Source: Phycisphaerae bacterium
GTDB taxonomy: Bacteria > Planctomycetota > Phycisphaerae > UBA1845
Direction: 5' to 3'
Assembly (NCBI GenBank): GCA_029260215.1
Contig: JAJDDQ010000078.1
Coordinates: 1-64,000 of the forward strand
Length of the DNA: 64,000 nucleotides
In this document: positions 1 through 64,000 of the stretch, in pieces
How positions within the stretch are numbered: position 1 is the first letter of the stretch
Layout of the letters: each line of letters starts with the position of its first letter
The notes under the pieces: model-generated
Told to the model about the DNA's origin: nothing
What the model saw: only the letters and a program-made list of their open reading frames with translations
The model's database searches: none
Program-made: the position numbers and the translations under genes

Positions 1-1
1 G

Positions 2-178
2 TCGGAGGCGGCTAACCGTATCGCGTACCGCGCGGTTCAGGTTCACGGCGGGTCGGGCTATGTGAAGGAATGTCGCGTCGAGCAACTCTTCCGCGACGCG
101 CGCATCACGACCATCTACGAAGGCACGAGCGAGATTCAGCGATACGTGATCGCGAAAGAACTGCTCAAGAACGGGTAG
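2..178 (+). CDS. acyl-CoA dehydrogenase, C-terminal fragment (5' part lies outside the window)
   Basis: Frame 2 translates to ...[49 protein letters not shown], the typical ACAD C-terminal helix domain (GGxGY...EGT.EIQR). Stop codon TAG is at 176-178. Confidence 0.7.
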
Positions 179-314
179 TGGTTTGGGTCCGGCTGCGTCC
201 TTGATCCTGAAATAACACGTGCCGGGCGTGCCCGACGTTTGTCATTATATTACCCGTTCGGGAACGCGGGTGGCCGCCTTGTCGTTTTACTCTTTCTCCG
301 GACACGTCCCCGAT

Positions 315-1520
315 ATGCCAAGCCACAGTGATCAACGAAGCAGCTCCGGATCACTCCAGTGCTGCCCCGTCTGCGATTACGATCTCACCGGCTTGCCGGA
401 GGCGTATGCGTGCCCGGAGTGTGCGTTTGAGTACGAGCCCAGCATTCGCGTCATCAACGAGCGACGCATTAACCCTTGGTTGCGCGGGATATTCGCGATC
501 ATCACGCTTGCATTAGGCGTGGGCGCAGTGCGCGGCGGATTCCTATGGTTCGAGAGATCAGGGCACTCCGATTACGTTGGCGTATTGGTAGCTGTGGCGG
601 GTGCAAGCATCATGTTGATTGCGGTTATCCTTGCGTTTCAGGCGTATCGACGTCTCAAACGCCAAACTGGCAAGATTGTCTTGACGTGCGCGCAGATCGT
701 TTACGTAGACTTTTTCGGAAACACGAAATCAGCTATTTGGCGCGACACTTCAAGCGTGACACTGACTGGTTCGGAAACACGTGTGTCGGTCGTTGATCGA
801 TCCGGGCACAACATATTCGTGGTCCCAACCGAGTTCTTCGGCTCCCCGCGCAAAGCGATGGAATGCGTAGCCGAAATCAGAGCGTTCTGGTACGAACACT
901 TTATCCTTCGGCCCGATGCGCCCCACGGAAGAATAGTTCTGTCTGATGACGGAGCATCGAATTCGAGAGCAATGTGCAAAGACGAGCAAATCGAGCGGTG
1001 CCCGATTTGCTCGTATATCCTTAAGGATCTGCCGCAACCGCCGACCTGTCCCGAATGCGGACTGCAATGTGGCATAAGGCTACTTGTGTTTGGCGGTGAG
1101 CGCGCTCGTTCCTTGACTGAGCCAATCATTGGGATTGGCTACGCGATCATCGCCATCTTTGCCGGGACGACCGTAGGATTCGGCAAGCCCCTAACATGGA
1201 TCTTTGCGGTGTTCGCGGCGACTACGTTGCGCAAAGTCTACCTTGCGCACCGCTACAGCACCACGAAAATTGCGATGTCGGCCACGGGATTCGTCGCAAC
1301 ATTGGCCGACCGCAGTGTCGTGCGATTGTCCTGGGATGCCTTCGGTGATGCCGGTTTCGATCACTATCCCTTCAACTCAGGACGGGTTGTTGTCCGTCGA
1401 CGTGACGGAGTGAGATTCCTTTCGATAGCATCGCACGTGTTTGCGGGTCTTCCGCATAAATACGAATTTGTAATGATGACCCGAGCCTATCGGTCCGTCT
1501 TTGCGAACTCGAAATTGTGA
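315..1520 (+). CDS. membrane protein with two repeated modules: Zn-ribbon (CPVCDYDLTGL...CPECAFEY), TM hairpin, then a soluble beta-rich domain
   Basis: ORF track 219..1520, with an ATG at 315 giving MPSHSD...; an alternative start is the GTG at 219. Two CxxC-x12-15-CPEC modules lie at aa ~50 and ~265, with hydrophobic stretches after each. This internal duplication is mirrored in the downstream paralog. Confidence 0.6.
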   Translation: MPSHSDQRSSSGSLQCCPVCDYDLTGLPEAYACPECAFEYEPSIRVINERRINPWLRGIFAIITLALGVGAVRGGFLWFERSGHSDYVGVLVAVAGASIMLIAVILAFQAYRRLKRQTGKIVLTCAQIVYVDFFGNTKSAIWRDTSSVTLTGSETRVSVVDRSGHNIFVVPTEFFGSPRKAMECVAEIRAFWYEHFILRPDAPHGRIVLSDDGASNSRAMCKDEQIERCPICSYILKDLPQPPTCPECGLQCGIRLLVFGGERARSLTEPIIGIGYAIIAIFAGTTVGFGKPLTWIFAVFAATTLRKVYLAHRYSTTKIAMSATGFVATLADRSVVRLSWDAFGDAGFDHYPFNSGRVVVRRRDGVRFLSIASHVFAGLPHKYEFVMMTRAYRSVFANSKL

Positions 1521-1662
1521 GACGACGGTTTCACAAAGACGGAAGATTCAGCATTGAGGTGGCCAACAGATATTGTGCCGAAAAACGCACTACTCGATCA
1601 GCGGTGATCCGGTGACCACCAAAACTTGACGATGCGTTGTGCGGCAGCGATGTTGCGCAATC

Positions 1663-2808
1663 ATGAGCGGTTTGATGAACGATTCCGGTAAATCCCTTGG
1701 TGGCCCCACGCGCTGCCCCGTCTGCGATTACGATCTTACCGGCTTGGCGGATGTTCACAGGTGCCCGAAATGCGGCCTGCATCTTGACATGGAAGTGCTT
1801 GTCTGTGAAGGCAAGTTTCCTTTTTCAGTGCCGTTCTATCTTTCCTGTCTTGTGCTTGTTGTGACTGGCTGGCTTTTGTTCGACAGGTACTACCTGAATG
1901 GCACGGGTAGGCTCATCGGATTCCGCGACTTGTTTGTTTGGGGTCCGCTCGGCGCGATGGGCATTTTCATCTACGGAATCTCCAGGGAACTCGCTTGGCG
2001 CTCCGTGAAAATCGTCTTGTCTTCTTCCGAATTGCTGCTGGTGAATCGAAATGGTAAATCGAGGAGAGTAAATCTGTCCGACATCTTCCAAATATTTCCC
2101 TATTCTTGGATGCCGTATGTTAGGGTTCAGGGACATTTCGGACAGACGATCATGATGCTGCCTCCCTTCGCTTCGGGAAATTATTCAGAATTTCTGCGCA
2201 CAGCCGACCGCCGTGTGAATGCGCTGCGCAACGCGAGCGCCCGCTGCCATGTATGCGGGTACAACTTGTCAGGCCTGCCGGAAGCATATACCTGCCCGGA
2301 GTGTGCGTTTGAGTACGATCCGAGCGTTAGTGTCATCGATGAGCAACATTTCTCTTTCTGGTCATATGGTGTGTTCGGAGCAGCAACACTAATCGTAGGC
2401 CTGACGTTGGCTGGACCGAGAATCCAAAGCCTTCGTTTCGGTTCCGGCGGCGGGTCCGAGATTGCGCTCTTCATCGCGGGAACGGCGATCATTTGGATTT
2501 CGATCACACGAATGTTCCGAGCGTATCGGCAAATATCGCGTCACAAGGCGAAAATCGTCCTAACCACGACGGGCGTCACGTACGTAGCCCCCTTTGGCGA
2601 AGCGAAGACGACGACGTGGGGCGACATAGCACGTATCGACTTGATCAGCCTTGGGCGCGGGATACGGGTCGTCGATCAAGCCGGGCGATTCGTCTTCATC
2701 GTTCGGCCAAGCTTCTTCTCTTCCGTACACGGTGCGTCAGTATTCGCATCGGAAGCAAGAACGCTTATGCAAGCCGGTCGCGATGGACCCGATCCTCCAA
2801 ACACGTAG
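1663..2808 (+). CDS. paralog of the upstream gene: double Zn-ribbon/TM/soluble-domain membrane protein
   Basis: ORF 1639..2808; the ATG at 1663 (MSGLMNDSGKSLGGPTRCPVCDYDLTGLADVHRCPKCG) is placed by analogy with the upstream gene. The second module reads CHVCGYNLSGLPEAYTCPECAFEYDPSVSVIDE. The KIVL(T/S)...V-Y-V-PFG blocks are repeated as well. Confidence 0.6.
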   Translation: MSGLMNDSGKSLGGPTRCPVCDYDLTGLADVHRCPKCGLHLDMEVLVCEGKFPFSVPFYLSCLVLVVTGWLLFDRYYLNGTGRLIGFRDLFVWGPLGAMGIFIYGISRELAWRSVKIVLSSSELLLVNRNGKSRRVNLSDIFQIFPYSWMPYVRVQGHFGQTIMMLPPFASGNYSEFLRTADRRVNALRNASARCHVCGYNLSGLPEAYTCPECAFEYDPSVSVIDEQHFSFWSYGVFGAATLIVGLTLAGPRIQSLRFGSGGGSEIALFIAGTAIIWISITRMFRAYRQISRHKAKIVLTTTGVTYVAPFGEAKTTTWGDIARIDLISLGRGIRVVDQAGRFVFIVRPSFFSSVHGASVFASEARTLMQAGRDGPDPPNT

Positions 2809-2870
2809 AATGTCAGCATAACGAAACCGCTTCGTCAGGCAGACTTGTACATCCGAATCGGAGAAACGAA

Positions 2871-4775
2871 TTGAAGGCTACAGGAATCATACTCATCTTT
2901 TCGCTGGCGATGATGGCTGGCTGCGCCTCGACGGGGCAGCACGTGACGAAACACTCCTGGCCCGTGCCGAAATACGACGCGCGGACTTTTTTCGAAACGA
3001 CCAGCCTGGGCGGAGCGTCGTTTTCGCACGATGAATCGCGCATCCTCATGTCCAGCGACGCGACGGGCGTGTTCAACGTCTACAGCCAACCGGCGACCGG
3101 TGGCGAGCCGACCATGCTGACCAACTCGGCCAGCGAATCGCTGTTCGCCGTGCGTTATTTTCCGGACGACGACCGTGTGCTCTATCGGGCTGACAAGGGC
3201 GGCAACGAGCGCACGCACGTTTACGTGCGCGAGGTCGACGGCTCGGTTCGTGATCTCACACCGGGCGATGAAGTGCGTGCGAGCTTCGCCGGCTTCTCCG
3301 AAGATCGTAAATCCTTCTGGATCACGACCAACGAACGCGATCCCAAGCATATGGACCTGTACCGCTTCGCGACCGACGGCTACGCGAGAGAGCTGGTATT
3401 TACCAACCTCGAAGGCTGGGATGTTTCCGACGTTAGCCGCGACGGTCGATGGATCGCACTGACCAAGGTACGCACCAACGCCGACAATGATGTCTTCGTC
3501 TGGGACACGACCAATCCCGAGGCGGAACCCGTACTGGTCACGTCGCACGAAGGCAACGTCAACCACGGCGTGCTCACGTTCACGCCTGACGGGGCGGAAC
3601 TTTACTACACAACCGACGAGCACGGCGAATTCGCACAGGCGTGGTCGGTGTCGCTCGAAGATCGATCGCACAAGCTCGTCGTGCAGGCCAACTGGGACGT
3701 GTCCAACGTGACGTTTTCGGAGAAGGGCCGATACCGCGTGACGGCGACCAACGAGGATGCGAAGACTGTCGTGCGGATTTTCGACACACGCACGAATCGC
3801 AATGTACGCCTGCCGCAGTTGCCCGCGGGTGAGATTCAGAACGTGCGTTTCTCGCCGAGCGATTCGAAGATGGCCTTCTATGCAAGCAGCGATCGTTCAC
3901 CGCCGAATCTGTATGTGCTGGACATGAACTCGGGTGGTTTCCAACGGCTGACCGATTCGATCAACCCGGCCATCAAGTCGAGTCATCTGGTCGACGGGGT
4001 TGTTGTGCGTTATCAGAGTTTCGACGGTCTGGAGATTCCCGCCCTGTTGTATCGTCCGCGCGGCTCATCGGGCGAGAACAAAGCTCCGGGGCTGGTGTGG
4101 GTTCACGGCGGACCTGGCGGGCAGAGTCGCCTTCGATACAACGCGGCGCTGCAGCATCTCGTCAATCACGGCTACGCGGTGTTGGCTGTCAACAATCGCG
4201 GATCGAGCGGTTACGGCAAGACGTTTTTCCACCTCGACGATCGCCGCCACGGCGAGGACGATCTTCAGGATTGCATCTGGGGTCGGCGGTATCTGGAATC
4301 GCTGGACTGGATCGACGGTGACAGCATCGGAATCTTCGGAGGCAGCTACGGCGGGTTCATGGTGGCGGCTGCCCTGACGCTGGAGCCGGAGGCGTTCGAT
4401 GCGGGCGTCAACATTTTCGGCGTGACCAACTGGGTTCGCACGCTGACGAGCATCCCGCCTTGGTGGGAGTCGTTTCGCGAGATGCTTTACGCGGAGATGG
4501 GCGATCCCGAAACCGACGGCGAACGACTCCACCGGATTTCGCCTTTGTTTCACGCTTCGAATATCACCAAGCCGCTGCTCGTCGTTCAGGGTGCGAAAGA
4601 CCCACGCGTGCTGCCGGTCGAAAGCGACGAACTGGTAGCCGCCGCCCGCAAGAACGGCACGCCGGTCGAGTACGTCCTGTTCCCCGACGAGGGCCACGGG
4701 TTCCGCAAGCGCGAGAATCGCATTACGGCTTCGGAGGCGTATGTCCGGTTTCTGGATAAGTATCTGCGCGACTGA
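2871..4775 (+). CDS. S9 family serine peptidase (prolyl oligopeptidase / dipeptidyl aminopeptidase-like) lipoprotein with N-terminal beta-propeller
   Basis: Catalytic motifs are present: GGSYGGFM (the GxSxGG nucleophile elbow), WVHGGPGGQ and DEGHGF. The TTG start at 2871 is preceded by GGAG and gives MKATGIILIFSLAMMAGC, a signal peptide with a lipobox. It is in frame with track ORF 2493..4775. Confidence 0.8.
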   Translation: MKATGIILIFSLAMMAGCASTGQHVTKHSWPVPKYDARTFFETTSLGGASFSHDESRILMSSDATGVFNVYSQPATGGEPTMLTNSASESLFAVRYFPDDDRVLYRADKGGNERTHVYVREVDGSVRDLTPGDEVRASFAGFSEDRKSFWITTNERDPKHMDLYRFATDGYARELVFTNLEGWDVSDVSRDGRWIALTKVRTNADNDVFVWDTTNPEAEPVLVTSHEGNVNHGVLTFTPDGAELYYTTDEHGEFAQAWSVSLEDRSHKLVVQANWDVSNVTFSEKGRYRVTATNEDAKTVVRIFDTRTNRNVRLPQLPAGEIQNVRFSPSDSKMAFYASSDRSPPNLYVLDMNSGGFQRLTDSINPAIKSSHLVDGVVVRYQSFDGLEIPALLYRPRGSSGENKAPGLVWVHGGPGGQSRLRYNAALQHLVNHGYAVLAVNNRGSSGYGKTFFHLDDRRHGEDDLQDCIWGRRYLESLDWIDGDSIGIFGGSYGGFMVAAALTLEPEAFDAGVNIFGVTNWVRTLTSIPPWWESFREMLYAEMGDPETDGERLHRISPLFHASNITKPLLVVQGAKDPRVLPVESDELVAAARKNGTPVEYVLFPDEGHGFRKRENRITASEAYVRFLDKYLRD

Positions 4776-4794
4776 CGCTCGGTTGGTGCCGAAT

Positions 4795-6705
4795 TTATTC
4801 GCTGTCGCCGAAGAGTTCCGCCGCGTCGAGCTTCTTGAACAGGAGTTGGGCTTGTCCCAGGGGGGCGCCGTCTTTGAGCGGCTGCGTGGCGACATCCCAG
4901 CTTAGTCCGTCCGCGCCCAGATTGAACATTTGCAGACACTTGGCAGCGCTGTGCGGCAGGAAGGGAGCCATCAGTGTGGTTAATGTGCGTGCGGTTTGTA
5001 GGCAGACATTCACCGCTCGACCGCAGGCGTCCATGTCGGTCTTGCGGGATTTGAACGGCGCGGTGGTGTCGAAGTAGCCGTTGCCGTCGCGGGCCAGTTG
5101 CATCACACGCGCCAACGCGGATTTGAAACGGAACGCCTCCAGCTCAGCGGCTGTTTCATCGGCTGCGCTTTTACAGCGGGCCAACTGCTCGTTGTCCACG
5201 GCGTCGCGTTCGCCGGCGGGCGGCACTTTTCCGTCGAAGTATTTGTGTGCGAATGTGATCGAGCGATTGAAGAAGTTCCCCAGAGCAGCCAGCAATTCGC
5301 CGTTGTTTCGTGTGATGAAGTCGTCGAGGTCGAACACTGTGCGTTGCGTTTCCGGTGCGATGGCCGTCAGGTAATACCGCAGCGGGTCAGGGTCGAACGA
5401 TTTGAGATAGTCCTCGATCCAGACGGCTGTCCCGCGCGATTTGCTGATCTTCTCCTCGTCCTTGCCCGGAAATTTGATGTTCAAAAACGCGTTGGCCACC
5501 ACGTTGGACGGGAGTTGGTACTCGCCGGTTTCGCCCTGAAGCGAATCGCTGTCGTGCGTGGCCAGCATCATGGCTGGGAAGGTCAGCGCATGAAAGACGG
5601 TGTTGTCCTCGCCGATGAAATTCACCACCTTGCAATCGGGGTTCTTCCACCACTTCTCATACGATTCCCAGCCCTCGCCAAGCTGCTCGCACAGTTTGGC
5701 TGTAAAGGAAATGTATCCGATGGGCGCGTCGAACCAGACGTAGAGCACCTTGCCCGTCGCGTCGGGATCCTCCAGCGGCACGGGCACGCCCCAATCCAAG
5801 TCACGCGTCATCGCCCGATCGGGCAGGCCGCCCGCGATTTCGTGCGCGACACCTGCTTCCCTAAGCATTTCGACGGCCCGTTCCCGTTCGGTGCGCGTTT
5901 CGAACGTCAAACGCAGGTGCAGCTTGTCGTCGCCGAGCGATTGACCCTTGTGCGGAGGCAGTTTCGCATGCACGTCAGCCACCTGCTCAGCCGACGCAAA
6001 GCGCACATCAACTGCCGGAATCATTTGGCCTAGTGTGAAGTTGATGACCGTCGAGCGCCAGGTTTCCTTCTTGCTCTCAAGCCAACTGCGAAGCTGATCC
6101 TCCAGTCGATCGAGACGTAAATACCAATGAATCGTCTCGCGCGGTTCCGGCTTGGTGCCGCTCATGGCGCTGACCGGATTGACAAGTTCGAGCGCGTCGA
6201 GACTCTTGCCGCAACCCTCGCACTGATCGCCGAACGCATTCGGGCTGTCGCAATGCGGGCAGGTGCCCTTGACGAATCGGTCGGGGAGAAATTGCCCGGC
6301 TTCGGTGTCGTAAAGCTGCTTCGTGGTTCGTTTGGTGAAGAAGCCCTTCTCGTGAATTTTGAGGAAGAAATCCTGGCTGATGCGTTCGTGCATCTCGACG
6401 AAGTCCGGCTGATGCGTTCCGCCGTAAATGTCGAACTCAATACCCAGCCCGGCGAAGCTGTCCCGTTGCGAGGCGTTGAAGCTCGCGGTGAGTTCCTCGA
6501 CGGATCGCCCCTGCTCGCGGGCGGTTTTGACGGCTGCTACCCCGTTGTCATCGCTGCCGCAGATGAAGCGTACGTCGGCACCGGTAGCCCGCAGATATCG
6601 GATGTAGATGTCGGCGGGGAGGTAGGCTCCTGCGATGTGCCCGACGTGCAGTTTTCCGTTGGAATAGGGCAATCCCGATGTAATCAGATACCGGCGTGTT
6701 GTCAT
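4795..6705 (-). CDS. metG: methionyl-tRNA synthetase
   Basis: HIGH motif (KLHVGH), KMSKS motif (KISKSRG) and zinc-knuckle cysteines (CPHCDSPNAFGDQCEGCG) are present. The start is moved to MTTRRYLITSGLPY (6705) within track ORF 4795..6771. Confidence 0.9.
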   Translation of the reverse strand: MTTRRYLITSGLPYSNGKLHVGHIAGAYLPADIYIRYLRATGADVRFICGSDDNGVAAVKTAREQGRSVEELTASFNASQRDSFAGLGIEFDIYGGTHQPDFVEMHERISQDFFLKIHEKGFFTKRTTKQLYDTEAGQFLPDRFVKGTCPHCDSPNAFGDQCEGCGKSLDALELVNPVSAMSGTKPEPRETIHWYLRLDRLEDQLRSWLESKKETWRSTVINFTLGQMIPAVDVRFASAEQVADVHAKLPPHKGQSLGDDKLHLRLTFETRTERERAVEMLREAGVAHEIAGGLPDRAMTRDLDWGVPVPLEDPDATGKVLYVWFDAPIGYISFTAKLCEQLGEGWESYEKWWKNPDCKVVNFIGEDNTVFHALTFPAMMLATHDSDSLQGETGEYQLPSNVVANAFLNIKFPGKDEEKISKSRGTAVWIEDYLKSFDPDPLRYYLTAIAPETQRTVFDLDDFITRNNGELLAALGNFFNRSITFAHKYFDGKVPPAGERDAVDNEQLARCKSAADETAAELEAFRFKSALARVMQLARDGNGYFDTTAPFKSRKTDMDACGRAVNVCLQTARTLTTLMAPFLPHSAAKCLQMFNLGADGLSWDVATQPLKDGAPLGQAQLLFKKLDAAELFGDSE

Positions 6706-6962
6706 AGCGTGGGTCGTTCCGTCCTTTCCAATTGCGGTGGGAGAGATTCTATCCCCATCGCGAAACGCCACAACCGCACGTTACCCACGCGCCCGCAGCG
6801 CATGAGAAAAAGGGGGCTGTCGGGTGCCCCGCCTCTTTAGAGGTGGGGAAGTCGAATGGTTCTTGGATTTGACTTTCCCGCGGCTAAAGCCGTGGGGCAC
6901 CCAATTCTTCAATTGAGTCGTGAGAATGCACCAGCCATACGCCCGAATCACATGAGAAAAAA

Positions 6963-6985
6963 GGGCCGGCTGCCAAAGCCGACCC
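6963..6985 (-). terminator. rho-independent terminator-like hairpin downstream of the flotillin operon (minus strand), flanked by a T-run on the minus strand (A-run 6955-6962 on plus)
   Basis: GGGCCGGCT-GCCAA-AGCCGACCC is an 8/9-bp stem. On the minus strand it is followed by TTTTTTCTC. A second similar module (CATGAGAAAAAGGGGGC...GCCCC) lies at 6801-6833. Confidence 0.5.
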
Positions 6986-7023
6986 CCTTCGTGTGGTCTT
7001 TTTCGCAATTGCCAAGCGGGCGG

Positions 7024-8364
7024 CTACGCGGTCGCGCTGGAACCGGCCTCGGGTTTTGCCCCGGGTGACGATCGATTGTTGGCGATCGTCTGCATCAGCT
7101 CCCGCAAGTCGAGGCCCAGCACCGATTCGACCGTGCCCAGCGATTCCGCGAGCATGCGCGCCCGACCCAAAGCCGCGTTCGCGATAGACGACCCGCTCCC
7201 GCCGTCGAAGACGGTGATGTCGCCAAGTTCGACATTCTTAATGGTGCTCGCCAACTCCTGAACCACGCTGGGCATCATCTCTGCCAGCATGACCTTGAGC
7301 GCTTCGGGATGGGCTTCAATCGCTTTACCAATCTGCTCGATGGAGGCGGCACGGGCTTTGCCTTCTTCCTCAACCATCGCAGCCGCACCTTCCGCGTTTG
7401 CTTTGGCCACGTCGCGTTCGGCGTTGGCTCTTACAACGTCGGTGGCGAGCAGGCGAGCCTCTTCGGCGATGGCTGCCGCCTTGTTGCGTTCGGTCTCTTT
7501 TAGGGACGCCTCACGAGCCAATTCCGCCTTGCGAATACGCAGCTCGTTATCGGACTCGGCGATGGCTTTGTCGGCGGACAGGCGTGCCTGTTCTGCACGC
7601 TGACGACTCATCGACTCCGCCTCTTTCGCATCCGCGTCGCGCTCGGCCTGTGCTTGTCGCGAGGACGCGTCGGCTTCAGCCTCTTTGATGTCAGCCTCAG
7701 CCTTCCGTTGTGCCTCCCACTGCCGCGCGGTGGCGCGTACCGCAGCGGATGCCTTGCGGGCAATGGATTCGAGGTATTCATCTTCGTCATGCACGTTTTG
7801 AATGTTGACGCTGTCGATCACCAATCCGAGCTTGCGAAAATCATCGTTCACCTCGTTCATGACGGTGGCTACGAATTTGTCACGGTCCTCGACGATTTCT
7901 TCGGGCGTCATCTTGCCGATCACGGCGCGTATGCCACCCTCAAGCGTCTCGCGCGCGACGAGCTTCATCTCGTCCTGCGGCTGGCCCAGGAACCGCTCGA
8001 TGGCGTTTCCGCGAACTTCAGGTTCCGACGAAACCTTGACGTTGGCCACCCCCGTTACGGTTACGGGAATCATCTTACCGCCGCCGGACTGAGCTTTGAC
8101 TTCCAAGCCAACTTGCATGTTCCGCAGGCTGACGCGGGCGACTTGCTCGATGATCGGGATAACCAACGTTCTCCCGCCGATCAAGGTCCGATAGCCGACG
8201 CCCTCGCTCGAGCGTTTTCCGCTGATGACCAGCAGTTCGCTGGGATCCCCGACCACCATGATCTTTGCGACCAGCACCGCGAACGCGACAATGATAAACA
8301 GAATACCACCGCCGATCATCATGACGGCCTCAGTGTTCATCTGTGCGATCATCAAATTATTCAT
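7024..8364 (-). CDS. flotillin / SPFH (band 7) domain protein
   Basis: An N-terminal TM segment is followed by an SPFH domain (…VISGKRSSEGVGYRTLIGGRTLVIPIIEQV…) and a long Ala/Glu/Arg-rich coiled coil, as in YqiK/FloA-like flotillins. Confidence 0.85.
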   Translation of the reverse strand: MNNLMIAQMNTEAVMMIGGGILFIIVAFAVLVAKIMVVGDPSELLVISGKRSSEGVGYRTLIGGRTLVIPIIEQVARVSLRNMQVGLEVKAQSGGGKMIPVTVTGVANVKVSSEPEVRGNAIERFLGQPQDEMKLVARETLEGGIRAVIGKMTPEEIVEDRDKFVATVMNEVNDDFRKLGLVIDSVNIQNVHDEDEYLESIARKASAAVRATARQWEAQRKAEADIKEAEADASSRQAQAERDADAKEAESMSRQRAEQARLSADKAIAESDNELRIRKAELAREASLKETERNKAAAIAEEARLLATDVVRANAERDVAKANAEGAAAMVEEEGKARAASIEQIGKAIEAHPEALKVMLAEMMPSVVQELASTIKNVELGDITVFDGGSGSSIANAALGRARMLAESLGTVESVLGLDLRELMQTIANNRSSPGAKPEAGSSATA

Positions 8365-9067
8365 CGCTTCCTCCTGTTTTGGAATTCGTTAGGAATTCGT
8401 ATTCGCGCCGCGACACGACCTCAGCCGTGCCGTTGTGGAACCCGACGATCACGACGCTGTCCGCGACCTCGAATGTGTCGTCTGGGCGTTTGGATTTCGC
8501 AGGCACAAAGCGTTCAACACCCTTAACATGAACCGCCACCTCGCCGCGCTGAGGCGGACGGACCGCCAACGTCACCCGCGCGATTTTCCTGAGGAAGTCG
8601 TGCTTGAGCGCCTGCGTGTTGCCGCTCGATCGACGCAGCGAATTGAGCGCCTGGTGAGCGCCCTGTCCGATAACCAAGCCGCCCAGGACAGCCCAAGCCG
8701 CCACAGCCAACTCGCTCATGTCAGTCAGGAACGTCAAAACCGTTCCCACCAGCCCGCAAGCCGCAGCGAAATACACCATGAACTGCATCGAGAACCAGTT
8801 GGACAGCGACAGCCACGATGCGTGCTCACCGGCGGCACCGAGCGCATCGCCATCAATGTCTGCGTCCAGATCCGCGTCGAAATCGATGTCTGCATCAAAG
8901 TCAACGTCAACCTCGACATCCAGCCCGGCGTCGCTGTCACCGCCGAAGAGCGTCGAAATGACCAGAAGCCCGCCGCCGACAATGAGAAGGATCGAGTAGC
9001 CAGCCCCCATCGTGGACATGGCTGGTATCGCCGCGACAAGTGCTTCAACCGTATGTACATTCCACAT
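8357..9067 (-). CDS. NfeD/YqiJ-like membrane protein, the partner of flotillin, with an acidic D-x repeat
   Basis: It overlaps the flotillin start by 8 nt, the usual operon partner arrangement. Hydrophobic N-terminal half is followed by a C-terminal OB-fold-like region. Start moved to MWNVHTV (9067) inside track ORF 8357..9334. It carries an unusual DVEVDVDFDADIDFDADLDADIDGD tract. Confidence 0.6.
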   Translation of the reverse strand: MWNVHTVEALVAAIPAMSTMGAGYSILLIVGGGLLVISTLFGGDSDAGLDVEVDVDFDADIDFDADLDADIDGDALGAAGEHASWLSLSNWFSMQFMVYFAAACGLVGTVLTFLTDMSELAVAAWAVLGGLVIGQGAHQALNSLRRSSGNTQALKHDFLRKIARVTLAVRPPQRGEVAVHVKGVERFVPAKSKRPDDTFEVADSVVIVGFHNGTAEVVSRREYEFLTNSKTGGSDE

Positions 9068-9294
9068 AGCTTTGTCTCCCCGTACGCGCATGTTCCTCGG
9101 AAGCGCGTGTGACCTGCTTCTAATGTACCTCACCACGGAAAAGCCGCCATTACAATCGCCCACCGGTTTCCGAATCGGGAAAATTGTAAGATTATGCACG
9201 AAACGGAGTTTAACGCTGCGGAGTCGCATGTGCGTCCGGAACGCGTTCTTGCTACAATGCCGTCGGACACGATAATCAACATCGGAGACTGGAT

Positions 9295-10560
9295 GTGACA
9301 GGCGAATCGAGCCGGACGAAAGACGTATTCTCACCCGTCGAACAGGCGTTTGAAGACCTGCGCGCCGGGAAGCTCATCATTCTCGTCGACGACGAGGATC
9401 GCGAGAACGAGGGTGATCTGGTGATGGCCGCCGAACTCGCAACGCCCAAAGCCGTCAACTTCATGCTGACTGACGCGCGCGGCGTACTGTGCGTTTCGCT
9501 GCCGGGCGAGCGGTGTGAACATCTCAACCTCTCGAAACAGGCCGCCGAGAACACCACGCGATTCGGAACAGCCTTCACGGTTACGGTCGATGCCCATTCC
9601 CGCTTCGGCGTGACGACCGGTGTGTCTGCCTCCGACCGTGCCAAGACCATCGAAACGCTCGTAGCCGCCGACACGCGCCCGACCGATTTGTCCCGACCCG
9701 GCCACGTAAACCCCCTGATGGCCGTCGAAGGCGGCGTGCTCGTCCGCGCGGGGCAGACGGAAGGCTCGCTCGATCTCTGTCGGCTGGCGGGGTTGAAGTC
9801 CGCGGCTGTCCTGATCGAGATCATGAACACCGACGGCACGATGGCTCGCGTGCCGCAGTTGACCGAATTCGCACGCACGCATCAGCTTAACATGTACACC
9901 GTCGCGTCGATCGTTGAATACCGCATGCAGCGCGAGACGTTTCTCAAGCGCGGCGAGACCATCAAACTGCCCACGCGCTTCGGGGAGTTTCTGCTGACGG
10001 AGTACCACTCGCCCGTTGACCCCGAGCCGCACCTCGCCATCTACTGCGGCGAGATAGGCAGACTCGATTCGCTGGGCAACCCCATCCCCGTGGACAGGCC
10101 CGTATTGATCCGCGTCGAATCGGAATGCATGACCGGGCACGTCTTCGGTTCCAGTCGTTGCGACTGCGGCCAACAACTCGCCAAAGCGATGCAACTCATT
10201 CAGGAAGAGGGTGAAGGCTCGATCGTCTACCTCCGGCAGGAGGGGCGTGGCATTGGTCTGCACAACAAGCTGCGTGCGTACCGTTTGCAGGATGAGGGTT
10301 TGGATACGGTCGAAGCCAACGAGAAGCTGGGCTTGCCCGTGGACCGTCGCGATTACGGCGTCGGTGCCCAGATTTGCCGTGACCTCGGCTTGCGGAGCAT
10401 TCGCGTGCTGACCAACAATCCCAAGAAGATCAATCGTTTGCAGGTCTATGGGCTGGACATCGCCGAGCAGTTGCCGCTGACCACACCGCCGAACGAGCAT
10501 AATCTGCACTACCTGCGCACAAAGAAAGAAAAGCTCGGACACTCACTCGACCAGGTTTGA
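9295..10560 (+). CDS. ribBA: bifunctional 3,4-dihydroxy-2-butanone-4-phosphate synthase / GTP cyclohydrolase II
   Basis: LIILVDDEDRENEGDLVMAAE is the DHBP synthase signature and RVESECMTGHVFGSSRCDCGQQ is the GTP cyclohydrolase II zinc site. GTG start is preceded by GGAGA. Confidence 0.9.
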   Translation: MTGESSRTKDVFSPVEQAFEDLRAGKLIILVDDEDRENEGDLVMAAELATPKAVNFMLTDARGVLCVSLPGERCEHLNLSKQAAENTTRFGTAFTVTVDAHSRFGVTTGVSASDRAKTIETLVAADTRPTDLSRPGHVNPLMAVEGGVLVRAGQTEGSLDLCRLAGLKSAAVLIEIMNTDGTMARVPQLTEFARTHQLNMYTVASIVEYRMQRETFLKRGETIKLPTRFGEFLLTEYHSPVDPEPHLAIYCGEIGRLDSLGNPIPVDRPVLIRVESECMTGHVFGSSRCDCGQQLAKAMQLIQEEGEGSIVYLRQEGRGIGLHNKLRAYRLQDEGLDTVEANEKLGLPVDRRDYGVGAQICRDLGLRSIRVLTNNPKKINRLQVYGLDIAEQLPLTTPPNEHNLHYLRTKKEKLGHSLDQV

Positions 10561-11630
10561 CTTCCGGGGGGCACACGGCTATGCAGCCCGCCGTCGCACG
10601 CATTCTGGACGCCAACGCCAACCGCGCCCGTGAAGCCCTTCGCGTCGTCGAAGAATTCGTTCGTTTCGACCTGGAAGACGCGCGACTCGTCGAACGAATC
10701 AAGACGCTGCGACATGAGTTGAGCACGCTTGTACGCTGGCCGTCGATGGCCCGATTGGCTGTCGCGCGCGACGCTGCCGGTGACGTTGGGCGGACGGTCG
10801 AGACCGAGTCCGAGTTCCATCGAGCCGATGCACGCGCCGTCGCGAGCGCGTCCATGAGTCGCGTGACTGAAGCGTTGCGGGCGTTGGAAGAATACAGCAA
10901 GCCGGTTGATGTCGATTTCGCCCGGGCGATCGAAGCACTGCGCTACCGCACCTACGACTTGGAAAAGGCCGTCAAAATTCGCTGGGACGCCCGTGACCGG
11001 CTGCACGCTTGTCGCCTTTGCGTGATTGTGACCGAATCACTCTGCCACAGTCATTGGCTCGACACCGCCCGGCGCGTGTTGGATGGCGGCGCGAACGCCG
11101 TGCAACTCCGCGAAAAAAAACTCACCGATCGCGCTTTGCTCGACCGGGCCACAACGCTTGCGGAATTGTGTCGTGATGCTGGTGCCTTGTTTTTCGTCAA
11201 CGATCGTGCGGACATCGCCCGGATGTCCGCCGCCGCCGGCCTGCATCTCGGGCAGAATGATGCCCCCCTCGCACGGGTCCGACGATTTCTGGGGACGGAA
11301 ACGCTCGTCGGAGTATCGACCCACACTGCCGATGAGGTGAAACGCGCCGCCGACGAAAACCCAAGTTATATCGCCGTAGGACCCGTTTTCCAATCAACCA
11401 CCAAGCCGCAGGATCACGTCGCGGGTGTCGCGACGGTCGCCGCCGCCCAGGCGACAACATCGCTGCCGATATGGGCCATCGGCGGCATCACACAGGGCAA
11501 CATTGGCGAAGTATTGGCCGCCGGTGCAACCTGCATCTGCGTCTGCTCAGCCGTCATCTCCCAGCCATCGCCCGAGCGTGCGGTCCAAGCCCTGCGCAAG
11601 CGTATGAACGAGACACCTTGCGGCACTTGA
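10557..11630 (+). CDS. thiE: thiamine-phosphate synthase with a ~150-aa N-terminal extension of unknown function
   Basis: The C-terminal 200 aa match ThiE (…AVQLREKKLTDRALLDRATTLAELCRDAGALFFVNDRADIA…IAVGPVFQSTTKP…IWAIGGI…). N-terminal region reads ILDANANRAREALRVVEEFVRF…. It overlaps the ribBA stop by 4 nt. Confidence 0.75.
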   Translation: MTSGGHTAMQPAVARILDANANRAREALRVVEEFVRFDLEDARLVERIKTLRHELSTLVRWPSMARLAVARDAAGDVGRTVETESEFHRADARAVASASMSRVTEALRALEEYSKPVDVDFARAIEALRYRTYDLEKAVKIRWDARDRLHACRLCVIVTESLCHSHWLDTARRVLDGGANAVQLREKKLTDRALLDRATTLAELCRDAGALFFVNDRADIARMSAAAGLHLGQNDAPLARVRRFLGTETLVGVSTHTADEVKRAADENPSYIAVGPVFQSTTKPQDHVAGVATVAAAQATTSLPIWAIGGITQGNIGEVLAAGATCICVCSAVISQPSPERAVQALRKRMNETPCGT

Positions 11631-11660
11631 CGACTGAGATTCGGTCGCGATGCTTGGCGC

Positions 11661-12344
11661 ATGCTGATGGACGCTTCTGAATCCCAATTGACTGACGCGC
11701 CTCCTGCGACGCTGTCGAATACGCCCGGTCCTGCTGGCAGATGGTGGTTCGGGGTTGGTGTGGGTGCGGTCGTTGTGCTGCCGTTTGCGTTTGTCCTGTC
11801 CTACCTGGCTTCTTTGCCGTTTATGCTCGGGATGTTCTTTTTTGCATTATTCGGCTTGGTGGTGGGGGCGGTGGCGTTTCGCGTTTCCGCACCGGCGAGG
11901 CCTGTGCCTCGGGCGTCGGTCGTGGCTGGCACGGCCATCATCGTCCTGGTTGGATGGTCGTTCTCGCTGGTGAAAGAGTCGCGTGACTTTCCCCACGACA
12001 TGGGTGACTACGTCGTCGATAACGTGCAGATGATTCCCGAGGGGATGGACGTGGCTTCGCTCAAGCAGGATGTCGTGCGTCACGTACGCCAACATTTCGA
12101 GGAGCATTACGGGAGTGCCGGCTTCCTTGGGTATGTGCAGTGGACGCTGACCGATGGAAGCCTCGACTATCCGGTTTCGATGATCAAGAATCCCATCGAA
12201 TTGCGCGCCGCGCAAGCGCGGGGCTGGTGGGCTGTGCGCGTTTTATTGTGCGGCGTGTTGCTTGCGTTTGGTGTGTATTCGCAACTGGCTCCGCTCGCAC
12301 GCCCGAGCGCGTTGCCGACGGGCGATCCAGAGACCCAGGCTTGA
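11661..12344 (+). CDS. hypothetical membrane protein
   Basis: Several hydrophobic helices are predicted and codon usage matches the neighbours. No recognisable motif. Confidence 0.45.
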   Translation: MLMDASESQLTDAPPATLSNTPGPAGRWWFGVGVGAVVVLPFAFVLSYLASLPFMLGMFFFALFGLVVGAVAFRVSAPARPVPRASVVAGTAIIVLVGWSFSLVKESRDFPHDMGDYVVDNVQMIPEGMDVASLKQDVVRHVRQHFEEHYGSAGFLGYVQWTLTDGSLDYPVSMIKNPIELRAAQARGWWAVRVLLCGVLLAFGVYSQLAPLARPSALPTGDPETQA

Positions 12345-12348
12345 ATAC

Positions 12349-12744
12349 ATGAGCAGCCAGACGCCCAAACTCACGGTTACGTCCTGCATCCTCGAAAGAG
12401 GCAATCGCGAGGTGCTCATCTGCCTGCCCAAAGGCGACGCAGACCCGCGTCAATGGGAATTCCCAACCGGTGAGAAGCAAGACGGCGAGTCGTTTGAAGC
12501 TGCGGTTCGCCGCGTCTGCCGCGCGTGTCTCGGCGTTGGGGTGGCCATCACCATCGGGCAGCCTCCGTTCGTGGCGGACTACCACGGGCGATTAGCCACC
12601 TACCGGTTTTTTCTCGCCACGATCGAATCCGGCGAGCCTGAACCGCTCGATTATGCAGAGATTCGCTGGATTCAGGCGGGGCAGCTCTGTGAGTATGACT
12701 ACAACGACGTCGTGAAGCCGGTCGTGGAATGGTACACGCAGTAG
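12349..12744 (+). CDS. NUDIX-fold hydrolase-like protein with a degenerate Nudix box
   Basis: GEKQDGESFEAAVRRVCRACLGV follows the G-x5-E-x7 spacing, but the REUxEE glutamates are replaced (RV…AC). The ATG at 12349 comes after the upstream stop, inside track ORF 12262..12744. Confidence 0.55.
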   Translation: MSSQTPKLTVTSCILERGNREVLICLPKGDADPRQWEFPTGEKQDGESFEAAVRRVCRACLGVGVAITIGQPPFVADYHGRLATYRFFLATIESGEPEPLDYAEIRWIQAGQLCEYDYNDVVKPVVEWYTQ

Positions 12745-12802
12745 TCGCGATTGCGACACAGCGTCACCGCCGGATTTCCTCGACGTGCGTGCAGTCGCCC
12801 GC

Positions 12803-14359
12803 TCATTCCCATTCGATGGTAGCCGGCGGTTTGCTGGATATGTCATACACCACACGGTTAATGCCGTGGACTTCGTTCATGATCCTGGTGGCGATGCGGC
12901 CCAGGACATCGTGATCGATGTGTACCCAGTCAGCCGTCATGAAATCCGTGGATTCGACGAACCGCAGGCACGCTACGTATTGATCGTGATAGCTGCGGTC
13001 GTCGCCCATCACGCCGACGGCCTGCACGGGCAACAGCACGACCAGGGCTTGGGCGATTTTGGGATACCAGTCGGCTGCGACGATTTCGTCGAGCATAATC
13101 TTGTCGGCCTGTCGCAACACAGCCAGTTTTTCCGGTGTGACAGCCCCGATCACGCGGACCGCCAATCCAGGCCCCGGGAACGGATGTCGCCACGCGATGT
13201 GGTACGGCAATCCCAACTGTTTTCCGAGCAGGCGCACTTCGTCTTTGAACAGTTCGCGTAACGGCTCGATCAGTTCAAACCCAAGTTCCGCCGGCAGCCC
13301 GCCGACGTTGTGGTGCAGTTTAATGTTCGCGGCTGTTCCGCCGACGCTGTGGCCTGACTCGATTACATCGGGGTAGAGCGTCCCTTGAGCGAGGTACTTC
13401 GCGTTTGGGATGCGCTTGGCTTCGTCTTTGAATACCGCGATGAATTCGTGGCCTATGATGCGTCGCTTTTCCTGCGGATCGGCAATTCCATCAAGCTTTG
13501 AAAGGAAGCGATCGGCTGCACGCGCCACGCGCAGATCGATCTTGAAATGGTCTTTGAATGTGGCTTCGACCAGCTCGACTTCACCTTGTCGCATTAAGCC
13601 ATTGTCAACAAAGATGCAGACAAGCCGGTCGCCGATGGCCCGATGCAGCAGGGCTGCGGTGACGGAACTGTCCACGCCGCCCGACAGTCCGCAGATGACG
13701 CGCTCGTCGTCCATGACCTGTTGACGCAAACGTTCGGTCGTGACGCGAAGGATGTCGCCCAATTGCCAATCGCCCTTGCACCGACACACGTCGAAAAGAA
13801 AGCTGCGAATAATCAGTGAGCCTTCCGGTGTGTGTGTGACCTCCGGGTGAAACTGCACGCCGAACACGGGCTTCGTGCGGTGGCGTACGACCGCAAACGG
13901 ACAGGTTTCCGTTTCCGCGAGCGACTCGAAATCCGCACCGAGTTCGTTCACGATGTCGCCGTGGCTCATCCAGACATCTGTCACGGGCGACAAGTGTCGA
14001 AGAATGCTCTCTTTGCGCATCACACTCAGCCGCGTTCGGCCATATTCGCGTGTGGATGTCGCGTTCACGCGACCACCGAGCGCCTCGCATGCGATTTGCA
14101 TCCCATAGCAGATGCCGAGGATGGGGACGCCCATATCGAGGACGGAAGGGTCGCATCGCGGGGCACCTTCGGCATACACGCTCGACGGGCCGCCGGACAA
14201 GATCAGCCCCACAACATTCTCGGCCCGCAGCGCATCGGCTGACACTTCAGGCCCGGTGATGATGCTGCGAACATTGTGTTCGCGGACACGCCGCGCGATG
14301 AGCTGTGTGTACTGACTGCCGAAATTCAGAACTGCGATGGTTTCGACCGGCTTGTTCAC
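12803..14359 (-). CDS. guaA: GMP synthase (glutamine-hydrolysing)
   Basis: The N-terminal GATase domain ([19 protein letters not shown]…) and the ATP-pyrophosphatase motif SGGVDSSV are present, with a conserved C-terminal dimerisation region. Confidence 0.92.
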
Positions 14360-14363
14360 TGAT

Positions 14364-15239
14364 TCACCAGGTTAATCGTAACAGAGGCCAACAGAATTCA
14401 TACGAATACGTCAAACCGACCTGCCACGCCGCGACAATTCCGCCAACGATAAGCGGAGCAATCGCGACGAATGTCGTCAGACGCCTGCGACCGGGAAGAG
14501 ACGACGTCTGGGCCAGCCGCAACATGAACAGCCACCACATCAACGCAGTCACCCCCATCATGGCGGCGGCGACGCGCAGCGGTGTTTCCCTCGGCGGCGA
14601 CAGAGGCCACCGAGCGACTTCCCACAAGTCGAAAAGCGGCACAGCGGCGAACACAACGGCTGCCAACCATACCCACAAATACCAAACACTCCCGTAGTGC
14701 AGCGCAGCCCCAAACCGCCCCTCGTCGCGTTGAGCGGGCGACAGTGATCGCCGCACGCCCGCACCGACTACCAACTCCATCAGAGCGACCATCGCCCAGG
14801 CAGCCATCACCAGCGGCACGATCGCGACAGCCATGCGAACAGGGTTGATCCACAGTGCGACGCATCCGAACTCGTTCGGCAGGTAGTCAGCCGACAGCAC
14901 CTGCGTCCACCCGCGCCCCTCGGGCGTCAATACGAGGTGGGATGCGTTGTCCGGCGTGCGCATCACGCGATGCCACCCAACGCCGACCAATGCGTACAAG
15001 ACAGCCGCAGCCACCAGAAGAACGCGATGCCGGCGGGCGAATGATCGTGACGCTTCGGACGGTCGCATCAATGTCAGGTGACGAAGACGATCCGCGCCGG
15101 CACGACGAATCCAACGACGCGTTTCACGAAGCACGCCGCGATCGCGTCGGGCCGCCTTCGCGTAGGGTGTCCCGTCGTCGCTGGTGACTGTGTCGAGCAC
15201 AATCGCCCCGCAACTCGGGCACTTACCCGAATCAGACAC
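14364..15239 (-). CDS. Zn-ribbon-containing membrane protein (member of the window-wide family); start uncertain
   Basis: The track start is GTG (…[13 protein letters not shown]). The in-frame upstream sequence, with no stop for 36 codons, encodes …[11 protein letters not shown]…, which completes a CPEC-x11-CPSC ribbon. There are multiple TM helices. Its stop lies 4 nt upstream of the guaA start. Confidence 0.5.
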
Positions 15240-15352
15240 GATGTAAGGTTCGGCGCACTCCGGACACTGACGCGACGAATCTCCCTGCCGTGATTGGCTG
15301 GGCGATTCGCAGCCCGCAGGCGAACGGTCAATCTGGGCGAAGTCGCGATCGG

Positions 15353-15946
15353 CTATTCTTCAACCGCCTTCTCCGCAGCCTCATCAGCCGCGGGTTCCAT
15401 CGAGTTGTCCGCTGTCGCCGCATACGTTCCAGCCGGATGCGCGTCCGGCGGCATGGGGGCGTCCTGACACGGTTCCGCATCGTAGGCCGGCAACCACCTC
15501 CGTCGCGATTGCTGCTCGACGCCGTCACTGCACTGCACGTCACCGACATGATCGAACACCATGCTGAACGGCATCAGCACGAGATTCACAAAGAACCGTC
15601 CCGTGCCGTACCAAAAGTAGACGTAATCTTCCCCCCTCGTCTTGAAGCGGCCGTCGTTGCTGCCGTTCATTTCGTACGGATCTTCCATCCACAAAGGAGC
15701 GTGCGCGACCACGCCGGATTGAGCCCCGATGTGGTACTCCTCAAACTCCCGAGGCCAACGTACGGATTCCGCGGTCGACATCTGAGCACGATGCATGGAC
15801 GCCGTCGTAATCGTATCCGTTCCCGGCAGATCGTCGGTGAAGGTGTTGGGAAACTCGTGGCAACCGGCGCTCAGACACATCGCAATCGCCGGCAGCAACC
15901 CGCAGCCAACCGCAAGACTATTTTTCCGAAAGGTATTCAATCTCAT
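15353..15946 (-). CDS. hypothetical lipoprotein
   Basis: [29 protein letters not shown] is a signal peptide with a lipobox. It is in frame within track ORF 15353..15979 and overlaps the 3' end of guaB. Confidence 0.45.
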   Translation of the reverse strand: MRLNTFRKNSLAVGCGLLPAIAMCLSAGCHEFPNTFTDDLPGTDTITTASMHRAQMSTAESVRWPREFEEYHIGAQSGVVAHAPLWMEDPYEMNGSNDGRFKTRGEDYVYFWYGTGRFFVNLVLMPFSMVFDHVGDVQCSDGVEQQSRRRWLPAYDAEPCQDAPMPPDAHPAGTYAATADNSMEPAADEAAEKAVEE

Positions 15947-17417
15947 AATTCGGAGACTCTTTCGTAATGGAGACATCATGCGGGTGCGATTCCAGCAGCC
16001 CCGCGTGCGTTACCCGACAAAATACCGCGTTCTCGCGTAGGGCGTCAATCGTGATTGCACCACAATAACCCATGCCCGATTTCAGGCCGCCGACAAGTTG
16101 ATACACAAAGTCCGAAAGCGGGCCTCGGAACGGCACGCGACCTTCAACGCCCTCGGGAACGAACTTGCCGTTGCCAACGCGATCCGCCTGACTGTAGCGG
16201 TCGGCCGACCCTTTGGCCATCGCCCCCAGCGAACCCATCCCACGGTATTCCTTGAAGCGCCGGCCCTTCCACGTCACCTGCTCGCCGGGCGATTCCTCCA
16301 GCCCCGCGAACAGCGATCCGAGCATCACGCAATGGGCACCGGCAGCCAGCGCCTTGGGAATGTCGCCCGATCGCCGGATGCCCCCGTCGGAAATCACCGG
16401 CACGCCCGCATCATGAGCCACCGCGGAAACTTCCATAATGGCGGTCAATTGCGGCACGCCGACGCCGGCAACGACGCGCGTGGTGCAGATGCTGCCCGGA
16501 CCGATCCCGACCTTCAAAGCGTCCGCACCGGCATCGATCAGATCGGCGGCGGCTTGGCGCGTCGCGATGTTGCCCGCGATAACACCAACCTCATATCGCG
16601 AACGAATCTCACGCACGGTGTTGATGACATTGTCACTGTGGCCGTGGGCGGTATCGACGACCACCACATCGACCCCTTCGGCAATCAGCGATTCGATGCG
16701 TTCGAAATCAAACACGCCGACCGCTGCCCCGACGCGAAGCCGACCGCGTTCATCCTTGCAACTCTGCTGGAAGTCGCGACTTCGTTCGATATCGCGCATG
16801 GTAATCAAACCCGCCAGCCGCCCGTCCTCGTTGACCAGAAGCAGTTTTTCGACCTTGGCTTTGTTGAGAATGCGATCCGCTTCGGGCAGCGTCGTGTTCG
16901 GCGGGGCGGTCACCAGATTAGCAGCGGTCATGACTTCCGCGTTCGTTTGGCCGGCGGACTCGAGAAACTTCAGATCGCGTCGCGTGATGATGCCCCGCAG
17001 CGTACCGTCCTCCTCGGTAATGGGCACGCCGGAGACATTCTGACGCTGCATCAGTTGCTGCGTCTTTTCGACAGAGTCAGCCGGTCGAAGCGTGAACGGG
17101 TCGGTGATAACGCCGCTCTCGCTGCGCTTCACCTTATGAACCTCCCGACACTGATCCTCGATCGAGAGATTCTTGTGAATAATGCCCATGCCGCCCTCCT
17201 GAGCCAACACGATGGCCAAGGCGGATTCGGTCACGGTGTCCATCGGAGCCGAAATCAGTGGTATGTTCAGCCGGATGTCCCGCGTGAGTTGCGTAGCCAC
17301 ATCGATCTTATCGGGGACAGCCGACGACCGCTGCGGAACGAGCAGCACATCGTCAAACGTCAGCGCGAGTGGGATAAAGCGGTACGGATCGTTGGGGGGT
17401 GTGGGCATTGGCAGCAT
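15918..17417 (-). CDS. guaB: IMP dehydrogenase
   Basis: A TIM-barrel IMPDH with an inserted CBS pair. Catalytic loop GSICTT and [28 protein letters not shown] are present. Confidence 0.92.
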
Positions 17418-17493
17418 TTCCTTTCAGCTAATGCCCCATATTGACTACCGCGCAAAGCCCCGCCCGTCAACCGCGACCATTCAACCACCCAAT

Positions 17494-17628
17494 GGGTGCA
17501 TCTCATTCTGGGTGGCACGGTCTGGCGTAGCCAGGCCGTGGCGGTCCGCAACTCCCACGGCCTACCGGCTGCGCCGTTAGACCGTGCCACCCTGCACTAC
17601 GAATGGCCATCCGTTTTCGGATGCACCC
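17494..17628. repeat. nested imperfect palindrome (~135 nt) in the divergent guaB/kef intergenic region
   Basis: Three inverted-repeat pairs are nested: GGGTGCATC (17494-17502) with GATGCACCC (17620-17628); GGGTGGCACGGTC (17510-17522) with GACCGTGCCACCC (17580-17592); and inner AGGCCGTGG with CCACGGCCT. Confidence 0.5.
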
Positions 17629-17775
17629 ATTCTTCAAGAAACAGCGATATTGTCCGGGACAGGAGGGCCGGATAGCCTGCGGTGACATGGTTAATACCTG
17701 CAAGTTCGATCCGCGGGCCAAAATCACGCAAGTCGTAGCGATGGTGCCAGGTGTCGACATTTATCGGTTGTTTTC

Positions 17776-19449
17776 ATGAACCTTTGGGCGGCACTTCTCG
17801 ATGTATTGATCCTGTTGTTGGCGGCATTGCTGCTCGGAGCGTTGGCCGAGCGACTCAAACAAAGCGCGATCCTCGGCTATCTGCTCGCCGGCACACTGCT
17901 GGGGCCAAACGCACTCGATCTGATGCCGAGTCACAAAGCGCTAACCACCATCGCGGAACTCGGCGTGGCTTTGTTGTTGTTTACGATCGGGCTGGAATTT
18001 TCCTGGCGACGGCTGCGCACCATCGGGCCGATCGCTCTTGGCGGGGGAACTGTTCAGGTATTGTTGACCATCGCTCTGGCGGCTGGGGCATGCATGGCTT
18101 TGGGCGTCAGCGGGCGTTCATCGCTGGCCATCGGCGCCGTGGTAGCGCTCAGCAGTACCGCTTGCGTGTTGCGTCTCCTGGTAAGTCGCGCGGAAATCGA
18201 CGGTATCTACGGTCGCAATGCGCTGGGCATTCTGCTCTTGCAAGACATCGCGGTCGTGCCGCTCGTGCTCGTCGTGACAGCTTTGGGCGGCGAGGGTCCG
18301 ACGACGACGGCTCAAATTGCGTGGGATTTGGGCCGGGCGGCCGGCGTGGCGGGGTTGCTGGTCGCAGCGCTCTTCCTCTTGCTCAACTACATCGTGCCGC
18401 TGCTGTTGCGCGCCAAAGAAGCGGCACAGAATCGGGATCTGCCCATTCTGCTTGCGATGGTCACAGCCGTGGGGGCGGCTTGGGTGTCCCACAAGCTGGG
18501 TCTCTCGCCGGTATTCGGAGCGTTCATCGCCGGCTTGCTCCTGGCTGAGTCACCCTTCGCCACGCAAATTCGAGCCGACGTCGCCTCTTTGCGAACGCTA
18601 TTCGTGACTTTGTTCTTCAGTTCGATCGGCATGCTGGGCAATCCGGCGTGGGTGCTGGAAAACTGGACGCTGGTCGCGGCTGTCGTGGCCGCCATCGTGT
18701 TCGGAAAGGCCATTGTGATTTCCGGCATCGCGCGCATTTTTCGATCCTCGCCCAGCCATGCAGTGGCCACCGGTGTTTGCCTGGCTCAGGTGGGCGAGTT
18801 TTCGTTTGTGCTCGCCGAGGTAGCGCGACATGGCCGATTGATCGACAGTGAATTGTTCGAACTGATCGTCGCGGCGACAATTACCACACTGTTTCTGACG
18901 CCGTATCTGGTGGCGCTCGCGCCGCATCTTGTAAACGCCGTGGGCAGGCTCTCAAGGGATGGAGCTCGGGCGTTGCATGAAGAGGAAGCGTCACGCGCGG
19001 CCACCGAGAAACTGGTCGGGCACATCGTGATTGTGGGCTTTGGCCCGGCAGGCCAGGCTGTCGCCAACGCGCTCAAAGAAGATGAACGGACAACCGTCGT
19101 GGTTGTCGAGTTGAGCGTAACGTCAGCGGCTGCGGCACAAGCCGTCGGTCTTCGCACGTACATCGGCGACGCCACCCGCGCAGAAATGTTGGAGCAAGCG
19201 CGCGTCGCAACGGCGGCGGCAGTCGTGGTAACGGTCCCGGACCCAGCCACAGCGCGGCACGTCATCGAGCAGGTTCGCTCGCGGTCGCCGCAGACACCTG
19301 TCATCGCCCGGGCACGGTACCATCGGTACTATGCGGATCTGGTGCAGGCCGGCGCGATCACGGTTATTGACGAGGAGCGAGCGGTCGGCTTCCATCTCGC
19401 GTCCACGGTGCATGACAAGCTCCATCCTGCTCAACCCGACGCTCGGTAA
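17776..19449 (+). CDS. monovalent cation:proton antiporter (CPA2, KefB/KefC-like) with C-terminal RCK/TrkA-N domain
   Basis: About 12 TM helices form a Na_H_Exchanger-type N-terminal core. C-terminal Rossmann motif is HIVIVGFGPAGQAVANAL. Confidence 0.85.
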   Translation: MNLWAALLDVLILLLAALLLGALAERLKQSAILGYLLAGTLLGPNALDLMPSHKALTTIAELGVALLLFTIGLEFSWRRLRTIGPIALGGGTVQVLLTIALAAGACMALGVSGRSSLAIGAVVALSSTACVLRLLVSRAEIDGIYGRNALGILLLQDIAVVPLVLVVTALGGEGPTTTAQIAWDLGRAAGVAGLLVAALFLLLNYIVPLLLRAKEAAQNRDLPILLAMVTAVGAAWVSHKLGLSPVFGAFIAGLLLAESPFATQIRADVASLRTLFVTLFFSSIGMLGNPAWVLENWTLVAAVVAAIVFGKAIVISGIARIFRSSPSHAVATGVCLAQVGEFSFVLAEVARHGRLIDSELFELIVAATITTLFLTPYLVALAPHLVNAVGRLSRDGARALHEEEASRAATEKLVGHIVIVGFGPAGQAVANALKEDERTTVVVVELSVTSAAAAQAVGLRTYIGDATRAEMLEQARVATAAAVVVTVPDPATARHVIEQVRSRSPQTPVIARARYHRYYADLVQAGAITVIDEERAVGFHLASTVHDKLHPAQPDAR

Positions 19450-19547
19450 GACGTGGACTGCGGTGAAATTCCACGGGGTCAACCGGAGGACATGCAATCT
19501 GCCCCACGGGGGTGCATGACATTTCCGGCAGGTCGCGTTCGCAGCCG

Positions 19548-21404
19548 TCAACGGTCAACCGAGAGTTGGAAGGCAGACACGTCGTACAAATCGACGAAGC
19601 CCTCCCCGGTCAGGTCGGAACACGCGCAACCCGCGGGTAGCGGGACAGCCGGTCCTTGAAGGCAAAAGAAATCGAGTTTGGGTCCACCGGCGGATTGAAG
19701 AGCGTCTTGATCGCACGCATCGAAATCGACACCGGTCGCGTCCCCGTACGCGACATCGACGAATTCGATGACGTCAAGGTCTGAGCGTTGAATGGTTTGC
19801 GTGTTGTGGTTCGTGATGTACATGGCGCTTTCCCAAGGCGATATTCTGATGAACCGTTCGCGGGAACCACTGACCACATCGCTGCGTCCGATGCTTTCGA
19901 GGATTTCTGAGTTGTTCCCGTCCAGGTCAGCCCGATAGAGAAAATCGACATTGGCCCCGGTATTGGCATTGAATTCACTCATCCACCAGTACAGCTTCTT
20001 GTTTACCACGTCTACGGCTATATCCTCCATGAGAGGGGACGCATTCGAGACGAAGATGATTTCACCGCCCGATCCATCCAATCGTGATCGGCGAATATAA
20101 CCTGTTGCATAATTCGCGTAGGAGACGAAGAGATACCCGCGCAAGCGATCGATCGCCGTATTGCCGGGTCGAAAGAACTCGTGGACGGGAATGGGAATAT
20201 CAAACAGAACGTCAACCTCGCCGTTATCGATCCCCGTTCGTTGCAGCCTGACACCGTTCGTGAAGATCGAATAAATACTGCGCGTACTCGTGTCCAGCGT
20301 AAGCGACGCGTGCCTGCCCAAGTCATTCCTGACGGTCACGGGATCGCCCGATATGGGCGAAAGACGAAGCTTTTCAATATCAAGCCAGAAGAGTTGGTTG
20401 CTTGCCCGGTTCACGACCAGGCTGTCCGTCCTAATGATGTCGTTGGGAAAAAGGTTTGTCGTCTCTCCGGAATCAAGCTCCGTCGCAAAGATCGTCGAAT
20501 GATCTTCGTTGCCCCAGTAAAGTCGCCGGTTGTCGACATCAACATCGACCCCCGCGAATCTCCCAGGGAAATTGGGGGCCACGGCGAACCGTATCGCATC
20601 GTTACCGTCGAGGTCCGCTCGGTATATGCCCTTGAGTCCCTGCTCTTCGTCAGCCCAATAAATGTGCCCACCGACGGGATCAACAGTGATCCCAACTGGA
20701 TAGATGTATTCCGAACTGATCAACGTCTGGATATCTGTCCCATCCATGTTCGCGCGGTGAATCGCACCTGTTGAGCTTACAACCGCCCAGTACATTCTGC
20801 GGTTCGTCAGATCGAGCGCGATGGACTTAATAAAACCGCCGGTTTGGGCCAGCGTTTCGATATCGGAGCCGTCGAGATTTGCGCGACGGACCAGATAGTC
20901 AGTCTCTTCCGTCCAGTATATTTTGCCATTGGGAATATCGAGCGCAATGTCCGTGGGCGCACTGACCTCTTCCAACAGAACATCCTCAATGTTCGAGCCG
21001 TCAAGGTTGGCTCGTCGGATTCTTGATAATCCGGCCATGCCTGAAGCAACATTTGTCCAGTAAACCTTGCCGCCCTGCGTGTCCAGCGCAATCCCACTCG
21101 GAAACGCATCGGTCGAGTCAACAACGACCTCAAGGTTTGAGCCGTCAAAGTCCGACCGCTCGATCAGTCGCCTTACCGCATCAGTCCAGTAGACTTTCCC
21201 AGCCGCCGAATCGACCGCGATCCCACTCGCGCGTGGGCGGTGGTTTTGCAAGATAAGCGCCTCAGTTTCGCCCGTGGATGTCGGCTGGCGAAAGACGCCG
21301 TTCGGTTGGGTCCAGTAGAGTGTTTGGCCTGGCGAAGGAACGGCGGACGCGATCAGCGAGGTGGAGAATAGGAACAGCGTGGTGGAACGCGACGTTTTGG
21401 GCAT
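19548..21404 (-). CDS. secreted YWTD (LDL-receptor class B) beta-propeller repeat protein with C-terminal dockerin-like segment
   Basis: Repeats KVYWTD, KIYWTEE, RMYWAV, HIYWADEE, RLYWGNED, QLFWLD and KLYWWM recur about every 43 aa. The signal peptide is MPKTSRSTTLFLFSTSLIASAV. C-terminal segment is …DLTGEGFVDLYDVSAFQ. Confidence 0.7.
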   Translation of the reverse strand: MPKTSRSTTLFLFSTSLIASAVPSPGQTLYWTQPNGVFRQPTSTGETEALILQNHRPRASGIAVDSAAGKVYWTDAVRRLIERSDFDGSNLEVVVDSTDAFPSGIALDTQGGKVYWTNVASGMAGLSRIRRANLDGSNIEDVLLEEVSAPTDIALDIPNGKIYWTEETDYLVRRANLDGSDIETLAQTGGFIKSIALDLTNRRMYWAVVSSTGAIHRANMDGTDIQTLISSEYIYPVGITVDPVGGHIYWADEEQGLKGIYRADLDGNDAIRFAVAPNFPGRFAGVDVDVDNRRLYWGNEDHSTIFATELDSGETTNLFPNDIIRTDSLVVNRASNQLFWLDIEKLRLSPISGDPVTVRNDLGRHASLTLDTSTRSIYSIFTNGVRLQRTGIDNGEVDVLFDIPIPVHEFFRPGNTAIDRLRGYLFVSYANYATGYIRRSRLDGSGGEIIFVSNASPLMEDIAVDVVNKKLYWWMSEFNANTGANVDFLYRADLDGNNSEILESIGRSDVVSGSRERFIRISPWESAMYITNHNTQTIQRSDLDVIEFVDVAYGDATGVDFDACDQDALQSAGGPKLDFFCLQGPAVPLPAGCACSDLTGEGFVDLYDVSAFQLSVDR

Positions 21405-21658
21405 GACACGAGTCCTTTTTCGGATATACAGAGAATCCTGCAAGATCGAGAAAAATCGCCACGCTCCTCCCCTGCAGCCGCGATTCTACTTTCCTTGACG
21501 GCCAAATACGAAGGTTTTCGTTCAATTGAGGCGCAGGCAAGTACCTGATCTATGAGGTTCTTCAGCGCGGAAACCGGGATTGGGTAAAATCAGGCACCGG
21601 TTGGCGCGCGTGTTCTTCCGCTGGGGGCTGGTAGACGGAATGACGCCCCCCTGCGGCG

Positions 21659-22021
21659 TCAGCTTACAAATGCACCGGGGGGGATGTCCTCGGACGTGGT
21701 CAGCGTGACCGTTCGCGTGCGGTCGGCGTCGCTGGCAGCCAGGAGCATCCCCTGGGATTCGACGCCGCGCATCATGCGCGAGGACAGGTTGGCGACGATG
21801 ATCAGCTTCTTGCCCAGCAACTGCTCCGGCGTGTAGACCCCCTTCAGCCCCGCGCAGATTTGACGCTGCTCGTCGCCGAGATCGACCTTGAGCACGAGGA
21901 GCTTGTCGGCGTTGGGATGGTCGGCGGCTTCGATGACCTTGCCGACACGCAGCTTGACCTTCACGAAATCGTCAAACGAGATCGTTTCGGGCTTTTCGGG
22001 CGTTGCGGATTCTTCGCTCAT
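21659..22021 (-). CDS. stand-alone tRNA-binding domain protein (CsaA/Trbp111/EMAP-like OB fold)
   Basis: FVKVKLRVGKVIEAADHPNADKLLVLKVDLGDEQRQICAGLKGVYTPEQLLGKKLIIVANLSSRMMRGVESQGMLLAA matches the Myf/tRNA_bind domain. The start is MSEES at 22021; the 5' part of the long track ORF is read-through. Confidence 0.7.
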   Translation of the reverse strand: MSEESATPEKPETISFDDFVKVKLRVGKVIEAADHPNADKLLVLKVDLGDEQRQICAGLKGVYTPEQLLGKKLIIVANLSSRMMRGVESQGMLLAASDADRTRTVTLTTSEDIPPGAFVS

Positions 22022-22198
22022 TGCTTCCAACTCCTTTACCAGGCGTATGTTGCAGCCGATATCGACCCTGCGGGGGCAAACGCACCGCACTGTACGACGC
22101 TGGGCAGGCTTCGACAAGCTTTGGTTGCGGCTGATTCGCGGTTGCGGTTGCCGAAATGGCTCGTAAAATCCGATGATGACTGTAAGGAGGTATTCTCG

Positions 22199-23299
22199 TT
22201 GCGCATTTGTCCGCTGATATTCCAGCCGATCTTCAAACCCAAGATATGGGGGGGGCGCCTGCTCGAACAGATTTTCCCCAAGCAGCTCCCGCCGACCGAG
22301 CCGATCGGTGAATCCTGGGAGTTGGCTGACCTGGAAAACGATCAATCCGTCGTGCGTGACGGACCTGCCAGGGGCAAAACCCTCGGTCAGCTTGTGAAGG
22401 AGTGGGGCACGGGCTTGATGGGACGGGCGGAGCTTTTCGAGGGTCGATTCCCGCTGCTGATCAAATTCCTCGACGCCCAGCAGGATTTGAGCGTTCAGGT
22501 CCACCCGGACGAAGCCATGGCCCGCAAGCTGGGCGGAAACGTGCGCGTCAAGAATGAAGCGTGGTACGTGCTGCATGCCGAGCCGGACGGAGCCATCTAC
22601 CACGGCTTCAGGGACGGCGTGACGCGGGAGTCGTTCGCGGCGGCCATCAGCGAGGGGCGTGTACCGGAAATGCTGAAACGCATCCCGGTCAAAAAAGGAC
22701 ACTGCTACTATCTGCCCAGCGGCACGATTCACGCGCTGGGGGCTGGCGTCGTGGTGGCGGAAGTGCAGACGCCTTCGGACATTACGTACCGCGTGTACGA
22801 TTGGGACCGCATCGACGCCTCGACGGGCAAGGGCCGGGAGCTGCATATTGAGCAGGCGATGGAGTGCATCCATTTCGACTCGGACACGTCCGCTCAGCAA
22901 GAGCGGTCACACGTCGGAAGCGTGTGGACCTCGGTCACGCGGCTGGTGCTCAGCGATTCGTTCATCCTCGAGCGTGTGCGCATGGTGGAGGGCGTCAATC
23001 AGGAGATTCCCACGGGCGAATTGATCGTCTGGATCGTGCTCGAAGGAAAAGGGCGGGTCACTTTCGACAACAATTCCGAGACCTTGTCGTTTGCGTCGGG
23101 TGACACCGTGCTCATACCGGCTGGTTTGGGGGCGGCGCGGATCGAGACGCTCGACGAATGTGTTTGGATCGAGGCAACGATTCCGCTGGCCAGCGATCTG
23201 GCAGACTTTCCCAGGCCCGACCGATCGACCTTGAACGAGCCGGACGATCACGGACTCATTCAGATAACACTACCTTCCCAAAACGAAAAATCGTTGTAG
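22199..23299 (+). CDS. manA: mannose-6-phosphate isomerase, class I
   Basis: PIFKPKIWGG…WEL, QDLSVQVHPDE, the AEPDGAIYHGF cupin and YDWDR motifs are present. The TTG start at 22199 lies after a GGAGG sequence. Confidence 0.8.
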   Translation: MRICPLIFQPIFKPKIWGGRLLEQIFPKQLPPTEPIGESWELADLENDQSVVRDGPARGKTLGQLVKEWGTGLMGRAELFEGRFPLLIKFLDAQQDLSVQVHPDEAMARKLGGNVRVKNEAWYVLHAEPDGAIYHGFRDGVTRESFAAAISEGRVPEMLKRIPVKKGHCYYLPSGTIHALGAGVVVAEVQTPSDITYRVYDWDRIDASTGKGRELHIEQAMECIHFDSDTSAQQERSHVGSVWTSVTRLVLSDSFILERVRMVEGVNQEIPTGELIVWIVLEGKGRVTFDNNSETLSFASGDTVLIPAGLGAARIETLDECVWIEATIPLASDLADFPRPDRSTLNEPDDHGLIQITLPSQNEKSL

Positions 23300-23459
23300 T
23301 CCGCAATTCATTCCGCTCGTCGCAGGCATTTAGGTAAGTGTTTGGCGCTTAGTCCCATAATTTATTTCGCTTGTGTGCATTGAATCGAATCGCACTGTCG
23401 GCTAATTTAGCAGAACAGGAGGCGAACGGTCGCCAACGTCAAGGATCGACGGGAAAAGC

Positions 23460-24110
23460 ATGTTTGAGCAGGGCATTTCAGCGAAGTGGATTCAGCGGGC
23501 ACAGTGGGCGATTTACATCTTTTTCGGCGGTTTTGCATTGCTGGCGCTGTGGTATGTCTTCGCCGCAGCCTTTCGCCGCGAGGTGTTTCAGTCGCTGATC
23601 GGTGCGGGCGTGGTGTGGGGGTCGATCGGGCTGGGTATCGGTATGCATTGCGTGTCGCAGATGGCCGCCGTCGTAAACGCCAACCGTCAGTCGATCCTGG
23701 AATTATCGGACCGTATCGCAGAGCTTCAGGCGTCGCTCGCGGAGGCTCGTCCGACGGTCGAGCTGGGGGTGAGCGAAGAGCGGGTTGATGAACTGGTCGC
23801 TGCCGACGCTCAATCCGATGCCTATCCTCGTTTGACCGAGCCGGCGGAAGCGATTGAACCGCTCGCAATGGGGCAGGACGCGTTATCGGACGAGCAGGCT
23901 GCGGAGTCCGATGATGCCCCGTCGGATTTTCGTACCGCGTTTCGCGAGGCGTTGTTCGACGGCCAACTGGCCGAGGCCCTCGATATCGGTCAGCGCATGC
24001 TCGACGCGGACCCGCAAAGCGCGATGGCCAAGCAGTTTGCGGAACTTCGCCCGCTTCTGGAGCAGCGAAACGAAGCTCTTATCGACTCCGGCGAACCTGT
24101 CTTGGTTTGA
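23460..24110 (+). CDS. hypothetical membrane protein
   Basis: Two N-terminal TM helices are followed by an acidic, Ala-rich, probably helical tail. No known motif. Confidence 0.45.
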   Translation: MFEQGISAKWIQRAQWAIYIFFGGFALLALWYVFAAAFRREVFQSLIGAGVVWGSIGLGIGMHCVSQMAAVVNANRQSILELSDRIAELQASLAEARPTVELGVSEERVDELVAADAQSDAYPRLTEPAEAIEPLAMGQDALSDEQAAESDDAPSDFRTAFREALFDGQLAEALDIGQRMLDADPQSAMAKQFAELRPLLEQRNEALIDSGEPVLV

Positions 24111-24289
24111 CACTTTGTTTTTTTCGGCATGCCCGCAATCGGTCGCCAAAGACCGGGCTTCGCGTTGACTTGCTTTCCGCCGAACAGCTATTATTCATTG
24201 CATCGCGGTTTTCACTTCGGGGAGATTATCGACCCGTCGATGGGTGCGAGCCGGCGAGTCTCAAGAATACTTTCCCTGGGGTCAACACG

Positions 24290-27200
24290 ATGAATCGAGT
24301 ACTCGTCATAGCGGTCTACGCCGCGATGCTGACCGGCTGCAACGTTTCACGCGAAGCGAACAGTCCTCGTCTGCACACGTTCGCGACGACTGAGCCGGCT
24401 GCGTTTTCGCAATCGGAATCCATTTCGATCGGCGGGCGTTCGCTGGGCCGTGTCGATGTGCAGGCCAATGCGTTTACGGGCAGCCGCCAGGATTCCGTGT
24501 CGATCGCGCCGATGCGAAACGGGGACATCGTTGCGGTTTGGCAAAGTCGGCGGCAGGAGGAAGGGACGTACGGAATCTTCGCCCGGTTTATCGATCGGCG
24601 CGGGCGGAAGCTCGGTCCGGAAACGCACATCAATGCCTACACGGCCGACGCACAAAAGCAGCCCGCCGCCGCTGTGGACGGCGCGGGCGGTGTGTGGATC
24701 GCGTGGGAGTCGTTCGGGCAGGACGGCGACGGGCGCGGTGCTGTGCTTCGACGATTCGACGAGAAGCTAAAGCCGCTGACGCCGGAAATTATGGTGAGCG
24801 AAGAGTCCGCCGGGCATCAACGGTCGGTCTCGGTCGCGGGATTGCCCAACGGCGGCGTGAGCGTCGTGTGGGTTTCGCAAGGACATGACGATAGGCTGAG
24901 TCGCGTGTTCTCGCGCCGATTCGGGATCGCCGGGCAACCGATCGGCAAGAGTGTTCGCGTCGATCAGTCGGATGCATTCCGGGATGGCCAACCCGTCATT
25001 CGATCGGACGCGGGCGGTCGAACGGTTGTCGTCTGGCAGCGGTGGGGCGATCCGTTTTTGCCGTCGGGCATTATGGCTCGACGGTTCGATGCGGAGGGTT
25101 CGTTCCTTGGAGATGAGTTCGCGGTTTGCGATGTTGAGGACCGTGCTCATGTTGAGCCGTCGCTGGCGGTGGCGGCGGATGGCCGATTCGTGGTGGCTTG
25201 GGCGACAGCCGCCGACGACGATTACGTGATTTCGATGCGTCGCTTCAGCGCGGACGGCCGACCGGCGTCTGATATCGAGCGTGTTGATCAGGGGGAATTC
25301 GGCGGGACGACGGGTTTGTCGGTGGCTTTGACGCGAGACGGGGCGTTCGTTGTGGCGTGGAGCAGGCAGGCGGAGCGCGAGACGGACCTTTACGCGCGGG
25401 CGTTCGATTCCGACGGCGAACAATTGAGCGATATTTTCCGTGTGACCGCTTCTGCGGAGGGCGATCAGCAGATCACTATTGCCGGTGGGGGGCAGCGCAT
25501 GGCTTGTGATGAGCGTGGTCGCATCGTCGTCGGATGGTCCGGCCAGGCTGGGGCGGGCGATTCTTCTGCGGCTGTTGTGACGATTATTTCAGCCGATTCG
25601 TTGCCAGCCATTGCCCATCGTTACAACGCGGGCGTGGAAGATGTGCCCGCGGCTGCTCCGCATCAGCCGCCGACTTTCTCGGCCAAGGAGCAGCCGATCG
25701 ATCGGGCGGCGATCGCGGAAGCTGAGGCTGGCAAAGCTGAGGCTGACGGGTTTCTCGGTATCGTGGACACCGGCTGGAACCCGCCCGATCCGCATTTGGC
25801 GGTCGGCATGAATCACATCGTTCAGGTGACCAACGGCGAGATCGCGTTTTTCACCAAGGAGGGTGTGATGACGTTTTCGGATGATCTCGAAGGCGCGACG
25901 GGTTTCTGGGGTCCGCTTGGCGCGACGACTTTCCTGTTCGACCCGGAAGTTATTTACGATTCGTTCGACGATCGATTCATCGCAATCGCCAACGAACGCG
26001 GGTCAAACGGAATACCCTATCTCCTGTTGGCTGTCTCGGATGACGGGGATCCCAACGGGTTGTGGCACAAATACCGCTTCGACATGTCCGCGTTGGGTAA
26101 CAACACCATCGATTCTCCGAACGTGTCCGTCGACGCGACGGCTGTGTACATCGGCGTGGATTTTCTGAGCAATTTCAATCATGTCGTGTTGATTGTGGAG
26201 AAGGCGGCTGTGCTCGTCGGCGACACGCCGGTGTTGAACAACACAACGGTTTCCTCGGTCCGCGCGATGGGGATGGTGGTCAACGCCAGCCTGCCCCCTG
26301 CACAATACATGATGGAATCGACGCTGAATCTGTCCAGCACCAACGTACGCATGTACGCCATCACCGACCCGTTCGGCGCTGCGACCGTCGAGACGTATGA
26401 CGTGTTTGTTTCGCTTTACGATCAGCCCGAAAACCCGCCGAGCCTTGGCACGACGATGCGCGTGGACACGTTCGATTCGCGATTCTGGAGCTGCATGTAT
26501 CGCGACGGGTTCGTCTGGGCGACGCACCACATCGGTGCGGGGTTTGCACGCCAGCGCTGGTATCAGATCGACATGAACGGTTGGCCTGAGGGCGAAGGGA
26601 CGCCGCTGGTCGTGCAGTCCGGGACGATCAGCCCGGGCGACGGTGCGCGTACGTACTACGGCAGCATCTGGGCGGACGAGTTTCAAAACGCGGTCATGTA
26701 TTTTTCGCGATCCAGCCCGACGGAATTCATTTCCATGAGCCGGACGTACCGTTTGGCCGACGATCCGCTGGGGCAAATGCGTACGCCGGAGTTCGTGAAA
26801 GTCAGCACCGATCCGCTGTCGATCACCGGCTCGGACCGCTGGGGCGATTACTCGATGGTCGTGACGGACCCGGCGGTCGCGGGTTTGTTCTGGGGCGTGG
26901 GGGAATACCTCGACAGCGAATGGCGTACGTGGGTGAATCCGTTCCCCGTCGTGGACCTGACGCCGCCGTCGATCGCGTCGGTCAGCCCGTTCGACGGCTA
27001 CATCGACCCGCGTCTGGAGAGCACCAACGGCCTGGATTTCAACCTGGGGATCAGCCAACTTACCATCACGTTTGACGAACCGGTGCGTAACGTCGGCGGC
27101 GGTTTGCTCGATGCTTCCGCCTTTACCATTACAGCCGATGCTGGCGTTGTGCCGCAGGTTGCGATCGCTAATTCGGTGGGCAATCCGGTGGTCGAGGTTT

Positions 27201-27526
27201 TTCTTGAGGACGTCATTCCCGTGCAGGCCAACACGACGATCACGATGGACATCGAAGACGAAAACGGAAACGCAACGACGCTTGAGATTCGTTATGGCTT
27301 CCTGCCGGCTGACGTGGATCAGGATGGGGCTGTTGGCCCGTTCGATCTGTTGCGATTCCGCCAGATTGTGAATGGTGTTTTCACACCGACGGAAGGTGCA
27401 AGCAAACTGTTCGCGGACATCGATCGCGACGGTGCGATCGGGCCTTTCGACCTGCTGGTATTGCGACAACTCATCAACGGCGTTGGGAATGCGACGCAGC
27501 CGTGGGCGGGTGAAGAACTGCCGTAG
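24290..27526 (+). CDS. large secreted lipoprotein with N-terminal ~50-aa repeats, a central unknown region and a C-terminal double dockerin-like repeat
   Basis: The start is MNRVLVIAVYAAMLTGC (lipobox), in frame with track ORF 24107..27526. At least 5 repeats end in …G.FVV.W (VSVVWVSQG, TVVVWQRWG, FVVAWATAA, FVVAWSRQA, IVVGWSGQA). C-terminal segment is DVDQDGAVGPFDLLRFRQIVNG…DIDRDGAIGPFDLLVLRQLINGV. Confidence 0.65.
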   Translation: MNRVLVIAVYAAMLTGCNVSREANSPRLHTFATTEPAAFSQSESISIGGRSLGRVDVQANAFTGSRQDSVSIAPMRNGDIVAVWQSRRQEEGTYGIFARFIDRRGRKLGPETHINAYTADAQKQPAAAVDGAGGVWIAWESFGQDGDGRGAVLRRFDEKLKPLTPEIMVSEESAGHQRSVSVAGLPNGGVSVVWVSQGHDDRLSRVFSRRFGIAGQPIGKSVRVDQSDAFRDGQPVIRSDAGGRTVVVWQRWGDPFLPSGIMARRFDAEGSFLGDEFAVCDVEDRAHVEPSLAVAADGRFVVAWATAADDDYVISMRRFSADGRPASDIERVDQGEFGGTTGLSVALTRDGAFVVAWSRQAERETDLYARAFDSDGEQLSDIFRVTASAEGDQQITIAGGGQRMACDERGRIVVGWSGQAGAGDSSAAVVTIISADSLPAIAHRYNAGVEDVPAAAPHQPPTFSAKEQPIDRAAIAEAEAGKAEADGFLGIVDTGWNPPDPHLAVGMNHIVQVTNGEIAFFTKEGVMTFSDDLEGATGFWGPLGATTFLFDPEVIYDSFDDRFIAIANERGSNGIPYLLLAVSDDGDPNGLWHKYRFDMSALGNNTIDSPNVSVDATAVYIGVDFLSNFNHVVLIVEKAAVLVGDTPVLNNTTVSSVRAMGMVVNASLPPAQYMMESTLNLSSTNVRMYAITDPFGAATVETYDVFVSLYDQPENPPSLGTTMRVDTFDSRFWSCMYRDGFVWATHHIGAGFARQRWYQIDMNGWPEGEGTPLVVQSGTISPGDGARTYYGSIWADEFQNAVMYFSRSSPTEFISMSRTYRLADDPLGQMRTPEFVKVSTDPLSITGSDRWGDYSMVVTDPAVAGLFWGVGEYLDSEWRTWVNPFPVVDLTPPSIASVSPFDGYIDPRLESTNGLDFNLGISQLTITFDEPVRNVGGGLLDASAFTITADAGVVPQVAIANSVGNPVVEVFLEDVIPVQANTTITMDIEDENGNATTLEIRYGFLPADVDQDGAVGPFDLLRFRQIVNGVFTPTEGASKLFADIDRDGAIGPFDLLVLRQLINGVGNATQPWAGEELP

Positions 27527-27607
27527 CGGAGACTCTTCAGCCGCTTGCAATCCCTGATGGCAGCAAGAAAACCGCCGCCTGATCATGAGGCCATCCACAA
27601 CATTTGA

Positions 27608-28753
27608 CTATATCTCGGCTTGACGCAGGGCGCGCAGCAGGTTGCCGCCCAGGATCTTGTGGATGTCCCGCTCGGAGTAGCCGCGGCCTAGCAGTTCCTG
27701 GGTGATGAACGGATACCCGGAAACATCTTCGAGCTGTTCGGGCATGGTGCTCGCCCCGTCGTAATCCCCACCCAAGCCGACGTGGTCGATGCCGGCGACG
27801 CGGACGATGTGATCGATATGATCCACAAGCATGCCGACGTTTCCGTGCGGGATGGGGTGGGCCTCCTTCCACTGCCTCAGCGCCCTTTCGAACGCCTGCT
27901 CGTCGGGATGCTCCGCCTTGAGCTTGCGCTCGTCCTGAAACTGGTTCGCTTGCAGCAAGGAGCCCTCCGGATGAATAAAGCCGGAGAAGAAGTTGACCAT
28001 CACGACGCCACCGTTTGAGGCGACCATACGAAGTACATCGTCGGGCACGTTGCGATCGTGCCGGGCAATAGCATAAGCCGACGAATGCGAGAAAATAACC
28101 GGGGCCTCGCTCACACGCAGGGCGTCGCGCATGGTTTCAGCCGAGACGTGGGCGAGATCCACAAGCATGCCCAGACGATTCATCTCCAGAACCACCTGTT
28201 CACCGAACTCCGACAGCCCGTCGCTGCGCGCTACGTCGGTAGCTGAATCAGCCCAGTCGATGGTCTCCGAGTGGGTCAGCCCCATGTACCGGGCGCCGAG
28301 CTCGTAGAATCTGGCCAAAGTATCCAGGGAGTTTTCGATTGTGTGTCCACCCTCGACGCCGATCAACGAAGCAATTTTTCCATTTTTGTGGATACGGGCG
28401 ATGTCTTGGGCCGTGTAGGCCAACTCGAACACGGCGGAGTAGCGCTTCACCATTCGATGTATCAGGTCGAACTGCTCCAGTGCCATATCGGTAGCCGTCC
28501 CGGAATGCGCCGTTTCGGGCGGAACGTACACCACCCAGAACTGCCCTCCAAGGCCGCCCCGGCGGAGCCGCGGAATGTCGGTCTGCAGCTGGTCCTGCGG
28601 CAGAGCGATGTCCATATTGTCGAAGGAAGAACCGGCCAGCGAGCGTATCTTCCAGGGCAGATCGTTGTGTCCGTCGATTACGATGGCGGCTCGGTGGACG
28701 CGCATCGCCGCGACCATCGTCTCACTGTAGCCTATTGGTCTGGGATTCTCCAT
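27608..28753 (-). CDS. membrane (renal-type) dipeptidase, peptidase family M19
   Basis: AIVIDGHNDLPW, …LGGDYDG and HVGLGGDYDG are M19 signatures. The start is MENPRPIG at 28753, preceded by AGGAGG 9 nt upstream. Confidence 0.85.
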   Translation of the reverse strand: MENPRPIGYSETMVAAMRVHRAAIVIDGHNDLPWKIRSLAGSSFDNMDIALPQDQLQTDIPRLRRGGLGGQFWVVYVPPETAHSGTATDMALEQFDLIHRMVKRYSAVFELAYTAQDIARIHKNGKIASLIGVEGGHTIENSLDTLARFYELGARYMGLTHSETIDWADSATDVARSDGLSEFGEQVVLEMNRLGMLVDLAHVSAETMRDALRVSEAPVIFSHSSAYAIARHDRNVPDDVLRMVASNGGVVMVNFFSGFIHPEGSLLQANQFQDERKLKAEHPDEQAFERALRQWKEAHPIPHGNVGMLVDHIDHIVRVAGIDHVGLGGDYDGASTMPEQLEDVSGYPFITQELLGRGYSERDIHKILGGNLLRALRQAEI

Positions 28754-29669
28754 ATCCGAACTTCTCCTCCTTGATCCTAACGAACATGGTTCACAGAACC
28801 ATACGCTGATCGTGGATTCCACCGTGAACCAACTTGTTTGGTCGCTCCAACGTGCTAACTCCACTCCTGTTGTCCTGAGGACGATGGCGCCAGCTTGTTT
28901 TCGCGCGCGGGCAACCCCTGCTCCAGCACGAACTTTCCGTTTTGAGGCGGATCACGACGAGGTCGTTGACTAGATGGGAATGGAATTCCTCGGCCTTCCT
29001 GCCCAAGAACTCCGGTTCAAAACGCCTATACCTTCAAGAACGGCAGCCTAAGCGTCTCCTTTTCGCTGGCCGCCGCGAACTGTCAAGAACTCTCGAATGC
29101 GGTTGGCACGACCCATAAAAGGTCTTAGCGAGACGCGGCAAGTGGTTCATCCGCCTTCGTGAGACGATCGAACAGCGACTCCCAGGGTGAGAGCTCATGC
29201 AATCGCCTGGCGTTTTTCGTTCGACCAACGTATACTGTATAGCAGGAAGGGGAGTTTCCGTGAAGTGCAAGCAAGCTCCCAAGACGACTCGAATACGAGT
29301 CATCGGATGACTAGCTAGAGGGCAACCCGGTTATGCCGGGGGGCTCGTTAAACAGTAATCCACATCGATAAGCACCTTCAGGTGTTTGACCACGTCGGCT
29401 TTTTTGCATGTCGAGGTATCATTGAGGTTCCCTGGGACGGACTCGATGGATCAGTCCGCTCTTGAACGGGCGCAGCGGATCGTCCAGACCGCCAAGGATC
29501 TCGATCAGTAGACGGCCTGACAAACAGAGACGCTCTCGAAGGAAAACGGCCAAGAGAGGATCGTGAAGTGATTGAGTATGAAACTTCTCCGAGCTCAGCT
29601 CGAGGAATAATGAGAGACATCGATGATTGTGATGTGTCGATATTTGCGCAGCCACGATTCAGCAGTCCA

Positions 29670-30758
29670 ATGGAACGAGTCGCAACCGCAATCGTTTATT
29701 GCGAAGCCAACTTCGGTACCGTCGATGGAAAGACCGCCAACGGGCTCGTTCGTTACTCGGAGCTGTACGACATCCTCTCGGTCATCGACAGCGAGAAGGT
29801 TGGCCTCGATGCCGGAGTCGCGCTCGGCGAAGAGCCAAAGGGCATCCCCATCTCTCGCGATCTCGCCGACGCGCTGGCCCGCGCCGGAACTGTACCCGAC
29901 TATTTCATCTTCGGAGTGGCACCGGCGAGCGGCATGTTATCGATAAGCGAACGCGGAATCGTGCTCGAGGCCATGGCTCTCGGGATGAACGTCGTGAACG
30001 GTCTGCATGAGTTTCTGAACGACGATCCGGAGTTCGCTGCGATGGCCGCGGCGAAAGACGTGCAGATCCTCGACGTTCGGAGGCCCCGCGCAAAGAAGGA
30101 CTTGCGGCTGTTCAGCGATCGCATCGTTGAGGTCACCTGCCCGCGTATCGCCGTGTTAGGCACCGACTGCGCCATCGGAAAGCGCACGACCGCTACGATC
30201 CTTACGCGCGCGCTGAATGATTGTGGCGTAAACACCGTGTTGGTCGGCACCGGCCAGACCGGGTTAATCCAAGGAGCGCGCTACGGTGTCGCGCTCGATG
30301 CTGTACCATCACAGTTTTGTTCGGGTGAGTTGGAGGCCGCCATCGTCGAAGCGTTCGAAGGCGAAACCCCCGATGTGATCGTCATTGAAGGACAGGGCGC
30401 ACTGAGTCACCCCGCCTTCTCGACCTCGAGCCTCATCATTCGGGGCAGCCGTCCCGACGGCGTCGTCCTGCAGCACGCACCGAAACGCACTCATCGTTGC
30501 GACTTCGCACAAATGGCGATGCCGACGCCCGCCGCTGAAATCAATCTCATCCAGACATTCGCCGATACGAAGGTGATCGGCCTCACGATTAATCACGAGA
30601 ACATGTCCGATGCTGAGGTCAGCGCGGCCATATCACTGTATGAGAATGAACTCGGCATCCCCGCCACCGATGCGTTATCCCGTCCACCCGAGCGTCTGGT
30701 TGATATGGTCCTTGCGGCGTTCCCGGCACTCGAGGCGAAGCTGACGGCAGGCGTGTGA
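29670..30758 (+). CDS. DUF1611 family protein (DgcN-like; putative D-amino-acid N-acetyltransferase), N-terminal Rossmann-like + P-loop-like domain
   Basis: ATAIVYCEANFGTVDGKTANGLVRYSE…VLGTDCAIGKRTTA is typical DUF1611 architecture. The start at MERVATAIVY is within track ORF 29568..30758; an alternative upstream start is at 29568. Confidence 0.75.
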   Translation: MERVATAIVYCEANFGTVDGKTANGLVRYSELYDILSVIDSEKVGLDAGVALGEEPKGIPISRDLADALARAGTVPDYFIFGVAPASGMLSISERGIVLEAMALGMNVVNGLHEFLNDDPEFAAMAAAKDVQILDVRRPRAKKDLRLFSDRIVEVTCPRIAVLGTDCAIGKRTTATILTRALNDCGVNTVLVGTGQTGLIQGARYGVALDAVPSQFCSGELEAAIVEAFEGETPDVIVIEGQGALSHPAFSTSSLIIRGSRPDGVVLQHAPKRTHRCDFAQMAMPTPAAEINLIQTFADTKVIGLTINHENMSDAEVSAAISLYENELGIPATDALSRPPERLVDMVLAAFPALEAKLTAGV

Positions 30759-31831
30759 TGACAGGGCCGCGATTGGAAATCGATCTCGAAAAGATCCACC
30801 ACAACGCCCGCACCCTGATCGAACGGCTGGCCGAACGTGGCATCTCTGTCACGGGCGTTACAAAGGCAACCCTCGGCTCACCGGAGATCGCGAACACGTT
30901 ACTTCGGGCGGGCGTGAGTGCACTCGGTGACTCCCGAATCGAGAACATCGAGGCGATGCGTCGTGCGGAGGTACGGGCGTCTATGACACTCATTCGCTCT
31001 CCCATGGTCAGCCAGGCTGCCCGCGTCGTCATGCACGCCGACGTCAGTTTTAATACGGAACTCGACGTCATCAGCAAGCTCTCGTCCGCCGCGCAGAAAG
31101 CGCGTCGAACGCACGGGATCGTGCTCATGGTCGAGCTTGGAGACCTCCGTGAAGGCATCATGCCCGGCGATCTTGAGAACACCGTACGTGAGACACTTCG
31201 CTTCCCGAACATCGTGCTCAAGGGTATCGGCACCAACCTCGCATGTCGCAGTGGAGCGTCGCCCGACGTCAAGAACATGACCGAGCTGTCCGCGCTGGCC
31301 GATTCGATAGACGCGACGTTCGGCCCCATGCTCAGCATCGTCTCGGGGGGCAACTCCGGCAACCTGCCGTGGGCGCTCGGCGGTGTGGACACCGGGCGGA
31401 TCAACGATCTCCGCTTAGGGGAATCGCTCCTGCTCGGTCGCGAAACGCTCCATCGCCAACCGATCGACGGTCTGTACACCGACGCCATCACGCTCATCGC
31501 CGAAGTGATTGAGTCGAAGGCCAAGCCATCGCAGCCCTGGGGCGAGATCGCACAGACCGCGTTCGGCGAGAATCCACCCGCCACGGACCGGGGCCTCATC
31601 TCGCAGACGATCCTTGCCGTTGGACGCCAGGACACCGATCCGTGCGGCCTTCAAGCGCCAGCGGGAATCGAAATCCTCGGCGCCAGCAGCGACCACCTCA
31701 TCGTAGACACCGGTCGCGACCGCCCGTGCGTCGGCGCAGAGATCACCTTCCAGCTCAACTACAGCGCGCTCGTCCGCGCCATGACCTCACCCTTTCTCGC
31801 CAAGGTCGTGAAAGCCCATGTTCCCGTGTGA
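30755..31831 (+). CDS. putative amino-acid racemase, PLP-dependent alanine-racemase-fold family (DgcA-like)
   Basis: It overlaps the DUF1611 gene by 4 nt (ATGA). N-terminal TIM-barrel alanine-racemase-like fold (…GVTKATLGSPEIANTLLRAGVSALGDSRIENIEAM…VELGDLREG…). Confidence 0.7.
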   Translation: MMTGPRLEIDLEKIHHNARTLIERLAERGISVTGVTKATLGSPEIANTLLRAGVSALGDSRIENIEAMRRAEVRASMTLIRSPMVSQAARVVMHADVSFNTELDVISKLSSAAQKARRTHGIVLMVELGDLREGIMPGDLENTVRETLRFPNIVLKGIGTNLACRSGASPDVKNMTELSALADSIDATFGPMLSIVSGGNSGNLPWALGGVDTGRINDLRLGESLLLGRETLHRQPIDGLYTDAITLIAEVIESKAKPSQPWGEIAQTAFGENPPATDRGLISQTILAVGRQDTDPCGLQAPAGIEILGASSDHLIVDTGRDRPCVGAEITFQLNYSALVRAMTSPFLAKVVKAHVPV

Positions 31832-32077
31832 CGGGCGACGATCAGCTTAAGTTCCGGAGGGGGTTCGAACCGCTACTTTCAAATGCGAGCCGCTCTGCGT
31901 GTACCCGATGAGGACCCGACGAAACCGGTCCAATTCCCCGCGAAGGTAGTCCGGATGGTCGTCTCGTTCTTCTTGCGAGCCGAAGTGTCGTTCCGGTCCA
32001 ACCCCCCCTGTATCCCCCCGTTGCAAGGGGGAAGAGGACATTCCCTGTCGGACGATTTTGATCGTGCGTGGTCGCGT
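31832..32077. other. structured GC-rich convergent intergenic region (candidate small RNA or bidirectional terminator complex)
   Basis: GGAGGGGGTT (31846-31855) is complementary to AACCCCCCC (31990-31998). There is a perfect palindrome GGTTCGAACC (31852-31861). GTTCCGG and TTGGACCGG occur as direct repeats. Hairpin CCCCCCG-TTGCAA-GGGGG sits at 32004-32021. Confidence 0.3.
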
Positions 32078-33466
32078 TTACGCGTCGCCTTCGCGTAGGC
32101 CTGCTACGATGTCGGTGAGCGATTTCTTGGCATCGCCGAAGATCATCATGGTCTTGTCCATGTAGAACAATTCGTTGTCGATGCCGGCGAACCCCGCGCC
32201 TAAGCTGCGTTTGCAGATCATGACGGTCTCGGCTTTATCGACTTCGAGAATGGGCATGCCGTAAATCGGTGAGGTTTTGTCGTCGCGGGCGGCGGGGTTG
32301 ATGACGTCGTTGGCACCGAGAATCAAAGCCACGTCCGTCGTTTCAAAATCCGGATTGATCTCCTCCATGTCGATAAGCTGCTCGTAGGGGACGTCGGCCT
32401 CCGCCAGAAGCACGTTCATGTGCCCCGGCATGCGGCCAGCGACGGGGTGGATCGCGAACCTCACGGTTGTGCCGTTTTTCTCGAGGATTTGGCACAATTC
32501 GTAGGCGACGTGCTGGGCACGTGCGACGGCTAACCCGTAACCCGGAACGATCACGACGGTGGAGGCGTTGTCGAGAATCATCGTCGCGTCTTCGATGCCG
32601 TAATTGCGGACGGACCTCTTCTCACCCGAAGCCCCTGACGTGCCGGTGGAATCGGCAGCGCCGAACGCACCGAAAATCACGTTGCCCAGTGAGCGGTTCA
32701 TGGCTTTGCACATCAGCGCGGTGAGAATCATGCCGGCGGCTCCGACCAGCGAGCCGGCGGTGATGAGCAGTTGGTTGCCGAGTACGAATCCTGTGGCACA
32801 GGCAGCCAACCCGGAGTAGGAGTTAAGCAGCGAGATGACGACGGGCATGTCCGCTCCGCCGATGGGGATGACCAGGAGCACGCCGAGCACGAAAGACAGC
32901 ACGAACATGGCGTACATCGCCCATGTCGGTCCTTCCGTGGTGCAGATTGGATAGAAGACCGCGAGAATAGCCATAAAGAGCGCGGCGTTTGCGAAATTCT
33001 GAAACGGGTAGGTGATCGGTGCCGACGAAATCTTGCCCGCGAGCTTGCCGTATGCTACGACGCTTCCGGTCAGCGTGACGCCGCCGATGAGAATGCTTAT
33101 GCCCATGCTGACCAGCATGACGTGGTCCTGATCGGCTATCGGGGTTTGATGGAATTCGCTCATCGCGACCAGGGCGGATGCGAACCCGCCCGAGCCGTTG
33201 AGCAAGGCTACCAGTTCCGGCATGCCCGTCATCTGCACGCGCACGGCTGCAATGATTCCGATGACCGCGCCGACCGCGATGCCGCCGTAGATCCAGTTTT
33301 TGTCCACGACATCGTGATGCAGCAGCGCAGCGATCATGGCCACCAGCATGGCTAAGCTGGCGAGCAGGTTGCCGAATCGGGCCGTTTTGGGGCTGCCGAG
33401 CTTCTTGATGCCCACGACAAAGCAGGCGACCGAGGCGAGGTAAGCAAGTTGAACGTAGACATCCAT
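32078..33466 (-). CDS. pntB: NAD(P) transhydrogenase subunit beta
   Basis: About 9 TM helices are followed by the C-terminal dIII NADP(H)-binding domain (…GYGLAVARAQH…HPVAGRMPGHMNVLLAEA…). Confidence 0.9.
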   Translation of the reverse strand: MDVYVQLAYLASVACFVVGIKKLGSPKTARFGNLLASLAMLVAMIAALLHHDVVDKNWIYGGIAVGAVIGIIAAVRVQMTGMPELVALLNGSGGFASALVAMSEFHQTPIADQDHVMLVSMGISILIGGVTLTGSVVAYGKLAGKISSAPITYPFQNFANAALFMAILAVFYPICTTEGPTWAMYAMFVLSFVLGVLLVIPIGGADMPVVISLLNSYSGLAACATGFVLGNQLLITAGSLVGAAGMILTALMCKAMNRSLGNVIFGAFGAADSTGTSGASGEKRSVRNYGIEDATMILDNASTVVIVPGYGLAVARAQHVAYELCQILEKNGTTVRFAIHPVAGRMPGHMNVLLAEADVPYEQLIDMEEINPDFETTDVALILGANDVINPAARDDKTSPIYGMPILEVDKAETVMICKRSLGAGFAGIDNELFYMDKTMMIFGDAKKSLTDIVAGLREGDA

Positions 33467-33502
33467 CGTATATTTGCCGTATGGGACCGCCGCGCGCGGT
33501 GA

Positions 33503-33793
33503 TTAATTCTTTTTCTTGTTCTTGAACATTTTGAGCATGCGGTCGGTGACCATGAAACCACCGACGACGTTGATCGACGCGCACGCGACGGCGGCTGCAC
33601 CGAGCACCTTGGAATAGGTGCCGATGCCCAGAGCGCCGGTGCATAGAATCGCACCGACAATGGTGATGCCCGATATAGCGTTGGCACCGGACATGAGCGG
33701 CGTGTGCAGCATGGACGGTACTTTCGATATCAACTCGAAGCCGAGGAAAATCGACAGGAGGAACACGAATAGCAGGGGTATCAAGTCTTCCAT
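33503..33793 (-). CDS. pntA: NAD(P) transhydrogenase subunit alpha part 2 (membrane dII fragment)
   Basis: A 96-aa protein with 3 TM helices (…MSGANAISGITIVGAIL…), located between pntA part 1 and pntB. Confidence 0.8.
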   Translation of the reverse strand: MEDLIPLLFVFLLSIFLGFELISKVPSMLHTPLMSGANAISGITIVGAILCTGALGIGTYSKVLGAAAVACASINVVGGFMVTDRMLKMFKNKKKN

Positions 33794-34965
33794 CAGGATG
33801 AGCCTTGTGCTGTCATGCGTTGTCGGGACTGCTCGTGAACGACTTGGCCGTCGCGTGTGATCAACGCGCCAGCCACGATTTCATCTTCCGGGTCGAGCTT
33901 CAACTCTTTGTCTTTCCACAAATCCAACAGGAGTGTGGATACGTTGCGGCTGAACATCTGGCTGGCGTGTACGGGAATCGTGCCGGGCAGGTTGAGACGC
34001 CCGCAGATGGTTACGCCGCTTTTTTGAACGACCTGTCCCGGTTCGGTCAGTTCGCAGTTGCCACCGCGTTCGGCTGCCAGGTCCACAATGATCGAGCCGT
34101 CGCGCATGGATTCGACCATGGCGGCGGTGACGATGATGGGGGCCTTTCGCCCCGGAACGAGGGCCGTCGTGATGACTATATCGGATTGTGCAACGTGGGC
34201 GGCGAGTGCTTCTTTTTGCTTCCGCTGCTGATCTTCGGTGAGTGACTTGGCGTAGCCGCCCTTGTCTTCGGCGTCTGCTTTGCCCAGATCGATCTCGACG
34301 AATTTCGCACCGAGGCTCAAGACCTGTTCCTTGACGACGGGTCGGGTGTCGAAGGCTTCGACGATGGCGCCGAGTCGCTTTGCGGTCGCGATGGCCTGCA
34401 AACCTGCGACGCCCGCGCCGATGATCAACACGCGTGCCGGCGAGATCGAGCCGGCGGCTGTGGTCAGCTTGGGCATCATCTTTGGCAGCAGTTCCGCCGC
34501 AATGAGGACGGCTTTGTAACCCGAGATGGTGGCTTGCGAGGAGAGGATGTCCATGCTCTGTGCGCGGGTGATGCGGGGGACGCAATCGAGCGAGAGGGCG
34601 CTGATCTTGCGCTGGCAGAGTTTTTCCGCCAGCCCCTCGTCCACACCCCCGCCGAGCGCTCCAAGGTTGGCGATGAGGATGCTGCCTTCCTTCATGGTGT
34701 CGATTTCGTGGCCGCCGTTTCCGGGGCATTCTGCGGGCGCGTTGATTTTCGCGACGATGTCGGATTCACCGAGCAGCTTCGCGACGTCGGCTTCGATGAA
34801 CGCACCCTTTTCGGTGTAATCCGAGTCGGCCGCACCGGACGCGATGCCCGCACCGGCTTGCACCGCGATTTCGAATCCGGCTTTGTGCAGCCGTGCCACA
34901 TCGGCGGGCACGAGCGCGACGCGCGTCTCGTCGGGCGTGATTTCCTTTGGAACGGCGATCCTCAT
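33793..34965 (-). CDS. pntA: NAD(P) transhydrogenase subunit alpha part 1 (dI, alanine-dehydrogenase-like)
   Basis: MRIAVPKEITPDETRVALVPADV… and the Rossmann motif LIIGAGVAGLQAIATAKRLGA. Start moved to MRIAV (34965) within track ORF 33793..35019. Confidence 0.88.
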   Translation of the reverse strand: MRIAVPKEITPDETRVALVPADVARLHKAGFEIAVQAGAGIASGAADSDYTEKGAFIEADVAKLLGESDIVAKINAPAECPGNGGHEIDTMKEGSILIANLGALGGGVDEGLAEKLCQRKISALSLDCVPRITRAQSMDILSSQATISGYKAVLIAAELLPKMMPKLTTAAGSISPARVLIIGAGVAGLQAIATAKRLGAIVEAFDTRPVVKEQVLSLGAKFVEIDLGKADAEDKGGYAKSLTEDQQRKQKEALAAHVAQSDIVITTALVPGRKAPIIVTAAMVESMRDGSIIVDLAAERGGNCELTEPGQVVQKSGVTICGRLNLPGTIPVHASQMFSRNVSTLLLDLWKDKELKLDPEDEIVAGALITRDGQVVHEQSRQRMTAQGSS

Positions 34966-35203
34966 GACTGAACCAACCCGAGTTTCGGGGTTTTTGCATA
35001 AGCACAACACCGAGGCCATCGGGCTGGTGTTTTACACGGTCGTACCATCGTCGGCACGCCGCGTAGCATATCGCACGGAGCGACCGCTGTCATGGCGATG
35101 CGTGGTCCCATGAATCAAAAAAAAGACCGACTGATTTCCACCAGCCGGTCTTTTCACATTTTGAGAATTCCGCGTCTTGTGCGGATTAGCGGGGATCGCA
35201 GTC

Positions 35204-37933
35204 TTAGCCCCGGTGACCTCTGGCTTGGCTGCTCTTGTTCACGAATTCCGCGTCCAGGACCTTCTCGATGCGCTGCTTCGCTTCATCGAGGTGTGCGAGC
35301 GTGTAAGCGTCCAGCTTGTCGCGCGAAAGGTCGAGCGCGACCTCGATGTCGTCGTGAATGTCCTTGAGCGTCATGCGTACGATCGAGTATGCATCCGCGT
35401 TGAGGCCTCGGCTCGGGCCGGCCAAGTGTATGTTGATCAGCCGGTTGAGGTAGGCACGCTGGAGGTTGCGTCTCGTGCTCGAAATCCTCGGCTTGCGATT
35501 GGTGTACCTGCCGGACGGTGCGCCGTCGAGTTCGGTCCAGATCGCTTTCGTAACCGTGTTGAACAACTCGGGCACGGTCATGGCGTCCTCATCGGCGGGC
35601 ACTTTCAGCTCTCCGTCGTAGATGCGATTGATGACCATCGGGTTGATGAGAATCGTCAACACGCGCGACTGCATGCCGAGGATGCGGTCGTGGACGTCAT
35701 AGGAAACGTCGAAGTTCATCTGATCGCTGTCCCAGTGAATGAATCGTCCGGCGGCCAGCTTGTTCAGCAACTCCGGCGAGAAATCGTAGTATTCGTCGCT
35801 GAAAACCGTGTCAGCCAGAAGACTCAGCGCTTCACGCTGTTTGGCGACCGGCACGATTTCGATGGGCGGCTTGGCGTTGGGATCACCCTTGTGGTGACGG
35901 TGGACGACCTGTCCGCCGACCAGGCGGGCGGCGATACGGGCACTGAAGCCGTATTCGTTGGTGACGATGTTGAACGCGCGGCGCATGCGTGCGTAGCTCT
36001 CACCATCCTTGACAGCCCGATCGGGAAGGTCTTTTAACAACCGGCGCGACAAAGCCATACGGTGCTTGGCGTAGGCGATCGGATCGTCGCCGTTGTCGTA
36101 GCGGTACGTGTAGGGGTCGGGTCCGAACTCGGAAGTATCCTCGTCGGTCCCGTAGGCCAACCCGTCCTCCGCCACGCGCGAGAGAATCGTTTTGAGCATG
36201 TCGCCTTCGGATTTCGCATCACCACCGGACGAGAACTGACTGTAGCCATACGCGATGGCCCAATCGTCGTAGGGGCCTGTAGTCTGGGACACGAAATCGC
36301 TCTGCTCGATCTCAGACTGAGCGTACTCGGCGGGGTTGTAATCCATGATCGATCCGGTGAGCGCACGGGATTCGGAACTGGGCGAGAGCACATCGCTGAG
36401 TTTCTTCCAGGAACTGCCCTTGAAGTTGTGACGAAGCCCGAGCGTGTGCCCGACCTCGTGGGCGACGATTTCCCGGATGACCTGTCCGACGAACTCCTCG
36501 GGCAGATCGCGATTGCCATTCTGCACGGAAAGAAGCTGGTTGAAAGCCATTTGATGTACCATGCCGCGTCCAAGATCGCAGGCGCTGTCCCGCTGATCGA
36601 AAAAGCGTGTGGGCGTGGACACGGTCTCGGTCTCGAACATGTGCGCGCCAGCCGCGTATTCGGGCGTCAGTTGTTCCATCATCGGCGTGAACTTGTATTC
36701 GGGGAATTCGCGGAAGAAGTCGTCACGCATAGGGTCGTCGTGCATGTCGAACGCCGACGAACCCATGAGCGTATTCTCCTGGATGTAGAAGCGGACCATC
36801 GAATCATCGAAGATGATATCCGCATCGAGAATCTGGCCTGTGAACGGGTTCACGCGTGAAGGTCCGCGTGCGAAGGCTCGGCCGCTGACAATCCAGCGGA
36901 AGAAGTTGTAGCGGATATCCTCCGGGTCGAGGTCTTTGAATTCGTTGGTGTCGGTTTGCTGGCGGACTTGAACGGCGCTTAGCAGGCCGACCTTCTCAAA
37001 CGCGTCGTTCCATTCAAGGATGCCTTCGCGCACGTAGCGACGGAACTTCACCGGCACGGTCTTTTCGATGTAAAAGACGATCGGGTTCTCGACGGGTGAT
37101 TCCGTGGCTCTGGGGTCTTGCTTGCGCAGGTTCCACCGATGGATGTAGCGTTTGAAAATGGTCGGATCGTTGTGATCGGTGCTCCAGTCTTTCTGTGCGG
37201 TCATGAAGTAGCCGATGCGATCGTCAGCCTCGCGCGGCTTGTAATCGTTCTTCGGGATTTCAGAGAGGCTGACATACACCGATGCGATCACGCCGTCCGA
37301 TGCAGGCCCCTTGCCCATGTAGGCAGCGTCGACGGAAATCTCCACGTTGTGCGGAAAGGTTTTGATCGTGCTCCAGCGCGAGAGTTTGGCGTCCATGCGC
37401 CGGCTGCCGTACGCGCTGCCCAGACCGACGAAATCCGTCTTGAGCAGGTCGCCGAGGTCGATGACCGGATCACCGCCGGGGGCTTCGGTCTTGATGTCGA
37501 GGGCTTTGACGATGGTGTCGGTGTAGGTTCTGCCGACAACGTCCTCAACGGTGCTGCCCTTGGCATCCTTGTAGCGCGTGTCGGACTCCATGAGGACGAG
37601 CTTCTTGTCGTGACGCTCCCAGTAGAGGGCGCTGCCGCCGAGCATCCAGCCAGCGTAGGTCGGTCCTTTTGAGACCGAGAGGCTGAGCAGGAAAGGCTTC
37701 TTGATTTTCGATTTGGGAATCCTGGCCAGCAGCGTGTCTTTTTCCTTGTCGAAGTAGAGCGTGAAGAACCCTTCCTTGACTTCCATGTCTTTGACGACTT
37801 CGTCGAATTTCGGGAAATCGTCCTTGTCTTTCTTGCCCGCGAGCGCGGACGACGGAGCAAGCATGCCGGCAAGCAGCAGGACCATCGCCGCTCGAGCGAA
37901 ATAGTTGGTCGAGTTTGTCATTGCGTGATTCAT
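35204..37933 (-). CDS. secreted zinc-dependent metalloprotease (zincin HExxH; DUF5117/DUF4953-type), ~909 aa
   Basis: VAHEVGHTLGLRHNF contains the HExxH motif. A signal peptide is present. It is paralogous to the downstream gene. Confidence 0.75.
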   Translation of the reverse strand: MNHAMTNSTNYFARAAMVLLLAGMLAPSSALAGKKDKDDFPKFDEVVKDMEVKEGFFTLYFDKEKDTLLARIPKSKIKKPFLLSLSVSKGPTYAGWMLGGSALYWERHDKKLVLMESDTRYKDAKGSTVEDVVGRTYTDTIVKALDIKTEAPGGDPVIDLGDLLKTDFVGLGSAYGSRRMDAKLSRWSTIKTFPHNVEISVDAAYMGKGPASDGVIASVYVSLSEIPKNDYKPREADDRIGYFMTAQKDWSTDHNDPTIFKRYIHRWNLRKQDPRATESPVENPIVFYIEKTVPVKFRRYVREGILEWNDAFEKVGLLSAVQVRQQTDTNEFKDLDPEDIRYNFFRWIVSGRAFARGPSRVNPFTGQILDADIIFDDSMVRFYIQENTLMGSSAFDMHDDPMRDDFFREFPEYKFTPMMEQLTPEYAAGAHMFETETVSTPTRFFDQRDSACDLGRGMVHQMAFNQLLSVQNGNRDLPEEFVGQVIREIVAHEVGHTLGLRHNFKGSSWKKLSDVLSPSSESRALTGSIMDYNPAEYAQSEIEQSDFVSQTTGPYDDWAIAYGYSQFSSGGDAKSEGDMLKTILSRVAEDGLAYGTDEDTSEFGPDPYTYRYDNGDDPIAYAKHRMALSRRLLKDLPDRAVKDGESYARMRRAFNIVTNEYGFSARIAARLVGGQVVHRHHKGDPNAKPPIEIVPVAKQREALSLLADTVFSDEYYDFSPELLNKLAAGRFIHWDSDQMNFDVSYDVHDRILGMQSRVLTILINPMVINRIYDGELKVPADEDAMTVPELFNTVTKAIWTELDGAPSGRYTNRKPRISSTRRNLQRAYLNRLINIHLAGPSRGLNADAYSIVRMTLKDIHDDIEVALDLSRDKLDAYTLAHLDEAKQRIEKVLDAEFVNKSSQARGHRG

Positions 37934-37972
37934 ATCGAAAAATTCCTTTGGATTCTGGTTTGTTAAATTAAA

Positions 37973-40726
37973 TTAGAGCTTGAAGTCAGCATCGAGGGCT
38001 TTGTCGATTCGGGCCTTTGATTCGTCGAGGTGTGCCCGTGTGAACGCATCCAGCTTGCCGTCGCCGGCTGCCAGGAAATCGCCGATTTGCTGGGACAGTC
38101 CCTTCAGTGTCAGCCGCGTGACCGAGTGGGCGTCCGCTGGCATGGTCCTGCCCGGTTTTTCCAGGAGGATTCCGACGAGCATGTTGAGCTGCGTTCGCTG
38201 CAGCGAGCGGCGAATGCTCGAAATGCAAGGTTTGCGGTTTGAGTAATTGCCGTTGGCAGCGCCGGTCAGCTCAGACCAGATAGCCCGTGTGACCCTGGAC
38301 ATCACCTCGGGGACGGTCATTGCGTCTTCGTCCGCAGGAATCTTTGATTCCGCGTCGTAGATGCGTCCCAGTGTGATCGGGTTCATTAGGTGGAACAGCG
38401 GCCAATACTGTGTGGCGGCGATGCGATCGTGCAGTGGATAGTCGCGTTTGCTGTCGAATTCATCGCTGGCCCAGTGGCGCCAATGGCCCGAGCCCAACCT
38501 GGTGATCAGATCGGGGTCGAAAATGAAGGCTTTGTCGCTGAAAAGGTGTTCTACGAGAAAGTCCAGCGCTTCGCGCTGCTTCTTGACCGGCACGACGACG
38601 GTAGGCGGCTGCTCGTCGGGATCGCCTCGGTGGTTGCGTGTGACGTATTGTCCGCCCACAAATCGCCCGGCGAATCGCGAGACCCTGCCGTACTCGAAGA
38701 GCAGCGCATCGAACGCCCGGCGCAGGCGGCTGTAGGCATCGCCGTCTTCCATCGCCCAGGAATCGATGTCCTTTTGAAGGTGCTGCACCAGTTCGATGCG
38801 GTACTTGGCGTAGGCGATGGGGTCGTCGCCGTTGTCGTAGACGTTGACCAGCGGGTCCGGTGCGAACGTGCCCCGATCCTCGTCGGAGGCGTACGCATGT
38901 CCCGGCTCGGCTGACCGCGATGCGATGGACTTCAGAAGCTCTTTTTCGGTTTTGAACTCGTCGTCCGTATGCCGGTAGCCGTATTCGATCGCCCATTCAT
39001 CGTAGGGTCCGAGACCGACGCCGTAGAAATTCTTCTGGTTGTCTTCACTCGTGTTGAACATGGCTGGGCAGTAGTCCATCACCGAGGCCGACGTGGGTAC
39101 GTTGGCATCGCCGTTGGTTGCGAGGATTTCCTCAAGGGATTTCCACGAACTGGCTTTGAAGTTGTGACGCAGACCCAGGGTATGCCCGACCTCGTGGGAG
39201 ACGAGCCATTTGACGAATTGGCCTGTGTATTTCTCGCTCAGCCCTTGGCCGCCCTCGGCTTTGAGGATCAGGTTTGCAAAGGCCATCTCATGGTTCATGC
39301 CGCTCGCGTAGGTGCAGACAGCCTGGTCCTGGTGGAGCATGCTCTGAACCCACTCGTGATCCCAGGCTGTTTCCGCGCCGCCGTAGTGCGTTGTGTTGGG
39401 GAGCAGTTGCTCCTGTTGCGGTACGAACGCCCATTCAGGGTGAAGGGAAAGAAACTCGCGGGCCTGGGGATCCCAAGCGGCTGTCGGACCCTTGGCGGCC
39501 ATCCGTTCGTACTTGGCGTTGATGGCGCGCAGGAACGAATCGTCGATGACGATGTCGGCGTCGAGGATTTGCCCGGTTTTGGGATTGGTTCGCGACGGGC
39601 CCATTGCGAACGCCCTGCCGCTGACGATCCAGCGGATAAAGTTGTAACGCACGTCTTCGGGATCGAGGTCTTTGAATTCGTTGGTGTCGGTCTGCTGGCG
39701 GACAGCCACCGCGTTCAGCAAACCCGCTTTGGCGAAAGCGTCGTTCCACATGAGCACGCCTTCGCGGATGTAGCGGCGGTACTGGAGCGGAATCGTTTTT
39801 TCGAGGTAGAAGACGATTTGGTCGTCCGGGTGGACGTCTGAGACCTTGGCATCGGGGTCGGCTTTGCGCAGATGCCAGCGATGCACGCGGCGATCGAAGA
39901 CGGTCGTGGCGTTGTGGTCTTTGCTCCAATCCTTGACCGCGCTCATGAAGTACCCGACGCGGTCGTCGGCTTGACGCGGTTTGTAGCCGTTTTTTTCCGG
40001 CAACTCACTGATGCTGTAATGCACGCGGGCCAACACACCGTTTTCGTTGCCGCGCATGAGGGCGGCTTCGACGGTTAGCTCGATGTTCTTCTCGAAGGCT
40101 TTGGTGGTCACCCACTTGCTGAGCGACGCACTCATGCTGGCTGAGTAAAACCGGCTGATGCCGATCCGGTCGCGTTTGAAGACCTTATCCAGATCGATGA
40201 CCGGGTCGCTCCCGCGCTTGCTGACGATCTTGGTCGCGAAAAGAATGCGATCGGTATACGTCCTGGCCACCACATCCTTGACCGTGGATTTGTCCGCCGT
40301 CGCGTAGCCTAGGTCGGGGCTGACCAGGATGAGCTGCTTGTCGCGTTCCTCCCAGCGGACGACGTAGCCTCGCCACATGTACCCGGTCATGGTCGGCCCG
40401 CCGGATATGCTCGTCGAGATCAAAAAGTCCTTGCCGATCATTTTCTTGGGGATGACGCCGAGCAGGTGGTCCTTCTTCTTATCGTAATAGAGATCGAAGA
40501 ATCCGGGAGTCTTTTCGTGCCCCTCGCTGACTTCGTCAAAGGGTGGGAAGTCGGGCTTTTTCTCCTTCTCTTTTTTCTCGTCCTTGGGTTTTTCCGCTGC
40601 CGGTGGGGCATGGGGTTTGGCGGGCGGATCTTCCGCGCGCGTCGCACCGGGCGACAGGGCGATCAAACAGGCACAAACGCCGACCCATCCGATTGACGAA
40701 CCGGGCGACCACAACTTGAGATTCAT
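37973..40726 (-). CDS. secreted zinc-dependent metalloprotease, tandem paralog
   Basis: VSHEVGHTLGLRHNF is present. It is collinear with the upstream paralog, for example WNDAFEKVGLL vs WNDAFAKAGLL and VRQQTDTNEFKDLDPEDIRYNFFRWIVSGRAFA in both. The start is MNLKLWS (40726), preceded by AAGGAG. Confidence 0.75.
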   Translation of the reverse strand: MNLKLWSPGSSIGWVGVCACLIALSPGATRAEDPPAKPHAPPAAEKPKDEKKEKEKKPDFPPFDEVSEGHEKTPGFFDLYYDKKKDHLLGVIPKKMIGKDFLISTSISGGPTMTGYMWRGYVVRWEERDKQLILVSPDLGYATADKSTVKDVVARTYTDRILFATKIVSKRGSDPVIDLDKVFKRDRIGISRFYSASMSASLSKWVTTKAFEKNIELTVEAALMRGNENGVLARVHYSISELPEKNGYKPRQADDRVGYFMSAVKDWSKDHNATTVFDRRVHRWHLRKADPDAKVSDVHPDDQIVFYLEKTIPLQYRRYIREGVLMWNDAFAKAGLLNAVAVRQQTDTNEFKDLDPEDVRYNFIRWIVSGRAFAMGPSRTNPKTGQILDADIVIDDSFLRAINAKYERMAAKGPTAAWDPQAREFLSLHPEWAFVPQQEQLLPNTTHYGGAETAWDHEWVQSMLHQDQAVCTYASGMNHEMAFANLILKAEGGQGLSEKYTGQFVKWLVSHEVGHTLGLRHNFKASSWKSLEEILATNGDANVPTSASVMDYCPAMFNTSEDNQKNFYGVGLGPYDEWAIEYGYRHTDDEFKTEKELLKSIASRSAEPGHAYASDEDRGTFAPDPLVNVYDNGDDPIAYAKYRIELVQHLQKDIDSWAMEDGDAYSRLRRAFDALLFEYGRVSRFAGRFVGGQYVTRNHRGDPDEQPPTVVVPVKKQREALDFLVEHLFSDKAFIFDPDLITRLGSGHWRHWASDEFDSKRDYPLHDRIAATQYWPLFHLMNPITLGRIYDAESKIPADEDAMTVPEVMSRVTRAIWSELTGAANGNYSNRKPCISSIRRSLQRTQLNMLVGILLEKPGRTMPADAHSVTRLTLKGLSQQIGDFLAAGDGKLDAFTRAHLDESKARIDKALDADFKL

Positions 40727-41066
40727 GATTAAGGCTCCTTGCATCCACCGTCACCAAACGTGCCGACGAGTTTGTTTCGAGATTCTGAACGAAACGCTCA
40801 TGCCCTCCGCCCGATTCTCGCAATTTCGAGAGTATAACGGAAGTTGCCGCGAAAAAGCGTGCCGCCAACCGGCGAGTTGACAGCTTATTACATATTGAGT
40901 TTCCTACCCAAACCGGGTATCGACCGGGAGTCGCCCGCAGCATTTGTCGAAGTTGCCGGTGTTTTCGCCGGTTGTGTGGCTGGCTGGGCTGGTGGCGGCC
41001 AGGATCGTGGCGGCGATTCCAGCGTATTCGCACCTGACGCGACGCGCGTCTTTTTTTGTAGGAAAT

Positions 41067-43226
41067 ATGGATCCCAAGCTTATCAACGCCCAGGACCGTT
41101 CGCGCGCGCGGCCGGTACCGCTGCACACTTCCGTCGCGTTTCGGCGGATGATTCGCTCCGTTCTGCCCCATCGCAAGCTGGTTTTCTCCGGAATCGCAGC
41201 CTCCATTGTCTACGCCCTGCTGCACTCTGTGAGCATTTTCGCCGCGCTGCCCGTGCTGCGCGTCATGCTTGACGACGAGGGCCTGCACGGATGGTCGGAC
41301 AGGCAACTGGCTGAGAAGAGGCTGGGGGTCCAACTCGCCTTTCCCGGTGAGAAATCGGGGGAAGACGATGCCATTCTGATCGTTCGGCAAATCGAGCCGA
41401 CCAGCCCGCTAGCAGGTTCCGCGATCCGCGTGGGTGACCTGATCGTGTCGTTGAACGGCGAGCAGCCGGGCGCGAAAGCTTGGCTGAAGCGCGTTGCGTT
41501 CGCGGAAGTCGGCGAGGAGATTCGGTTCAAAACCCGAAGCGCAGAGGGTACGACTGCACAGCCCTACTCCGTCATCGCAGCCGAGTACCCGTTGAAGCTG
41601 CGTGTGGCGCGCGATGTGCTGTCCTTCATCCCTCGTGACCCGAGCGGTTCCAATCGGCTGACCGTGTTGAAATATGTGCTGGTTTGGCTGGTCCTCGTCG
41701 TGATGTCAGCCAACGCATGCCGATTCGCCGGTGAATACTGGGTGCGGCTGGGTGTGTTGCGCGGGGTGATGGACCTGCGGCGGCAGCTTTACAAGAAGGT
41801 GCTTCGCCTGCCGATGTCGCGTTTCTCGCGCGATACCGGGGATATGGTCACGCGATTTGTGCAGGATATTCAGGAGATACAACGCGGGCTGATGTCGCTG
41901 TTCGGCAAGACGATTCGCGAACCGTTCAAAGCCGGATTCATCCTGCTCTGGGCGCTGGCGCTCGATTGGCGTCTTACGCTGGCGATGTTTGTGATCGCGC
42001 CGGGTGCGGTGCTCGTGTTCTGGAAAACCGGATCTTCCGTCAAAAAAGCCAATAAAAAGCTGCTACGCGGCTACGGGGCGATGATCAGTGCGTTGTCCGG
42101 CACGCTGGCCTCGATCAATATCGTCAAAGCCTATACCGGTGAAGCGGCGGAGCGGCGACGGCTGTGGCAGGTGGACCGGTCGATGTTCCGCCAGCAGAAA
42201 AAGATCATTCGGCTGGAGGCTATGCTGAGTCCGCTGATCGAGGTGGTCGCGATCGTGCTGGTCGCGGGCGGGGCGGTTTGGCTGGGCAAGCGCGTCATCG
42301 GTGGGGAAATCGATCTGTCCGTTTTCGGGACGCTGGTGGTGGCGCTCGGAATGCTTTTCGATCCGCTGCGCAAGCTGGCTGATGTGTACACGCGGGTTAT
42401 GCGCAGCGGAGCCGGTGCTGAACGCCTGTTCGAGCTGCTCGACGCGCCGGAGGAAACCGAACCCGACAAAACCGGGCAAAAGCTGGAATCCTTCACCGAT
42501 TCGATCGAATTTCGCGGGGTGACTTTTACCTATCCCGAATCCGATCATCCCGCGTTGTGTGAAATCGACCTGAAAGTCTGTTGCGGTGAGACGATCGCGC
42601 TGGTCGGGCGGAACGGGTCCGGAAAATCGACCCTGATGGGTCTCCTGACGCGGTTTTACGATCCGAGCGACGGCCAAATCCTCCTCGACGGCGTCGATCT
42701 GCGTTCCTACGCACTCCGCAGCCTCAGGCGAAACATCGGGCTGGTGACGCAGGATGCCGTCGTGTTTCCGATCCCGCTGGCCGACAACATCGCTTACGGA
42801 ACGCGCAATGTGAGTCGCGAGCGGGTCATGGACGCTGCCCGGCGCGCTTTCGCCGACGAGTTCATCCGCCAGACCCCTCAGGGTTACGACACGGTTCCGG
42901 GCGAGATGGGCAGGACGCTCTCCGGCGGCCAGCGGCAACGCATTTCCATCGCCCGGGCCATCCTGCGCGATCCGCCGATCCTCATCTTCGACGAAGCCAC
43001 AAGCCAGGTGGATTCGGAATCAGAGCAACGCATTCAGGCCGCCTTGAAGGATTTCGCCCAGGAGCGCACCACGTTCATCGTAGCCCATCGTCTGAGCACC
43101 ATTCGCTTCGCCGACCGAATCGTCGTGCTCGACGAAGGGCGTATCATCGACAACGGCACGCACGAGGAGTTGTCCGAGCGATGCTCGTTCTATCGAGGCC
43201 TGTGCGAAACGCAGTTGCAGGCGTGA
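41067..43226 (+). CDS. ABC exporter (fused TMD-NBD, MsbA-like) with an N-terminal TM + PDZ domain extension
   Basis: The PDZ-like segment is AILIVRQIEPTSPLAGSAIRVGDLIVSLNGEQP. It is followed by six TM helices of the ABC_membrane type and then Walker A GRNGSGKST, signature LSGGQRQR and Walker B ILIFDEATS. Confidence 0.8.
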   Translation: MDPKLINAQDRSRARPVPLHTSVAFRRMIRSVLPHRKLVFSGIAASIVYALLHSVSIFAALPVLRVMLDDEGLHGWSDRQLAEKRLGVQLAFPGEKSGEDDAILIVRQIEPTSPLAGSAIRVGDLIVSLNGEQPGAKAWLKRVAFAEVGEEIRFKTRSAEGTTAQPYSVIAAEYPLKLRVARDVLSFIPRDPSGSNRLTVLKYVLVWLVLVVMSANACRFAGEYWVRLGVLRGVMDLRRQLYKKVLRLPMSRFSRDTGDMVTRFVQDIQEIQRGLMSLFGKTIREPFKAGFILLWALALDWRLTLAMFVIAPGAVLVFWKTGSSVKKANKKLLRGYGAMISALSGTLASINIVKAYTGEAAERRRLWQVDRSMFRQQKKIIRLEAMLSPLIEVVAIVLVAGGAVWLGKRVIGGEIDLSVFGTLVVALGMLFDPLRKLADVYTRVMRSGAGAERLFELLDAPEETEPDKTGQKLESFTDSIEFRGVTFTYPESDHPALCEIDLKVCCGETIALVGRNGSGKSTLMGLLTRFYDPSDGQILLDGVDLRSYALRSLRRNIGLVTQDAVVFPIPLADNIAYGTRNVSRERVMDAARRAFADEFIRQTPQGYDTVPGEMGRTLSGGQRQRISIARAILRDPPILIFDEATSQVDSESEQRIQAALKDFAQERTTFIVAHRLSTIRFADRIVVLDEGRIIDNGTHEELSERCSFYRGLCETQLQA

Positions 43227-43256
43227 GGGAAACGCAGATTCATGTGAGGTAGGAAT

Positions 43257-43275
43257 CTAGCTGCGTCCCCGTTTC
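43257..43275. repeat. left terminal inverted repeat (19 bp)
   Basis: It exactly matches the reverse complement of 44260-44278. Confidence 0.8.
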
Positions 43276-43549
43276 AACGTTTCAAAATCTTTCAAAATCC
43301 TGTTCCGCGCGGCGGGCCATCTCATCAAAAGAACCACGTAAAGTCGGCAGACGAAAGACAAGTACGGCGGGTTGGTTCACAACGGTCACTTCAATGGCGT
43401 AGTGCGATGTCATGAGGATGAGCTTGGGAAACCGCTGCAATGGAAAAAGCCGGGCCGTAGCACGTCTCGGTGAAAACGAAAAAGGCTAATTGACAAATCA
43501 CGAGCACGAAATTATGGCTTTCTGTCGGGCACTGTTAGCATGGTGATCG

Positions 43550-44035
43550 ATGAGTGAGAAGATCGGCATGGATGAAGAATCACAGAATTCTGTCGTAGAT
43601 TTGATGGCGTGCTTGGAACGCGGATACTGCCTACGGGGGCTCGCAGAGTCACGGTGCCCAGAGTGCGGAAAGTCCTTTGATCTCGAATTAGTCATGCGGC
43701 GTAACGCCGCTGTTCAAGCGAGCGATCGCTATTTCAAGAACTACTCAGTCATACTGGTTTTGTGGCCGGTCATAGTCTTGTTGGAAAGACCGTTGTTCGG
43801 TACAAGCGCCCTGACAAGTGTCTTCGACCGTTTGACCTCTGACCACGCGAACAACATGTTGTGGAAAATGACATTCTTGAATATCCCACTCCAAGCTGTC
43901 CTCGCAGTCACAGGTTTCTATTGTATTCGCCAGAACAACGCGTCGACAAAACGGATCGGAAAACTGTCGATCATCGTCACGACGGCAATCCTAATCCTCT
44001 ATGGTGCTTACTCTGCTTCCTCGTTGTGGAATTGA
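43550..44035 (+). CDS. small Zn-ribbon membrane protein (family member) carried inside the TIR-bounded islet
   Basis: MACLERGYCLRGLAESRCPECGKSF carries the family motif. Three TM helices follow. GC is low. Confidence 0.55.
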   Translation: MSEKIGMDEESQNSVVDLMACLERGYCLRGLAESRCPECGKSFDLELVMRRNAAVQASDRYFKNYSVILVLWPVIVLLERPLFGTSALTSVFDRLTSDHANNMLWKMTFLNIPLQAVLAVTGFYCIRQNNASTKRIGKLSIIVTTAILILYGAYSASSLWN

Positions 44036-44217
44036 GGACAATTTCCAAAGTCATTATCGTTCGTGTTCGCCCCACAAGTAAACTGGCAATTTACAAGATC
44101 ATCTGAAACCAAGTTGTAGCAGCAATCGTCACAATCTGGTGTATTACAAGACTGGTGACAGAATCCCTGGGCAGTCAATGCGTCGTTCTGACATGCAGCA
44201 GCATTGATTGCACACAA
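44008..44217 (-). CDS. possible Cys-rich small protein (69 aa, 10 Cys); doubtful
   Basis: It has only a TTG start and no internal Met. It lies in a low-GC segment where strand assignment is ambiguous. Cys spacing is C-x7-C…C-x3-C…C-x2-CC…C-x3-C…C. Confidence 0.2.
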   Translation of the reverse strand: MCAINAAACQNDALTAQGFCHQSCNTPDCDDCCYNLVSDDLVNCQFTCGANTNDNDFGNCPQFHNEEAE

Positions 44218-44259
44218 TCCTGCACCACCGATAATGCCGCCGATAATTTCGATGGGAAT

Positions 44260-44278
44260 GAAACGGGGACGCAGCTAG
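44260..44278. repeat. right terminal inverted repeat (19 bp)
   Basis: It exactly matches the reverse complement of 43257-43275. Confidence 0.8.
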
Positions 44279-44598
44279 TTTTGACGCCGATTCTTACCAG
44301 CGACAGCCTCCGTGGATACCGAGAACGGCGAGAGCAGCACCGGGCGGATTCGTGCATCACGTGCTGAACCGGGCGGTGGCGCGTCTGCGGGTGTTTCGCA
44401 AGGAGGCGGATTGTGCGGCCATCGAGCGTGTGATGCTGGATGCGTACGAGCGGGGGCCGTGCGAAACGTGGCTTCGAGCGTGCGTGAATCGGTTTTGAGG
44501 CGGTGTTCACGCGCCTGGGGTGGGGTGAATCCATCTACCTCGAATATGTTGTCTGATCTTGTCGCACAGGGTAGCCTACCTGTCTCGGGTCGCTGCTG

Positions 44599-46968
44599 TT
44601 GATCCAGAGGGGAATGGAAGCCATGCACACACGACACGCGGTGGTGATCGTCTATCTGGTCTTTGCGGGCTTGCCGGCGGCGGGCGGCGAGCCTTTGATC
44701 GGTGGGGGCAAGCACGTCGAATCTCCGTCGTCGTGCCTTTCGCTGACAGACCGGGCGGGCATCGAAAGCAAACTTGCGGCGCTCCCTTCTGTCGGCCAAT
44801 CGTCAGATTCCGGCGAGGCGTCTCCGCCGCTCCTGCGTTTCTTCCCGTTGGCGGGGCGCATGTGGGGTGATCTTTACTTGTTCAACTACGTCGATCTCGA
44901 TCCGTCGGTCGAGTTCAGCGATTGGAATTGCACGAGCCGGACGTACGACGGACATCAGGGAAGCGACACGGACATTCGCAGTTTCGGGGAGCAACTGATC
45001 GGTGTGCCGGTCTACTCCGCCCAAGACGGTGTGGTCGTCGATACGCACGACGGCGAACCGGACATGAACACAGTTTGGGACAACCAGCCGGCGAACTACG
45101 TCATTATCGATCACGGGTTTGGGCGTTTGGGGTGGTATTTCCATTTCAAGAAAGACAGTGTGGCGGTTGTGGTTGGGCAGCGTGTTCGCGCGGGGCAGCA
45201 GATTGGGCTGTGCGGGTCGAGTGGAATCAGCACGGGGCCTCATCTTCATTTTGAACTGCGCGAGAACGGTGCGGTCCACGAACCATTCACCGGCCCCTGC
45301 CACGACGAGGTCAGCAGTTGGGAAGTGCAGCCCGAGGCCAGCGAACAGTCCTATGTGCATGATTTCGGATTTTCTTACCAGATCATTTCGGCTGACTGGC
45401 CTGCGGTTTGGCCCCGGACGGGTCAGGTCGGGTTGTTGGATCCGGTGATACGCGTTTGGTGGTACGGCACGGAGTTGCCGGTTGGCAGCGGCTGGCGTGT
45501 GCAGTTTTTTCGTCCGGATGGTTCGATGGCCTTCGATGGCAGTGAACAGTTCTTCGGGAATTCGATACCGTGGCGGTGGTACAGTTGGTGGTGGACGTAC
45601 AACGTCGCGGATATGCACACGATCATGGGCACGTGGCGGATGAAGTTGATCGTCAACGATATCGAGCTGGTCGACGCGCCGATCGAGGTGCGTGAGATGC
45701 GTACGGCGGATTTCAACCGCGCCCCAGCGGCGATTACGGCTGACCTTGTTCCGCAGCCGGCGTTTCCGGGTGACGCTTTGATCTGCCGGGTGGATTCTGA
45801 TCTCGTGCTGGATGATCTTGACTACGATATCGTGCGTTATGAATACGTCTGGACTGTTGACGACGAGGAAGTGAGGTGGGTGACGACGGCGGCTCACTCG
45901 GATACGTTGCCGCACCACATTGCTCATTATGGTGAAAGCGTTGCGTGTGCGGTGACGCCGGGCGACGGGCGTGATGTCGGTCCGATGTCGGTTGCGAGTG
46001 TGATGATTCAGTGCCCGCAGCGTTTTGACTTTTCGTGCGACGGTGATGTCGATCTTGTGGACTACGATTCTTTTTTTGAATGCTGGTCGGGGCCTGGGGT
46101 GCCGGCGGCTGGGATGTGCGGTCAGGCTGATTCCGATGGTGATCTCGATGTCGATCTTGCGGACTATGGGGTGTTCGTGCAGGTTTATTCGGGCGACTGC
46201 GGTGCGCGGATCACTGGTGATCCTGTGGACGAGACCGTTTGTCCGGGTGAATCGGTCGTGCTCAGTGTCGGTGTGGAAGGTGGGGAGTTGGCCTACGAGT
46301 GGATGCGTGACGGCGTGCCGATTTCAGGCGAAACGGCAGACACGTTGACCATCGATTCTGTGACGAAGCAAGACGCCGGTGCGTACGAGGTTCGTGTGAC
46401 GGGCGCGTGCGGTGTGGATTATTCGAGCGCGGCGCGCGTGAGTTTGATCGCTCCGCCGATTGTTTCCACGCAACCGTCGAGCCAATCGACGTGCATCGGC
46501 GACAGTGCGATCATGAGCATTCAGGCCAACGATGCGGGTACGCTAAGTTATCAGTGGCGGCGGAATGGGGAAGATATTGCGGGTGCGGATGAACCGGACT
46601 ATGAGGTGCCGTTTGTGGCGCAAGACGATCTGGGACAGTATTCCTGTGTGGTTTCGGACGGATGCGGTCAGCAAAATTCGTCAATGGAGGCCACATTGAC
46701 TGAGTGGCCTGAACCTTTGATTTCGGTCCAACCTTTCGGTACGACGATTTGTGAAGGCGAGTCGATCTTTCTGTTCATCAGCGCTCAGAACGTTACATCG
46801 TATCAATGGTACAAGAACGGAGAGGTTCTTCAGAACGGCGGCAGCGCATTCCTGAGCGTTTCGAATGCGTCGGTTGTGGATTCGGGCGGTTACCACGTCG
46901 TGGCGAGCAGCCCATGTGACTCCACTCAGTCCAAGGTTGCTCCGGTTCAGGTGGTCTTTTGCAGATAA
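44599..46968 (+). CDS. secreted M23 family metallopeptidase (LytM/lysostaphin-like) with dockerin-like and C-terminal Ig-like repeat domains
   Basis: M23 motifs GHQGSDTD and GSSGISTGPHLHFE are present. Acidic repeats are CDGDVDLVDYDSFFECW and DSDGDLDVDLADYGVF. About four ~90-aa Ig-like repeats (…AYEWMRDGVPISGETADTLTIDSVTKQDAGAYEVRVTGACG…) follow. Confidence 0.75.
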   Translation: MIQRGMEAMHTRHAVVIVYLVFAGLPAAGGEPLIGGGKHVESPSSCLSLTDRAGIESKLAALPSVGQSSDSGEASPPLLRFFPLAGRMWGDLYLFNYVDLDPSVEFSDWNCTSRTYDGHQGSDTDIRSFGEQLIGVPVYSAQDGVVVDTHDGEPDMNTVWDNQPANYVIIDHGFGRLGWYFHFKKDSVAVVVGQRVRAGQQIGLCGSSGISTGPHLHFELRENGAVHEPFTGPCHDEVSSWEVQPEASEQSYVHDFGFSYQIISADWPAVWPRTGQVGLLDPVIRVWWYGTELPVGSGWRVQFFRPDGSMAFDGSEQFFGNSIPWRWYSWWWTYNVADMHTIMGTWRMKLIVNDIELVDAPIEVREMRTADFNRAPAAITADLVPQPAFPGDALICRVDSDLVLDDLDYDIVRYEYVWTVDDEEVRWVTTAAHSDTLPHHIAHYGESVACAVTPGDGRDVGPMSVASVMIQCPQRFDFSCDGDVDLVDYDSFFECWSGPGVPAAGMCGQADSDGDLDVDLADYGVFVQVYSGDCGARITGDPVDETVCPGESVVLSVGVEGGELAYEWMRDGVPISGETADTLTIDSVTKQDAGAYEVRVTGACGVDYSSAARVSLIAPPIVSTQPSSQSTCIGDSAIMSIQANDAGTLSYQWRRNGEDIAGADEPDYEVPFVAQDDLGQYSCVVSDGCGQQNSSMEATLTEWPEPLISVQPFGTTICEGESIFLFISAQNVTSYQWYKNGEVLQNGGSAFLSVSNASVVDSGGYHVVASSPCDSTQSKVAPVQVVFCR

Positions 46969-47072
46969 TTGGCAGCGACTTCCGGTTTGATTGTCCGTCA
47001 GATGCGTGCCGGTTAGACTGCTCGCGGAATGGAGAACGGGCCGTCGCTGGGTTAAGGATCGGAGACTCACTC

Positions 47073-47723
47073 ATGCATCACAAAGGTCGAATCGCTCTTT
47101 CGGTATTTTCGTTGCGTGGTTTTTTCGCGAATTGTCGCGTTGCGATTTTCGCTGGCTGTGTGTTGGCCATGACCGGGTGCAGGGCGAGTCCCGCATCTCT
47201 TGCGCTCATGTTCGTCGGCGACGCCATCAGCGATGCCGAGGTCAAGGATCGTGCGCCGAAAATCGTCGGCAAGCCCGGGGCGGCTGCGGATGCCATGTTC
47301 GGCGAACGTGTTGAAACGATCGAGACCGACGGGGACAGGGTTTTACAAGTCTATGAGGTCAAGGGAGAGATTCTGTCCGAGTCCCGCTACGTCGTTGAGA
47401 CGAGAAACGGGACGATCGTAGCGCTGACCAAGACGAAGTACGACGCTGACGGCGTGGAGGATCTTATCGAAGGATCGGCTTTGAAGGACAAGCTGATCGG
47501 CAGGGGGCCGGCGTTTTGCAGTACGGAGGGTGAACTGGGTCGCCCTGTGCTCAGAGGCAAGAGCCTCGACACGGGCGAAGACGTATACATGTACGACGTG
47601 AAGAACTGGACCAATCTTCGCAACGCGCGCTACGCCGTTCTGCGCTTTCGGGATGGCAAGTGTTCGGAGCTTCGTCTGATCGGCGTTTCAGCCTCGACCA
47701 AGAAAAATCCGATTCGCAAGTGA
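47073..47723 (+). CDS. hypothetical lipoprotein
   Basis: MHHKGRIALSVFSLRGFFANCRVAIFAGCVLAMTGC is a signal peptide with a lipobox. RBS AAGGA/GGAG lies upstream. Within track ORF 46959..47723. Confidence 0.5.
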   Translation: MHHKGRIALSVFSLRGFFANCRVAIFAGCVLAMTGCRASPASLALMFVGDAISDAEVKDRAPKIVGKPGAAADAMFGERVETIETDGDRVLQVYEVKGEILSESRYVVETRNGTIVALTKTKYDADGVEDLIEGSALKDKLIGRGPAFCSTEGELGRPVLRGKSLDTGEDVYMYDVKNWTNLRNARYAVLRFRDGKCSELRLIGVSASTKKNPIRK

Positions 47724-47763
47724 TGTGGCCGCTTTGTCGGAGCGTGCGAGTCGGACAAACTGT

Positions 47764-48720
47764 TTACGGTAACGGGCTGCGCTGCGATGCTTCCCGAGCA
47801 AGCAAGGCTGCGCCCACCAATCCCGAATAATCGCCGAGCGCGTTCAACTCGACGCGAACATTTTCAGGTTTCAGTGAACTGGGCACCTGCTCGTACAGAC
47901 GTGAGGCTGTGTGAACGATTGAGGGGATTCCTCTCGCGACGCCGCCGCCAATAATGATCGTGTCCGGTGCGTACACGTGCGTGATTTGCACAAGAGCGGC
48001 ACACAGCGGGCGGGCCAACTGTTGAATCAATCGTGCCGCGCTTGTGTCACCATTCTGGAAGCGAACTTCGATTTCGCCAAGATCGTCACCAATTTCCATC
48101 GCGGCGGCGGCATGGCGGATTGCGGGGGCTGCCACCAGCGACTCAAGGGTTCCGCGGACGCCGGTGTTGCAAAGCGGTGCGTCGTCGGCTGTGTCACAGA
48201 TCAGATGCCCGAGGTGCCCGGCGCTGTGGTGCGTGTGGCGAAGCGGTTGCCCGTCGAGGATGACGGCTCCGCCGACGCCCGTGCCGAGGGTTAGATAGAC
48301 GAAACGTTTCGGTCTTTTTTCGTAGGCACAGAATTCCCCCCAAGCGCCGGCGACCGAATCGCAATCCAGGATCGTGATCAAACCAGTCCGTTCGACCAGC
48401 CGATCGCGCAACGGCAGGCCGACCAGAAACGGCAGATTGACCGCGTGAATGATGGCTGACCGCCCGGGTTCGAGTACGCCGGGCAGTCCGACACCCATCG
48501 CCTCCGGCGCGGGGAATGAATCGGTCTGCTGACGGCAAAAACGATAGGCATCCTCAAGCCATTGAACGATATCCTCACCATCGTTGCCGATGGGGGTCTC
48601 TCCGCAAAGGTCCGCCATTACCCGGCCGAACGCATCGACGATGGCCAACCGCGTAAACGTACCGCCGATGTCCACGCCAACGTAGTTTTTGGTTTCGTCC
48701 GTCTCGTGTTTGTGTCCCAT
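47764..48720 (-). CDS. ROK family sugar kinase (glucokinase/GlcNAc-MurNAc kinase-like)
   Basis: VGVDIGGTFTRLAIVD is the ROK N-terminal ATPase motif. CxCGxxGC-like Zn motif is also present (HHSAGHLGHLICD). Confidence 0.8.
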   Translation of the reverse strand: MGHKHETDETKNYVGVDIGGTFTRLAIVDAFGRVMADLCGETPIGNDGEDIVQWLEDAYRFCRQQTDSFPAPEAMGVGLPGVLEPGRSAIIHAVNLPFLVGLPLRDRLVERTGLITILDCDSVAGAWGEFCAYEKRPKRFVYLTLGTGVGGAVILDGQPLRHTHHSAGHLGHLICDTADDAPLCNTGVRGTLESLVAAPAIRHAAAAMEIGDDLGEIEVRFQNGDTSAARLIQQLARPLCAALVQITHVYAPDTIIIGGGVARGIPSIVHTASRLYEQVPSSLKPENVRVELNALGDYSGLVGAALLAREASQRSPLP

Positions 48721-48796
48721 CTGAATACCTCGCCGCACAGTTTGGCGTTTGCTTTCGACGGGTGCAACCTTGCTGTGATTGGATTAGCCTGCTTGA

Positions 48797-50269
48797 ATGG
48801 CCGCGATTGATGCTTTGGTGTTGGGAACGTATTTCGTCGGGATTCTCGCGGTCGGGTTTTGGGCCGGTCGCGGTGAGCGCGACAGCGAGGATTTCTTCCT
48901 CGGCGGGCGGAATCAGCATTGGCTTGTCGTTGGGCTGTCGATTCTCGCGACCGAGTTGTCGGCCATCACGTTTATCGTCGTGCCGGGCACCGCTTATCAC
49001 GGGGATTGGTCCTACCTGCAATTGTACGTCGGTGCCTTCATCGGGAAGCTCGTCATCGTGCAGCTGCTGCTCCCTGCGTTCTATGGCGCGCGGGTGACGA
49101 CGGTGTACGAATTTCTGGGTCAGCGATTCGGGCCTTGGACACGGACGACGGCTTCACTGCTTTTCTTCGCTTCACGCATCGTGGGAAGCGCCTTGCGTCT
49201 GTTGGCCGCCGCGATCGCGATCAGCATTGTGTTCGATTGGCCTCTGGTGACGGTGATCGTTGGTTGTGCGGTGGTGGCGATGGCGTACGCGACGTTTGGG
49301 GGGATCAAGGCCATCGTGTGGACGGACGCGCTGCAGGCAGTCGTTTTCCTTGTGAGCGCGACGGCAGCTTTGGTCTATCTGTTCGTTACGACGCCTGGGT
49401 CGGTTGTCGAGAATCTTCAATTCGCCCACGACGCTGGCAAGCTGCGCGTGTTCGACTGGAGTTTGAACCTCAACGACGAAAGCGCGTTCGTCGTTCTGTT
49501 CGTTCATACGTTGTTCCTCAACGCGGCTGTGTTCGGCACGGATCAGGACATGACACAGCGCATGCTCACCTGTCGCGATATCAAACAAGGGCAGCGCTCG
49601 CTGATGTTCAACATGTTCATCGGGCTTCCGGTGGTCTGCCTGTTCCTGCTCGTCGGCGTCATGCTGTGGGTACACGATGCAGCCAACGGCACCGCGAGCG
49701 TTACGGAAGCCATGAACGCGAACGTGGTGTTCCCGCACTTCATCGCCAACGGTCTGCCAGCCGGCGTGGGATTGCGTGGGCTGTTACTGTCCGGCCTGTT
49801 TGCGGCTGCGATGTCGAGCCTTGATTCCGCTTTGGGTGCGTTGTCTTCGAGCGCGGTGGTTGATTTCTATCGCCCTTACTTTGCGCCGAAACGTTCGGAA
49901 CGACATTATCTTCGCGTCGCCCGATTGTTTACAGTCGCGTTCGGTTTGATCCTGGTTGCCGTCGCGATCGGTTTCATCGGTTCGAATAATCTTCTGTGGG
50001 CGGTGTTCGAGTGGGCGGGGTTGTTTTTTGGTGCCTTGCTCGGCGTGTTTCTGCTTGGCGTCACCACGCGAACCCGTGGCAGCGACCGGTTCAACGTGTT
50101 GGCGATGCTCAGTGCGATCGCCATCGTGGGCGCGCTCAAGCTGTGGCAGGATCCGAACGCGCCGATCGTAGCTTGGCCTTGGTGGATTGTGATTGGGACG
50201 GTGTGGACGTTCGCGGTCGGCGGACTATTTCGGTCGGGGGATATTGTCGGGGATGCAGCCGGTGTTTGA
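48797..50269 (+). CDS. sodium:solute symporter family (SSS) transporter
   Basis: About 13 TM helices with an SSF signature region (…GGRNQHWLVVGLSILATELSAITFIVVPG…). Confidence 0.85.
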   Translation: MAAIDALVLGTYFVGILAVGFWAGRGERDSEDFFLGGRNQHWLVVGLSILATELSAITFIVVPGTAYHGDWSYLQLYVGAFIGKLVIVQLLLPAFYGARVTTVYEFLGQRFGPWTRTTASLLFFASRIVGSALRLLAAAIAISIVFDWPLVTVIVGCAVVAMAYATFGGIKAIVWTDALQAVVFLVSATAALVYLFVTTPGSVVENLQFAHDAGKLRVFDWSLNLNDESAFVVLFVHTLFLNAAVFGTDQDMTQRMLTCRDIKQGQRSLMFNMFIGLPVVCLFLLVGVMLWVHDAANGTASVTEAMNANVVFPHFIANGLPAGVGLRGLLLSGLFAAAMSSLDSALGALSSSAVVDFYRPYFAPKRSERHYLRVARLFTVAFGLILVAVAIGFIGSNNLLWAVFEWAGLFFGALLGVFLLGVTTRTRGSDRFNVLAMLSAIAIVGALKLWQDPNAPIVAWPWWIVIGTVWTFAVGGLFRSGDIVGDAAGV

Positions 50270-51133
50270 GGCGAGTCGCGCTTCGGCTCCGGGGTGATCG
50301 AGGTTGGCGAAGTGCATGACGATCGCGGTCTTGACGCGACCGCCGGCGCGTTTGAGCAAGTCCACGGCATCCGTACGCGACAGGTCGGTGACCTCGCATA
50401 GAATACGCTCAGCCCGGTCGGTGAGCTTGGCGGCTGCACCGGTGTTCAGGTCGGTCATCAGGTTTCCGAAGACCTTGCCGATGGAAATCATGCTCAGCGT
50501 TGTGATCATGTTGAGGGCGAGTTTGGTGGCGGTTCCGGCTTTGAGGCGCGTGCTTCCGGTGATGATCTCCGGACCCGTCAGAATGCGAATGGACACGTCG
50601 GCGGTGTCGGGGGCTTGCTCAAACGGTACGCAGGCGAGAAAGACGGTCTTGGCACCGTCGCGTTTGGCTTGTGCGAGGGCACCGTGGACGAATGGTGTCG
50701 TTCCGCCCGACGCGATGCCGAGTACGACGTCGTTGAAATCGACCGTTTTGTCTGCAATGGCGAACGCTCCGTCGTCGGCTGAATCTTCCGCGCCTTCCGC
50801 GCTGCGACGCATTGCGTCCCATCCGCCGGCGATAATTCCCTGCACCATGTGCGGATCCGAGAGAAACGTCGGCGGGCACTCGGACGCATCGAGTACGCCA
50901 AGTCGCCCGCTTGTCCCCGCGCCGACGTAGATCAACCTTCCGCCTGCGCGAAACGACTCCGTCACCAAGTCGACCGTTTTGCAAATCGCGTTCCTGGCAC
51001 GCGCGACTGCCGCCGGCACGCTCGCGTCTTCGGTCGCCATGACATCGAACGCATCAGCCACCGACAGCGTGTCGATAAGTCGCGAGCGTTCGTTGCGTTG
51101 TTCGGTGAGAAGGTGTCCCCGGTCTTCATTCAC
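50225..51133 (-). CDS. murQ: N-acetylmuramic acid 6-phosphate etherase
   Basis: SIS domain LIYVGAGTSGRLGVLDASECPPTF with the catalytic Glu context, about 300 aa. Confidence 0.85.
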   Translation of the reverse strand: MNEDRGHLLTEQRNERSRLIDTLSVADAFDVMATEDASVPAAVARARNAICKTVDLVTESFRAGGRLIYVGAGTSGRLGVLDASECPPTFLSDPHMVQGIIAGGWDAMRRSAEGAEDSADDGAFAIADKTVDFNDVVLGIASGGTTPFVHGALAQAKRDGAKTVFLACVPFEQAPDTADVSIRILTGPEIITGSTRLKAGTATKLALNMITTLSMISIGKVFGNLMTDLNTGAAAKLTDRAERILCEVTDLSRTDAVDLLKRAGGRVKTAIVMHFANLDHPGAEARLASNTGCIPDNIPRPK

Positions 51134-52466
51134 GTTCGATACTCGATAGCTGCGTCAGTTCGATATCGTCGAAGTAGTGTCGCAGGATCTGTTCGTATTG
51201 GAAACCGTTGATGGCCATTCCAAGGGCACCGATCTGACACATGCCCGCGCCATGTCCCCAGCCCCCACCGCGAAACGTGAAGCGGGTCGGTTCGCCGGCG
51301 TTGTCTCGTGCAATATCAACCACGAACGCGCTGCTGTACAGAAACGAATCGCACAAAGCGTTGCGGATGTTGTACTGGTCTTCAATAATCGTGGCTACTT
51401 GGCGACCGTCTCTGTTGATGTAAACGATTTTCACTTCCACGGCTCGCCCACTGAACCCCCGTCGCGTCACGACGAGATCGTACACGCTTTGAAGGTCGAT
51501 GCCGTCGTCGCCGAACGTTGCGAAGTGTTTGCGACGGAGAATATCCGCGAATTCGTCGGGGCCGTAACTCACCTCCCAGCGGAATCGCCCGCAACCGTCG
51601 TCCACTCTGCCCAGGAATTTCGGCAGGTCGCCATCCGGCACAACGGAAGGGCTGCAGAACGCATCGCTTCCCTGCTGAAGATATTCCTCCATGTTCGCAT
51701 CCGCAATCGGGTACAACCCATGCAATGCTGTGCCCGGCGGTGCGTCGACCACGCTGCGTTGGCCGGGTTTGCGATTCGACCACACGTGTTCCGGCGATTC
51801 ACTCACACCGCCGCAGCTCTTGGAATAGTTCGCGTCGACAATCACGCGTCGCCGTGCGATTTCAGGGTCGGGCGCCGTCATAACGATACCGGCTGTCTTC
51901 TCGACTGCGCGACGTGCTGCATTGGTGATCGCCCCCAAACCTTGGAACCGCTGACAACAATCATCGTTGCAAAGATCGATGCCAAGATTGGCGTGTTTGC
52001 GCTCACTCGCAACCGCCGTCCAGGATCGGGCCACGACGCATTGTGCTTTGAGGAACTCGATCGGCGCATCGCCGCTCATCTCGGCTGTGATGACTCCTTG
52101 CAGGTACTGTTCAAGCGGAAGTTCGTTGACGATGAACAAATACCCGTTGTGACTCGTGATTTCAATCAACCCTGACAGGGCTGTGTCGATATGCCTGGAC
52201 CAGTGAAAACCGCGACCGGCTGGGCAATCATGGACGACGGTCTTCTGTGCAGCGTCCCGCGATACGATTCGGACGATGGGTTGCCCATCGGTGTGGACGC
52301 GACCGTCGTCTGCGTATCCGGCAACGCAATCGCCATGTGCGCGATAGGTGATACGATCTCCGTCTGATGTCCCGCCCGCCGGTGCAAGCGTCAGGTCCAC
52401 CGACGTAATCTTGTCTTGCGGAAGGATGATTCCGATCTTGATGTCGACGTCTGAATTCGTACTCAT
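51126..52466 (-). CDS. SpoIID/LytB domain protein (cell-wall amidase enhancer / lytic transglycosylase-like)
   Basis: LEQYLQGVITAEMSGDAPIEFLKAQCVVARSWT matches the SpoIID core (EEYL.GVV..EM…EALKAQAVAART). It overlaps the murQ start by 8 nt. Confidence 0.7.
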   Translation of the reverse strand: MSTNSDVDIKIGIILPQDKITSVDLTLAPAGGTSDGDRITYRAHGDCVAGYADDGRVHTDGQPIVRIVSRDAAQKTVVHDCPAGRGFHWSRHIDTALSGLIEITSHNGYLFIVNELPLEQYLQGVITAEMSGDAPIEFLKAQCVVARSWTAVASERKHANLGIDLCNDDCCQRFQGLGAITNAARRAVEKTAGIVMTAPDPEIARRRVIVDANYSKSCGGVSESPEHVWSNRKPGQRSVVDAPPGTALHGLYPIADANMEEYLQQGSDAFCSPSVVPDGDLPKFLGRVDDGCGRFRWEVSYGPDEFADILRRKHFATFGDDGIDLQSVYDLVVTRRGFSGRAVEVKIVYINRDGRQVATIIEDQYNIRNALCDSFLYSSAFVVDIARDNAGEPTRFTFRGGGWGHGAGMCQIGALGMAINGFQYEQILRHYFDDIELTQLSSIERE

Positions 52467-52518
52467 TTCTATCGTTGCGATTCAGGAACAAGGGAAACAT
52501 CAAGCCTCGGTGCCCAGT

Positions 52519-53034
52519 TTACGAACTTGGCGAGACGCATTGCTCATCGAGGAATTCTCTCCATCGATCTGTTTCCGCAAAATCTTTCAATATTCGATTT
52601 CGTTCAATGAGGAATGAACGCATGTATCTTGTTAGAAAAACGCGCTCCGCGATGCGGCCGAGAGCCCAGAGGGGGGCTTGAAACCTGAATTCATCCGTCA
52701 TTTCCGTTAGGCCGGAGATTTCTTTGAATAGGTGCGTGTGTTTCATGGATGCAAATGCGCCATCCACCATTTCATCCGTAAAAAACAAGGGACGTTCGAA
52801 TTCAGTTAATCTGATTTTCAACTGCTGCGTCACGCCGAAGTGTTTTGCTTGCCAAGTGACTTCCTCTCCCAGCCCGATAAGGCCGGTCGTCTTTCCCTCA
52901 ATCGCTACTTCTCTCGTGCCGGAGGTTGATGCCATGTGTGCGTCAATACTTCGGGATAAATCAAAAACTCGTTCTATCGGAGCGTTGACGATTGTTCTGA
53001 TGTTAATTAACGGCATAGCCTTCATACTCAGCAT
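52519..53034 (-). CDS. SRPBCC superfamily protein (polyketide cyclase/START-like)
   Basis: INIRTIVNAPIERVFDLSRSIDAHM… is a typical Polyketide_cyc2 N-terminus. GC is locally low (~48%). Confidence 0.6.
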   Translation of the reverse strand: MLSMKAMPLINIRTIVNAPIERVFDLSRSIDAHMASTSGTREVAIEGKTTGLIGLGEEVTWQAKHFGVTQQLKIRLTEFERPLFFTDEMVDGAFASMKHTHLFKEISGLTEMTDEFRFQAPLWALGRIAERVFLTRYMRSFLIERNRILKDFAETDRWREFLDEQCVSPSS

Positions 53035-53681
53035 ACGTCCAGGTCTTTCGCAATGTCACGCCCGCACTCTGGACAGCGAAGCCCGCCGGTGAGGCCAAAC
53101 AGATCGTAACCGCAACATTCGCACACGCGCAGCCCATACCGTGCCAGCGCCCGGCGGACGGACCTCAGGCGGCCGATCCTCGCCACGTCCCACGGCATGA
53201 TCCACTTGTAGATAGCGAAAATGAGAAAAACGGGTGCCGCCGCCGAAAACATGATTCGCCCGCCGGTGATACCAGAGGCTCCGAAGATCATCCACGGTAT
53301 CGGAATGATCAGCGGAGCGATGCTGTAGAATGGACGCACTTCATAGTGCAGCGCCGCGCCGTGTTCCGCCTCCTCGATTCGCAGCGCGATCCGTGTCCAT
53401 GAGTTGACCGAAGCCGTCCGCTGCCGGAAGTTGAAACCATCCACCGATTCACGCCCGATCAAGTTGTCGGCATCGAGCACGACTCGAACAGCCTGGCGAA
53501 TCTGTGCCGCGTCGGCGGTCGTTTGCCATCGTTCGCGAAGGATGGCGGGACCGTTTCGATAGTACCAGCCGGCAAAGCGGTAGTATGCAGCAGCCTCAAA
53601 CCAAAGGGCCATCTCGAAGACCACGATGAGGATCAGCGGCACAAGAAGGTCCGTCGGGATTCTGGAGAGAAACGAAGTCAT
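53028..53681 (-). CDS. membrane protein with C-terminal Zn-ribbon (family member)
   Basis: C-terminal segment is CECCGYDLFGLTGGLRCPECGRDI. There are 4 TM helices. It overlaps the SRPBCC gene by 7 nt. Confidence 0.55.
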   Translation of the reverse strand: MTSFLSRIPTDLLVPLILIVVFEMALWFEAAAYYRFAGWYYRNGPAILRERWQTTADAAQIRQAVRVVLDADNLIGRESVDGFNFRQRTASVNSWTRIALRIEEAEHGAALHYEVRPFYSIAPLIIPIPWMIFGASGITGGRIMFSAAAPVFLIFAIYKWIMPWDVARIGRLRSVRRALARYGLRVCECCGYDLFGLTGGLRCPECGRDIAKDLDVC

Positions 53682-53948
53682 GCTGTCCTCACGGCGACGA
53701 TCATCGTTGGGTCCGTGACACTTCCGGCGGGGCGGCCACGGTTTATCAGAACCGCGACACTGAGAGCGCCCAATGCGGAAGCACGAAGGGAGCGGCCGAG
53801 CCGCGAATGTGTTACACGTTTTTTCGTCCGTACCAGCCGTTCTGATAAGAGATTTCGAATTCCGCCTATGTTGTCACAAACCCACCATCGTCTCGCCGCC
53901 GATTAACCCGTGGTTGCCGAGCGCCCGGCGTGGTATCGTAATACGATC

Positions 53949-55001
53949 ATGCAGCTCTCGACGGCCCGCATCACCGTGCATACGCGACATCCATTTCGCA
54001 TCGCCCGCCCCGGTGCCAGTGTGGACGGCTGCGATGTGCATCGCGTTATTGTCCGCCTCGAACACCAAGGCCTCTGCGGATACGGTGAGGCTGCGCCGAC
54101 GCCCTATTACAACGAGTCGCTCGATTCTGTCGAGGAGGTTGTGCAACGAGTGCAACTTGAAGGCCTCCTCGGCGGCGACCCGCGCGACATCGAGGGAATC
54201 GTCACTCGATTGCTCAGCGCATTCGATGATGGGCGTGCAGCCGTCTCCGCTATCGACGCAGCTCTGCACGATTGGAACGGTCGCCGCGACAGCACACCTG
54301 TCTGGCGACAGTTGGGGCTGGACCCGTCGCGCACGCCGCCCACTTCGTTTACCATAGGCCTTGGTGACGCGGGGACGATCGAACGGAGAGTGCGTGAAGC
54401 CAAACCATTCGACATCCTGAAGATCAAAGTCGGCACGGATCGCGACGAAGAGATACTCGAAGCTGTTCGCCGTGCTGTTCCAACCAAAACGATTCGCGTC
54501 GATGCCAACGCTTCGTGGCGACCGGACGAAGCCCTCGCGAAAATTGAAGCGTTCGCACGTTTCAATCTCGAACTCGTCGAGCAACCTATCCCAGCCGCTT
54601 TGCACGAAGACCTCACGCGACTCAACAAGCGCAGCCCGATACCGATTTTCGTCGACGAGGACAGCGTTTGCTCGGAGGATTTGCCTCGATTGGCTGGTTG
54701 CGTCGCGGGTGTCAATGTCAAGTTGGCCAAGTGCGGCGGTATTCTCGAAGCGTTGCGCATGATCCGCCTCGCGCGAGAATTGGGCCTGAAGGTAATGCTC
54801 GGCTGCATGGTCGAAACTTCGCTCGGTGTATCCGCCGCAGCGCAAATAGCGTCGCTTGCGGACTTCGTCGATCTGGACGGATCGCTGCTGTTGGCCGACG
54901 ATCCGTTCCACGCCGTACGGATTGACGGATCGATCGTTCGCCCGGCCGACGGCGTTGGACTGGGCGCGAACGCTGGCTGTTTTTTCGAGGAGTCATCGTG
55001 A
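53949..55001 (+). CDS. L-Ala-D/L-Glu (dipeptide) epimerase, enolase superfamily (MR/MLE family)
   Basis: KIKVGTDRDEEILEAVR…IRVDANASW…LELVEQPIPA…IFVDEDS…VNVKLAKCGGI are the MR_MLE N/C motifs with the KxK…D…E…D…K catalytic pattern. Confidence 0.75.
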   Translation: MQLSTARITVHTRHPFRIARPGASVDGCDVHRVIVRLEHQGLCGYGEAAPTPYYNESLDSVEEVVQRVQLEGLLGGDPRDIEGIVTRLLSAFDDGRAAVSAIDAALHDWNGRRDSTPVWRQLGLDPSRTPPTSFTIGLGDAGTIERRVREAKPFDILKIKVGTDRDEEILEAVRRAVPTKTIRVDANASWRPDEALAKIEAFARFNLELVEQPIPAALHEDLTRLNKRSPIPIFVDEDSVCSEDLPRLAGCVAGVNVKLAKCGGILEALRMIRLARELGLKVMLGCMVETSLGVSAAAQIASLADFVDLDGSLLLADDPFHAVRIDGSIVRPADGVGLGANAGCFFEESS

Positions 55002-55999
55002 TACGCAGGATCGCGGTAATGCTGATTGTTGTCGTATCGACGTATGTGCTCGGCAGCACGTGCAACATGCCCGACCGGCGATCCGCCCCGTCATCCACGC
55101 GCGAGGACGACAGCATCATAGTCTGTGGCCAGCCGTTCCACACTGGATCGCGCGTCGTGCTCTGGCACGATTCCGGCGGCTTTAACGGTTATCTCAAGCG
55201 CTCGTTTCGCAAGCCAAACGTTGTTCTGCCAACCCATCCCGCACCGGGTTGCAATACGCCGGAACGCTACGGTGTGCGGGCATGCTTCCTCGACGAACAA
55301 AGCCAACCGACGAAGCCGTCGGCTCGCGCGGAGCGGCAACTTATCGAGCGGAACGTTGACCGAATCGTCATGCATTACGATGCAGCCGGAACGAGCAGCC
55401 GATGTTTCGAAATCCTGCACGACGATCGCGGGCTGAGCGCACACTTTCTTGTCGATCTGGACGGCGTGATCTATCAGACGCTGGATGTGCGCGAACGGGC
55501 CAGGCACGCCGGAACCTCGAACGACCGCTCCGTTGGCGTTGAGATTGCCAACGTCGGTGCCTACCGCTCACTCGAAGAACTCCGTGCCGCCATCGGTCGC
55601 GTGGACGCAGCCGGTTACGGAACCGCCTATCGACGCCTATTGGACGAAGGGCCTGTGACCGGAACGATCCAAGGACAGGAGTTGTACCAGTATCGCTTCA
55701 CGGACGCCCAATATATCGCCCTCGCGAATCTGACGCGTGCGCTGGGCGAAGCCTTGCCGCGCCTCCGCCCGGTGTTTCCCACGGAGGCCGGCGGCGAGGT
55801 TCGGAGCACGACGTTGTCGGAGCGGGATATTACGTCCTTTAAGGGCATCGTCGGGCATTGGCACGTAGCCACCCACAAGGTAGACCCCGGTCCGTCCTTC
55901 GATTGGCACAGGTTGATTCGGGAGTTGAACCGGGGCGGATCGGATCCGATCGGATCGGGCCGATCATCCTCCGTTGACGGAATCGACGTCGGGCGTTAG
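54998..55999 (+). CDS. N-acetylmuramoyl-L-alanine amidase, Amidase_2/PGRP (AmpD-like), lipoprotein
   Basis: IVMHYDAAGTSSRCFEILHDDRGLSAHFLVDLDGVIYQTLDVRERARHAGTSNDRSVGVEIANVG carries the Amidase_2 Zn ligands (H…H…). N-terminal signal is LGSTC. Confidence 0.8.
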   Translation: MIRRIAVMLIVVVSTYVLGSTCNMPDRRSAPSSTREDDSIIVCGQPFHTGSRVVLWHDSGGFNGYLKRSFRKPNVVLPTHPAPGCNTPERYGVRACFLDEQSQPTKPSARAERQLIERNVDRIVMHYDAAGTSSRCFEILHDDRGLSAHFLVDLDGVIYQTLDVRERARHAGTSNDRSVGVEIANVGAYRSLEELRAAIGRVDAAGYGTAYRRLLDEGPVTGTIQGQELYQYRFTDAQYIALANLTRALGEALPRLRPVFPTEAGGEVRSTTLSERDITSFKGIVGHWHVATHKVDPGPSFDWHRLIRELNRGGSDPIGSGRSSSVDGIDVGR

Positions 56000-56045
56000 G
56001 CTTTTTTCGTGGGTTTTCCGGTTTGCCGGTGTACCCGACACGGTC

Positions 56046-56118
<73 letters not shown>

Positions 56119-56399
56119 AATTCTGTAAACCTCTGTAAGTATTAGACTTATGGCGGCTTCTTGGTGGGTCGCAACCCGTCCGAGAATCCGATTTTCCGTC
56201 CGGATTAACCGCCCAAACATCTTGGCGACGCCTCCCGTATCGTCCAGACGGGGAATAGGCGCTCGCAATCGCCCTGCGTATTGTCGTGGTCGAGCCAGCT
56301 GGGCAGCTTAACGCGCTGATCTCCATCCGCTCTCGATCCTCGATCCCGCCGTCCGATGGCATCCCCGCCGCGACATCCAGCTTGCGGTTTGCCGCTCTT

Positions 56400-56723
56400 G
56401 ACCCGGGTAGCTGCGAATCAACCACCAAGTGGACGATATTCAACCACATTGCCCGCTTCCGCACGCAGGCAGGATGCGAGGCAGACATCGTTCTGGAGGA
56501 TCGGTCGGGGCGAATTGTCGGCATCGAAGTGAAGGTGGGTGCCACAGCTCGAACGATCTCAAGGGCTTGGAGGCGCACGGGTAAGCGGTTTCACCGTGGT
56601 ATCGTGCTGTACGCAGGTCAAGAGGCGATCCCATTCGGCTCGCGCATCCATGCGATGCCCATCAGTGCGCTGCGGGTTGGCAGCTCACAGAAATCTGGAG
56701 CGTCGGCTACGAAGAGGGAGTAG
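56400..56723 (+). pseudogene. C-terminal fragment of a COG1373/DUF4143-type AAA+ ATPase (truncated remnant next to tRNA-Phe)
   Basis: …ADIVLEDRSGRIVGIEVKVGATA…GIVLYAGQEAIPFGSRIHAMPISAL matches the C-terminal 100 aa of about 400-aa ATPases. No N-terminal P-loop region is present upstream. Confidence 0.45.
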
Positions 56724-56861
56724 AGGCGTTGCGGCAGGGTTTCTGCGGCCGGAGTGCCGAAGCGCGATACGCTTGATTCATGTAACGCCAAGCCGATCCT
56801 ACCCTGTTTTGGTGACCCGCTGCCTCATCCCTCGGCTCGCTGCGCTTGGATTGAAACCTCG

Positions 56862-58028
56862 CTAATGCTTGATGATCCAATTGACGTAGACGTTGGCCGG
56901 ACGGGTTTCTGCGTCACCGCCGCTGTTGATGGTGTGTCCGTGGCCTCCGCCCGAACCCGCGGAATGAGCATGACCGCCGGCTGAGCCGATGCTGTGGCTG
57001 TGACTGCCGCCGGATGGGATATTGAGCAAGCCCAGGAAGCTGCCTGTGCCCGCCTCCGGTTCGCTTGGAAAACCGGTATTGTTGCCGTCTCTGCGCATGC
57101 TGGCGAAGTGCTGGTGAGAACCGCCGCTGCTGCTGTGTGAATGCGACGACACTGAACTGATCGAATGCGTGTGGTTTGAGACTGAGCTTGCAGAGAAGTT
57201 CGAGTTGGGTCGGCTTGTTGCGTCGGCTTGCAGGGAGCCGACGATGTTGCCAGTGTTGCCGCCGCTGTTTGAGGCTGTCCGTTGAGTTCGGTTGGGATCG
57301 TTCGACGTCGCACCGGACACGCCGCGCAGGAATCGCCCGCGCATGTCGGGCAAGTGAAACGTAGTAGAGCCGTCACCGCTGCCATAAGCGGTGCCGATCG
57401 ACGCGAACAAGTCCGCGAACGTCGCACGGCTGACTGTCGATCCGTCACACACCAACCATCCGTCCGGCGCAGCCGCTCCGCCGTAAGCGAGCATCGCCCC
57501 GGCTGGTACGAGCTGTCGTGGAAGGTATTGGCCAACGGTATCTGAATCGAGCGCGTGGTCCGCCTCCAACGCATGCTCAGCCTCGGCGGCTCGATCGGAA
57601 TCCAGCGCACGATAGACAAACGGCGCGCTGGCCAATCGCTGGTCCGGGGACAACTGAAACACACCGTGTCCTAGTTGATCGTCGAACCAGATGCGCAGCA
57701 AGACATCGTCGTTTTCGAAAACGGTTGACGGCAATGCAGCCATCGGCGATTGGCCGAGTGCGACGCTGTACACCCCGTTTACGACGCCGAGGCCCAGAGG
57801 CGCTATCGGCCTATTGGTCGTGCCGATTTCGCTGCCGTCGTTGGTCCAGAGGTTGACGCCGTTCACACCGGGTGCGATCAGCGCAAAGTAGAAGTTTCCC
57901 GTACCGGTGAATCGTTGCCCGTCGACCGCCACCACGCCCTGGTGGCTGATCTGTGCGGGAATCTCTGCGCGAAGGAGGCCCGACGCGCAAACCAGAATTA
58001 CGATGCCAAACACGCCGATTCGTCTCAT
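56862..58028 (-). CDS. secreted phage-tail-collar (MdpB-like) domain protein with Gly/Ser/His-rich tail
   Basis: GWLVCDGSTVSRATFADLFASIGTAYGSGDGSTTFHLPDMRGRF matches the collar domain. C-terminal segment is …ETRPANVYVNWIIKH. The start is MRRIGVFGIVILVC (58028), with GGAG 7 nt upstream. Confidence 0.7.
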   Translation of the reverse strand: MRRIGVFGIVILVCASGLLRAEIPAQISHQGVVAVDGQRFTGTGNFYFALIAPGVNGVNLWTNDGSEIGTTNRPIAPLGLGVVNGVYSVALGQSPMAALPSTVFENDDVLLRIWFDDQLGHGVFQLSPDQRLASAPFVYRALDSDRAAEAEHALEADHALDSDTVGQYLPRQLVPAGAMLAYGGAAAPDGWLVCDGSTVSRATFADLFASIGTAYGSGDGSTTFHLPDMRGRFLRGVSGATSNDPNRTQRTASNSGGNTGNIVGSLQADATSRPNSNFSASSVSNHTHSISSVSSHSHSSSGGSHQHFASMRRDGNNTGFPSEPEAGTGSFLGLLNIPSGGSHSHSIGSAGGHAHSAGSGGGHGHTINSGGDAETRPANVYVNWIIKH

Positions 58029-58282
58029 TGCTTCACTCCAGACAGAAAAGACCGATGTCGCACAAAGCCCCGCCGTCCGGTACAGACCGCCCGCGCGACA
58101 ACCAAACGCAACGATCGCGGAGCGCGCACCGCTCCCGACCTCTGATGGACTTGTGAAACCCCAAGTACACGGTACACAATCAGCCTGTGCGTTGCAATCA
58201 TCTTCGCCGAAATCGCTAAACTGAAGCACGCGCGACGCGAAAATTCGCCGACAATGCACTGAAACCTCAATGCTTCAAGACG

Positions 58283-59554
58283 CTAAATGTGGGTCCGATA
58301 GGCGGGCGCGGGGCGAACCGGGGCATCGGGCTGGGCGCTTCGATCGAAATCGAACGGGCGATCGGCCAACAGGTAAGGCCGGCGACGTGAAACGCTCACC
58401 AACAACCCTACAGCGAGGAAATTCGTCAACAGACTGCTTCCCCCGTAGCTAACGAACGGCAGCGTCATCCCGGTTATCGGAACCAGCCCGAGCGTCATGC
58501 CGATGTTGATCACCACCTGCGTGAGAATCAAAGACACCACACCCACTGCCAGCAATCTGGCGAAAGGGTCCATCGTCTCAGCCGCGATCTCGATACCAGC
58601 CAGCGCGATGATCATGTAGCAAATCAGCACGATCAAACAACCCACAAACCCCCACTGATGCCCGACCATTGCAAAGATGAAATCGTTGTGCTTGTCCGGG
58701 AGAAAACTGAATTCGACAAACACGCCCTCGCCCCAGCCATGCCCGGTCCACCCGCCCGAACCGAGCGCCGCCTTGGAGCGCACAAGCTGCATGCCGATGT
58801 CCACTTCCCACTGGCGCGCCTGCTGCTCCGTACCCAGCATCCGATAACGATCCGGTTCTTCGATGATCTTGCGGCGGAGCGTGTCGGATTGCAGGAGCAC
58901 GCCGAGTATCCGGGCACGCTGGTAGGCGTGAATCTCAAACCAAAGCGCCGGGGCCAAGCATAAACCGACCAGCGCGAGGCACGCAAAGTGCTTGAACCGT
59001 GCACCGGCAGCGAACAGCATGATGAAGAAGACTGGCATGATCAGGAGCGCCGTCCCCAGGTCAGGTTCCAGCAGAATCAGAACCAGCGGAACCATCGAAG
59101 CTGCCATTGGAATCAACAGCCCTAGGAATGTGCGGTAGTTTCGCCGGTAGCGCAGATAGGCAGCCAACCCAATGATGTAAGCCACTTTCATCAGCTCCGA
59201 CGGCTGAAGACTGTAAAACGGAAGCTGAATCCAACGATAGGCTCCGCGTTTCTGCGGTACGAGCGGTTCCAGCGATACGTAGCGCGCGACAAAAAGCGGT
59301 ATGAGCAGCAGAACGGCGACGGCGACGATGAGCGGCGCGAACCGCGCAACGGTGGGATAGCCGATGCCCACGACGGCTGCGAACGCGGTGGCGGCTACCA
59401 GAACATTGAGCATTTGCTTGATCGTGTGGGCGGGGATGACTGATCGACCTGCTTCGGTCGCGTAGATGCACAGCAGGCCTATGACGTAGAGAATGCTGAC
59501 CGCGATCAATATCGCCCACGCGGATTCGCTCAGATTGAATACGCGTCGCCTCAC
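58283..59554 (-). CDS. rodA: SEDS family peptidoglycan glycosyltransferase RodA/FtsW
   Basis: About 10 TM helices and conserved SEDS periplasmic loop (…FSFLPDKHNDFIFA…PFVSYGGSSLL). Confidence 0.85.
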   Translation of the reverse strand: MRRRVFNLSESAWAILIAVSILYVIGLLCIYATEAGRSVIPAHTIKQMLNVLVAATAFAAVVGIGYPTVARFAPLIVAVAVLLLIPLFVARYVSLEPLVPQKRGAYRWIQLPFYSLQPSELMKVAYIIGLAAYLRYRRNYRTFLGLLIPMAASMVPLVLILLEPDLGTALLIMPVFFIMLFAAGARFKHFACLALVGLCLAPALWFEIHAYQRARILGVLLQSDTLRRKIIEEPDRYRMLGTEQQARQWEVDIGMQLVRSKAALGSGGWTGHGWGEGVFVEFSFLPDKHNDFIFAMVGHQWGFVGCLIVLICYMIIALAGIEIAAETMDPFARLLAVGVVSLILTQVVINIGMTLGLVPITGMTLPFVSYGGSSLLTNFLAVGLLVSVSRRRPYLLADRPFDFDRSAQPDAPVRPAPAYRTHI

Positions 59555-61680
59555 GCGCCCGAATCTCCCACGTTCGCGCCGTCCGGATTCAGCGACGGCC
59601 CCAGCACATCGTAAACGGTCTGCGCAACCTCTTTCGCCACTGGGCCCGCTGCGTGACCACCACTGCCGCCGAATTCAATCATGACCGCGAACGCGATAGC
59701 CGGCGATCGCGACCAAATCGGCCTACCGTCGCCGTCGATCGATTGCAGATACCCCGCGAACCATGCATGCGAATGCTTCTCTTTTTCGTGTGCCGCCTTG
59801 GGCGGTGGCCAATATTGTTCGACACGAACGTCGGCTTTGGCGTCGAAAACAGCCTCCGGATGCTTGCGCGACATCCAGTCCAGTGCGTCCCGCCGCGTCT
59901 TTCCCGGTGCCATCGCGATGATATCCCGTTCTTGCTCCGTGTCGTACCGGACCCGGTAGTGCGTCGGTGTCGGCCTGGTGGTTGCGCTGCCTGTCTTCCC
60001 GCACAGCGCGTACCGATCGTTCGTCCAATGCGCGGTCTTGTTGGCTGTCCCCGCGCGATCGTTCGTTACGCGGAAAAGCCCCTCCCGAACAGCCTGAATC
60101 GCGGCATCGGAAATAGGCAGTCGCCATTCGGGCCGATCCTGGCCGTCCATAACAAGCGACACGTGACGAAACGCGCCCGTTGCGTAGACAGCCATCAGGT
60201 TGGCTGCCTGAAGCGGTGTAATCACCAACTCGCCCTGGCCTATGGCGAAATTCCGTGCGTGGCCTCGGGTTGCCGTCTGACTTCGTCGCGACATCAGCCA
60301 ACCCGGCGTCGGGTTGATGCCGGTGCGTTCCTCGATCATGTCCAGACCCGTCGACCGCCCGAAACCAGCCATGTCAAAGTAGTGGCACAGCCGATCAGGT
60401 CCGACGCGATCGCCAATGACGTACATGAACACATTGCAACTGCCCGCGATGGCGTCGGCTACGGTGATATCGCCGTGGGCCTTTCGCCGGTTGGTTCCGC
60501 CGACTTTCCAACATCGATAGCTCTCGGGGTAGCGTTCGCGATCGTAGTACCCGTTGCAATGAATGACGCTGCGCGCGTCGATGACCCCCGTGCCCATGCC
60601 CGCGAAACAGGTCAGCGGCTTGACGATCGAACCGGGTTCGTATGCGTTGGAAATCGCCCGGAAACGAAGCGGTGTTCCCTTGGAGTCGCTGCGCAGCAGG
60701 TCGTAGTCTTCGTGAAACGCGCCCGTGTCGTAACCGGGGTACGAAACCAACGCGAGCACTTCGCGCGTTTGCGTGTCCAACACGACAATGGCACCGCCCG
60801 GCGACAAGGGTGCCACTTCTGACAGTCGCCGGTCCATTAATTCGTACAACGCGGTTTGCAACTTGGCGTTCAAGGTCAGCCTGACGTCCGCGCCGGTCAT
60901 CGGCTGTGTGTTTTCGACCATCTCGCCGCGACGATTCCGCTGCCGCCGCCCGCGACGACCACGCAGCAACGGCTCAGCCGATCGCTCCACGCCGGACACG
61001 CCGACCACGTCCGCCGGCATCAGACGCGCCAGCCTGTCGCCTGCGTTGGGGTCGTTCGCCAATCGCTCAGCCGTCACAGGCCCCAATTGTCCCAGCACGT
61101 GCCCGAAAGCGGGGTGGGCAACCCGACGCCGACGCTTGCCGTGTGTCACCTCGATCCAGGAGTATTTCGCCAAGCGCTGCCGGGCCGAAATCTGCTCCTG
61201 ATCGTCAAGCTCCCGCACGATGGGGTGGGCCATGCGCTCTTCGCGTATTGATACGTCGTATCCGTGGGCGGCTCTGACCGCATCGCGCCATCGTTCGACG
61301 CGCTCGACGACATTTTGCGCTCGCGTCAGCAATGTCGCGACCGGCTCGTGCGCAAACACCGCCAGGTCCATCCACGAATGGCGCACAGCCGACTCGTTGT
61401 ACTCACGAGACCCACGCGATCGCCCGGTCGATTCACACAGGACGGAATAATCGACACTTACCTGCCAACAAGGCTCATCAGCGGCCAGCACATAACCGTT
61501 GCGATCCAGAATGCGCCCACGGACAAACGGCAACGAGGTCGCCGGCCTCAGAAGCACGCGGGCCGCCTCTTCGCGGTAATAGTCCGCATGCACGACCTGG
61601 AGATCGAGCAACCGCAGAATCAACACGGAAAAAACAACGCAACCGGCGAGCAGAATGATCTTCAATCGCCGTTCAAACAT
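59551..61680 (-). CDS. mrdA: penicillin-binding protein 2 (class B transpeptidase)
   Basis: SxxK (GSIVKP), SxN (GSCNVF) and KTG (CGKTGSA) are present, with an N-terminal TM anchor. It overlaps the rodA start by 4 nt. Confidence 0.85.
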   Translation of the reverse strand: MFERRLKIILLAGCVVFSVLILRLLDLQVVHADYYREEAARVLLRPATSLPFVRGRILDRNGYVLAADEPCWQVSVDYSVLCESTGRSRGSREYNESAVRHSWMDLAVFAHEPVATLLTRAQNVVERVERWRDAVRAAHGYDVSIREERMAHPIVRELDDQEQISARQRLAKYSWIEVTHGKRRRRVAHPAFGHVLGQLGPVTAERLANDPNAGDRLARLMPADVVGVSGVERSAEPLLRGRRGRRQRNRRGEMVENTQPMTGADVRLTLNAKLQTALYELMDRRLSEVAPLSPGGAIVVLDTQTREVLALVSYPGYDTGAFHEDYDLLRSDSKGTPLRFRAISNAYEPGSIVKPLTCFAGMGTGVIDARSVIHCNGYYDRERYPESYRCWKVGGTNRRKAHGDITVADAIAGSCNVFMYVIGDRVGPDRLCHYFDMAGFGRSTGLDMIEERTGINPTPGWLMSRRSQTATRGHARNFAIGQGELVITPLQAANLMAVYATGAFRHVSLVMDGQDRPEWRLPISDAAIQAVREGLFRVTNDRAGTANKTAHWTNDRYALCGKTGSATTRPTPTHYRVRYDTEQERDIIAMAPGKTRRDALDWMSRKHPEAVFDAKADVRVEQYWPPPKAAHEKEKHSHAWFAGYLQSIDGDGRPIWSRSPAIAFAVMIEFGGSGGHAAGPVAKEVAQTVYDVLGPSLNPDGANVGDSGA

Positions 61681-62212
61681 AGGCCCGCCCCACAGCCGCC
61701 CGACTGTGCGCGTACCGGGATGTGTGCAAGCCGAACAAGATCACTCCGCAGGCCAACACTCCGTCGAGCAAAACCGCCCACGCGGCTGTATATGTGGAAG
61801 ACAACAGCGCAGTCCACAACGCAAAGGATATGCCGCCGTATGCGGCTGGGTAAGTCGTCACGCGATAGACAACGAGCGCACCGTTCACCGCGACGGCTGC
61901 ACACAGTGTGACGAAAAAGTGTGTTGACGTGCGTTTGAGAAACACGACTTCGCGCACCGAGTTGGCTGCCAGAGCAGCTAGGCAGTAGAGCAGGGAGAAT
62001 AATCCGAGTCGTTCCAGACTCATCAGATCGGCTCCGAAACCGATGAACCAACCAGCTACGACGGCTTCGCGGCGTTTGGCGTACAGTCCGAAAAACACAG
62101 CGATTGCGAGAAGAAAGTCGGCGTCCATCCCGCCGATCGAAACGCGCGGAACCACCGTCGTCTGCAAGACCCACGCAACGACGGCGACTGCTCCGAACGC
62201 AAACCAGTTCAC
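61673..62212 (-). CDS. mreD: rod shape-determining protein MreD-like
   Basis: 179 aa with 5 TM helices. It lies immediately upstream of mrdA and overlaps it by 8 nt. Confidence 0.6.
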   Translation of the reverse strand: MNWFAFGAVAVVAWVLQTTVVPRVSIGGMDADFLLAIAVFFGLYAKRREAVVAGWFIGFGADLMSLERLGLFSLLYCLAALAANSVREVVFLKRTSTHFFVTLCAAVAVNGALVVYRVTTYPAAYGGISFALWTALLSSTYTAAWAVLLDGVLACGVILFGLHTSRYAHSRAAVGRAYV

Positions 62213-63274
62213 CTAATTCGCTCCTCGGCCACGGAATGCGGCGGCGGACGCTCCAAACGGATCGCCCGTTCCAAGTATGCCCAGAATCGCATCGGCAGCC
62301 GCCACCTGTATCCACGGGTCAGCCTGATCGCTCAGACGCTTTTCCAACGCGGGCAGCGCGGCAGGATCACCGATCGACCCTAAAGCGTTGGCGGCCAACT
62401 GTCGCACGCGACGAATCTGCAATCGCGGCGGATCCTGCGCGACGTTTTCCTGCGGACGGTTGAAGTCAATGTGCTTCAGTGCCAGCTTCAACCCGTCGTC
62501 GATGCCCAGTCGCCCGAGTGCGTTCGCGGCGGCCAATCGCGTCTCGACGTATTCACCCTTTTGCAGCTTGTAGCGAAACGTGTTGGCCAGCGATGGTTGT
62601 TCCAGTTCCGCGAGCGTGTTTATGGCGGACACGCGACGGTCCCCCGGTCCGGAGCTGGCCGAAAAAGTCAATTGTGAAACGGCTTCGGGGTTACCCAGTC
62701 GGGCCATCGATTCCAATGCTTCCTGCCGAACGTATTCGTCTTTGTCCTTCATCGCCCGGGCCAGAAGTCTCACCGCCTTCGCTTCATCCAGCAGGCCCAA
62801 AACCATCGCACCGCTGCGTCTTACTTCCGGCGACGGGTCATCCAACAGCAGTTCCGGCAGTCGCGCCGAGTAGCGGGTATCGCCCATCTGATGCAGCGCG
62901 AAGCAGGCAGCCACACGCAACACCTTGTTCTCATGCTCAGCCAGCATGGCCACACGCTCGCGGGAATCCCGATCGCGCAATGTCCCCAACGCCATCAACG
63001 CGGCGAAATTCACCCCAGGCTCTTCGTCGTGCAGCGCGTTGCGAAGCCAAGGCAGCGCGTCGTCGCCCAAACGACGTTGCATCACCTCGATGCCCAGCGC
63101 ACGCACGCTTCCCGCATGCTCATAACGAACGGCACGTTTGATCGCTTCGACCGCCCGATCGCGCAGAGCGTCAACAGCCACCGGATCCACCATGTGCGGC
63201 GACGGCGTTGTCGCACACCCCCCAGCCAACATCAGCAGTGCGAACCCTGAAAGACCAGTCGTCTTGCGTTTCAT
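62213..63274 (-). CDS. HEAT-repeat (PBS-lyase-like) lipoprotein
   Basis: The signal is MKRKTTGLSGFALLMLAGGC. Multiple HEAT units follow (…PEVRRSGAMVLGLL…EYVRQEALESMARLGNPEAV…). Confidence 0.7.
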   Translation of the reverse strand: MKRKTTGLSGFALLMLAGGCATTPSPHMVDPVAVDALRDRAVEAIKRAVRYEHAGSVRALGIEVMQRRLGDDALPWLRNALHDEEPGVNFAALMALGTLRDRDSRERVAMLAEHENKVLRVAACFALHQMGDTRYSARLPELLLDDPSPEVRRSGAMVLGLLDEAKAVRLLARAMKDKDEYVRQEALESMARLGNPEAVSQLTFSASSGPGDRRVSAINTLAELEQPSLANTFRYKLQKGEYVETRLAAANALGRLGIDDGLKLALKHIDFNRPQENVAQDPPRLQIRRVRQLAANALGSIGDPAALPALEKRLSDQADPWIQVAAADAILGILGTGDPFGASAAAFRGRGAN

Positions 63275-64000
63275 GCGGAATCCTCTTCTTCATCACCCCA
63301 CCGCGCCCGGACACAGATGTAATCCAGACAAAGCAACCACCAGAGCACGGCACAGGTCAGCGCGAAAACGTCGCCCGTCCTGGAATAAAAACTGTAACGC
63401 GTGTCAATCATAACATGATCCACGCGAAAGCCTGTCTCGCCCACGCCGATCTTCGAATACGCCCGTCCGTTCGGATCAATAAATCCGCTGACCCCCGTAT
63501 TGACCGATCTCGCAATCCCGACCCGATTTTCGACGGCCCGAAACACGCAAATCGCGAAGTGCTGCGGCAATTCGTCGCTGTGCAGAAACCAGCCGTCGTT
63601 GCTGATATTCAATAGAAAATCGACGCGTTTCCCATCCTCCCCCTCGCCGCGGACGAACCCGCGGGCTACGTAGGGCATGACATCTTCATAACAAATGGGC
63701 GTGCCGAACCGGTACTTGCGCCCGTCGCTTTCGGCCGTCATCGTGAACGCGTTCAAATCCTCGCCCGGCGAAAGCGAATACTCAAACCCGCCCACCCCGA
63801 ACGGCGACAGGCTGTTGAACCACAGGTACAGAAAACGCAGGCGGCCGTAGCGAAACGGGACCATTTCGCCGAACAGTACGGGGTGAATCTTGTCATGTCG
63901 TTCCGGTTCACCACCCTCAGCCCGGAAGTGGTAAGCGGAATTGTACAAAAGCTCTTCGCTCCACAGGCTGAACGGCGTGGGCGTCAACGATGCACTGCCG
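63271..64000 (-). CDS. lnt: apolipoprotein N-acyltransferase, C-terminal CN-hydrolase domain (5' part lies outside the window)
   Basis: GTPICYEDVMP is the catalytic Cys region and RAVENRVGIARSVNTGVSGFIDPNG is the C-terminal Lnt region. It overlaps the HEAT gene by 4 nt. Confidence 0.7.
   Translation of the reverse strand, partial: GSASLTPTPFSLWSEELLYNSAYHFRAEGGEPERHDKIHPVLFGEMVPFRYGRLRFLYLWFNSLSPFGVGGFEYSLSPGEDLNAFTMTAESDGRKYRFGTPICYEDVMPYVARGFVRGEGEDGKRVDFLLNISNDGWFLHSDELPQHFAICVFRAVENRVGIARSVNTGVSGFIDPNGRAYSKIGVGETGFRVDHVMIDTRYSFYSRTGDVFALTCAVLWWLLCLDYICVRARWGDEEEDSA

Follow-up and report, generated by a model that had tools for sequence, protein, structure and literature searches.

What kind of proteins are encoded by the two adjacent genes, A and B, near the beginning of the stretch of Phycisphaerae DNA analyzed here (64,000 nucleotides, called the window below), how did the repeated arrangement within each of them arise, and what might it do? 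The Planctomycetota are unusual in their membrane organization, and their lineage-specific proteins are mostly uncharacterized. The initial annotation, which was made from the letters alone, described the two genes as tandem paralogs, each an internal duplication of a zinc ribbon, a transmembrane (TM) hairpin and a soluble block, and suggested a membrane-anchored sensor or adaptor. Judging from the comparisons given below, genes A and B are tandem paralogs within a large and unnamed family that is so far found almost only in Planctomycetota.

The possibility that A and B are really one gene broken by a frameshift or an assembly error was rejected, since the two, although on the same strand, lie in different frames with 142 bp between them, and since their DNA in the window is identical to that in two independent assemblies of SRA data (Logan). 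The Logan gene calls are 401 aa (window positions 315–1520) and 377 aa (1675–2808), and NCBI annotates gene A with 416 aa. The GC content of the two genes is 0.54–0.55 versus 0.59–0.61 in their flanks. Downstream of gene B the window contains S9 peptidase and MetRS genes, the latter two genes away from B, and Rfam and tRNA scans of the window found a single match, a tRNA-Phe distant from genes A and B.

Four ribbons of the form CxxC-x12-CxxC, two in each protein and with identical spacing, are present, and all four presumably bind zinc. Together with hydropathy and the scores of ribbon-less modules (see below), they bear out the description of two genes with two modules each (A1, A2, B1 and B2 hereafter; Table 1), ordered as ribbon, hairpin and soluble block. 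The literal motif given for the ribbon, C-P-[VI]-C-x-Y-[DN]-L-[TS]-G-L-x3-5-CPEC, is complete in A1, but the other three deviate from it at one to three noncysteine positions (B1 ends CPKC, B2 begins CHVC, and A2 is CPICSYILKDL). In all four modules the block that follows the hairpin opens with K-I-[VA]-[LM]-[ST], at residues 120 and 318 of A and residues 116 and 297 of B, and this post-hairpin domain is roughly 80 residues long.

Table 1. Positions in the window of genes A and B, of the parts of their four modules and of a third ribbon-bearing open reading frame
Feature	Position	Strand	Remarks
Gene A	315..1520	+	ATG at 315 in ORF 219..1520; 401 aa; two ZnR-TM2-PH modules
A1 zinc ribbon CPVCDYDLTGLPEAYACPEC	363..422	+	Residues 17-36; CxxC-x12-CxxC
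A1 TM hairpin	474..662	+	Residues 54-116; AF2 helices; hydropathy agrees
A1 PH-like domain	672..905	+	Residues 120-197; six strands and C-terminal helix
A2 zinc ribbon CPICSYILKDLPQPPTCPEC, divergent	999..1058	+	Residues 229-248; CxxC-x12-CxxC
A2 TM hairpin	1110..1253	+	About residues 266-313; hydropathy, module alignment, family HMM match
A2 putative PH-like domain	1266..1517	+	From KIAMS, residue 318; HMM 39 bits
Gene B	1663..2808	+	ATG at 1663 in ORF 1639..2808; 381 aa (377 aa from 1675); two ZnR-TM2-PH modules
B1 zinc ribbon CPVCDYDLTGLADVHRCPKC	1714..1773	+	Residues 18-37; CxxC-x12-CxxC
B1 TM hairpin	1828..2001	+	Residues 56-113; AF2 helices 56-78, 87-113
B1 PH-like domain	2008..2229	+	Residues 116-189; AF2 strands 116-165, helix 174-189; HMM 35 bits
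B2 zinc ribbon CHVCGYNLSGLPEAYTCPEC	2245..2304	+	Residues 195-214; CxxC-x12-CxxC
B2 TM hairpin	2356..2541	+	Residues 232-293; AF2 helices 232-258, 264-293
B2 PH-like domain	2551..2784	+	Residues 297-374; AF2 strands 297-347, helix 355-374; HMM 71 bits
217-aa membrane protein	53028..53681	-	Same ribbon type at C-terminus (CECCGYDLFGLTGGLRCPECG, nt 53064-53123)

The reality of the repeat was tested by cutting the ribbons from the four modules and scoring the remainders against an HMM built from 56 other family members only, with 1000 shuffles as the control. The ribbon-less A1, B2, A2 and B1 scored 76, 71, 39 and 35 bits, respectively, and the best shuffle scored 10.4 bits. All four thus match an independent model, so the repeat is real, and the TM and C-terminal regions are common to the modules beyond the cysteine motif.

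The idea of an internal duplication, on the other hand, holds only insofar as there are two modules per gene, since the closest pair of modules spans the two genes. A1 and B2 are 39% identical over 177 aa (BLASTP E value 2e-37), whereas the remaining pairs, within-gene ones included, are 23–25% identical, and modules of the same gene are no closer than unrelated family members. A neighbor-joining tree of modules likewise places A1 and B2 as sisters, with A2 and B1 each isolated. Because the closest pair lies across the genes, A and B are most likely fusions of already diverged members of a tandem array rather than recent internal duplications. Two-unit proteins appear to have arisen repeatedly in the family, because in several others the two halves are each other's nearest relatives in the module tree, and some relatives with two modules retain only the first ribbon. 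The near identity that had been noticed between the first ribbons of the two genes is real but restricted to a 40-nt patch. The DNA of the A1 ribbon is a mosaic in which the first knuckle is identical to B1 at 37 of 40 nt (11 of 12 third-codon positions) and the next 47 nt match B2 at 41 positions. Such a mosaic suggests short-tract gene conversion among paralogs, and the ribbons may have undergone it after the fusion.

When gene A was the query of a word-indexed homolog search, nothing besides genes A and B came up, and the wider family surfaced through an exhaustive HMMER search in which a profile of the four modules was compared with 1.84 billion representatives. This profile, which gene A matches in two stretches, found 2030 cluster representatives at E ≤ 1e-3, of which 199 reach E ≤ 1e-10. 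Most of the top matches are proteins of 165–215 aa with one match over the full profile, and a minority of 350–460 aa have two; the single module is thus the basic form of the family, and the two-module gene is not typical of it. In an alignment of 67 sequences the ribbon consensus is CPxCxY[SD]LxGLPxxHxCPECGFxYD. Three of its cysteines never vary, the fourth is missing from a single sequence (66 of 67 have it), the x12 spacing is constant, and Y, L, G, L, P, P, E and G are each more than 90% conserved, so the CxxC pairs are indeed kept in the relatives. The TM and C-terminal parts are weakly conserved; what is kept there are scattered positions, namely one W, several G and, ahead of the last helix, a turn of the form F-[FL]-G-S.

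The distribution of the family was examined by scanning the GTDB representative genomes with the ribbon written as a degenerate DNA pattern, for which about 1e-5 chance matches would be expected in the collection (our own estimate from information content, not program output). At least 119 genome loci were found. Among the matches listed, from which the window's own genome is absent, 112 are labeled Planctomycetota (mostly Phycisphaerae, also Planctomycetales), three are unclassified, and Alphaproteobacteria, Fermentibacteria, Gemmatimonadota and Syntrophobacter have one each; all four of the latter are metagenome-assembled genomes, so it is possible that they reflect mis-binning. Several genomes supply four or more ribbon loci each among these matches, and tandem arrays are common, the locus L081 having eight ribbon genes in 8 kb and L041 having six.

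When the flanking ORFs were clustered over the at least 119 ribbon loci, no family-wide operon partner emerged, and guilt by association therefore yields nothing firm. The 160 immediate neighbor ORFs that were annotated with Pfam are varied housekeeping genes. The only recurrent ones among the matches listed are SerRS, ArgRS and RsfS, each at four to five loci, and RtcB/Archease and FtsJ occur once each as immediate neighbors. The recurrence of SerRS, ArgRS and RsfS may represent conserved synteny beside essential genes.

The initial annotation recognized no named family here, and none was found. Pfam and NCBIfam searches with the window proteins gave generic or sub-threshold zinc-ribbon matches and no model that spans the module, the source databases call the relatives "hypothetical protein" where they name them at all, and no account of the family was found in literature on the ribbon motif or on a ribbon combined with a PH domain in Planctomycetes. 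A profile search of PDB sequences returned only generic zinc-finger and rubredoxin matches. Gene B barely passes the C1_2, DUF4776 and Cas12f1-like_TNB models (scores 31.1/26, 27.1/27 and 27.0/26.3, respectively), and it does so by summing two knuckle stretches of ∼25–30 residues; as only these short stretches are involved and gene A fails all three models, the matches are generic ones to cysteine motifs with no homology over the domain, and the three assignments were rejected. The PH-type matches of the window proteins are faint (DUF2244, E 0.23; Vps36 GLUE, E 0.16; also CheF and STM3941), and none of the Pfam models for membrane-anchored bacterial PH (PHb) proteins is matched by them at its gathering score. 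When 60 ribbon-less family members were scanned singly, bPH_6 matched three (best E 1.3e-6), DUF6232 five and DUF2244 one (weakly). bPH_2 is absent both from the families listed for the 67 members and from those listed for the 60 ribbon-less ones.

A PH-like fold after the hairpin, which had been suspected from the start, is supported by structure prediction as well as by these bPH_6 matches. AF2 modeled A1, with the 67-sequence alignment, at a pLDDT of 85.9 and a pTM of 0.75, and the model consists, in order, of a small ribbon, a short strand, two long helices (45–73 and 78–107 in the numbering of the construct, which begins at residue 10 and is thus offset by +9), six strands and a C-terminal helix; this last part forms the antiparallel β-sandwich closed by a C-terminal α-helix that characterizes the PH-like superfold. 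A conserved V-[IF] strand lies between the ribbon and TM1. The model of full-length gene B (pLDDT 74) has the same order of secondary structure in both modules, and the placement of its two modules relative to each other is of moderate confidence (pTM 0.55). Hydropathy, the AF2 helices and the charge bias after the second helix agree that two TM helices directly precede an intracellular PH domain. Across the family the segment that follows TM2 has K+R 3.5 versus D+E 0.3, a positive-inside bias, and the loop that joins TM1 and TM2 has only a few residues. Because of this charge excess and the short loop, the ribbon and the PH domain are both placed in the cytoplasm, with nothing substantial exposed outside the membrane.

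The nearest known proteins are thus the membrane-anchored bacterial PH proteins (bPH_6, DUF2244, YdbS/YdbT). Families of this kind have two TM helices and an intracellular PHb domain without β1, and they tend to form rings (Xu et al. 2010, PMC2817789). However, bPH_6 (PF10756), DUF2244 (PF10003), bPH_2/DUF304 and bPH_4/DUF1200 all lack the Cys4 ribbon that starts every unit of the family described here, which is set apart from them also by being essentially limited to Planctomycetota. Since the TM hairpin and PH domain are held in common, a ribbon has been added to each unit and the sequence models are unmatched, ZnR-TM2-PH is an undescribed domain combination of the membrane-anchored bacterial PH kind that belongs to no named family; in sequence terms its members are best regarded as remote relatives of bPH_6, bPH_2, bPH_4 and DUF2244, not as members of them. 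The ribbon has parallels elsewhere. In ZitP of Caulobacter and GltJ of Myxococcus, an N-terminal cytoplasmic zinc ribbon is a protein-binding switch (PMC11135422), and the likeness is that a membrane protein begins, on its cytoplasmic side, with a small Cys4 ribbon. The spacing and consensus of those ribbons are different, however (CxxC-x12-CxxC with Y-x-L-x-GLP-x2-H in ZnR-TM2-PH), and their companion domain is GYF or DUF3426 instead of PH; of the models typical of ZitP and GltJ (Zn_ribbon_4/5), Zn_ribbon_4 (PF13717) matches six of the 67 members weakly (E ≥ 0.0023). DUF983 (PF06170) proteins are also small, and in them too a TM hairpin comes after a zinc ribbon, but they have no PH domain, and the 13 of 67 members that match DUF983 do so weakly (best E 0.0022, all well below threshold).

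The architecture, fold, cytoplasmic orientation and distribution given so far are results of the analysis, and the role that follows is a proposal. By analogy with these systems, it is moderately likely that the members of the family are membrane-anchored, oligomerizing adaptors of the cytoplasmic face whose ribbons dock to a common partner, and that genes A and B each came from the fusion of array neighbors. Each unit of these small inner-membrane proteins has an N-terminal Cys4 ribbon, a hairpin in the membrane and a bacterial-type PH-like domain in that order, and the proteins of genes A and B would sit as adaptors anchored at the cytoplasmic face. The PH domains might self-associate, by analogy with other membrane-anchored PHb proteins, and if they do, a two-unit protein would act as a covalent (fused) dimer. 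The ribbon in turn might dock one cytoplasmic protein that all members share, in the way known for the N-terminal ribbons of ZitP and GltJ; this is suggested by its conservation, which far exceeds that of the remaining sequence, by its reuse on other membrane proteins and by the ZitP/GltJ precedent. Alternatively, the ribbon could be so strongly conserved because of a folding constraint in a 30-residue domain instead of a common ligand.

Among the other readings that were weighed, the members could be accessories like YdbS and YdbT that help the cell to export membrane-active peptides or small molecules, or to withstand them, with the diverged copies representing different specificities. YdbS has two TM helices and one PHb domain, YdbT has six and three, respectively, and the two are encoded in tandem; their Enterococcus faecalis relatives DdE and DdF are needed for export of a leaderless bacteriocin, and within the YdbS/YdbT group the export and immunity role has been demonstrated for DdE/DdF only (PMC8657885). 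Bacillus subtilis YdbS/YdbT and E. faecalis DdE/DdF (COG3402/COG3428) share with genes A and B the TM hairpin plus PH unit, its repetition within a polypeptide and the adjacent paralogs on one strand (PMC8657885, PMC2817789), and the tandem arrays of fast-diverging paralogs in the present family would suit such a role. YdbS and YdbT have no zinc ribbon, however, and no sequence match between them and ZnR-TM2-PH, including any bPH_2 match, was detected. An ABC transporter gene lies somewhere in eight of the 119 loci among the matches listed, but usually kilobases away or not adjoining the family gene, and no bacteriocin-like genes or adjacent ABC transporter genes were seen at the loci examined; in the window itself, the neighbors are the peptidase and MetRS genes. 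On balance such a role seems unlikely.

It is quite unlikely that the proteins are parts of conflict systems, that is, membrane toxins or immunity proteins such as CptA/YgfX-like proteins or abortive-infection effectors. The divergent, multi-copy paralogs and the lower GC content of genes A and B relative to their flanks would be in keeping with this, and Cpta_toxin (PF07254), which has two TM helices and a cytoplasmic domain, weakly matches two of the 60 ribbon-less members (E 0.0014); no small partner gene recurs beside the family, though, nor does any antitoxin or defense gene recur near its loci, and a PADLOC scan gave no match. Moreover, several members adjoin SerRS, ArgRS or RsfS at positions that are conserved across classes, which suggests long-standing chromosomal residents over mobile islands.

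The same neighbors are behind the proposal that the ribbon is a Planctomycetota-specific "address" domain, carried by many membrane proteins and read by one shared cytoplasmic partner, and that the family builds membrane platforms to which part of the translation machinery is tethered. This is hinted at only by the recurrence of SerRS, ArgRS and RsfS nearby, with RtcB/Archease and FtsJ once each and MetRS near gene B, and we consider it very unlikely. A transmembrane sensor that passes on an extracytoplasmic signal, the other half of the original suggestion, is the least probable reading of all: it would suit a protein that sits in the membrane and has its interaction domains in the cytoplasm, as well as the relative that is fused to a Ser/Thr kinase, but the cytoplasmic position of both soluble domains and the very short loop between the TM helices argue against it, and no output domain or two-component neighbor was found in the Pfam/NCBIfam scan of the window or among the annotated neighbors of the family.

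The family defined here is large, has several copies per genome and has a confidently modeled architecture, and its domain combination is new among the membrane-anchored bacterial PH proteins, a group that is still poorly understood. As single-unit forms occur beside fused two-unit forms, the idea that these PH modules act as dimers can be checked on natural variants, and the ribbon, being strongly constrained and reused on other membrane proteins, is a concrete bait for a conserved cytoplasmic partner.

The same ribbon type was also seen on proteins of other architectures. The membrane protein of 217 aa in the last line of Table 1 gave no match in Pfam and PADLOC scans; it lies outside the tandem pair, and its architecture differs from ZnR-TM2-PH. 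In another relative (P0063) the ribbon is part of a Ser/Thr-kinase fusion.

The DNA encoding the first ribbon of gene A is a mosaic, apparently formed by short-tract gene conversion between this gene and its tandem paralogue, gene B. The nucleotide comparison on which this reading is based shows that 37 of 40 nt in the first knuckle of the gene A module 1 ribbon are the same as in gene B module 1, with 11 of 12 third-codon positions identical, and that 41 of the 47 nt that follow this knuckle match gene B module 2. In three two-unit relatives the canonical ribbon of the second unit has been lost or has degenerated, so that some fused proteins can do without the ribbon in at least one of their halves.

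Features discussed in the text (L-numbers are genome loci matched by the degenerate ribbon DNA pattern)
Feature	Location	Strand	Remark
Compared ribbon DNA	window 360-460 vs 1711-1811 and 2242-2342
MetRS	window 4795-6771	-	two genes downstream of gene B
217-aa TM-rich ORF	window 53028-53681	-	same ribbon type at its end (CECCGYDLFGLTGGLRCPECG, nt 53064-53123)
tRNA-Phe (GAA)	window 56047-56119	+
Two-unit relative	L029 1224-2378	-	second ribbon noncanonical/absent or degenerate
Two-unit relative	L038 4126-5199	-	as for L029
Two-unit relative	L089 6803-8002	+	as for L029
Recurrent translation-related neighbours	L008, L018, L043, L068, L117; L041, L067, L103, L105; L023, L081

The ribbon also occurs on other architectures. 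The 217-aa ORF differs from the family unit in that its ribbon is C-terminal; no PH block was recognised in it, and Pfam and PADLOC scans of it gave no match. In P0063, a metagenomic representative of 1090 aa, a Ser/Thr protein kinase domain precedes one ribbon, numerous TM helices, two further ribbons and a terminal TM2+PH unit; this is the only signalling-domain fusion among the relatives listed. The largest tandem array among the matches listed, L081, has eight ribbon-bearing genes inside 8 kb of a Planctomycetaceae chromosome (CP030884.1, 5360001-5368000).

Among the matches listed, all the genes that recur right beside family members are connected with translation. SerRS comes immediately after the family gene in the same orientation, ArgRS is oriented divergently from it, and RsfS convergently; the ArgRS and RsfS positions are common to MAGs labelled Phycisphaerae and Planctomycetaceae. 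This proximity may reflect synteny kept beside essential genes.

The tRNA-Phe gene is the sole RNA gene detected across the window. Genes A and B (window 315-2808) have GC contents of 0.549 and 0.541, respectively; those of the neighbouring peptidase and MetRS genes are 0.607 and 0.592, and the mean over the window is 0.591.

What the first reader, a model, noticed from the sequence alone, without database searches (positions are those of the whole stretch)
27608..31831. M19 dipeptidase divergent from an overlapping DUF1611 (DgcN-like) gene and putative racemase (DgcA-like): candidate D-amino-acid / D-glutamate catabolic module
The DUF1611 gene and the alanine-racemase-fold gene overlap by 4 nt (ATGA), which implies translational coupling. 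As far as I recall, a DUF1611 protein (DgcN, an N-acetyltransferase) paired with a racemase (DgcA) was described as a D-glutamate catabolic route in marine Proteobacteria. Finding the pair here next to a renal-type M19 dipeptidase, which can cleave dipeptides with a C-terminal D-amino acid, and 13 kb from a peptidoglycan-peptide recycling cluster suggests that muropeptide-derived D-Glu/D-Ala is channelled into central metabolism. This is not something I know to be described for this lineage.
Basis: partly seen in the sequence, partly recalled or inferred. Interest (0 to 1): 0.7.

Follow-up and report, generated by a model that had tools for sequence, protein, structure and literature searches.

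The report
DUF1611–ornithine-racemase-like cassette beside M19 dipeptidase
The three genes are real, but the pair is not the known D-glutamate (DgcN/DgcA) pathway: it is an uncharacterised, very widely spread two-enzyme cassette (a DgcN-family enzyme plus an ornithine-racemase-type PLP racemase, sometimes fused into one protein). It repeatedly sits next to dipeptidases and probably handles a D/L amino acid other than glutamate.

Summary
All three genes exist at the stated coordinates. They are an M19 dipeptidase (27608-28756, minus strand), a DUF1611 gene (29610-30758) and a fold-type-III PLP racemase (30755/30758-31831). The overlap is GTGA (4 nt) or TGATG (1 nt), not ATGA.

The DgcN/DgcA reading fails its membership tests:
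- The DUF1611 protein scores 167 bits against NCBI's DgcN model (cut-off 480; a true DgcN scores 551).
- True DgcA is an enolase-superfamily enzyme, unrelated to this racemase.
- This racemase is a full-length homologue of ornithine racemase. It keeps the Lys36/Cys164 catalytic pair, but it scores below the Orr cut-off.

The pair is a self-contained cassette:
- The racemase lies directly downstream in 71 of 80 genome loci from at least 10 phyla, at 65-93% identity.
- The stop and start codons overlap in 69 of 70 junctions.
- It is plasmid-borne in Vibrio and roseobacters.
- It is truly fused in frame in at least three lineages.

M19 dipeptidases of five unrelated lineages flank the cassette in 12 loci, and M81 peptidases in three. 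This supports a link to peptide or D-amino-acid metabolism.

The substrate and the direction of the pathway are unknown; a basic, ornithine-like amino acid is more likely than glutamate. The peptidoglycan cluster 13 kb away recycles MurNAc and is not linked to the cassette in relatives.

Side lead: a multi-copy structured RNA with no Rfam match lies upstream.

The parts
27608..28756 (-). M19 (renal/Sco3058-type) dipeptidase, cytoplasmic. The ORF is open up to GTG 28864; the likely start is ATG 28756.
   Evidence: Pfam PF01244, E=1e-114. Best PDB match is 3id7 (Sco3058): 332 bits over residues 18-381. The motifs DGHNDLPW, EGGH, VDL(A/S)HV, IFSHSS and GGDYDG are all aligned. Orthologues at 87-88% identity lie next to the cassette in L004, L006 and L007, in three different arrangements.
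29281..29405 (+). Structured ~125-nt RNA-like element: three hairpins, the last one terminator-like and followed by a U-run. It lies about 200 nt upstream of the DUF1611 start. The window copy has a damaged 5' arm in the last stem.
   Evidence: Alignment A2 and RNAalifold. Covariance model R1 scores the window copy at 124.9 bits. Full-length copies occur in about 75 metagenome contigs, often 2-3 per contig. In the 75-sequence alignment 94.9% of cells are paired and 20 pairs show compensatory changes. No Rfam match.
29610..30758 (+). DUF1611-family protein: an N-terminal Rossmann-like domain and a C-terminal P-loop domain. It belongs to the DgcN superfamily but to a distinct clade. The ORF is open from GTG 29568.
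   Evidence: Pfam PF17396 + PF07755. NCBIfam DgcN model: 167.5 bits against a cut-off of 480. PDB matches: 2g0t 150 bits, 2obn 129 bits, 7xrj 122 bits. The core motifs GTDCxxGK, TGQTG, DAVPxxFxxGE and EGQGxL are shared with annotated DgcN. More than 7,800 homologues were found, with the best 120 at 74-100% identity.
30755..30760 (+). Stop/start junction GTGATG. The DUF1611 stop TGA is at 30756-58. The racemase start is GTG 30755 or ATG 30758.
   Evidence: Sequence. The family-wide junction census shows overlap in 69 of 70 junctions.
30758..31831 (+). Ornithine-racemase-type (Cys/Lys) PLP fold-type-III amino-acid racemase. An alternative GTG start lies at 30755.
   Evidence: Pfam PF01168. NCBIfam racem_Orr: 351 bits over the full length, against a cut-off of 480. 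Alignment with Salmonella OrnR and Ilyobacter Orr keeps K36, R129, N161, C164, R220, G222 and Y349. These positions are 66/66 invariant in the orthologues. The residue roles come from PMC13397332.

Best explanation
The region encodes a translationally coupled, horizontally mobile two-enzyme cassette. In this lineage an M19 dipeptidase sits beside it.

Enzyme 1 is a DUF1611 protein. It has the same fold and conserved core motifs as the acetyl-CoA-dependent D-amino-acid N-acetyltransferase DgcN, but it belongs to a different clade.

Enzyme 2 is an ornithine-racemase-type PLP racemase. It uses a Lys/Cys acid-base pair and acts on an amino acid with a free alpha-amino group.

Proposed mechanism:
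1. The M19 enzyme (in other lineages an unrelated M19, or an M81 peptidase) releases an amino acid from a small peptide, probably of the L-Xaa-D-Yaa type.
2. The racemase interconverts the D and L forms of that amino acid.
3. The DUF1611 enzyme, which probably forms a complex with the racemase, N-acylates one enantiomer. This makes the inversion irreversible. It is a 'racemise, then trap' order, the reverse of the DgcN then DgcA order.

The substrate is more likely a basic, ornithine-like amino acid than glutamate.

Shown here: domain identities, catalytic-residue conservation, obligate pairing, fusion and peptidase association.

Inferred: the acyl-transfer chemistry, the substrate, the direction of the pathway and the role of M19.
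For: Pairing:
- The racemase lies directly downstream of DUF1611 in 71 of 80 genome loci from Planctomycetota, Gemmatimonadota, Acidobacteriota, Nitrospirota, Actinomycetota, Verrucomicrobiota, Deinococcota and alpha-, gamma- and delta-proteobacteria.
- The same pair occurs on annotated plasmids of Vibrio, Ruegeria and Phaeobacter.
- Stop/start overlap is present in 69 of 70 junctions.
- True in-frame fusions exist. P0130 is found identically on 5 contigs from 4 samples. P0132 and P0128 have an intact DUF1611 C-terminus running straight into the racemase N-terminus.

Racemase: full-length Orr homology. The OrnR catalytic residues are invariant, with roles taken from PMC13397332. A clade-specific invariant Glu222 lies in the PLP-phosphate loop. 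This is a weak hint of a cationic side chain.

DUF1611: it shares the GTDCxxGK, TGQTG and EGQG core with annotated DgcN and matches PDB 7xrj at E=2e-34.

Peptidase link:
- Peptidase_M19 is the commonest Pfam family among the 137 immediate neighbours (9 of 137). M81 comes next with 3.
- Twelve loci carry an M19 gene within 2 kb of the cassette.
- Those M19 genes fall into five groups that are at most 35% identical to one another.
- Among the closest relatives the M19 gene keeps its proximity despite three different arrangements, while all other flanking DNA differs.

Other DUF1611 clades also pair with stereo-inverting enzymes and peptidoglycan-peptide enzymes. The examples are DgcN-DgcA, and a haloarchaeal cluster of NlpC/P60, DUF1611 and dipeptide epimerase.
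Against: - No member of this clade has been assayed.
- The substrate, the acyl donor (acetyl-CoA or another) and the enantiomer that is acylated are all inferred by analogy with one characterised relative that is only 26-28% identical in alignment A4.
- About 85% of cassettes have no peptidase beside them, so the peptidase link is facultative.
- No transporter or regulator is consistently linked to the cassette.
- A PLP racemase does not need acylation to work, so the logic of step 3 is conjecture.
- In Coriobacteriia and Eubacteriales loci the same DUF1611 clade occurs with an M19 gene but without the racemase.
- Some plasmid copies sit among chaperone, HflKC and NhaA genes. This hints at a stress role rather than a nutritional one.
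Confidence: 0.45

Rival explanations
1. The pair is a DgcN/DgcA-type D-glutamate catabolic route: D-Glu is N-acetylated, N-acetyl-D-Glu is racemised, and the product is deacetylated. The route is fed by muropeptide-derived L-Ala-D-Glu or D-Ala, cleaved by the M19 enzyme and supplied by the peptidoglycan recycling cluster 13 kb away.
For: The DUF1611 family is shared with DgcN. A racemase gene is coupled to it. The M19 enzyme is closest to Sco3058, which from my own knowledge (Cummings et al. 2010, Biochemistry 49:611; reference seen) prefers L-Xaa-D-Xaa dipeptides. A MurQ/SpoIID/M23 cluster lies at 44.6-52.5 kb.
Against: The DgcN model scores 167 bits against a cut-off of 480, while a control DgcN scores 551. 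RefSeq/PGAP calls the orthologues only 'DUF1611 domain-containing protein'. DgcA belongs to the enolase superfamily; the window racemase has no hit to the DgcA model and, being a PLP enzyme, cannot use an N-acetylated alpha-amine. Its nearest characterised relatives act on ornithine. The peptidoglycan cluster handles the sugar part and is not conserved with the cassette.
Confidence: 0.07
2. A biosynthetic or stress-protective cassette. The racemase makes a D-amino acid (for example D-ornithine) from the L pool. The DUF1611 enzyme acylates it into an end product, such as an inert N-acyl-D-amino-acid solute, a signal or a building block. The M19 enzyme recycles or degrades that product. The cassette would belong to a stress regulon.
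For: Plasmid copies lie beside GroES/GroEL, Hsp20, HflK/HflC, NhaA and Crp/Fnr genes. HflC is 84% identical between a Ruegeria plasmid and gammaproteobacterial MAG loci that carry the cassette. The RNA element upstream of the window cassette occurs elsewhere next to MpsC/DUF2294, YflT, KaiC-like and CsrA genes. Most carriers are marine or from sediment. The cassette is usually found without any catabolic partner or transporter.
Against: Stress-gene neighbours are seen in only a handful of loci. No such product is known. The recurrent neighbours with a clear function are peptidases, which fits catabolism better. The RNA element is confined to the Phycisphaerae-like relatives of the window.
Confidence: 0.2
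3. A plain ornithine racemase with an accessory protein. The racemase is an orthodox OrnR supplying or consuming D-ornithine. The DUF1611 protein is a non-catalytic or regulatory partner, and the M19 adjacency in this window is incidental.
For: There is 351 bits of full-length similarity to the Orr model, and every OrnR catalytic residue is present. In its sequence-similarity network of OrnR homologues, the OrnR paper lists a Nereida sp. 'OrnR' among the aligned sequences. I have not shown that this sequence belongs to the DUF1611-paired clade.
Against: The score is below the Orr cut-off. None of the known ornithine contexts is present, neither oraSE/ord/ortAB nor the D-Orn/Lys decarboxylase operon. 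The DUF1611 partner is more conserved than the racemase (65-93% against 56-87%) and keeps the catalytic-core motifs of DgcN. M19 adjacency arose at least five times.
Confidence: 0.15
4. A peptide-tailoring enzyme pair. The cassette modifies a small peptide or natural product rather than a free amino acid.
For: The fused form P0130 lies just downstream of a 42-aa ORF and an MvdD-like ATP-grasp gene (weak Pfam hit). A distant DUF1611 in Burkholderia is flanked by two ATP-grasp genes. Haloarchaeal DUF1611 pairs with a dipeptide epimerase.
Against: OrnR-type enzymes act on free amino acids. Most cassettes have no biosynthetic neighbours. The ATP-grasp hit is weak and comes from a single lineage.
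Confidence: 0.05

Closest known systems
DgcN-DgcA D-glutamate catabolic pathway (Yu et al. 2023, ISME J 17:537; cited in PMC12363236 and PMC10845958)
   Same: A DUF1611-family enzyme is encoded immediately upstream of a stereo-inverting enzyme. The GTDCxxGK, TGQTG and EGQG core motifs are shared. Carriers are marine bacteria. The likely outcome, conversion between D and L amino-acid pools with an N-acyl intermediate, is similar.
   Different: The DUF1611 protein is only 26-28% identical to DgcN in alignment A4 and scores 167 bits against the model's cut-off of 480. It carries an extra ~50-residue N-terminal region. The partner is a PLP fold-type-III racemase, not an enolase-superfamily N-acyl-amino-acid racemase, so the order of the chemical steps must differ. 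No LysR-type DgcR or D-amino-acid transaminase lies nearby.
Ornithine racemase: Orr of the clostridial L-ornithine fermentation, and OrnR (STM2358) of Salmonella (Phillips et al. 2025, PMC13397332)
   Same: Full-length homology: 35% identity to Salmonella OrnR in alignment A5 and 38% to Ilyobacter Orr by tblastn. The following are conserved: the PLP lysine K36, the catalytic C164 in an N-L-x-C motif, the PLP-binding R129 and R220, N161 in place of the stacking His, and Y349.
   Different: The score is below the NCBIfam Orr cut-off (351 against 480). No D-ornithine aminomutase/Ord/Ort genes and no D-Orn/Lys decarboxylase operon are present. The racemase is obligately paired, and sometimes fused, with DUF1611. 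There is an invariant Glu where OrnR has Gly/Ala (R-L-G-E). The substrate is untested.
Sco3058 / renal dipeptidase (MEROPS M19; PDB 3id7)
   Same: 332 bits over nearly the full length, and the metal-ligand motifs are aligned. From my own knowledge, Sco3058 prefers L-Xaa-D-Xaa dipeptides.
   Different: Specificity is untested here. The M19 genes that flank the cassette in other phyla belong to four other M19 lineages, each at most 31% identical to the window enzyme.
DUF1611 + dipeptide epimerase clusters (for example the Halorussus plasmid cluster NlpC/P60 - DUF1611 - dipeptide epimerase - prolyl oligopeptidase - DacB)
   Same: A DUF1611 gene lies next to a stereo-inverting enzyme and to cell-wall-peptide hydrolases.
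   Different: That DUF1611 is 39% identical to the window protein in alignment A4 (41% by tblastn). Its partner is again of the enolase type. It is functionally uncharacterised.

Membership tests
DgcN (N-acetyltransferase, NCBIfam NF041892 equivalog) | Score at or above the curated cut-off (480 bits) of the DgcN model | tested here: not met
   The window protein scores 167.5 bits. A control DgcN from Ruegeria sp. TM1040 scores 551.4 bits. Orthologues in Vibrio score 156 bits.
DgcN (N-acetyltransferase, NCBIfam NF041892 equivalog) | DUF1611_N + DUF1611 (P-loop) architecture and conserved core motifs | tested here: met
   Pfam PF17396 + PF07755. The motifs GTDCxxGK, TGQTG, DAVxxDFxxGxxE and EGQGxL are shared with three annotated DgcN proteins.
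DgcN (N-acetyltransferase, NCBIfam NF041892 equivalog) | Adjacent enolase-superfamily N-acetyl-D-Glu racemase DgcA | tested here: not met
   The partner is a PF01168 PLP enzyme. Annotated DgcN loci have DgcA directly downstream.
DgcN (N-acetyltransferase, NCBIfam NF041892 equivalog) | Acetyl-CoA-dependent N-acetylation of D-Glu | not testable with these tools
   This needs enzymology. The primary paper (PMC10030869) is not in the held library.
DgcA (N-acetyl-D-Glu racemase, NF042940) | Enolase-superfamily fold (MR_MLE_N + MR_MLE_C) and a score of at least 400 bits | tested here: not met
   The control DgcA carries MR_MLE_N/C and scores 508 bits. The window racemase has no hit to that model and has a different fold.
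Ornithine racemase Orr/OrnR (PLP fold type III, Cys/Lys) | Fold-type-III domain with the PLP lysine and the catalytic cysteine (K36 and C164 in OrnR numbering), plus R129, R220 and N161 | tested here: met
   Alignment A5 with Salmonella OrnR and Ilyobacter Orr. These positions are invariant in all 66 orthologues. Residue roles come from PMC13397332.
Ornithine racemase Orr/OrnR (PLP fold type III, Cys/Lys) | Score at or above the curated cut-off (480 bits) of NF040742 racem_Orr | tested here: not met
   351.4 bits over model positions 2-350 of 351.
Ornithine racemase Orr/OrnR (PLP fold type III, Cys/Lys) | An ornithine-pathway context: oraSE/ord/ortAB, or a D-Orn/Lys decarboxylase with permeases | tested here: not met
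   None is found among the neighbours of 80 loci. The Salmonella context is shown for contrast.
Ornithine racemase Orr/OrnR (PLP fold type III, Cys/Lys) | Racemisation of ornithine | not testable with these tools
   This needs enzymology.
MEROPS M19 dipeptidase (renal dipeptidase / Sco3058 type) | Peptidase_M19 domain with the binuclear-metal ligand motifs | tested here: met
   PF01244, E=1e-114. The HxD, EGGH, HV, SHS and GGDYDG motifs align with 3id7.
MEROPS M19 dipeptidase (renal dipeptidase / Sco3058 type) | Hydrolysis of L-Xaa-D-Xaa dipeptides | not testable with these tools
   This is inferred only from similarity to Sco3058.
Translationally coupled operon pair | Stop/start overlap conserved across relatives | tested here: met
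   Of 70 junctions, 61 have a 4-nt overlap, 8 have a 1-nt overlap and 1 reads through. In-frame fusions occur in other lineages.

The most novel reading that the evidence does not exclude
The DUF1611 + OrnR-type racemase cassette is an uncharacterised bifunctional 'racemise-and-acylate' system that has spread across phyla by horizontal transfer. In it, a PLP racemase has taken the place that the enolase-type DgcA holds in the only known DUF1611 pathway. It would define a new route between D and L amino-acid pools in marine and sediment bacteria, probably for a basic amino acid released by M19 or M81 peptidases. In this Phycisphaerae-like lineage it would sit behind a new multi-copy structured RNA that also accompanies stress genes.
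Probability: 0.3. Interest if true: 0.7.

Novelty: new variant of a known kind. Interest (0 to 1): 0.5.

Why it matters
D-amino acids from cell-wall debris are a large and poorly understood pool of marine organic nitrogen.

Surveys already count 'dgcN' by homology. PMC12363236 reports it in 32 class-level clades, including Woeseiales and Gemmatimonadetes-rich sediments. This analysis shows that a very abundant DUF1611 clade is not DgcN. That clade has more than 7,800 homologues, and its members are 65-93% identical across phyla. It is wired to a completely different racemase. Homology-based D-Glu budgets may therefore be inflated, and a second pathway remains uncharacterised.

The cassette is small and is sometimes a single fused polypeptide. 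It is present in cultured strains: Vibrio europaeus, V. parahaemolyticus FORC_022, Phaeobacter porticola P97, Ruegeria conchae, Persicirhabdus sediminis KCTC 22039 and Ahrensia kielensis DSM 5890. Its function is therefore directly testable.

Tried and rejected
1. A riboswitch shared by all cassettes. The conserved element upstream of the window operon is absent from the 75 loci of other phyla and matches no Rfam family. It turned out to be a multi-copy element found in many contexts.
2. A peptidoglycan cluster upstream. The region 13 kb upstream holds guaA, guaB, thiamine and Na+/H+ exchanger genes.
3. Other conserved neighbours. All-against-all clustering of ORFs from 82 loci found only three recurrent neighbours: M19, a lineage-restricted Cys-rich secreted repeat protein (13 loci) and an HTH protein (8 loci). 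No transporter or regulator is consistently present.
4. A chaperone/HflKC 'stress island'. It is seen on four plasmids and in two or three MAG loci only. That is too sparse to carry the main explanation.
5. The L065 'fusion', and also P0126 and P0127. These look like 1-nt indels or frameshift read-throughs and were not counted. P0130, P0132 and P0128 have clean in-frame junctions.
6. The primary DgcN paper and the Sco3058 paper are not held in the library. DgcN active-site residues therefore could not be checked, and the Sco3058 specificity is cited from memory.
7. A literature search for DUF1611, COG3367, COG3457 and TM0796 found nothing relevant.
8. The promoter and terminator scan of 27.4-32.2 kb was uninformative.
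9. Structure prediction and fold search were not run. PDB sequence matches (2g0t, 2obn, 7xrj, 3id7) already fix the folds, and the tools return no coordinates for pocket analysis.

Full report
**1. Observation**

The window has three ORFs as described.

- The M19 ORF runs from 27608 to 28864 on the minus strand. Pfam gives PF01244 at E=1e-114. The likely start is the ATG at 28756, because similarity to relatives begins at 28765.
- The DUF1611 ORF runs from 29568 to 30758. It carries PF17396 and PF07755. The identical database protein P0001 starts at the ATG at 29610.
- The racemase ORF runs from 30755 to 31831 and carries PF01168.

The junction reads GTGTGATGA. The DUF1611 stop codon is TGA at 30756-58. 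The racemase can start at GTG 30755, which gives a 4-nt GTGA overlap. It can also start at ATG 30758, which gives a 1-nt overlap; the 357-aa protein from that ATG is the form on record from NCBI in the protein collection. The literal 'ATGA' is therefore wrong, but the inference of coupling is right.

**2. How general the pair is**

The DUF1611 protein has more than 7,800 database homologues, and the best 120 are 74-100% identical.

A scan of one genome per species returned 80 loci at 65-93% identity. They come from Phycisphaerae and other Planctomycetota (the closest, at 87-93%), Gemmatimonadota, Acidobacteriota, Nitrospirota, Binatia, Actinomycetota, Verrucomicrobiota, Trueperaceae and many alpha-, gamma- and delta-proteobacteria. 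In 71 of the 80 loci a racemase orthologue (56-87% identity) follows directly.

Of 70 scorable junctions, 61 have a 4-nt NTGA overlap, 8 have a 1-nt overlap and one reads through.

Identity does not follow taxonomy. Gemmatimonadota and Acidobacteriota copies at 79-82% are closer to the window than Pirellulales or Gimesia copies at 76-77%. The pair is also plasmid-borne in four cultured species:

- Vibrio europaeus, where it lies between 'mobile mystery protein' genes and an integrase gene
- V. parahaemolyticus
- Ruegeria conchae
- Phaeobacter porticola

RefSeq names these genes 'DUF1611 domain-containing protein' and 'alanine/ornithine racemase family PLP-dependent enzyme'. The pair is therefore a self-contained cassette that moves horizontally.

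A search with a fused query found proteins that carry all three domains.

- Two of them (P0126, P0127), and also L065, look like frameshift read-throughs.
- P0130, P0132 and P0128 have an intact DUF1611 C-terminus running in frame into the racemase N-terminus.
- P0130 is encoded identically on five contigs from four samples.

These are genuine gene fusions. They argue that the two enzymes act together physically.

**3. Is it DgcN/DgcA?**

No.

- NCBI's DgcN model scores the window protein at 167.5 bits, against a cut-off of 480.
- A bona fide annotated DgcN from Ruegeria sp. TM1040 scores 551 bits. Its neighbour DgcA scores 508 bits on the DgcA model.
- DgcA is an enolase-superfamily protein (MR_MLE_N/C), close to L-Ala-D/L-Glu epimerase.
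- The window racemase has no similarity to DgcA.
- Two more annotated dgcN-dgcA loci, in Pantoea and Vibrio, confirm that architecture.

In alignment A4 the window protein is 26-28% identical to three DgcN proteins. It still shares the motifs GTDCxxGK, TGQTG, DAVxxDFxxGxxE and EGQGxL with them. The chemistry, acyl transfer by a P-loop/CoA-binding core, may therefore be conserved. Its best solved relative is the uncharacterised TM0796 (2g0t, 150 bits), ahead of 7xrj (122 bits).

Other DUF1611 clades pair with a dipeptide epimerase and cell-wall peptidases in haloarchaea, or with ATP-grasp ligases in Burkholderia.

**4. What the racemase is**

It matches the ornithine racemase model over its full length. 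The score is 351 bits over model positions 2-350 of 351, below the cut-off of 480.

Phillips et al. (PMC13397332) showed the following for Salmonella OrnR:

- It lacks the catalytic Tyr of alanine racemases.
- It uses Cys164 together with Lys36.
- R129 and R220 bind PLP.
- N161 replaces the stacking His.
- Y349 lies near the side-chain amine.

I recovered that Salmonella operon and an annotated Ilyobacter Orr. In alignment A5, K36, R129, N161, C164, R220, G222 and Y349 are all conserved in the window enzyme. The corresponding positions are invariant in 66 of 66 cassette racemases.

The enzyme is therefore very probably an active Cys/Lys PLP racemase. Such an enzyme needs a free alpha-amino group, so it cannot play DgcA's role on N-acetyl-D-Glu.

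None of the known ornithine contexts accompanies it. The cassette clade has an invariant Glu (R-L-G-E) where OrnR has Gly or Ala. I read this only as a weak hint of a cationic substrate.

**5. The M19 link**

The window M19 is closest to Sco3058 (PDB 3id7, 332 bits), and its metal-ligand motifs are aligned.

M19 orthologues at 87-88% identity flank the cassette in three of the four closest relatives, in three different arrangements: upstream and co-directional, downstream and convergent, and (in the window) upstream and divergent. No other flanking DNA is shared.

Eight more loci carry an M19 gene within about 0.5 kb of the cassette. They come from Gemmatimonadota, Trueperaceae, Opitutaceae, Hyphomicrobiales, Coriobacteriia/Anaerosomatales and Eubacteriales. 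Together with the window group, the twelve genes fall into five groups. Identity between groups is 35% or less, and no group is more than 31% identical to the window enzyme. The peptidase was therefore recruited independently several times.

Among the 137 immediate neighbours, Peptidase_M19 is the most frequent Pfam family (9). M81/MlrC peptidases come next (3, confirmed). Every M19 gene found in about 1.25 Mb of fetched flanks lies within 2 kb of the cassette. That is far from a random placement.

The association is real, but it is facultative: about 15% of loci have it. In Coriobacteriia-type loci the DUF1611 gene keeps the M19 neighbour but lacks the racemase. One of these loci has two tandem DUF1611 genes.

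**6. Mechanism**

The following are shown:

- two catalytically intact enzymes
- obligate coupling, and in some lineages fusion
- recurrent peptidase neighbours

The following are inferred:

- A peptidase releases a D (or L) amino acid from a small peptide.
- The racemase equilibrates the two enantiomers.
- The DUF1611 enzyme acylates one of them and so pulls the equilibrium. This is the reverse of the DgcN-then-DgcA order.

I put 0.45 on this general scheme and much less on any particular substrate. Rivals are listed in the Rival explanations section.

- Biosynthetic or stress-protective reading: 0.2. It is supported only by sparse chaperone, HflKC and NhaA neighbours on plasmids and by the company kept by the upstream RNA element.
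- Orthodox OrnR with an accessory protein: 0.15.
- Peptide tailoring: 0.05.

**7. The peptidoglycan cluster**

The region from 44.6 to 52.5 kb holds an M23 peptidase with Ig domains, a ROK kinase, an SSF symporter, a MurQ-like etherase and SpoIID. This is MurNAc recycling and lytic machinery, not peptide recycling. It lies beyond the downstream transhydrogenase-like ORFs (not scanned against Pfam), two Met-zincin genes and an ABC exporter. It is not shared with the closest relatives within the flanks available. It does not support a channelling argument.

**8. Side finding**

Window 29281-29405 holds a ~125-nt element with three hairpins, the last one terminator-like.

- Among the DUF1611 loci it occurs only in the Phycisphaerae-like relatives. 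L004 also has a second copy downstream of the racemase.
- The covariance model finds full-length copies at 90-125 bits in nearly all 80 fetched contigs, often 2-3 per contig.
- Similarity between loci ends sharply at the borders of the element.
- In a 75-sequence alignment, 94.9% of cells are paired and 20 pairs show compensatory changes. The slid controls pair at 34-50%.
- No Rfam family matches.
- Genes nearby include MpsC/DUF2294 (at least 8), KaiC-like, YflT, glycosyltransferases and CsrA.

Its role is open. It could be an sRNA, a leader or a mobile repeat.

**9. Verdict**

The DgcN/DgcA and D-glutamate interpretation is not supported. What is there is a new variant of the 'DUF1611 + stereo-inverting enzyme' theme. 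It is abundant, mobile and uncharacterised, and it is easy to test in cultured carriers.

Noticed in passing
window 29281-29405 (+); also L004 9659-9784 and 12434-12559, L005 9623-9748, L006 4305-4430, L008 193-321, and L097-L176: A ~125-nt structured element with three hairpins, the last terminator-like with a U-run, and an invariant single-stranded UCGGAUGA. It is multi-copy: full-length copies occur in nearly all of the 80 metagenome contigs fetched, often 2-3 per contig. It has sharp borders and compensatory changes, and it matches no Rfam family. Nearby genes include MpsC/DUF2294, KaiC-like, YflT and CsrA. It is a possible new sRNA, leader or repeat family.
   Followed up: partly
P0130 (L217 7386-9518; L218-L220), P0132 (L221 349-2463), P0128: Natural in-frame fusions of DUF1611 and the OrnR-type racemase (704-746 aa). 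P0130 recurs in four samples and lies downstream of a 42-aa ORF and a weak MvdD-like ATP-grasp gene.
   Followed up: partly
L065 11060-11090; P0126, P0127: Apparent DUF1611-racemase fusions that look like single-nucleotide indels or frameshift read-throughs in the overlap region. The cause could be assembly error or a pseudogene.
   Followed up: yes
L009 606-1439, L012 9034-9879, L031, L048, L050, L052, L053, L058, L062, L063, L081, L085 7069-7833, L093 4953-5792: A secreted Cys-rich repeat protein of about 250-280 aa (repeats like GWxCxRGYxxxGxxCVxV), with no solid Pfam match. It lies immediately beside the cassette in 13 loci of several phyla and on roseobacter plasmids.
   Followed up: partly
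L084 (V. europaeus plasmid), L093 (P. porticola plasmid), L085 (R. conchae plasmid), L096 (V. parahaemolyticus plasmid), L053, L058: Plasmid-borne cassettes lie near GroES/GroEL, Hsp20, HflK/HflC, NhaA and Crp/Fnr genes. HflC is 84% identical between the Ruegeria plasmid and gammaproteobacterial MAG loci. This suggests a larger shared mobile island.
   Followed up: partly
L074 7148-8518 and 8556-9869; L073, L075, L079: In Coriobacteriia-type and Eubacteriales loci the same DUF1611 clade occurs without the racemase but with an adjacent M19 gene. L074 has two tandem DUF1611 genes.
   Followed up: partly
window 35204-37933 (-) and 37973-40744 (-): Two tandem paralogous ~910-aa Met-zincin proteins (DUF5118 + DUF5117 + DUF4953) lie just downstream of the transhydrogenase-like ORFs.
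   Followed up: no
window 24107-27526 (+): A 1139-aa secreted-looking protein whose only Pfam hit is a C-terminal dockerin type I domain. It lies directly beside the M19 gene.
   Followed up: no
window 44599-52466: An M23 peptidase with Ig domains, a ROK kinase, an SSF symporter, a MurQ-like SIS protein and SpoIID. This is a plausible MurNAc/peptidoglycan-sugar recycling cluster in a planctomycete-like genome.
   Followed up: partly

Follow-up and report, generated by a model that had tools for sequence, protein, structure and literature searches.

The window, by which we mean the whole analysed stretch of 64,000 nucleotides from a Phycisphaerae bacterium, carries on its plus strand a complete gene for an ABC half-transporter, divergently transcribed from two genes for met-zincin metalloproteases. 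The features of the locus, with the evidence used to place each of them, are:

35204..37933, minus strand: distal paralogous met-zincin, 909 aa (P0185); Pfam
37973..40744, minus strand: proximal met-zincin, DUF5118/DUF5117/DUF4953, 923 aa, with HEVGH; Pfam
40745..41066, no strand: divergent intergenic region, 322 bp, from the proximal met-zincin gene to the ABC gene; gene coordinates
41067..43226, plus strand: complete PDZ-ABC ORF, a TMD-NBD half-transporter of 719 aa; ATG 41067, stop 43224-43226
41163..41270, plus strand: TM1 (residues 33-68) of the six-helix exporter domain; hydropathy, model helix 33-68, alignment to E. coli MsbA TM1
41271..41651, plus strand: inserted module (residues 69-195), predicted periplasmic; in all of the best 120 homologues, models
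41319..41582, plus strand: PDZ domain proper (residues ~85-172); profile against PDB, Pfam per family member, Foldseek
41652..42440, plus strand: TM2-TM6 (residues 196-458) of the type IV exporter domain; Pfam, model helices, Foldseek with MsbA on top
42501..43223, plus strand: nucleotide-binding domain (residues 479-719); Pfam ABC_tran (E=2.6e-32), motif scan

ATG 41067 is the likely start of the PDZ-ABC gene, in agreement with the consensus of its homologues, which opens MDPxLI... The database protein P0001 begins upstream, at TTG 40944 (760 aa). A reading of this DNA from its letters alone (the sequence-only reading) had placed the ABC gene downstream of two tandem metalloproteases; the protease genes lie on the minus strand, so the arrangement is divergent. 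The annotated neighbours of the ABC gene in the window are the met-zincins, an M23 peptidase and PntAB, with no LPS genes among them. Searches found no solved or named relatives of the DUF4953 met-zincin, and none of the upstream lipoprotein F2, which has no homologue in the window either.

The 719-aa protein is a real, intact type IV (ABCB-like) ABC exporter half-transporter. Pfam recognised ABC_membrane at residues 199-434 (E=1.5e-30) as well as ABC_tran, and the nucleotide-binding motifs are intact: Walker A (G514RNGSGKS), Q-loop (V560TQ), signature (L618SGGQ), Walker B (I638LIFDE) and H-loop (A673HR). The full-length model has six long helices and matched MsbA, P-gp and TmrAB in Foldseek (E~1e-31).

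In the sequence-only reading the PDZ-like segment was N-terminal and followed a leading transmembrane region. That leading region is TM1 of the six-helix domain, and the segment is an insertion into the TM1-TM2 loop. When aligned with the E. coli protein, it comes right after the MsbA 'LLDDGFG' motif, in place of the short GKTDRSV loop. The full-length model orders the elements as TM1 (33-68), a helix (72-86), the PDZ strands (88-170), a second helix (176-185) and TM2 (196-247). The inserted module thus comprises a juxtamembrane helix (E71-G-L-H-G-W76..R79..A82..R85), the PDZ domain, the return helix 176-185 and a conserved proline, P189. Pfam ABC_membrane and the MsbA family model begin to match only at residue ~196-199 (profile positions 39 and 49), and profile positions 1-48 are missing from the TIGR02203 match, as the insert separates TM1 from the rest. 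The N-terminal 36 residues contain 8 K/R against 2 D/E. By homology with the topology of MsbA, the TM1-TM2 loop is assigned to the periplasm, and the full-length monomer model likewise puts the PDZ domain there. The PDZ domain would therefore lie on the exit side, where it cannot select cytoplasmic cargo, and a dimer would carry two periplasmic PDZ domains above its TM1/TM2 wings.

Taken alone, the window protein stays below the Pfam thresholds for a PDZ domain, with 19 bits for PDZ_2 (cut-off 27) and 18.6 bits for PDZ (cut-off 23.2), or overall 19-22 against 23-27. These sub-threshold scores are what could be said for an artefact, be it a stretch that resembles a PDZ domain by chance, a chimera made in assembly, or an insertion that is decaying and has no function. 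Against this, an alignment of 38 insert sequences matched the PDZ domains of DegP, DegQ, DegS and RseP in the PDB with E-values down to 4e-11 (DegP PDZ1), and PDZ-containing chains accounted for 60 of 60 among the matches listed. The Pfam model PDZ_6 was matched individually by 18 of the 38 family members (best 4e-9). The AlphaFold model of the insert reached a pLDDT of 88 and a pTM of 0.81, and with it Foldseek retrieved the PDZ domains of CtpB, DegQ, MucD, Deg1 and HtrA/HtrA3 with probability 1.0, superposing at rmsd 2-5 Å over ~90-110 columns. Moreover, the insert is kept in frame in 120 sequence clusters and in 31 species genomes from many independent assemblies. The conservation data refute the artefact reading, to which we assign next to no probability. 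On profile and model evidence the insert has a PDZ fold of the HtrA/Ctp type at residues ~85-172, and the claim that ORF 41067-43226 encodes an ABC exporter with a PDZ domain is upheld; the peptide quoted for it, ILIVRQIEPTSPLAGSAIRVGDLIVSLNGEQP, corresponds to residues 103-134. The fold is carried by the 38-sequence profile, AlphaFold and Foldseek, whereas the single-sequence call would not have been safe.

The PDZ stretch includes a putative carboxylate-binding loop, R85-L86-G87-V88, and a helix at 136-144. The loop directly precedes the first strand and adjoins the stretch that the profile aligned to DegP PDZ1; among the best 120 members its arginine is kept in 95% and its leucine in 77%, the glycine in only 61%. 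The closest relatives in sequence and fold are the PDZ domains of DegP, DegQ, DegS, RseP, CtpB and Tsp, which are periplasmic and bind hydrophobic C-termini. In these envelope proteases and sensors the PDZ domain regulates or feeds a protease of the same polypeptide, whereas here its host is an ABC exporter without a protease domain.

The insert is a conserved, previously undescribed design of MsbA-like exporters in Phycisphaerae. It is present in all of the best 120 homologues (each a sequence cluster; 47-66% identity, ~700-730 aa), two members having a shortened form of 102 aa. This makes at least 120 clusters with the architecture, essentially all of them from Phycisphaerae/Planctomycetota MAGs. 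A stringent pattern, a hand-made degenerate DNA form of the motif after TM1, matched 31 GTDB species genomes, of which 30 are labelled Phycisphaerae/Planctomycetota; column frequencies suggest that it catches about half of the family, so that a genome without a match is uninformative. A search with the insert profile through 1.84 billion representatives returned 20,344 matches at E<=1e-3, dominated by multi-PDZ proteins with summed domain scores, and gives no usable family count; its top 150 contain ~11 single-stretch matches at position ~65-200. The rarity supposed by the sequence-only reading is consistent with what was found elsewhere: Foldseek with the full-length model retrieved no solved exporter with such an insert, and in solved type IV exporters such as MsbA the first periplasmic loop is short. 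ABC transporters go unmentioned in the main text of a survey that covers 7,852 microbial PDZ proteins (PMC6411480), and a literature search for PDZ together with MsbA or ABC exporter, from whose reach most subscription journals were excluded, did not find the architecture.

MsbA is the closest characterised relative throughout. It is the best-matching of the solved half-transporters by sequence (E~1e-101), MsbA from four species heads the Foldseek matches of the full-length model, and TIGR02203 (MsbA) is the top NCBIfam family at 464 bits (463.9), with the runner-up family at 399 bits; the TMD-NBD half-transporter seen by the sequence-only reading is confirmed by Pfam and motifs, and its MsbA type agrees with the top-scoring family. 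The lipid A-core flippase of Gram-negatives (E. coli P60752; PDB 3B5W, 5TV4, 6BPL) and the window protein have in common a six-helix type IV TMD with an NBD, an LLDDGFG-like motif after TM1 and basic residues at two interior positions. One of these, E. coli R148, which from MsbA-LPS structures we take to be an LPS-binding residue, corresponds to R284 (110/120). R78 and K299 are interior LPS-binding residues of E. coli MsbA (PMC10945598); K299 aligns with R435 (120/120), and R78 falls on A215 in gapless register, with a near-invariant arginine, R219, one helical turn away. At the exterior LPS site R238 is likewise not kept in register, its place being taken by F374 (F in 99/120), R188 is replaced by S or K or kept as R, and K243 is K/R in 106/120. 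The two proteins differ further in the first periplasmic loop, of ~10 residues in MsbA and here a helix-PDZ-helix module of ~127, and in that the PDZ-ABC protein scores under the curated equivalog cut-off of TIGR02203 (602 bits). The protein is MsbA-like in sequence and fold, and at most a candidate member of MsbA proper.

Some relatives have genes of LPS-core type in their neighbourhood, which the window lacks next to its ABC gene. In nine GTDB loci and in L034 and L035 a GT4 glycosyltransferase gene on the same strand ends 6-45 bp before the PDZ-ABC gene; it is in turn preceded by a Kdo/WaaP-family kinase in L015, L017, L021 and L035, and one record contains a GT4-ABC read-through fusion. 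A second upstream ABC gene in L015, L021 and L030 was considered as a heterodimer partner and rejected, since in L035 an ABC-F protein (ABC_tran_Xtn) occupies that position and the motif is absent from the upstream ORFs. Planctomycetes have LptD and BamA (PMC3422733).

The sequence-only reading had suggested that the PDZ domain recognises a substrate or peptide tail for export. An exporter of peptides or proteins, of a type I secretion or bacteriocin-like kind, with the PDZ domain reading the tail of its cargo, would fit the general property of PDZ domains to bind peptide C-termini and the secreted proteases encoded next door. The domain lies on the periplasmic (trans) side of the membrane, however, and the scores for HlyB (311 bits), PrtD (209 bits) and a bacteriocin exporter (239 bits) are far under the 464 bits for MsbA. 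In addition, the protein has no C39/CLD domain, no gene for an HlyD-type membrane-fusion protein was found among the annotated window neighbours or in L032-L035, and both met-zincins have hydrophobic, signal-peptide-like N-termini of their own. Recognition of a cargo tail is therefore not supported, and we regard a peptide exporter as very improbable.

Instead, we propose that the product of the gene is a homodimeric MsbA-like half-transporter (type IV, ABCB-type) in its Phycisphaerae version, with the ~127-residue periplasmic PDZ module as a docking site on the exit side; we consider this explanation probable. The PDZ domain would dock the C-terminus or a β-strand of a periplasmic or envelope protein and so couple the flippase, physically or by regulation, to an envelope process further downstream. 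The juxtamembrane helix (EGLHGW.DR..A..R), with its highly conserved basic and aromatic residues, would lie on the periplasmic face of the membrane, at the point where the flipped head-group comes out.

This last element could also be read without any protein ligand. The insert might handle the lipid or glycan substrate itself, its helix and PDZ surface receiving or releasing the flipped head-group or gating the periplasmic side. PglK, the Campylobacter flippase of lipid-linked oligosaccharides (NCBIfam NF050066), is reported by Perez et al. (2015) to have a functional short external helix in its periplasmic TM1-TM2 loop, and would then be another type IV flippase with an extra element in the loop that the insert occupies. 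Conservation within the insert also peaks not in the PDZ core but in the flanking helices, namely at E71, G72, H74, G75, W76, R79, A82 and R85 of the juxtamembrane helix (76-99%), and at P189. Nevertheless, the element of PglK is a short helix and not a folded domain, and the sequence similarity to it is much weaker (188 bits). Contact with a head-group would hardly need a whole PDZ domain, yet the fold is kept across the family at high model confidence, is of the peptide-binding HtrA/Ctp type and has an R-φ-G-φ loop in the window protein. We judge substrate handling by the insert to be an unlikely account of it.

If the PDZ domain docks a protein, the adjacent met-zincin is the most concrete candidate. 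The proximal met-zincin ends in ...ALDADFKL-COOH (terminal stretch ...KARIDKALDADFKL). The domain could be specific for C-terminal tails of this kind (...A-[ED]-[FY]-x-L-COOH), borne by the exported DUF4953 met-zincin that is co-encoded with it, and binding would tether or regulate the protease at the exporter or let it report the exporter's state. Several comparisons are consistent with this. A met-zincin gene divergently adjoins the PDZ-ABC gene in 11 of 31 GTDB loci, and the unit persists at 49-50% ABC identity among unrelated flanking genes (L032, L033, L039). The pairing belongs to a different subclade from the GT4 linkage, with the gene of the window among its members. Of 61 met-zincin matches, 19 are on contigs equal in length to that of a PDZ-ABC match, which suggests a shared contig; several of these contigs are only 6-15 kb long. 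An exact [FY]-x-L end, the ligand pattern of class II/HtrA-type PDZ domains, is found in 53 of the 60 closest met-zincin orthologues, while paralogues mask it by C-terminal extensions, as in the distal copy of the window, where the ALDAEF helix is followed by VNKSSQARGHRG.

The controls point the other way. Tail conservation is ordinary, the last 6 aa ranking 677 of 912 windows and no better than the protein overall, and the idea of an exceptionally conserved signal was rejected on this ranking. The conserved tail positions (-7, -6, -4, -2, 0) are spaced as expected for the hydrophobic side of an amphipathic helix, and for met-zincins with the type-A tail on long contigs, no ABC gene lies within 6 kb in three of the four checked. 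Finally, the PDZ domain and its loop are kept equally in the GT4-linked subclade; a differential loss of the PDZ groove where no protease is adjacent was looked for by comparison, and rejected as none was seen. The tie to the neighbouring metalloproteases that the sequence-only reading had floated thus gains from the divergent pairing and the tails and stays speculative in view of the controls, with the proximal met-zincin as a candidate partner. Specific binding of its tail appears doubtful to us. We have similar reservations about the wider form of the idea, in which the PDZ domains of the flippase dimer would form a docking station that physically ties the export of lipid or LPS to one particular envelope protein, most concretely the DUF4953 met-zincin through [FY]-x-L-COOH, or would provide a comparable connection to the step that follows in LPS transport.

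Large folded periplasmic domains for the hand-over to partners or of substrates are established in the ABC transporters MacB, LolCDE, FtsEX and LptFG. They have type VI/VII folds and Sabre/Porter or β-jellyroll domains, in contrast to the type IV fold and the PDZ domain of the present exporter. To our knowledge it is still unsettled how lipid cargo passes from type IV exporters to the machine that comes next. That a whole class has a protein-interaction domain built into an MsbA-like flippase, on its exit side, suggests that a coupling, be it physical or regulatory, takes place there. The PDZ domain is usable as bait and thus offers a natural handle for finding the partner.

Looking forward, the finding widens the host range of bacterial PDZ domains beyond proteases. 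Should the met-zincin indeed dock at the exporter, the result would be a transporter-tethered periplasmic protease, which we know of for no ABC exporter. Such a partnership would also be a first hint at what the uncharacterised DUF4953/DUF5117 protease family does.

The PDZ-ABC gene runs uninterrupted from ATG 41067 to a stop codon at 43224-43226 on the plus strand and encodes 719 amino acids, of which residues 103-134 are the peptide quoted in the sequence-only reading. The database copy (P0001) is 760 amino acids long and starts at TTG 40944, 41 codons 5' of this ATG. Because the consensus N-terminus of 60 homologues (MDPxLI...) is the same as translation from ATG 41067, the deposited protein probably extends too far 5' and ATG 41067 is probably the true start. 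Pfam placed ABC_membrane at residues 199-434 (E=1.5e-30) and ABC_tran at residues 499-646 (E=2.6e-32), and a motif scan found the ATPase motifs canonical and intact.

When the window protein was searched alone, its Pfam PDZ matches were sub-threshold, one scoring 19 bits (cut-off 27) and the other 18.6 bits (cut-off 23.2). An alignment of the insert region from 38 diverse family members was used as a profile against the PDB, where it matched PDZ domains of DegP, DegQ, DegS, RseP, AlgW, GRASP and the D1 protease (best E=4e-11); among the matches listed, 60 of 60 PDB chains contain a PDZ domain. Scanned singly, 18 of the 38 members matched PDZ_6 (best 4e-9), 16 PDZ_2 and 11 PDZ. The AlphaFold2 model of residues 66-200 was confident (pLDDT 88, pTM 0.81), and Foldseek gave a probability of 1.0 to each of its pairings with PDZ domains of CtpB, DegQ, MucD, Deg1, HtrA3 and DegS. 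The sequence-only reading had staked its PDZ segment on profile support; since this was found, and was joined by single-member matches, model and fold comparison, the claim stands and the insert has a PDZ fold.

The same reading had called the domain N-terminal. The ABC_membrane and MsbA models match no earlier than residue ~196-199, entering at profile positions 39 and 49; helix 1 of the canonical domain therefore lies elsewhere. Hydropathy indicates a helix at ~37-66, and the full-length model (pLDDT 84, pTM 0.74) gives the following order:

Residues 33-68: TM1
Residues 72-86: juxtamembrane helix
Residues 88-170: PDZ strands
Residues 176-185: return helix
Residues 196-247: TM2, followed by four more long helices

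The PDZ domain thus sits between TM1 and TM2 rather than at the N-terminus. In the alignment, E. coli MsbA (sequence checked and identical to PDB 3B5W) has a short GKTDRSV loop where the PDZ-ABC protein carries its insert, directly C-terminal to the LLDDGFG motif of MsbA (MLDDEGLHGW in the window protein). The TM1-TM2 loop of MsbA is periplasmic, and the first 36 residues of the window protein hold 8 K/R against 2 D/E. Taken together, the late profile start, hydropathy, modelled helices, MsbA alignment and N-terminal charge show that the PDZ domain is an insertion in the first periplasmic loop, facing the periplasm.

The best 120 database clusters are 47-66% identical to the query over 92-100% of its length (most 100%) and mostly ~700-730 amino acids long; those with names come from Phycisphaerae, Phycisphaerales or Planctomycetota MAGs. 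All 120 keep the insert, with gap fractions of at most 0.07 in core PDZ columns, and insert length ranges from 102 to 169 amino acids among them; that the architecture is an artefact can be virtually dismissed. Conservation of the insert peaks not in the PDZ core but in the juxtamembrane helix (E71 97%, G72 99%, H74 76%, G75 92%, W76 97%, R79 91%, A82 93% and R85 95% in the best 120) and at P189 ahead of TM2 (96%). An insert devoted to substrate handling or gating, acting without a protein ligand, is a credible though unlikely reading. A stringent degenerate DNA pattern of the juxtamembrane motif matched 31 GTDB species genomes, 30 labelled Phycisphaerae/Planctomycetota and one Alphaproteobacteria. 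The matching contig of the latter MAG (L014; JANQQE010000032.1, 252 kb) contains a Phycisphaerae-type met-zincin/PDZ-ABC unit and is probably mis-binned.

Foldseek of the full-length model against solved structures found the insert in no solved exporter, as MsbA targets have ~575 residues yet alignments span ~700 columns. No description of a PDZ domain in a type IV exporter was found in the searchable full-text literature, and ABC transporters are unmentioned in the main text of a survey of 7,852 microbial PDZ proteins (PMC6411480). The components are ordinary; it is their combination, a PDZ domain in the first periplasmic loop, that is unusual and is absent from both sources.

NCBIfam ranked MsbA first (TIGR02203, 464 bits), followed by MsbA_rel (399), PRK11176 MsbA (386), HepA (351) and a glucan exporter (343), with HlyB (311), bacteriocin (239) and PrtD (209) models well below MsbA. 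The top score falls short of the curated cut-off (602 bits), in part because the insert splits off TM1. MsbA is also the closest solved half-transporter by sequence (E~1e-101) and by fold (Foldseek). R148 of E. coli MsbA, an LPS-contact residue, corresponds to R284, kept in 110 of 120 relatives. Of the LPS-contact residues K299 and R78 (PMC10945598), K299 has the invariant R435 as its counterpart; R78 aligns with A215, and R219, which is near-invariant, follows after one helical turn. Exterior-site R238 aligns with F374. On family scores, the sub-cut-off score, fold, contact residues and ATPase motifs, we class the protein as MsbA-like rather than as a proven MsbA. A peptide exporter whose PDZ domain recognises the cargo tail, as the sequence-only reading had envisaged, is contradicted by the periplasmic topology and by the family scores, and we consider it very improbable.

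Two gene arrangements recur around the PDZ-ABC gene. In type II it lies 6-45 bp 3' of a GT4 glycosyltransferase gene on the same strand (nine GTDB loci plus L034 and L035), and that GT4 gene is preceded in L015, L017, L021 and L035 by a Kdo/WaaP-family LPS kinase gene. This LPS-core-like neighbourhood supports a glycolipid flippase role. A single partial homologue record (P0117, MFQ5591615.1) joins the C-terminal half of GT4 through a ~70-residue linker to TM1 of PDZ-ABC, and reflects either a genuine GT4-ABC fusion or a MAG sequence from which the stop codon was lost. A 'second ABC' upstream in some loci was rejected as an exporter partner; it is an ABC-F protein.

In type I (11 of 31 loci) the PDZ-ABC gene is divergently paired with a met-zincin gene (DUF5118/DUF5117/DUF4953) on the other strand, often with a lipoprotein of the F2 family between them on the ABC strand (F2 in 10 of 31 loci). 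The arrangement also surrounds ABC genes 49-50% identical to that of the window with unrelated flanks (L032, L033, L039). The window shows the type I arrangement minus F2, no homologue of which was found within it.

35204-37933 and 37973-40744, minus strand: tandem DUF5118/DUF5117/DUF4953 met-zincins, ~910-920 amino acids each
44599-46968, plus strand: M23 peptidase/immunoglobulin-like protein
47764-52466: cluster of ROK-family kinase, sodium:solute symporter, SIS/GKRP (MurQ-like etherase) and SpoIID-domain protein
L032 9392-9973 and L033 9316-9909: F2 lipoprotein, directly 5' of the PDZ-ABC gene
L005, L006, L011, L016, L018-L020, L023-L025: further loci with F2 lipoprotein

Both met-zincin genes of the window are transcribed from the minus strand, so the ABC gene diverges from them; the first reading had placed it downstream. 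F2 proteins (~195 amino acids) have a lipobox Cys and a conserved FP..D.SVN.F...GDYD.FR.LW...EP...RGW pattern, with no Pfam or PDB match. The M23 protein (789 amino acids), two genes 3' of the ABC gene, carries several immunoglobulin-like domains after its peptidase domain; the 47764-52466 cluster suggests amino-sugar or peptidoglycan recycling.

HtrA/Ctp-type PDZ domains bind hydrophobic-x-hydrophobic C-termini. The met-zincin adjoining the PDZ-ABC gene ends in ...ALDADFKL, and 53 of its 60 closest orthologues have an exact [FY]-x-L-COOH stop; in paralogues, including the distal copy of the window (...DAEFVNKSSQARGHRG), the same helix is buried under extensions. The proteases have signal-like hydrophobic N-termini, and 19 of 61 met-zincin matches lie on a contig equal in length to that of a PDZ-ABC match and so apparently share it. 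The PDZ domain might specifically dock this tail. However, conservation of the tail does not exceed that of the remaining protein (last six residues rank 677 of 912 windows; whole-protein mean 0.66), and the residues that are conserved in it (-7 A, -6 L, -4 A, -2 F/Y, 0 L) would line up along a single side of an amphipathic helix. Moreover, of four tailed met-zincins examined on long contigs, three belong to a tandem protease pair that lacks an ABC gene within 6 kb, and the PDZ domain and its R-phi-G-phi loop are kept equally in the type II subclade. We therefore regard specific tail docking as improbable.

Of the two paired met-zincins, the one transcribed first has the [FY]-x-L-COOH terminus and the second has the same helix plus a variable extension. 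The ordered pair recurs in L036-L038 with no ABC gene nearby and is thus a conserved unit in itself. A search for solved or named relatives of the met-zincin found none. In a third met-zincin subgroup (P0210, P0215-P0217, P0221-P0232, P0235, P0238, P0239) a glycine- and phenylalanine-rich stretch is followed by a different conserved C-terminus, ...[VIA]LPxR-COOH, which might serve as a signal for sorting or processing.

We favour, with some confidence, an MsbA-like flippase that works as a homodimer on a lipid-linked envelope glycolipid and displays two PDZ domains in the periplasm; family similarity and the type II context point to this substrate class. On the exit side the PDZ domain would dock a protein of the periplasm, and the conserved basic/aromatic helix would lie at that part of the membrane surface where the head-group comes out. 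The PDZ-insert exporter characterises a whole class-level lineage.

What the first reader, a model, noticed from the sequence alone, without database searches (positions are those of the whole stretch)
43257..44278. TIR-bounded 1-kb low-GC islet carrying a Zn-ribbon membrane protein and a Cys-rich mini-ORF
A perfect 19-bp inverted repeat (CTAGCTGCGTCCCCGTTTC and GAAACGGGGACGCAGCTAG) flanks a ~1022-bp segment. Its GC content is ~48%, against ~62% for the host. The segment sits between an ABC exporter and an M23 peptidase gene. It carries no transposase, only a 161-aa Zn-ribbon/TM protein of the family that recurs across the window and an opposite-strand 69-aa ORF with 10 Cys. This is the architecture of a non-autonomous mobile element (MITE/IS-derived) carrying cargo. 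Alternatively it could be a recombination module that spreads the Zn-ribbon gene family.
Basis: seen in the sequence. Interest (0 to 1): 0.8.

Follow-up and report, generated by a model that had tools for sequence, protein, structure and literature searches.

The report
Transposase end-repeats flanking an orphan gene
The two "terminal inverted repeats" are copies of a short repeat that normally brackets an IS200-like tyrosine transposase gene in many Planctomycetota; here one copy heads a dead remnant of that gene, and the 1-kb low-GC stretch lies between two repeat units, so it is not a transposon carrying cargo.

Summary
A perfect 19/20-nt inverted repeat (43257-43275 and 44260-44278) brackets 984 bp of 48.7% GC, the lowest-GC kilobase of a 59% GC window.

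The repeat is not private to this islet. The 19-mer occurs exactly in at least 120 stretches of Planctomycetota genomes, as hairpin dimers, as direct arrays, and on both sides of ~230-aa Y1/HUH (IS200-like) transposase genes. This is the "TIRtron/TIRYT" arrangement of Di Nocera 2013.

The right arm is the canonical 5' repeat of such a gene. It sits 38 nt before a mutated start codon (ATA), and only the first ~51 codons survive (44310-44462, 69% identical to full-length homologues).

In the family, the GAAAC ends face outward. Around the islet they face inward, so the islet lies between two units, not inside one.

Its interior is unique. The 161-aa membrane protein has only distant relatives, and the Cys-rich ORF shows no sign of being a gene. 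There is no target-site duplication.

The closest syntenic relative has ABC exporter and M23 peptidase genes 93 bp apart, against 1396 bp here, so the whole block is lineage-specific.

Verdict: a decayed member of a known kind of element, not a MITE with cargo. Modest interest.

The parts
43257..43275 (+). Left arm: an orphan copy of the Planctomycetota Y1-transposase end repeat (CTAGCTGCGTCCCCGTTTC). The extended match runs 43254-43276. It lies 30 nt after the ABC exporter stop codon.
   Evidence: The same 19-mer has 211 exact copies in 120 loci of other genomes.
43271..43306 (+). Partial reiterations of the GTTTC side of the repeat (GTTTCAAC GTTTCAAAATC TTTCAAAATC).
   Evidence: Read directly. 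Similar partial reiterations occur in the arrays of L018 and L068.
43276..44259 (.). The islet interior: 984 bp at 48.7% GC, with no matching DNA found in any collection searched.
   Evidence: GC; no similar DNA in the loci, plasmids or phages.
43550..44035 (+). A real gene: a 161-aa protein with an N-terminal, partly degenerate zinc-ribbon motif and three hydrophobic segments. It belongs to a small family of 135-170-aa proteins.
   Evidence: GC3 (0.61) exceeds GC1 and GC2. A gene was called here on the Logan contig. It is found only as itself in the word-indexed search. The exhaustive search gives full-length relatives at 21-35% identity.
44008..44217 (-). The 69-aa, 10-Cys ORF: probably not a gene.
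   Evidence: GC3 (0.43) is close to GC2 (0.41) and below GC1 (0.49), so there is no third-position GC excess. It has only a TTG start, and an in-frame TAG lies inside the right arm. No homologue was found. It was not called on the Logan contig. No Pfam or NCBIfam hit.
44260..44278 (-). Right arm: the 5' terminal repeat of a decayed Y1-transposase unit (reads GAAACGGGGACGCAGCTAG on the + strand).
   Evidence: It ends 38 nt before the former start codon. The canonical distance in homologous loci is 37-41 nt, and the orientation there is always the same (15 of 15).
44281..44309 (+). Promoter-like remnant of the Y1 gene: TTGACG, 17 nt, then CAGCCT (homologues have TAGGCT, TAACCT or TAGGTT).
   Evidence: Comparison of upstream regions in L034, L039, L048 and L077. 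This is a consensus resemblance only.
44310..44462 (+). N-terminal remnant of an IS200-like Y1 (HUH) transposase. The start codon ATG has become ATA at 44316. About 51 codons are conserved, and the frame runs on to a stop at 44496-44498. The remnant ends before the HUH and catalytic Tyr motifs.
   Evidence: tblastn gives 68.6% identity, E 1e-17, to L026:5876-6592. Alignment. Full-length homologues hit Pfam Y1_Tnp above its threshold, and NCBIfam REP_Tyr_transpos below its cut-off.
43227..44622 (.). The whole lineage-specific spacer between the ABC exporter and the M23 gene (1396 bp): repeat, islet, repeat, Y1 remnant.
   Evidence: The syntenic locus L153 has orthologues at 71% (met-zincin), 63% (ABC) and 46% (M23) identity. 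Its spacer is 93 bp and holds no repeat copy.

Best explanation
The two arms are independent copies of the terminal repeat of a Y1/HUH (IS200-like, RAYT-related) transposase unit that is widespread in Planctomycetota. This is the arrangement published as a "TIRtron" with its "TIRYT" transposase.

**The canonical unit.** It reads 5'-GAAACGGGGACGCAGCTAG, then a promoter, a Y1 gene of about 230 aa, then CTAGCTGCGTCCCCGTTTC-3'. The same two ends, with almost nothing between them, form 19-23-bp hairpin dimers. Single copies and direct arrays also litter intergenic DNA.

**In the window.** The right arm is the 5' end of one such unit. Its gene has decayed: the start codon is lost, the -10 box is altered, and everything after about codon 51-56 is gone, including the catalytic motifs. 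The left arm is an orphan copy at the 3' side of the ABC exporter gene.

**The islet.** The low-GC kilobase between the arms carries one real orphan gene for a small membrane protein with a zinc-ribbon-like N-terminus. It is accessory DNA lying between two repeat units. The whole 1.4-kb block is an addition to an ancestrally short ABC-M23 spacer.

**What is shown and what is inferred.**
- Shown: the repeat family, its orientation rule, the transposase remnant, and the extra DNA relative to a relative.
- Inferred: the repeats were spread in trans by Y1 transposases acting on single-stranded DNA. Inferred from family knowledge: the present pair is a scar without a function of its own and cannot move the islet. 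No catalytically complete Y1 gene is in the window, and the ends point the wrong way.
For: - **Distribution.** The 19-mer matches exactly in at least 120 stretches of Planctomycetota MAGs of several families. It has 211 copies in 832 kb. Close inverted pairs are GAAAC-out in 24 of 26 cases, and there are direct arrays with 20-50-nt spacing.
- **Association with the Y1 gene.** 26 of the 120 loci encode a homologue of the window fragment. The repeat lies upstream in one orientation in 15 of 15 cases, mostly 37-41 nt before the Met. It lies downstream in the opposite orientation in 8 of 9 cases, within -13 to +3 nt of the stop. Sequences are shown.
- **Family identity.** Full-length homologues score 36.6 and 42.7 bits on Pfam Y1_Tnp (threshold 23). 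Their best NCBIfam match is REP-associated tyrosine transposase (52-54 bits, cut-off 80).
- **The window fragment.** It is 69% identical over 51 aa, and the repeat-to-start distance is 38 nt.
- **Folding.** Dimers fold at -27 kcal/mol (z = -12.8). Single arms do not fold (z about 0).
- **Recurrent decay.** Similar 3'-truncated Y1 genes sit next to a 5' repeat in L044, L080, L085 and L033.
- **Syntenic relative.** L153 has a 93-bp spacer and no repeat.
- **Published description.** TIRs flanking Y1 genes, occurring as singles, dimers and groups: PMC3733652. The class is assigned to Y1 subclass 2.1 with a C-terminal extension: PMC6006769.
Against: - Only two copies are visible in this genome's 64 kb, and no intact Y1 gene. 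Activity in this lineage is therefore not shown.
- The relative with the short spacer is distant (46-71% protein identity). The exact borders and the order of events (repeat units first or islet first) cannot be read, and the spacer alignment is not significant.
- The loci were collected by exact match to the 19-mer, so the apparent invariance of the repeat is partly a sampling effect.
- Pairs in the islet's orientation 0.9-1.8 kb apart recur in L039, L040, L096 and L110. This leaves some room for a cassette-related role.
Confidence: 0.8

Rival explanations
1. One reading: the 1022-bp segment is itself a non-autonomous TIR-bounded transposon (MITE-like or IS-derived). It carries the Zn-ribbon gene as cargo and is mobilised in trans by a transposase that recognises the 19-bp ends.
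For: - The IR is perfect and far beyond chance.
- The interior has lower GC than its surroundings.
- The ends are shared with a transposase family.
- The block is absent from a syntenic relative.
- Other pairs of the same orientation enclose small accessory genes such as HigBA and a HEAT protein.
Against: - The orientation is opposite to the way the family brackets its transposase and forms its dimers.
- The right arm is accounted for as the 5' end of the adjacent Y1 remnant.
- There is no second copy of the interior anywhere.
- There is no target-site duplication.
- Y1 transposases of the IS200/IS605 group are not known to use simple TIR-bounded cut-and-paste (established knowledge).
Confidence: 0.07
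2. Cassette capture or exchange between repeat units. The islet entered as a circle or by recombination between two repeat-bearing sites, so that repeat units of the Y1 family act as landing pads for accessory cassettes. In this model the inside-out pair is the footprint of that integration.
For: - The same layout (repeat, about 1 kb with a Zn-ribbon membrane protein, repeat, Y1 gene) occurs in L039.
- HigBA and other small genes are bracketed likewise.
- 5 of 6 Zn-ribbon-motif ORFs in the 120 loci lie within 1 kb of a repeat, although only 27% of the bases do.
- The islet has deviant GC.
Against: - Anything lying between two intergenic repeat clusters gets this layout for free.
- At 200-2000 nt, pair orientations show no clear bias: 6 '+-', 4 '-+', and 4 in the same direction.
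- The numbers are small and were counted post hoc.
- No recombinase gene is nearby.
- The other '+-' segments are not clearly low in GC.
Confidence: 0.1
3. Invertible or structural element. The 20-bp inverted repeat mediates inversion of the islet (phase variation). Alternatively, once transcribed from the ABC gene, the arms form a long-range RNA duplex around the zn161 message that controls its processing.
For: - Geometrically the IR could pair, and zn161 and the ABC gene are on the same strand.
- A Logan contig from the source sample breaks 9 nt left of the left arm.
Against: - No invertase or recombinase gene lies among the neighbours.
- No promoter sits at an arm that would be switched.
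- The contig break is not at the IR edge and has simpler explanations.
- The perfection of the arms is explained by family-wide conservation of the 19-mer, not by local selection.
- There is no Rfam match.
Confidence: 0.03

Closest known systems
TIRtron / TIRYT (TIR-associated tyrosine transposase; Di Nocera et al. 2013, PMC3733652; probably Y1 subclass 2.1 of Quentin et al. 2018, PMC6006769)
   Same: - A Y1/HUH transposase gene of the RAYT-related kind is flanked by long inverted repeats that are not themselves palindromes.
- The same repeats are dispersed as singles, dimers and groups.
- The repeat contains GGGGACGC, 7 of 8 positions of the published GGGG[AT][CG]A[CG] motif.
- The protein is long (228-238 aa), with about 90 aa beyond the Y1 domain.
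   Different: - In the window the unit is only a wreck: a 5' repeat plus about 51 codons, and an orphan repeat 1 kb away in the opposite relative orientation.
- This particular 19-mer was not found by sequence in the searchable papers.
- The HTH nature of the C-terminal extension was not shown (no Pfam hit).
REP / RAYT (REPtron) and REPIN doublets
   Same: - A domesticated-looking Y1 transposase is bracketed by inverted short repeats.
- Many non-autonomous copies lie in intergenic DNA, often as hairpin-forming doublets.
- The best NCBIfam match is REP-associated tyrosine transposase.
   Different: - A single repeat is not a palindrome and does not fold.
- There is no GTAG foot; the inner end is CTAG.
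- The NCBIfam score is below the family cut-off.
MITEs (non-autonomous derivatives of DDE-type IS elements)
   Same: Perfect inverted repeats about 20 nt long, with no transposase between them. The family's own short dimers behave like MITE-style empty elements.
   Different: - The islet is 1 kb, coding, single-copy and without a target-site duplication.
- Its ends are oriented inside-out relative to the autonomous unit.
- The associated enzyme is a Y1/HUH transposase, not a DDE transposase.
IS200/IS605 family insertion sequences (IS608 type)
   Same: The transposase fold family is the same (Pfam Y1_Tnp), and single-stranded-DNA chemistry is expected.
   Different: IS200/IS605 ends carry different subterminal hairpins and are not inverted repeats of each other. 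Here the two ends are a 19-nt inverted repeat.

Membership tests
   The IR is perfect over 19-20 nt, against 0.02 matches expected by chance.
   The interior is unique in the window, in 120 repeat-bearing loci, in plasmids and in phages. zn161 is found only as itself in the 5.8-billion-protein search. The rest of the source genome could not be searched.
   The flanks are AGGTAGGAAT on the left and TTTTGACGCC on the right, with no direct repeat.
   The parent unit and its dimers are GAAAC-out (15 of 15, 8 of 9, and 24 of 26). The islet is CTAG-out.
TIRtron / TIRYT | A Y1 (HUH + Tyr) transposase gene of the RAYT-related kind | tested here: met
   - Homologues in L039 and L026 score 36.6 and 42.7 bits on Pfam Y1_Tnp (threshold 23). 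They carry the HWH and RYVERN motifs.
- The window copy is only the first ~51 codons, at 69% identity.
TIRtron / TIRYT | The gene is flanked by long inverted repeats that are not REP palindromes | tested here: met
   - L039 and L034 have both exact ends. Across 26 loci the orientation and distance are constant.
- Single repeats do not fold.
- In the window only the 5' end is in place.
TIRtron / TIRYT | The repeats are also dispersed as singles, dimers and groups | tested here: met
TIRtron / TIRYT | The TIR carries the motif GGGG[AT][CG]A[CG] (in most, but not all, published cases) | tested here: inconclusive
   The repeat has GGGGACGC, which matches 7 of 8 positions.
TIRtron / TIRYT | A C-terminal HTH-like extension (subclass 2.1) | tested here: inconclusive
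   The homologues have about 90 aa beyond the Y1 domain, but no Pfam HTH hit. No solved relative was found by sequence.
REP / RAYT (REPtron) | Each repeat unit is an imperfect palindrome (stem-loop) with a conserved GTAG foot | tested here: not met
   Single arms fold no better than shuffles (z about 0). The inner end is CTAG, with no GTAG.
REP / RAYT (REPtron) | The protein reaches the family threshold of the RAYT model | tested here: not met
   NF047646 scores 52-54 bits, against a cut-off of 80.
Invertible promoter/segment (inverton) | Both orientations are present in a population, and a site-specific recombinase lies nearby | not testable with these tools
   Reads are not available. No recombinase domain was found in the neighbouring genes scanned.

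The most novel reading that the evidence does not exclude
Repeat units of this Y1 (TIRYT-type) family may act across Planctomycetota as landing pads or exchange points for ~1-kb accessory cassettes. Examples seen here are zinc-ribbon membrane proteins, HigBA toxin-antitoxin pairs and Rhs C-terminal orphan modules. If so, the inside-out repeat pair around the islet would be the footprint of a Y1-transposase-linked cassette integration, a mechanism not described for HUH transposases.
Probability: 0.1. Interest if true: 0.65.

Novelty: new member of a known kind. Interest (0 to 1): 0.3.

Why it matters
For this locus the result is mainly a correction. A striking perfect inverted repeat around a low-GC gene is not evidence for a cargo-carrying MITE. 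It is two copies of a family-wide repeat, one of which belongs to a dead tyrosine-transposase gene next door.

More broadly, the work shows a single 19-nt end repeat, kept letter-perfect in many copies, that accompanies IS200-like Y1 transposase genes in both classes of Planctomycetota. It forms hairpin dimers and arrays. This is a convenient marker for annotating these elements and their many truncated remnants in planctomycete MAGs. It is also a defined DNA substrate for testing how TIR-associated Y1 transposases recognise their ends, which has not been tested in the two papers read here (PMC3733652, PMC6006769).

Tried and rejected
- **Insertion borders.** I aligned the 93-bp spacer of L153 to the window flanks. 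By eye it suggested a border exactly at the left arm, but the alignment is not significant: 49 of 300 shuffles score as well on the left and 200 of 300 on the right. It was dropped.
- **Metagenome relatives of the ABC exporter** (29 loci, about 50% identity) have no M23 gene downstream, so they are useless as empty sites.
- **The two closest M23 homologues** (L151, L152; 51% identity) are not syntenic.
- **Direct repeat D1.** The resemblance between the ABC C-terminus (RGLCETQLQA) and the end of the Y1 fragment (RGPCETWLRA) was considered as a duplication. It was rejected: it is 70% over 23 nt, and the Y1 fragment aligns there with Y1 homologues instead.
- **A degenerate partner repeat left of the left arm** (GAAACG..CAGATTC) is too weak to claim.
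- **No hits from database searches.** Rfam; Pfam and NCBIfam for the islet ORFs and for the short Y1 fragment itself; plasmid and phage DNA; viral contigs for the 19-mer.
- **The Cys-rich ORF** has no homologue.
- **Look-ups of the ABC and M23 products**, made to recover the neighbouring Logan or NCBI contigs, failed.
- **Promoter/terminator scan** of the islet gave nothing above background.
- **RAYT remnants elsewhere** in the window or inside the islet: none.
Full report
**1. The observation.**
- CTAGCTGCGTCCCCGTTTC lies at 43257-43275 and its reverse complement at 44260-44278. The match extends to 22 of 23 over 43254-43276 / 44259-44281, with 982 nt between the extended arms.
- With up to three mismatches these are the only copies in the window, against 0.02 expected from shuffles.
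- The 984 bp between the arms are 48.7% GC in a 59.1% GC window. This is the lowest 1-kb stretch of the window, about 4 sd below the mean.
- The 161-aa ORF (43550-44035, +) and the 69-aa, 10-Cys ORF (44008-44217, -) exist.
- The flanking genes are an ABC exporter with a PDZ-like N-terminus (ends 43226) and an M23 peptidase with Ig domains (starts 44623).

- All but one of the 80 listed stretches come from MAGs labelled Planctomycetota: Isosphaeraceae, Planctomycetaceae, Pirellulales, Thermoguttaceae, Tepidisphaeraceae, Phycisphaerales and others. The exception is L039, labelled Gemmatimonadota.
- In those 832 kb there are 211 exact copies.
- Copies occur in three forms. There are close inverted pairs such as GTGAAACGGGGACGCAGCTAG-TTTTCAATT-CTAGCTGCGTCCCCGTTTCAC, direct arrays with 20-50-nt spacing (often with partial reiterations of the GTTTC side), and singles.
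- Of 26 close inverted pairs, 24 have the GAAAC ends outward.
- A dimer folds as single-stranded DNA at -27 kcal/mol (z = -12.8). A single arm with its window flanks folds no better than shuffled sequence.
- The 19-mer is absent from 2.9 million viral contigs.

**3. The gene that goes with the repeat.** Just outside the right arm, the + strand reads ...WIPRTARAAPGGFVHHVLNRAVARLRVFRKEADCAAIERVMLDAYERGPC....
- This fragment has homologues in 24 of the loci that were fetched only through the 19-mer. With a full-length query, 26 of 120 loci match.
- Two full-length homologues were examined: L039:2632-3318 (228 aa) and L026:5876-6592 (238 aa). They hit Pfam Y1_Tnp ("Transposase IS200 like") at 36.6 and 42.7 bits, against a threshold of 23. 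Their best NCBIfam model is REP-associated tyrosine transposase at 52-54 bits, below its cut-off of 80.
- They carry the HUH motif (HWH) and the Tyr motif (RYVERN).
- Whenever an exact repeat lies within 300 nt upstream of such a gene, it reads GAAACGGGGACGCAGCTAG on the coding strand (15 of 15 cases). It usually ends 37-41 nt before the Met.
- Downstream, the repeat reads CTAGCTGCGTCCCCGTTTC (8 of 9 cases), within -13 to +3 nt of the stop.
- Between the 5' repeat and the start codon lies a conserved TTGAC(A/G)-N17-TAGGCT-like pair of hexamers.

This is the arrangement published as a TIRtron. In it, a RAYT-like Y1 transposase (TIRYT) is flanked by long inverted repeats that are not REP palindromes, and the same repeats are dispersed as singles, dimers and groups (PMC3733652). 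The class was later assigned mostly to Y1 subclass 2.1, long proteins with a C-terminal extension (PMC6006769). The published GGGG[AT][CG]A[CG] motif is matched in 7 of 8 positions by GGGGACGC.

**4. What the window holds.**
- The right arm ends at 44278. TTGACG follows at 44281-44286, a weakened -10 (CAGCCT) at 44304-44309, and ATA in place of ATG at 44316. That is 38 nt after the arm, the canonical distance.
- Homology to Y1 proteins runs from 44310 to 44462 (68.6% identity over 51 aa, E 1e-17) and then stops, before the HUH and Tyr motifs.
- No other Y1 remnant exists in the window.
- The right arm is therefore the 5' end of a dead transposase unit.
- Similar 3'-truncated genes next to a 5' repeat occur in L044, L080, L085 and L033, so this kind of decay is common in the family.
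- The left arm is an orphan copy 30 nt after the ABC stop codon. It is followed by small reiterations of its GTTTC side (43271-43306), like those in arrays elsewhere.

**5. Orientation.** The family's own unit and its dimers have the GAAAC/GTTTC ends outward and the CTAG ends inward. Around the islet it is the reverse: the CTAG ends are outside and the GTTTC/GAAAC ends face the islet. The islet is thus DNA between two units, not the content of one. This is the main argument against a TIR-bounded element with cargo. Four further points weigh against that reading:
- There is no target-site duplication.
- The interior has no second copy. Nothing matches in the 120 loci, in plasmids or in phages. 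The protein is found only as itself at the sensitivity of the 5.8-billion-protein search.
- The right arm already has an owner.
- Other pairs in the same orientation, 0.9-1.8 kb apart, enclose unrelated genes. These are a HEAT-repeat protein (L040), HigB/HigA (L110), and an Rhs C-terminal module plus a zinc-ribbon membrane protein followed by a full Y1 unit (L039).

**6. The islet's content.**
- **zn161 is a real gene.** Its GC3 exceeds GC1 and GC2, and it was called on an independent Logan contig that is 100% identical to the window. The exhaustive search finds a small family of 135-170-aa proteins, 21-35% identical over the full length. They have an N-terminal CxxCxYDLRG...CPECG motif and a conserved hydrophobic C-terminal part.
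- In zn161 the second Cys of the first knuckle is replaced (CLER), so zinc binding is uncertain.
- Its closest relative (P0122) sits in an unrelated context with no clear repeat copy nearby (best match 4 mismatches in 19). Function is unknown: a small membrane protein with a cytoplasmic zinc-ribbon-like head.
- **The Cys-rich ORF is probably not a gene.** It has no codon-position GC signal, only a TTG start, an in-frame stop inside the right arm, no homologue and no gene call.

**7. Is the block an insertion?** The lineage has no close relative in the collections; the best M23 homologues are 51% and 46% identical, from Phycisphaerae MAGs. One of them, L153 (GCA_029260155.1), keeps the gene order met-zincin (-), ABC exporter (+), M23 (+), at 71%, 63% and 46% protein identity. 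It has only 93 bp between ABC and M23 and no repeat copy, against 1396 bp in the window. The block of repeat, islet, repeat and Y1 remnant is therefore lineage-specific extra DNA. Its exact borders and the order of events cannot be read at this distance, because the spacer alignment is not significant.

**8. Mechanism.**
- **Shown:** a repeat family tied to Y1 transposase genes with a strict orientation rule, a dead copy of that gene at the right arm, and extra DNA relative to a relative.
- **Inferred from the known chemistry of HUH/Y1 enzymes (IS200/IS605, RAYT):** the repeats are recognised on single-stranded DNA and spread in trans, leaving singles, hairpin dimers and arrays in intergenic DNA.
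- **The present pair is most likely a scar.** It cannot mobilise the islet, because no active enzyme is here and the ends point the wrong way.
- **Possible side effects.** The 20-bp inverted repeat could allow rare inversion or a long-range RNA duplex around zn161. These are conceivable but unsupported: there is no recombinase nearby, no Rfam hit and no promoter at the arms.
- **A more interesting possibility** is that such repeat units serve as landing pads for accessory cassettes. It is hinted at by L039, L110 and the proximity of zinc-ribbon ORFs to repeats (5 of 6 within 1 kb, against 27% of bases). The numbers are small and post hoc, and any gene between two intergenic repeat clusters acquires this layout trivially.

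**9. Verdict.** It is a decayed member of a known kind (TIRtron/TIRYT, RAYT-related) in a phylum where abundant Y1 genes and flanking repeats had been noted (R. baltica, PMC3733652). This particular 19-mer was not found by sequence in the searchable literature. Interest is modest.

Noticed in passing
L018:2090-2900; L068:2690-3400; also L014, L030, L114: The same 19-mer is letter-perfect in many copies in MAGs of both Planctomycetota classes. It forms hairpin dimers (19-23-bp stem, 5-25-nt loop) and direct arrays with 25-30-nt periods. It is absent from viral contigs and was not found by sequence in the paper library.
   Followed up: partly
window 43271-43306; L018:2790-2900; L068:2840-2900 and 3290-3370: The GTTTC side of the repeat is partially reiterated, for example GTCCCCGTTTCACGCCC GTTTCACGCCCC. 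This looks like repeated abortive joining or slippage at that end, and may mark the cleavage side of the transposase.
   Followed up: no
L044:1664-2080; L080:4337-4750; L085:3412-3660; L033:3500-3950: Several Y1 genes next to a 5' repeat are cut off after codon 45-80, like the window copy. In L085 a repeat dimer sits inside the gene at about codon 48.
   Followed up: partly
L034:780-850 (- strand); L039:2600-2640; L048:2640-2700 (- strand); L077:1200-1260; window 44281-44318: A conserved TTGAC(A/G)-N17-TA(G/A)(G/C)(C/T)T lies between the 5' repeat and the start codon. The second hexamer is about 7-10 nt before the ATG, which suggests a leaderless transposase mRNA.
   Followed up: no
L039:44-2521: Two Rhs-type C-terminal modules (...QGINRYAYVNNDPVN... 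followed by glycine-zipper-like tails) are each followed by a zinc-ribbon membrane protein. They lie between copies of the repeat and next to a full Y1 unit, which looks like orphan toxin/immunity cassettes. The contig is labelled Gemmatimonadota although its repeat and Y1 gene are of the Planctomycetota type.
   Followed up: no
L110:5406-6305: A HigB/HigA-like toxin-antitoxin pair is bracketed by the repeat in the same inside-out orientation as the window islet. The identification is from reading the translations, not from a domain search.
   Followed up: no
window 1201-1600 and 51901-52500; ORFs 216-1517, 1630-2805, 53031-53873: The other low-GC patches of the window (about 52%) lie in or near larger ORFs that carry the CxxCxYxLxGLxxxxCPxCG motif. 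None has a repeat copy nearby.
   Followed up: partly
window 43248 (= L121 position 1): A Logan contig of SRR15505518, 100% identical to the window over 10.8 kb, starts 9 nt left of the left arm. This could reflect a graph branch (strain variation or repeat) or just a coverage gap.
   Followed up: partly
window 35204-40744 (- strand): Two tandem paralogous ~910-920-aa met-zincin proteins (DUF5118/DUF5117/DUF4953) lie upstream of the ABC exporter. The one next to the exporter is conserved at 71% identity in the syntenic relative L153.
   Followed up: no
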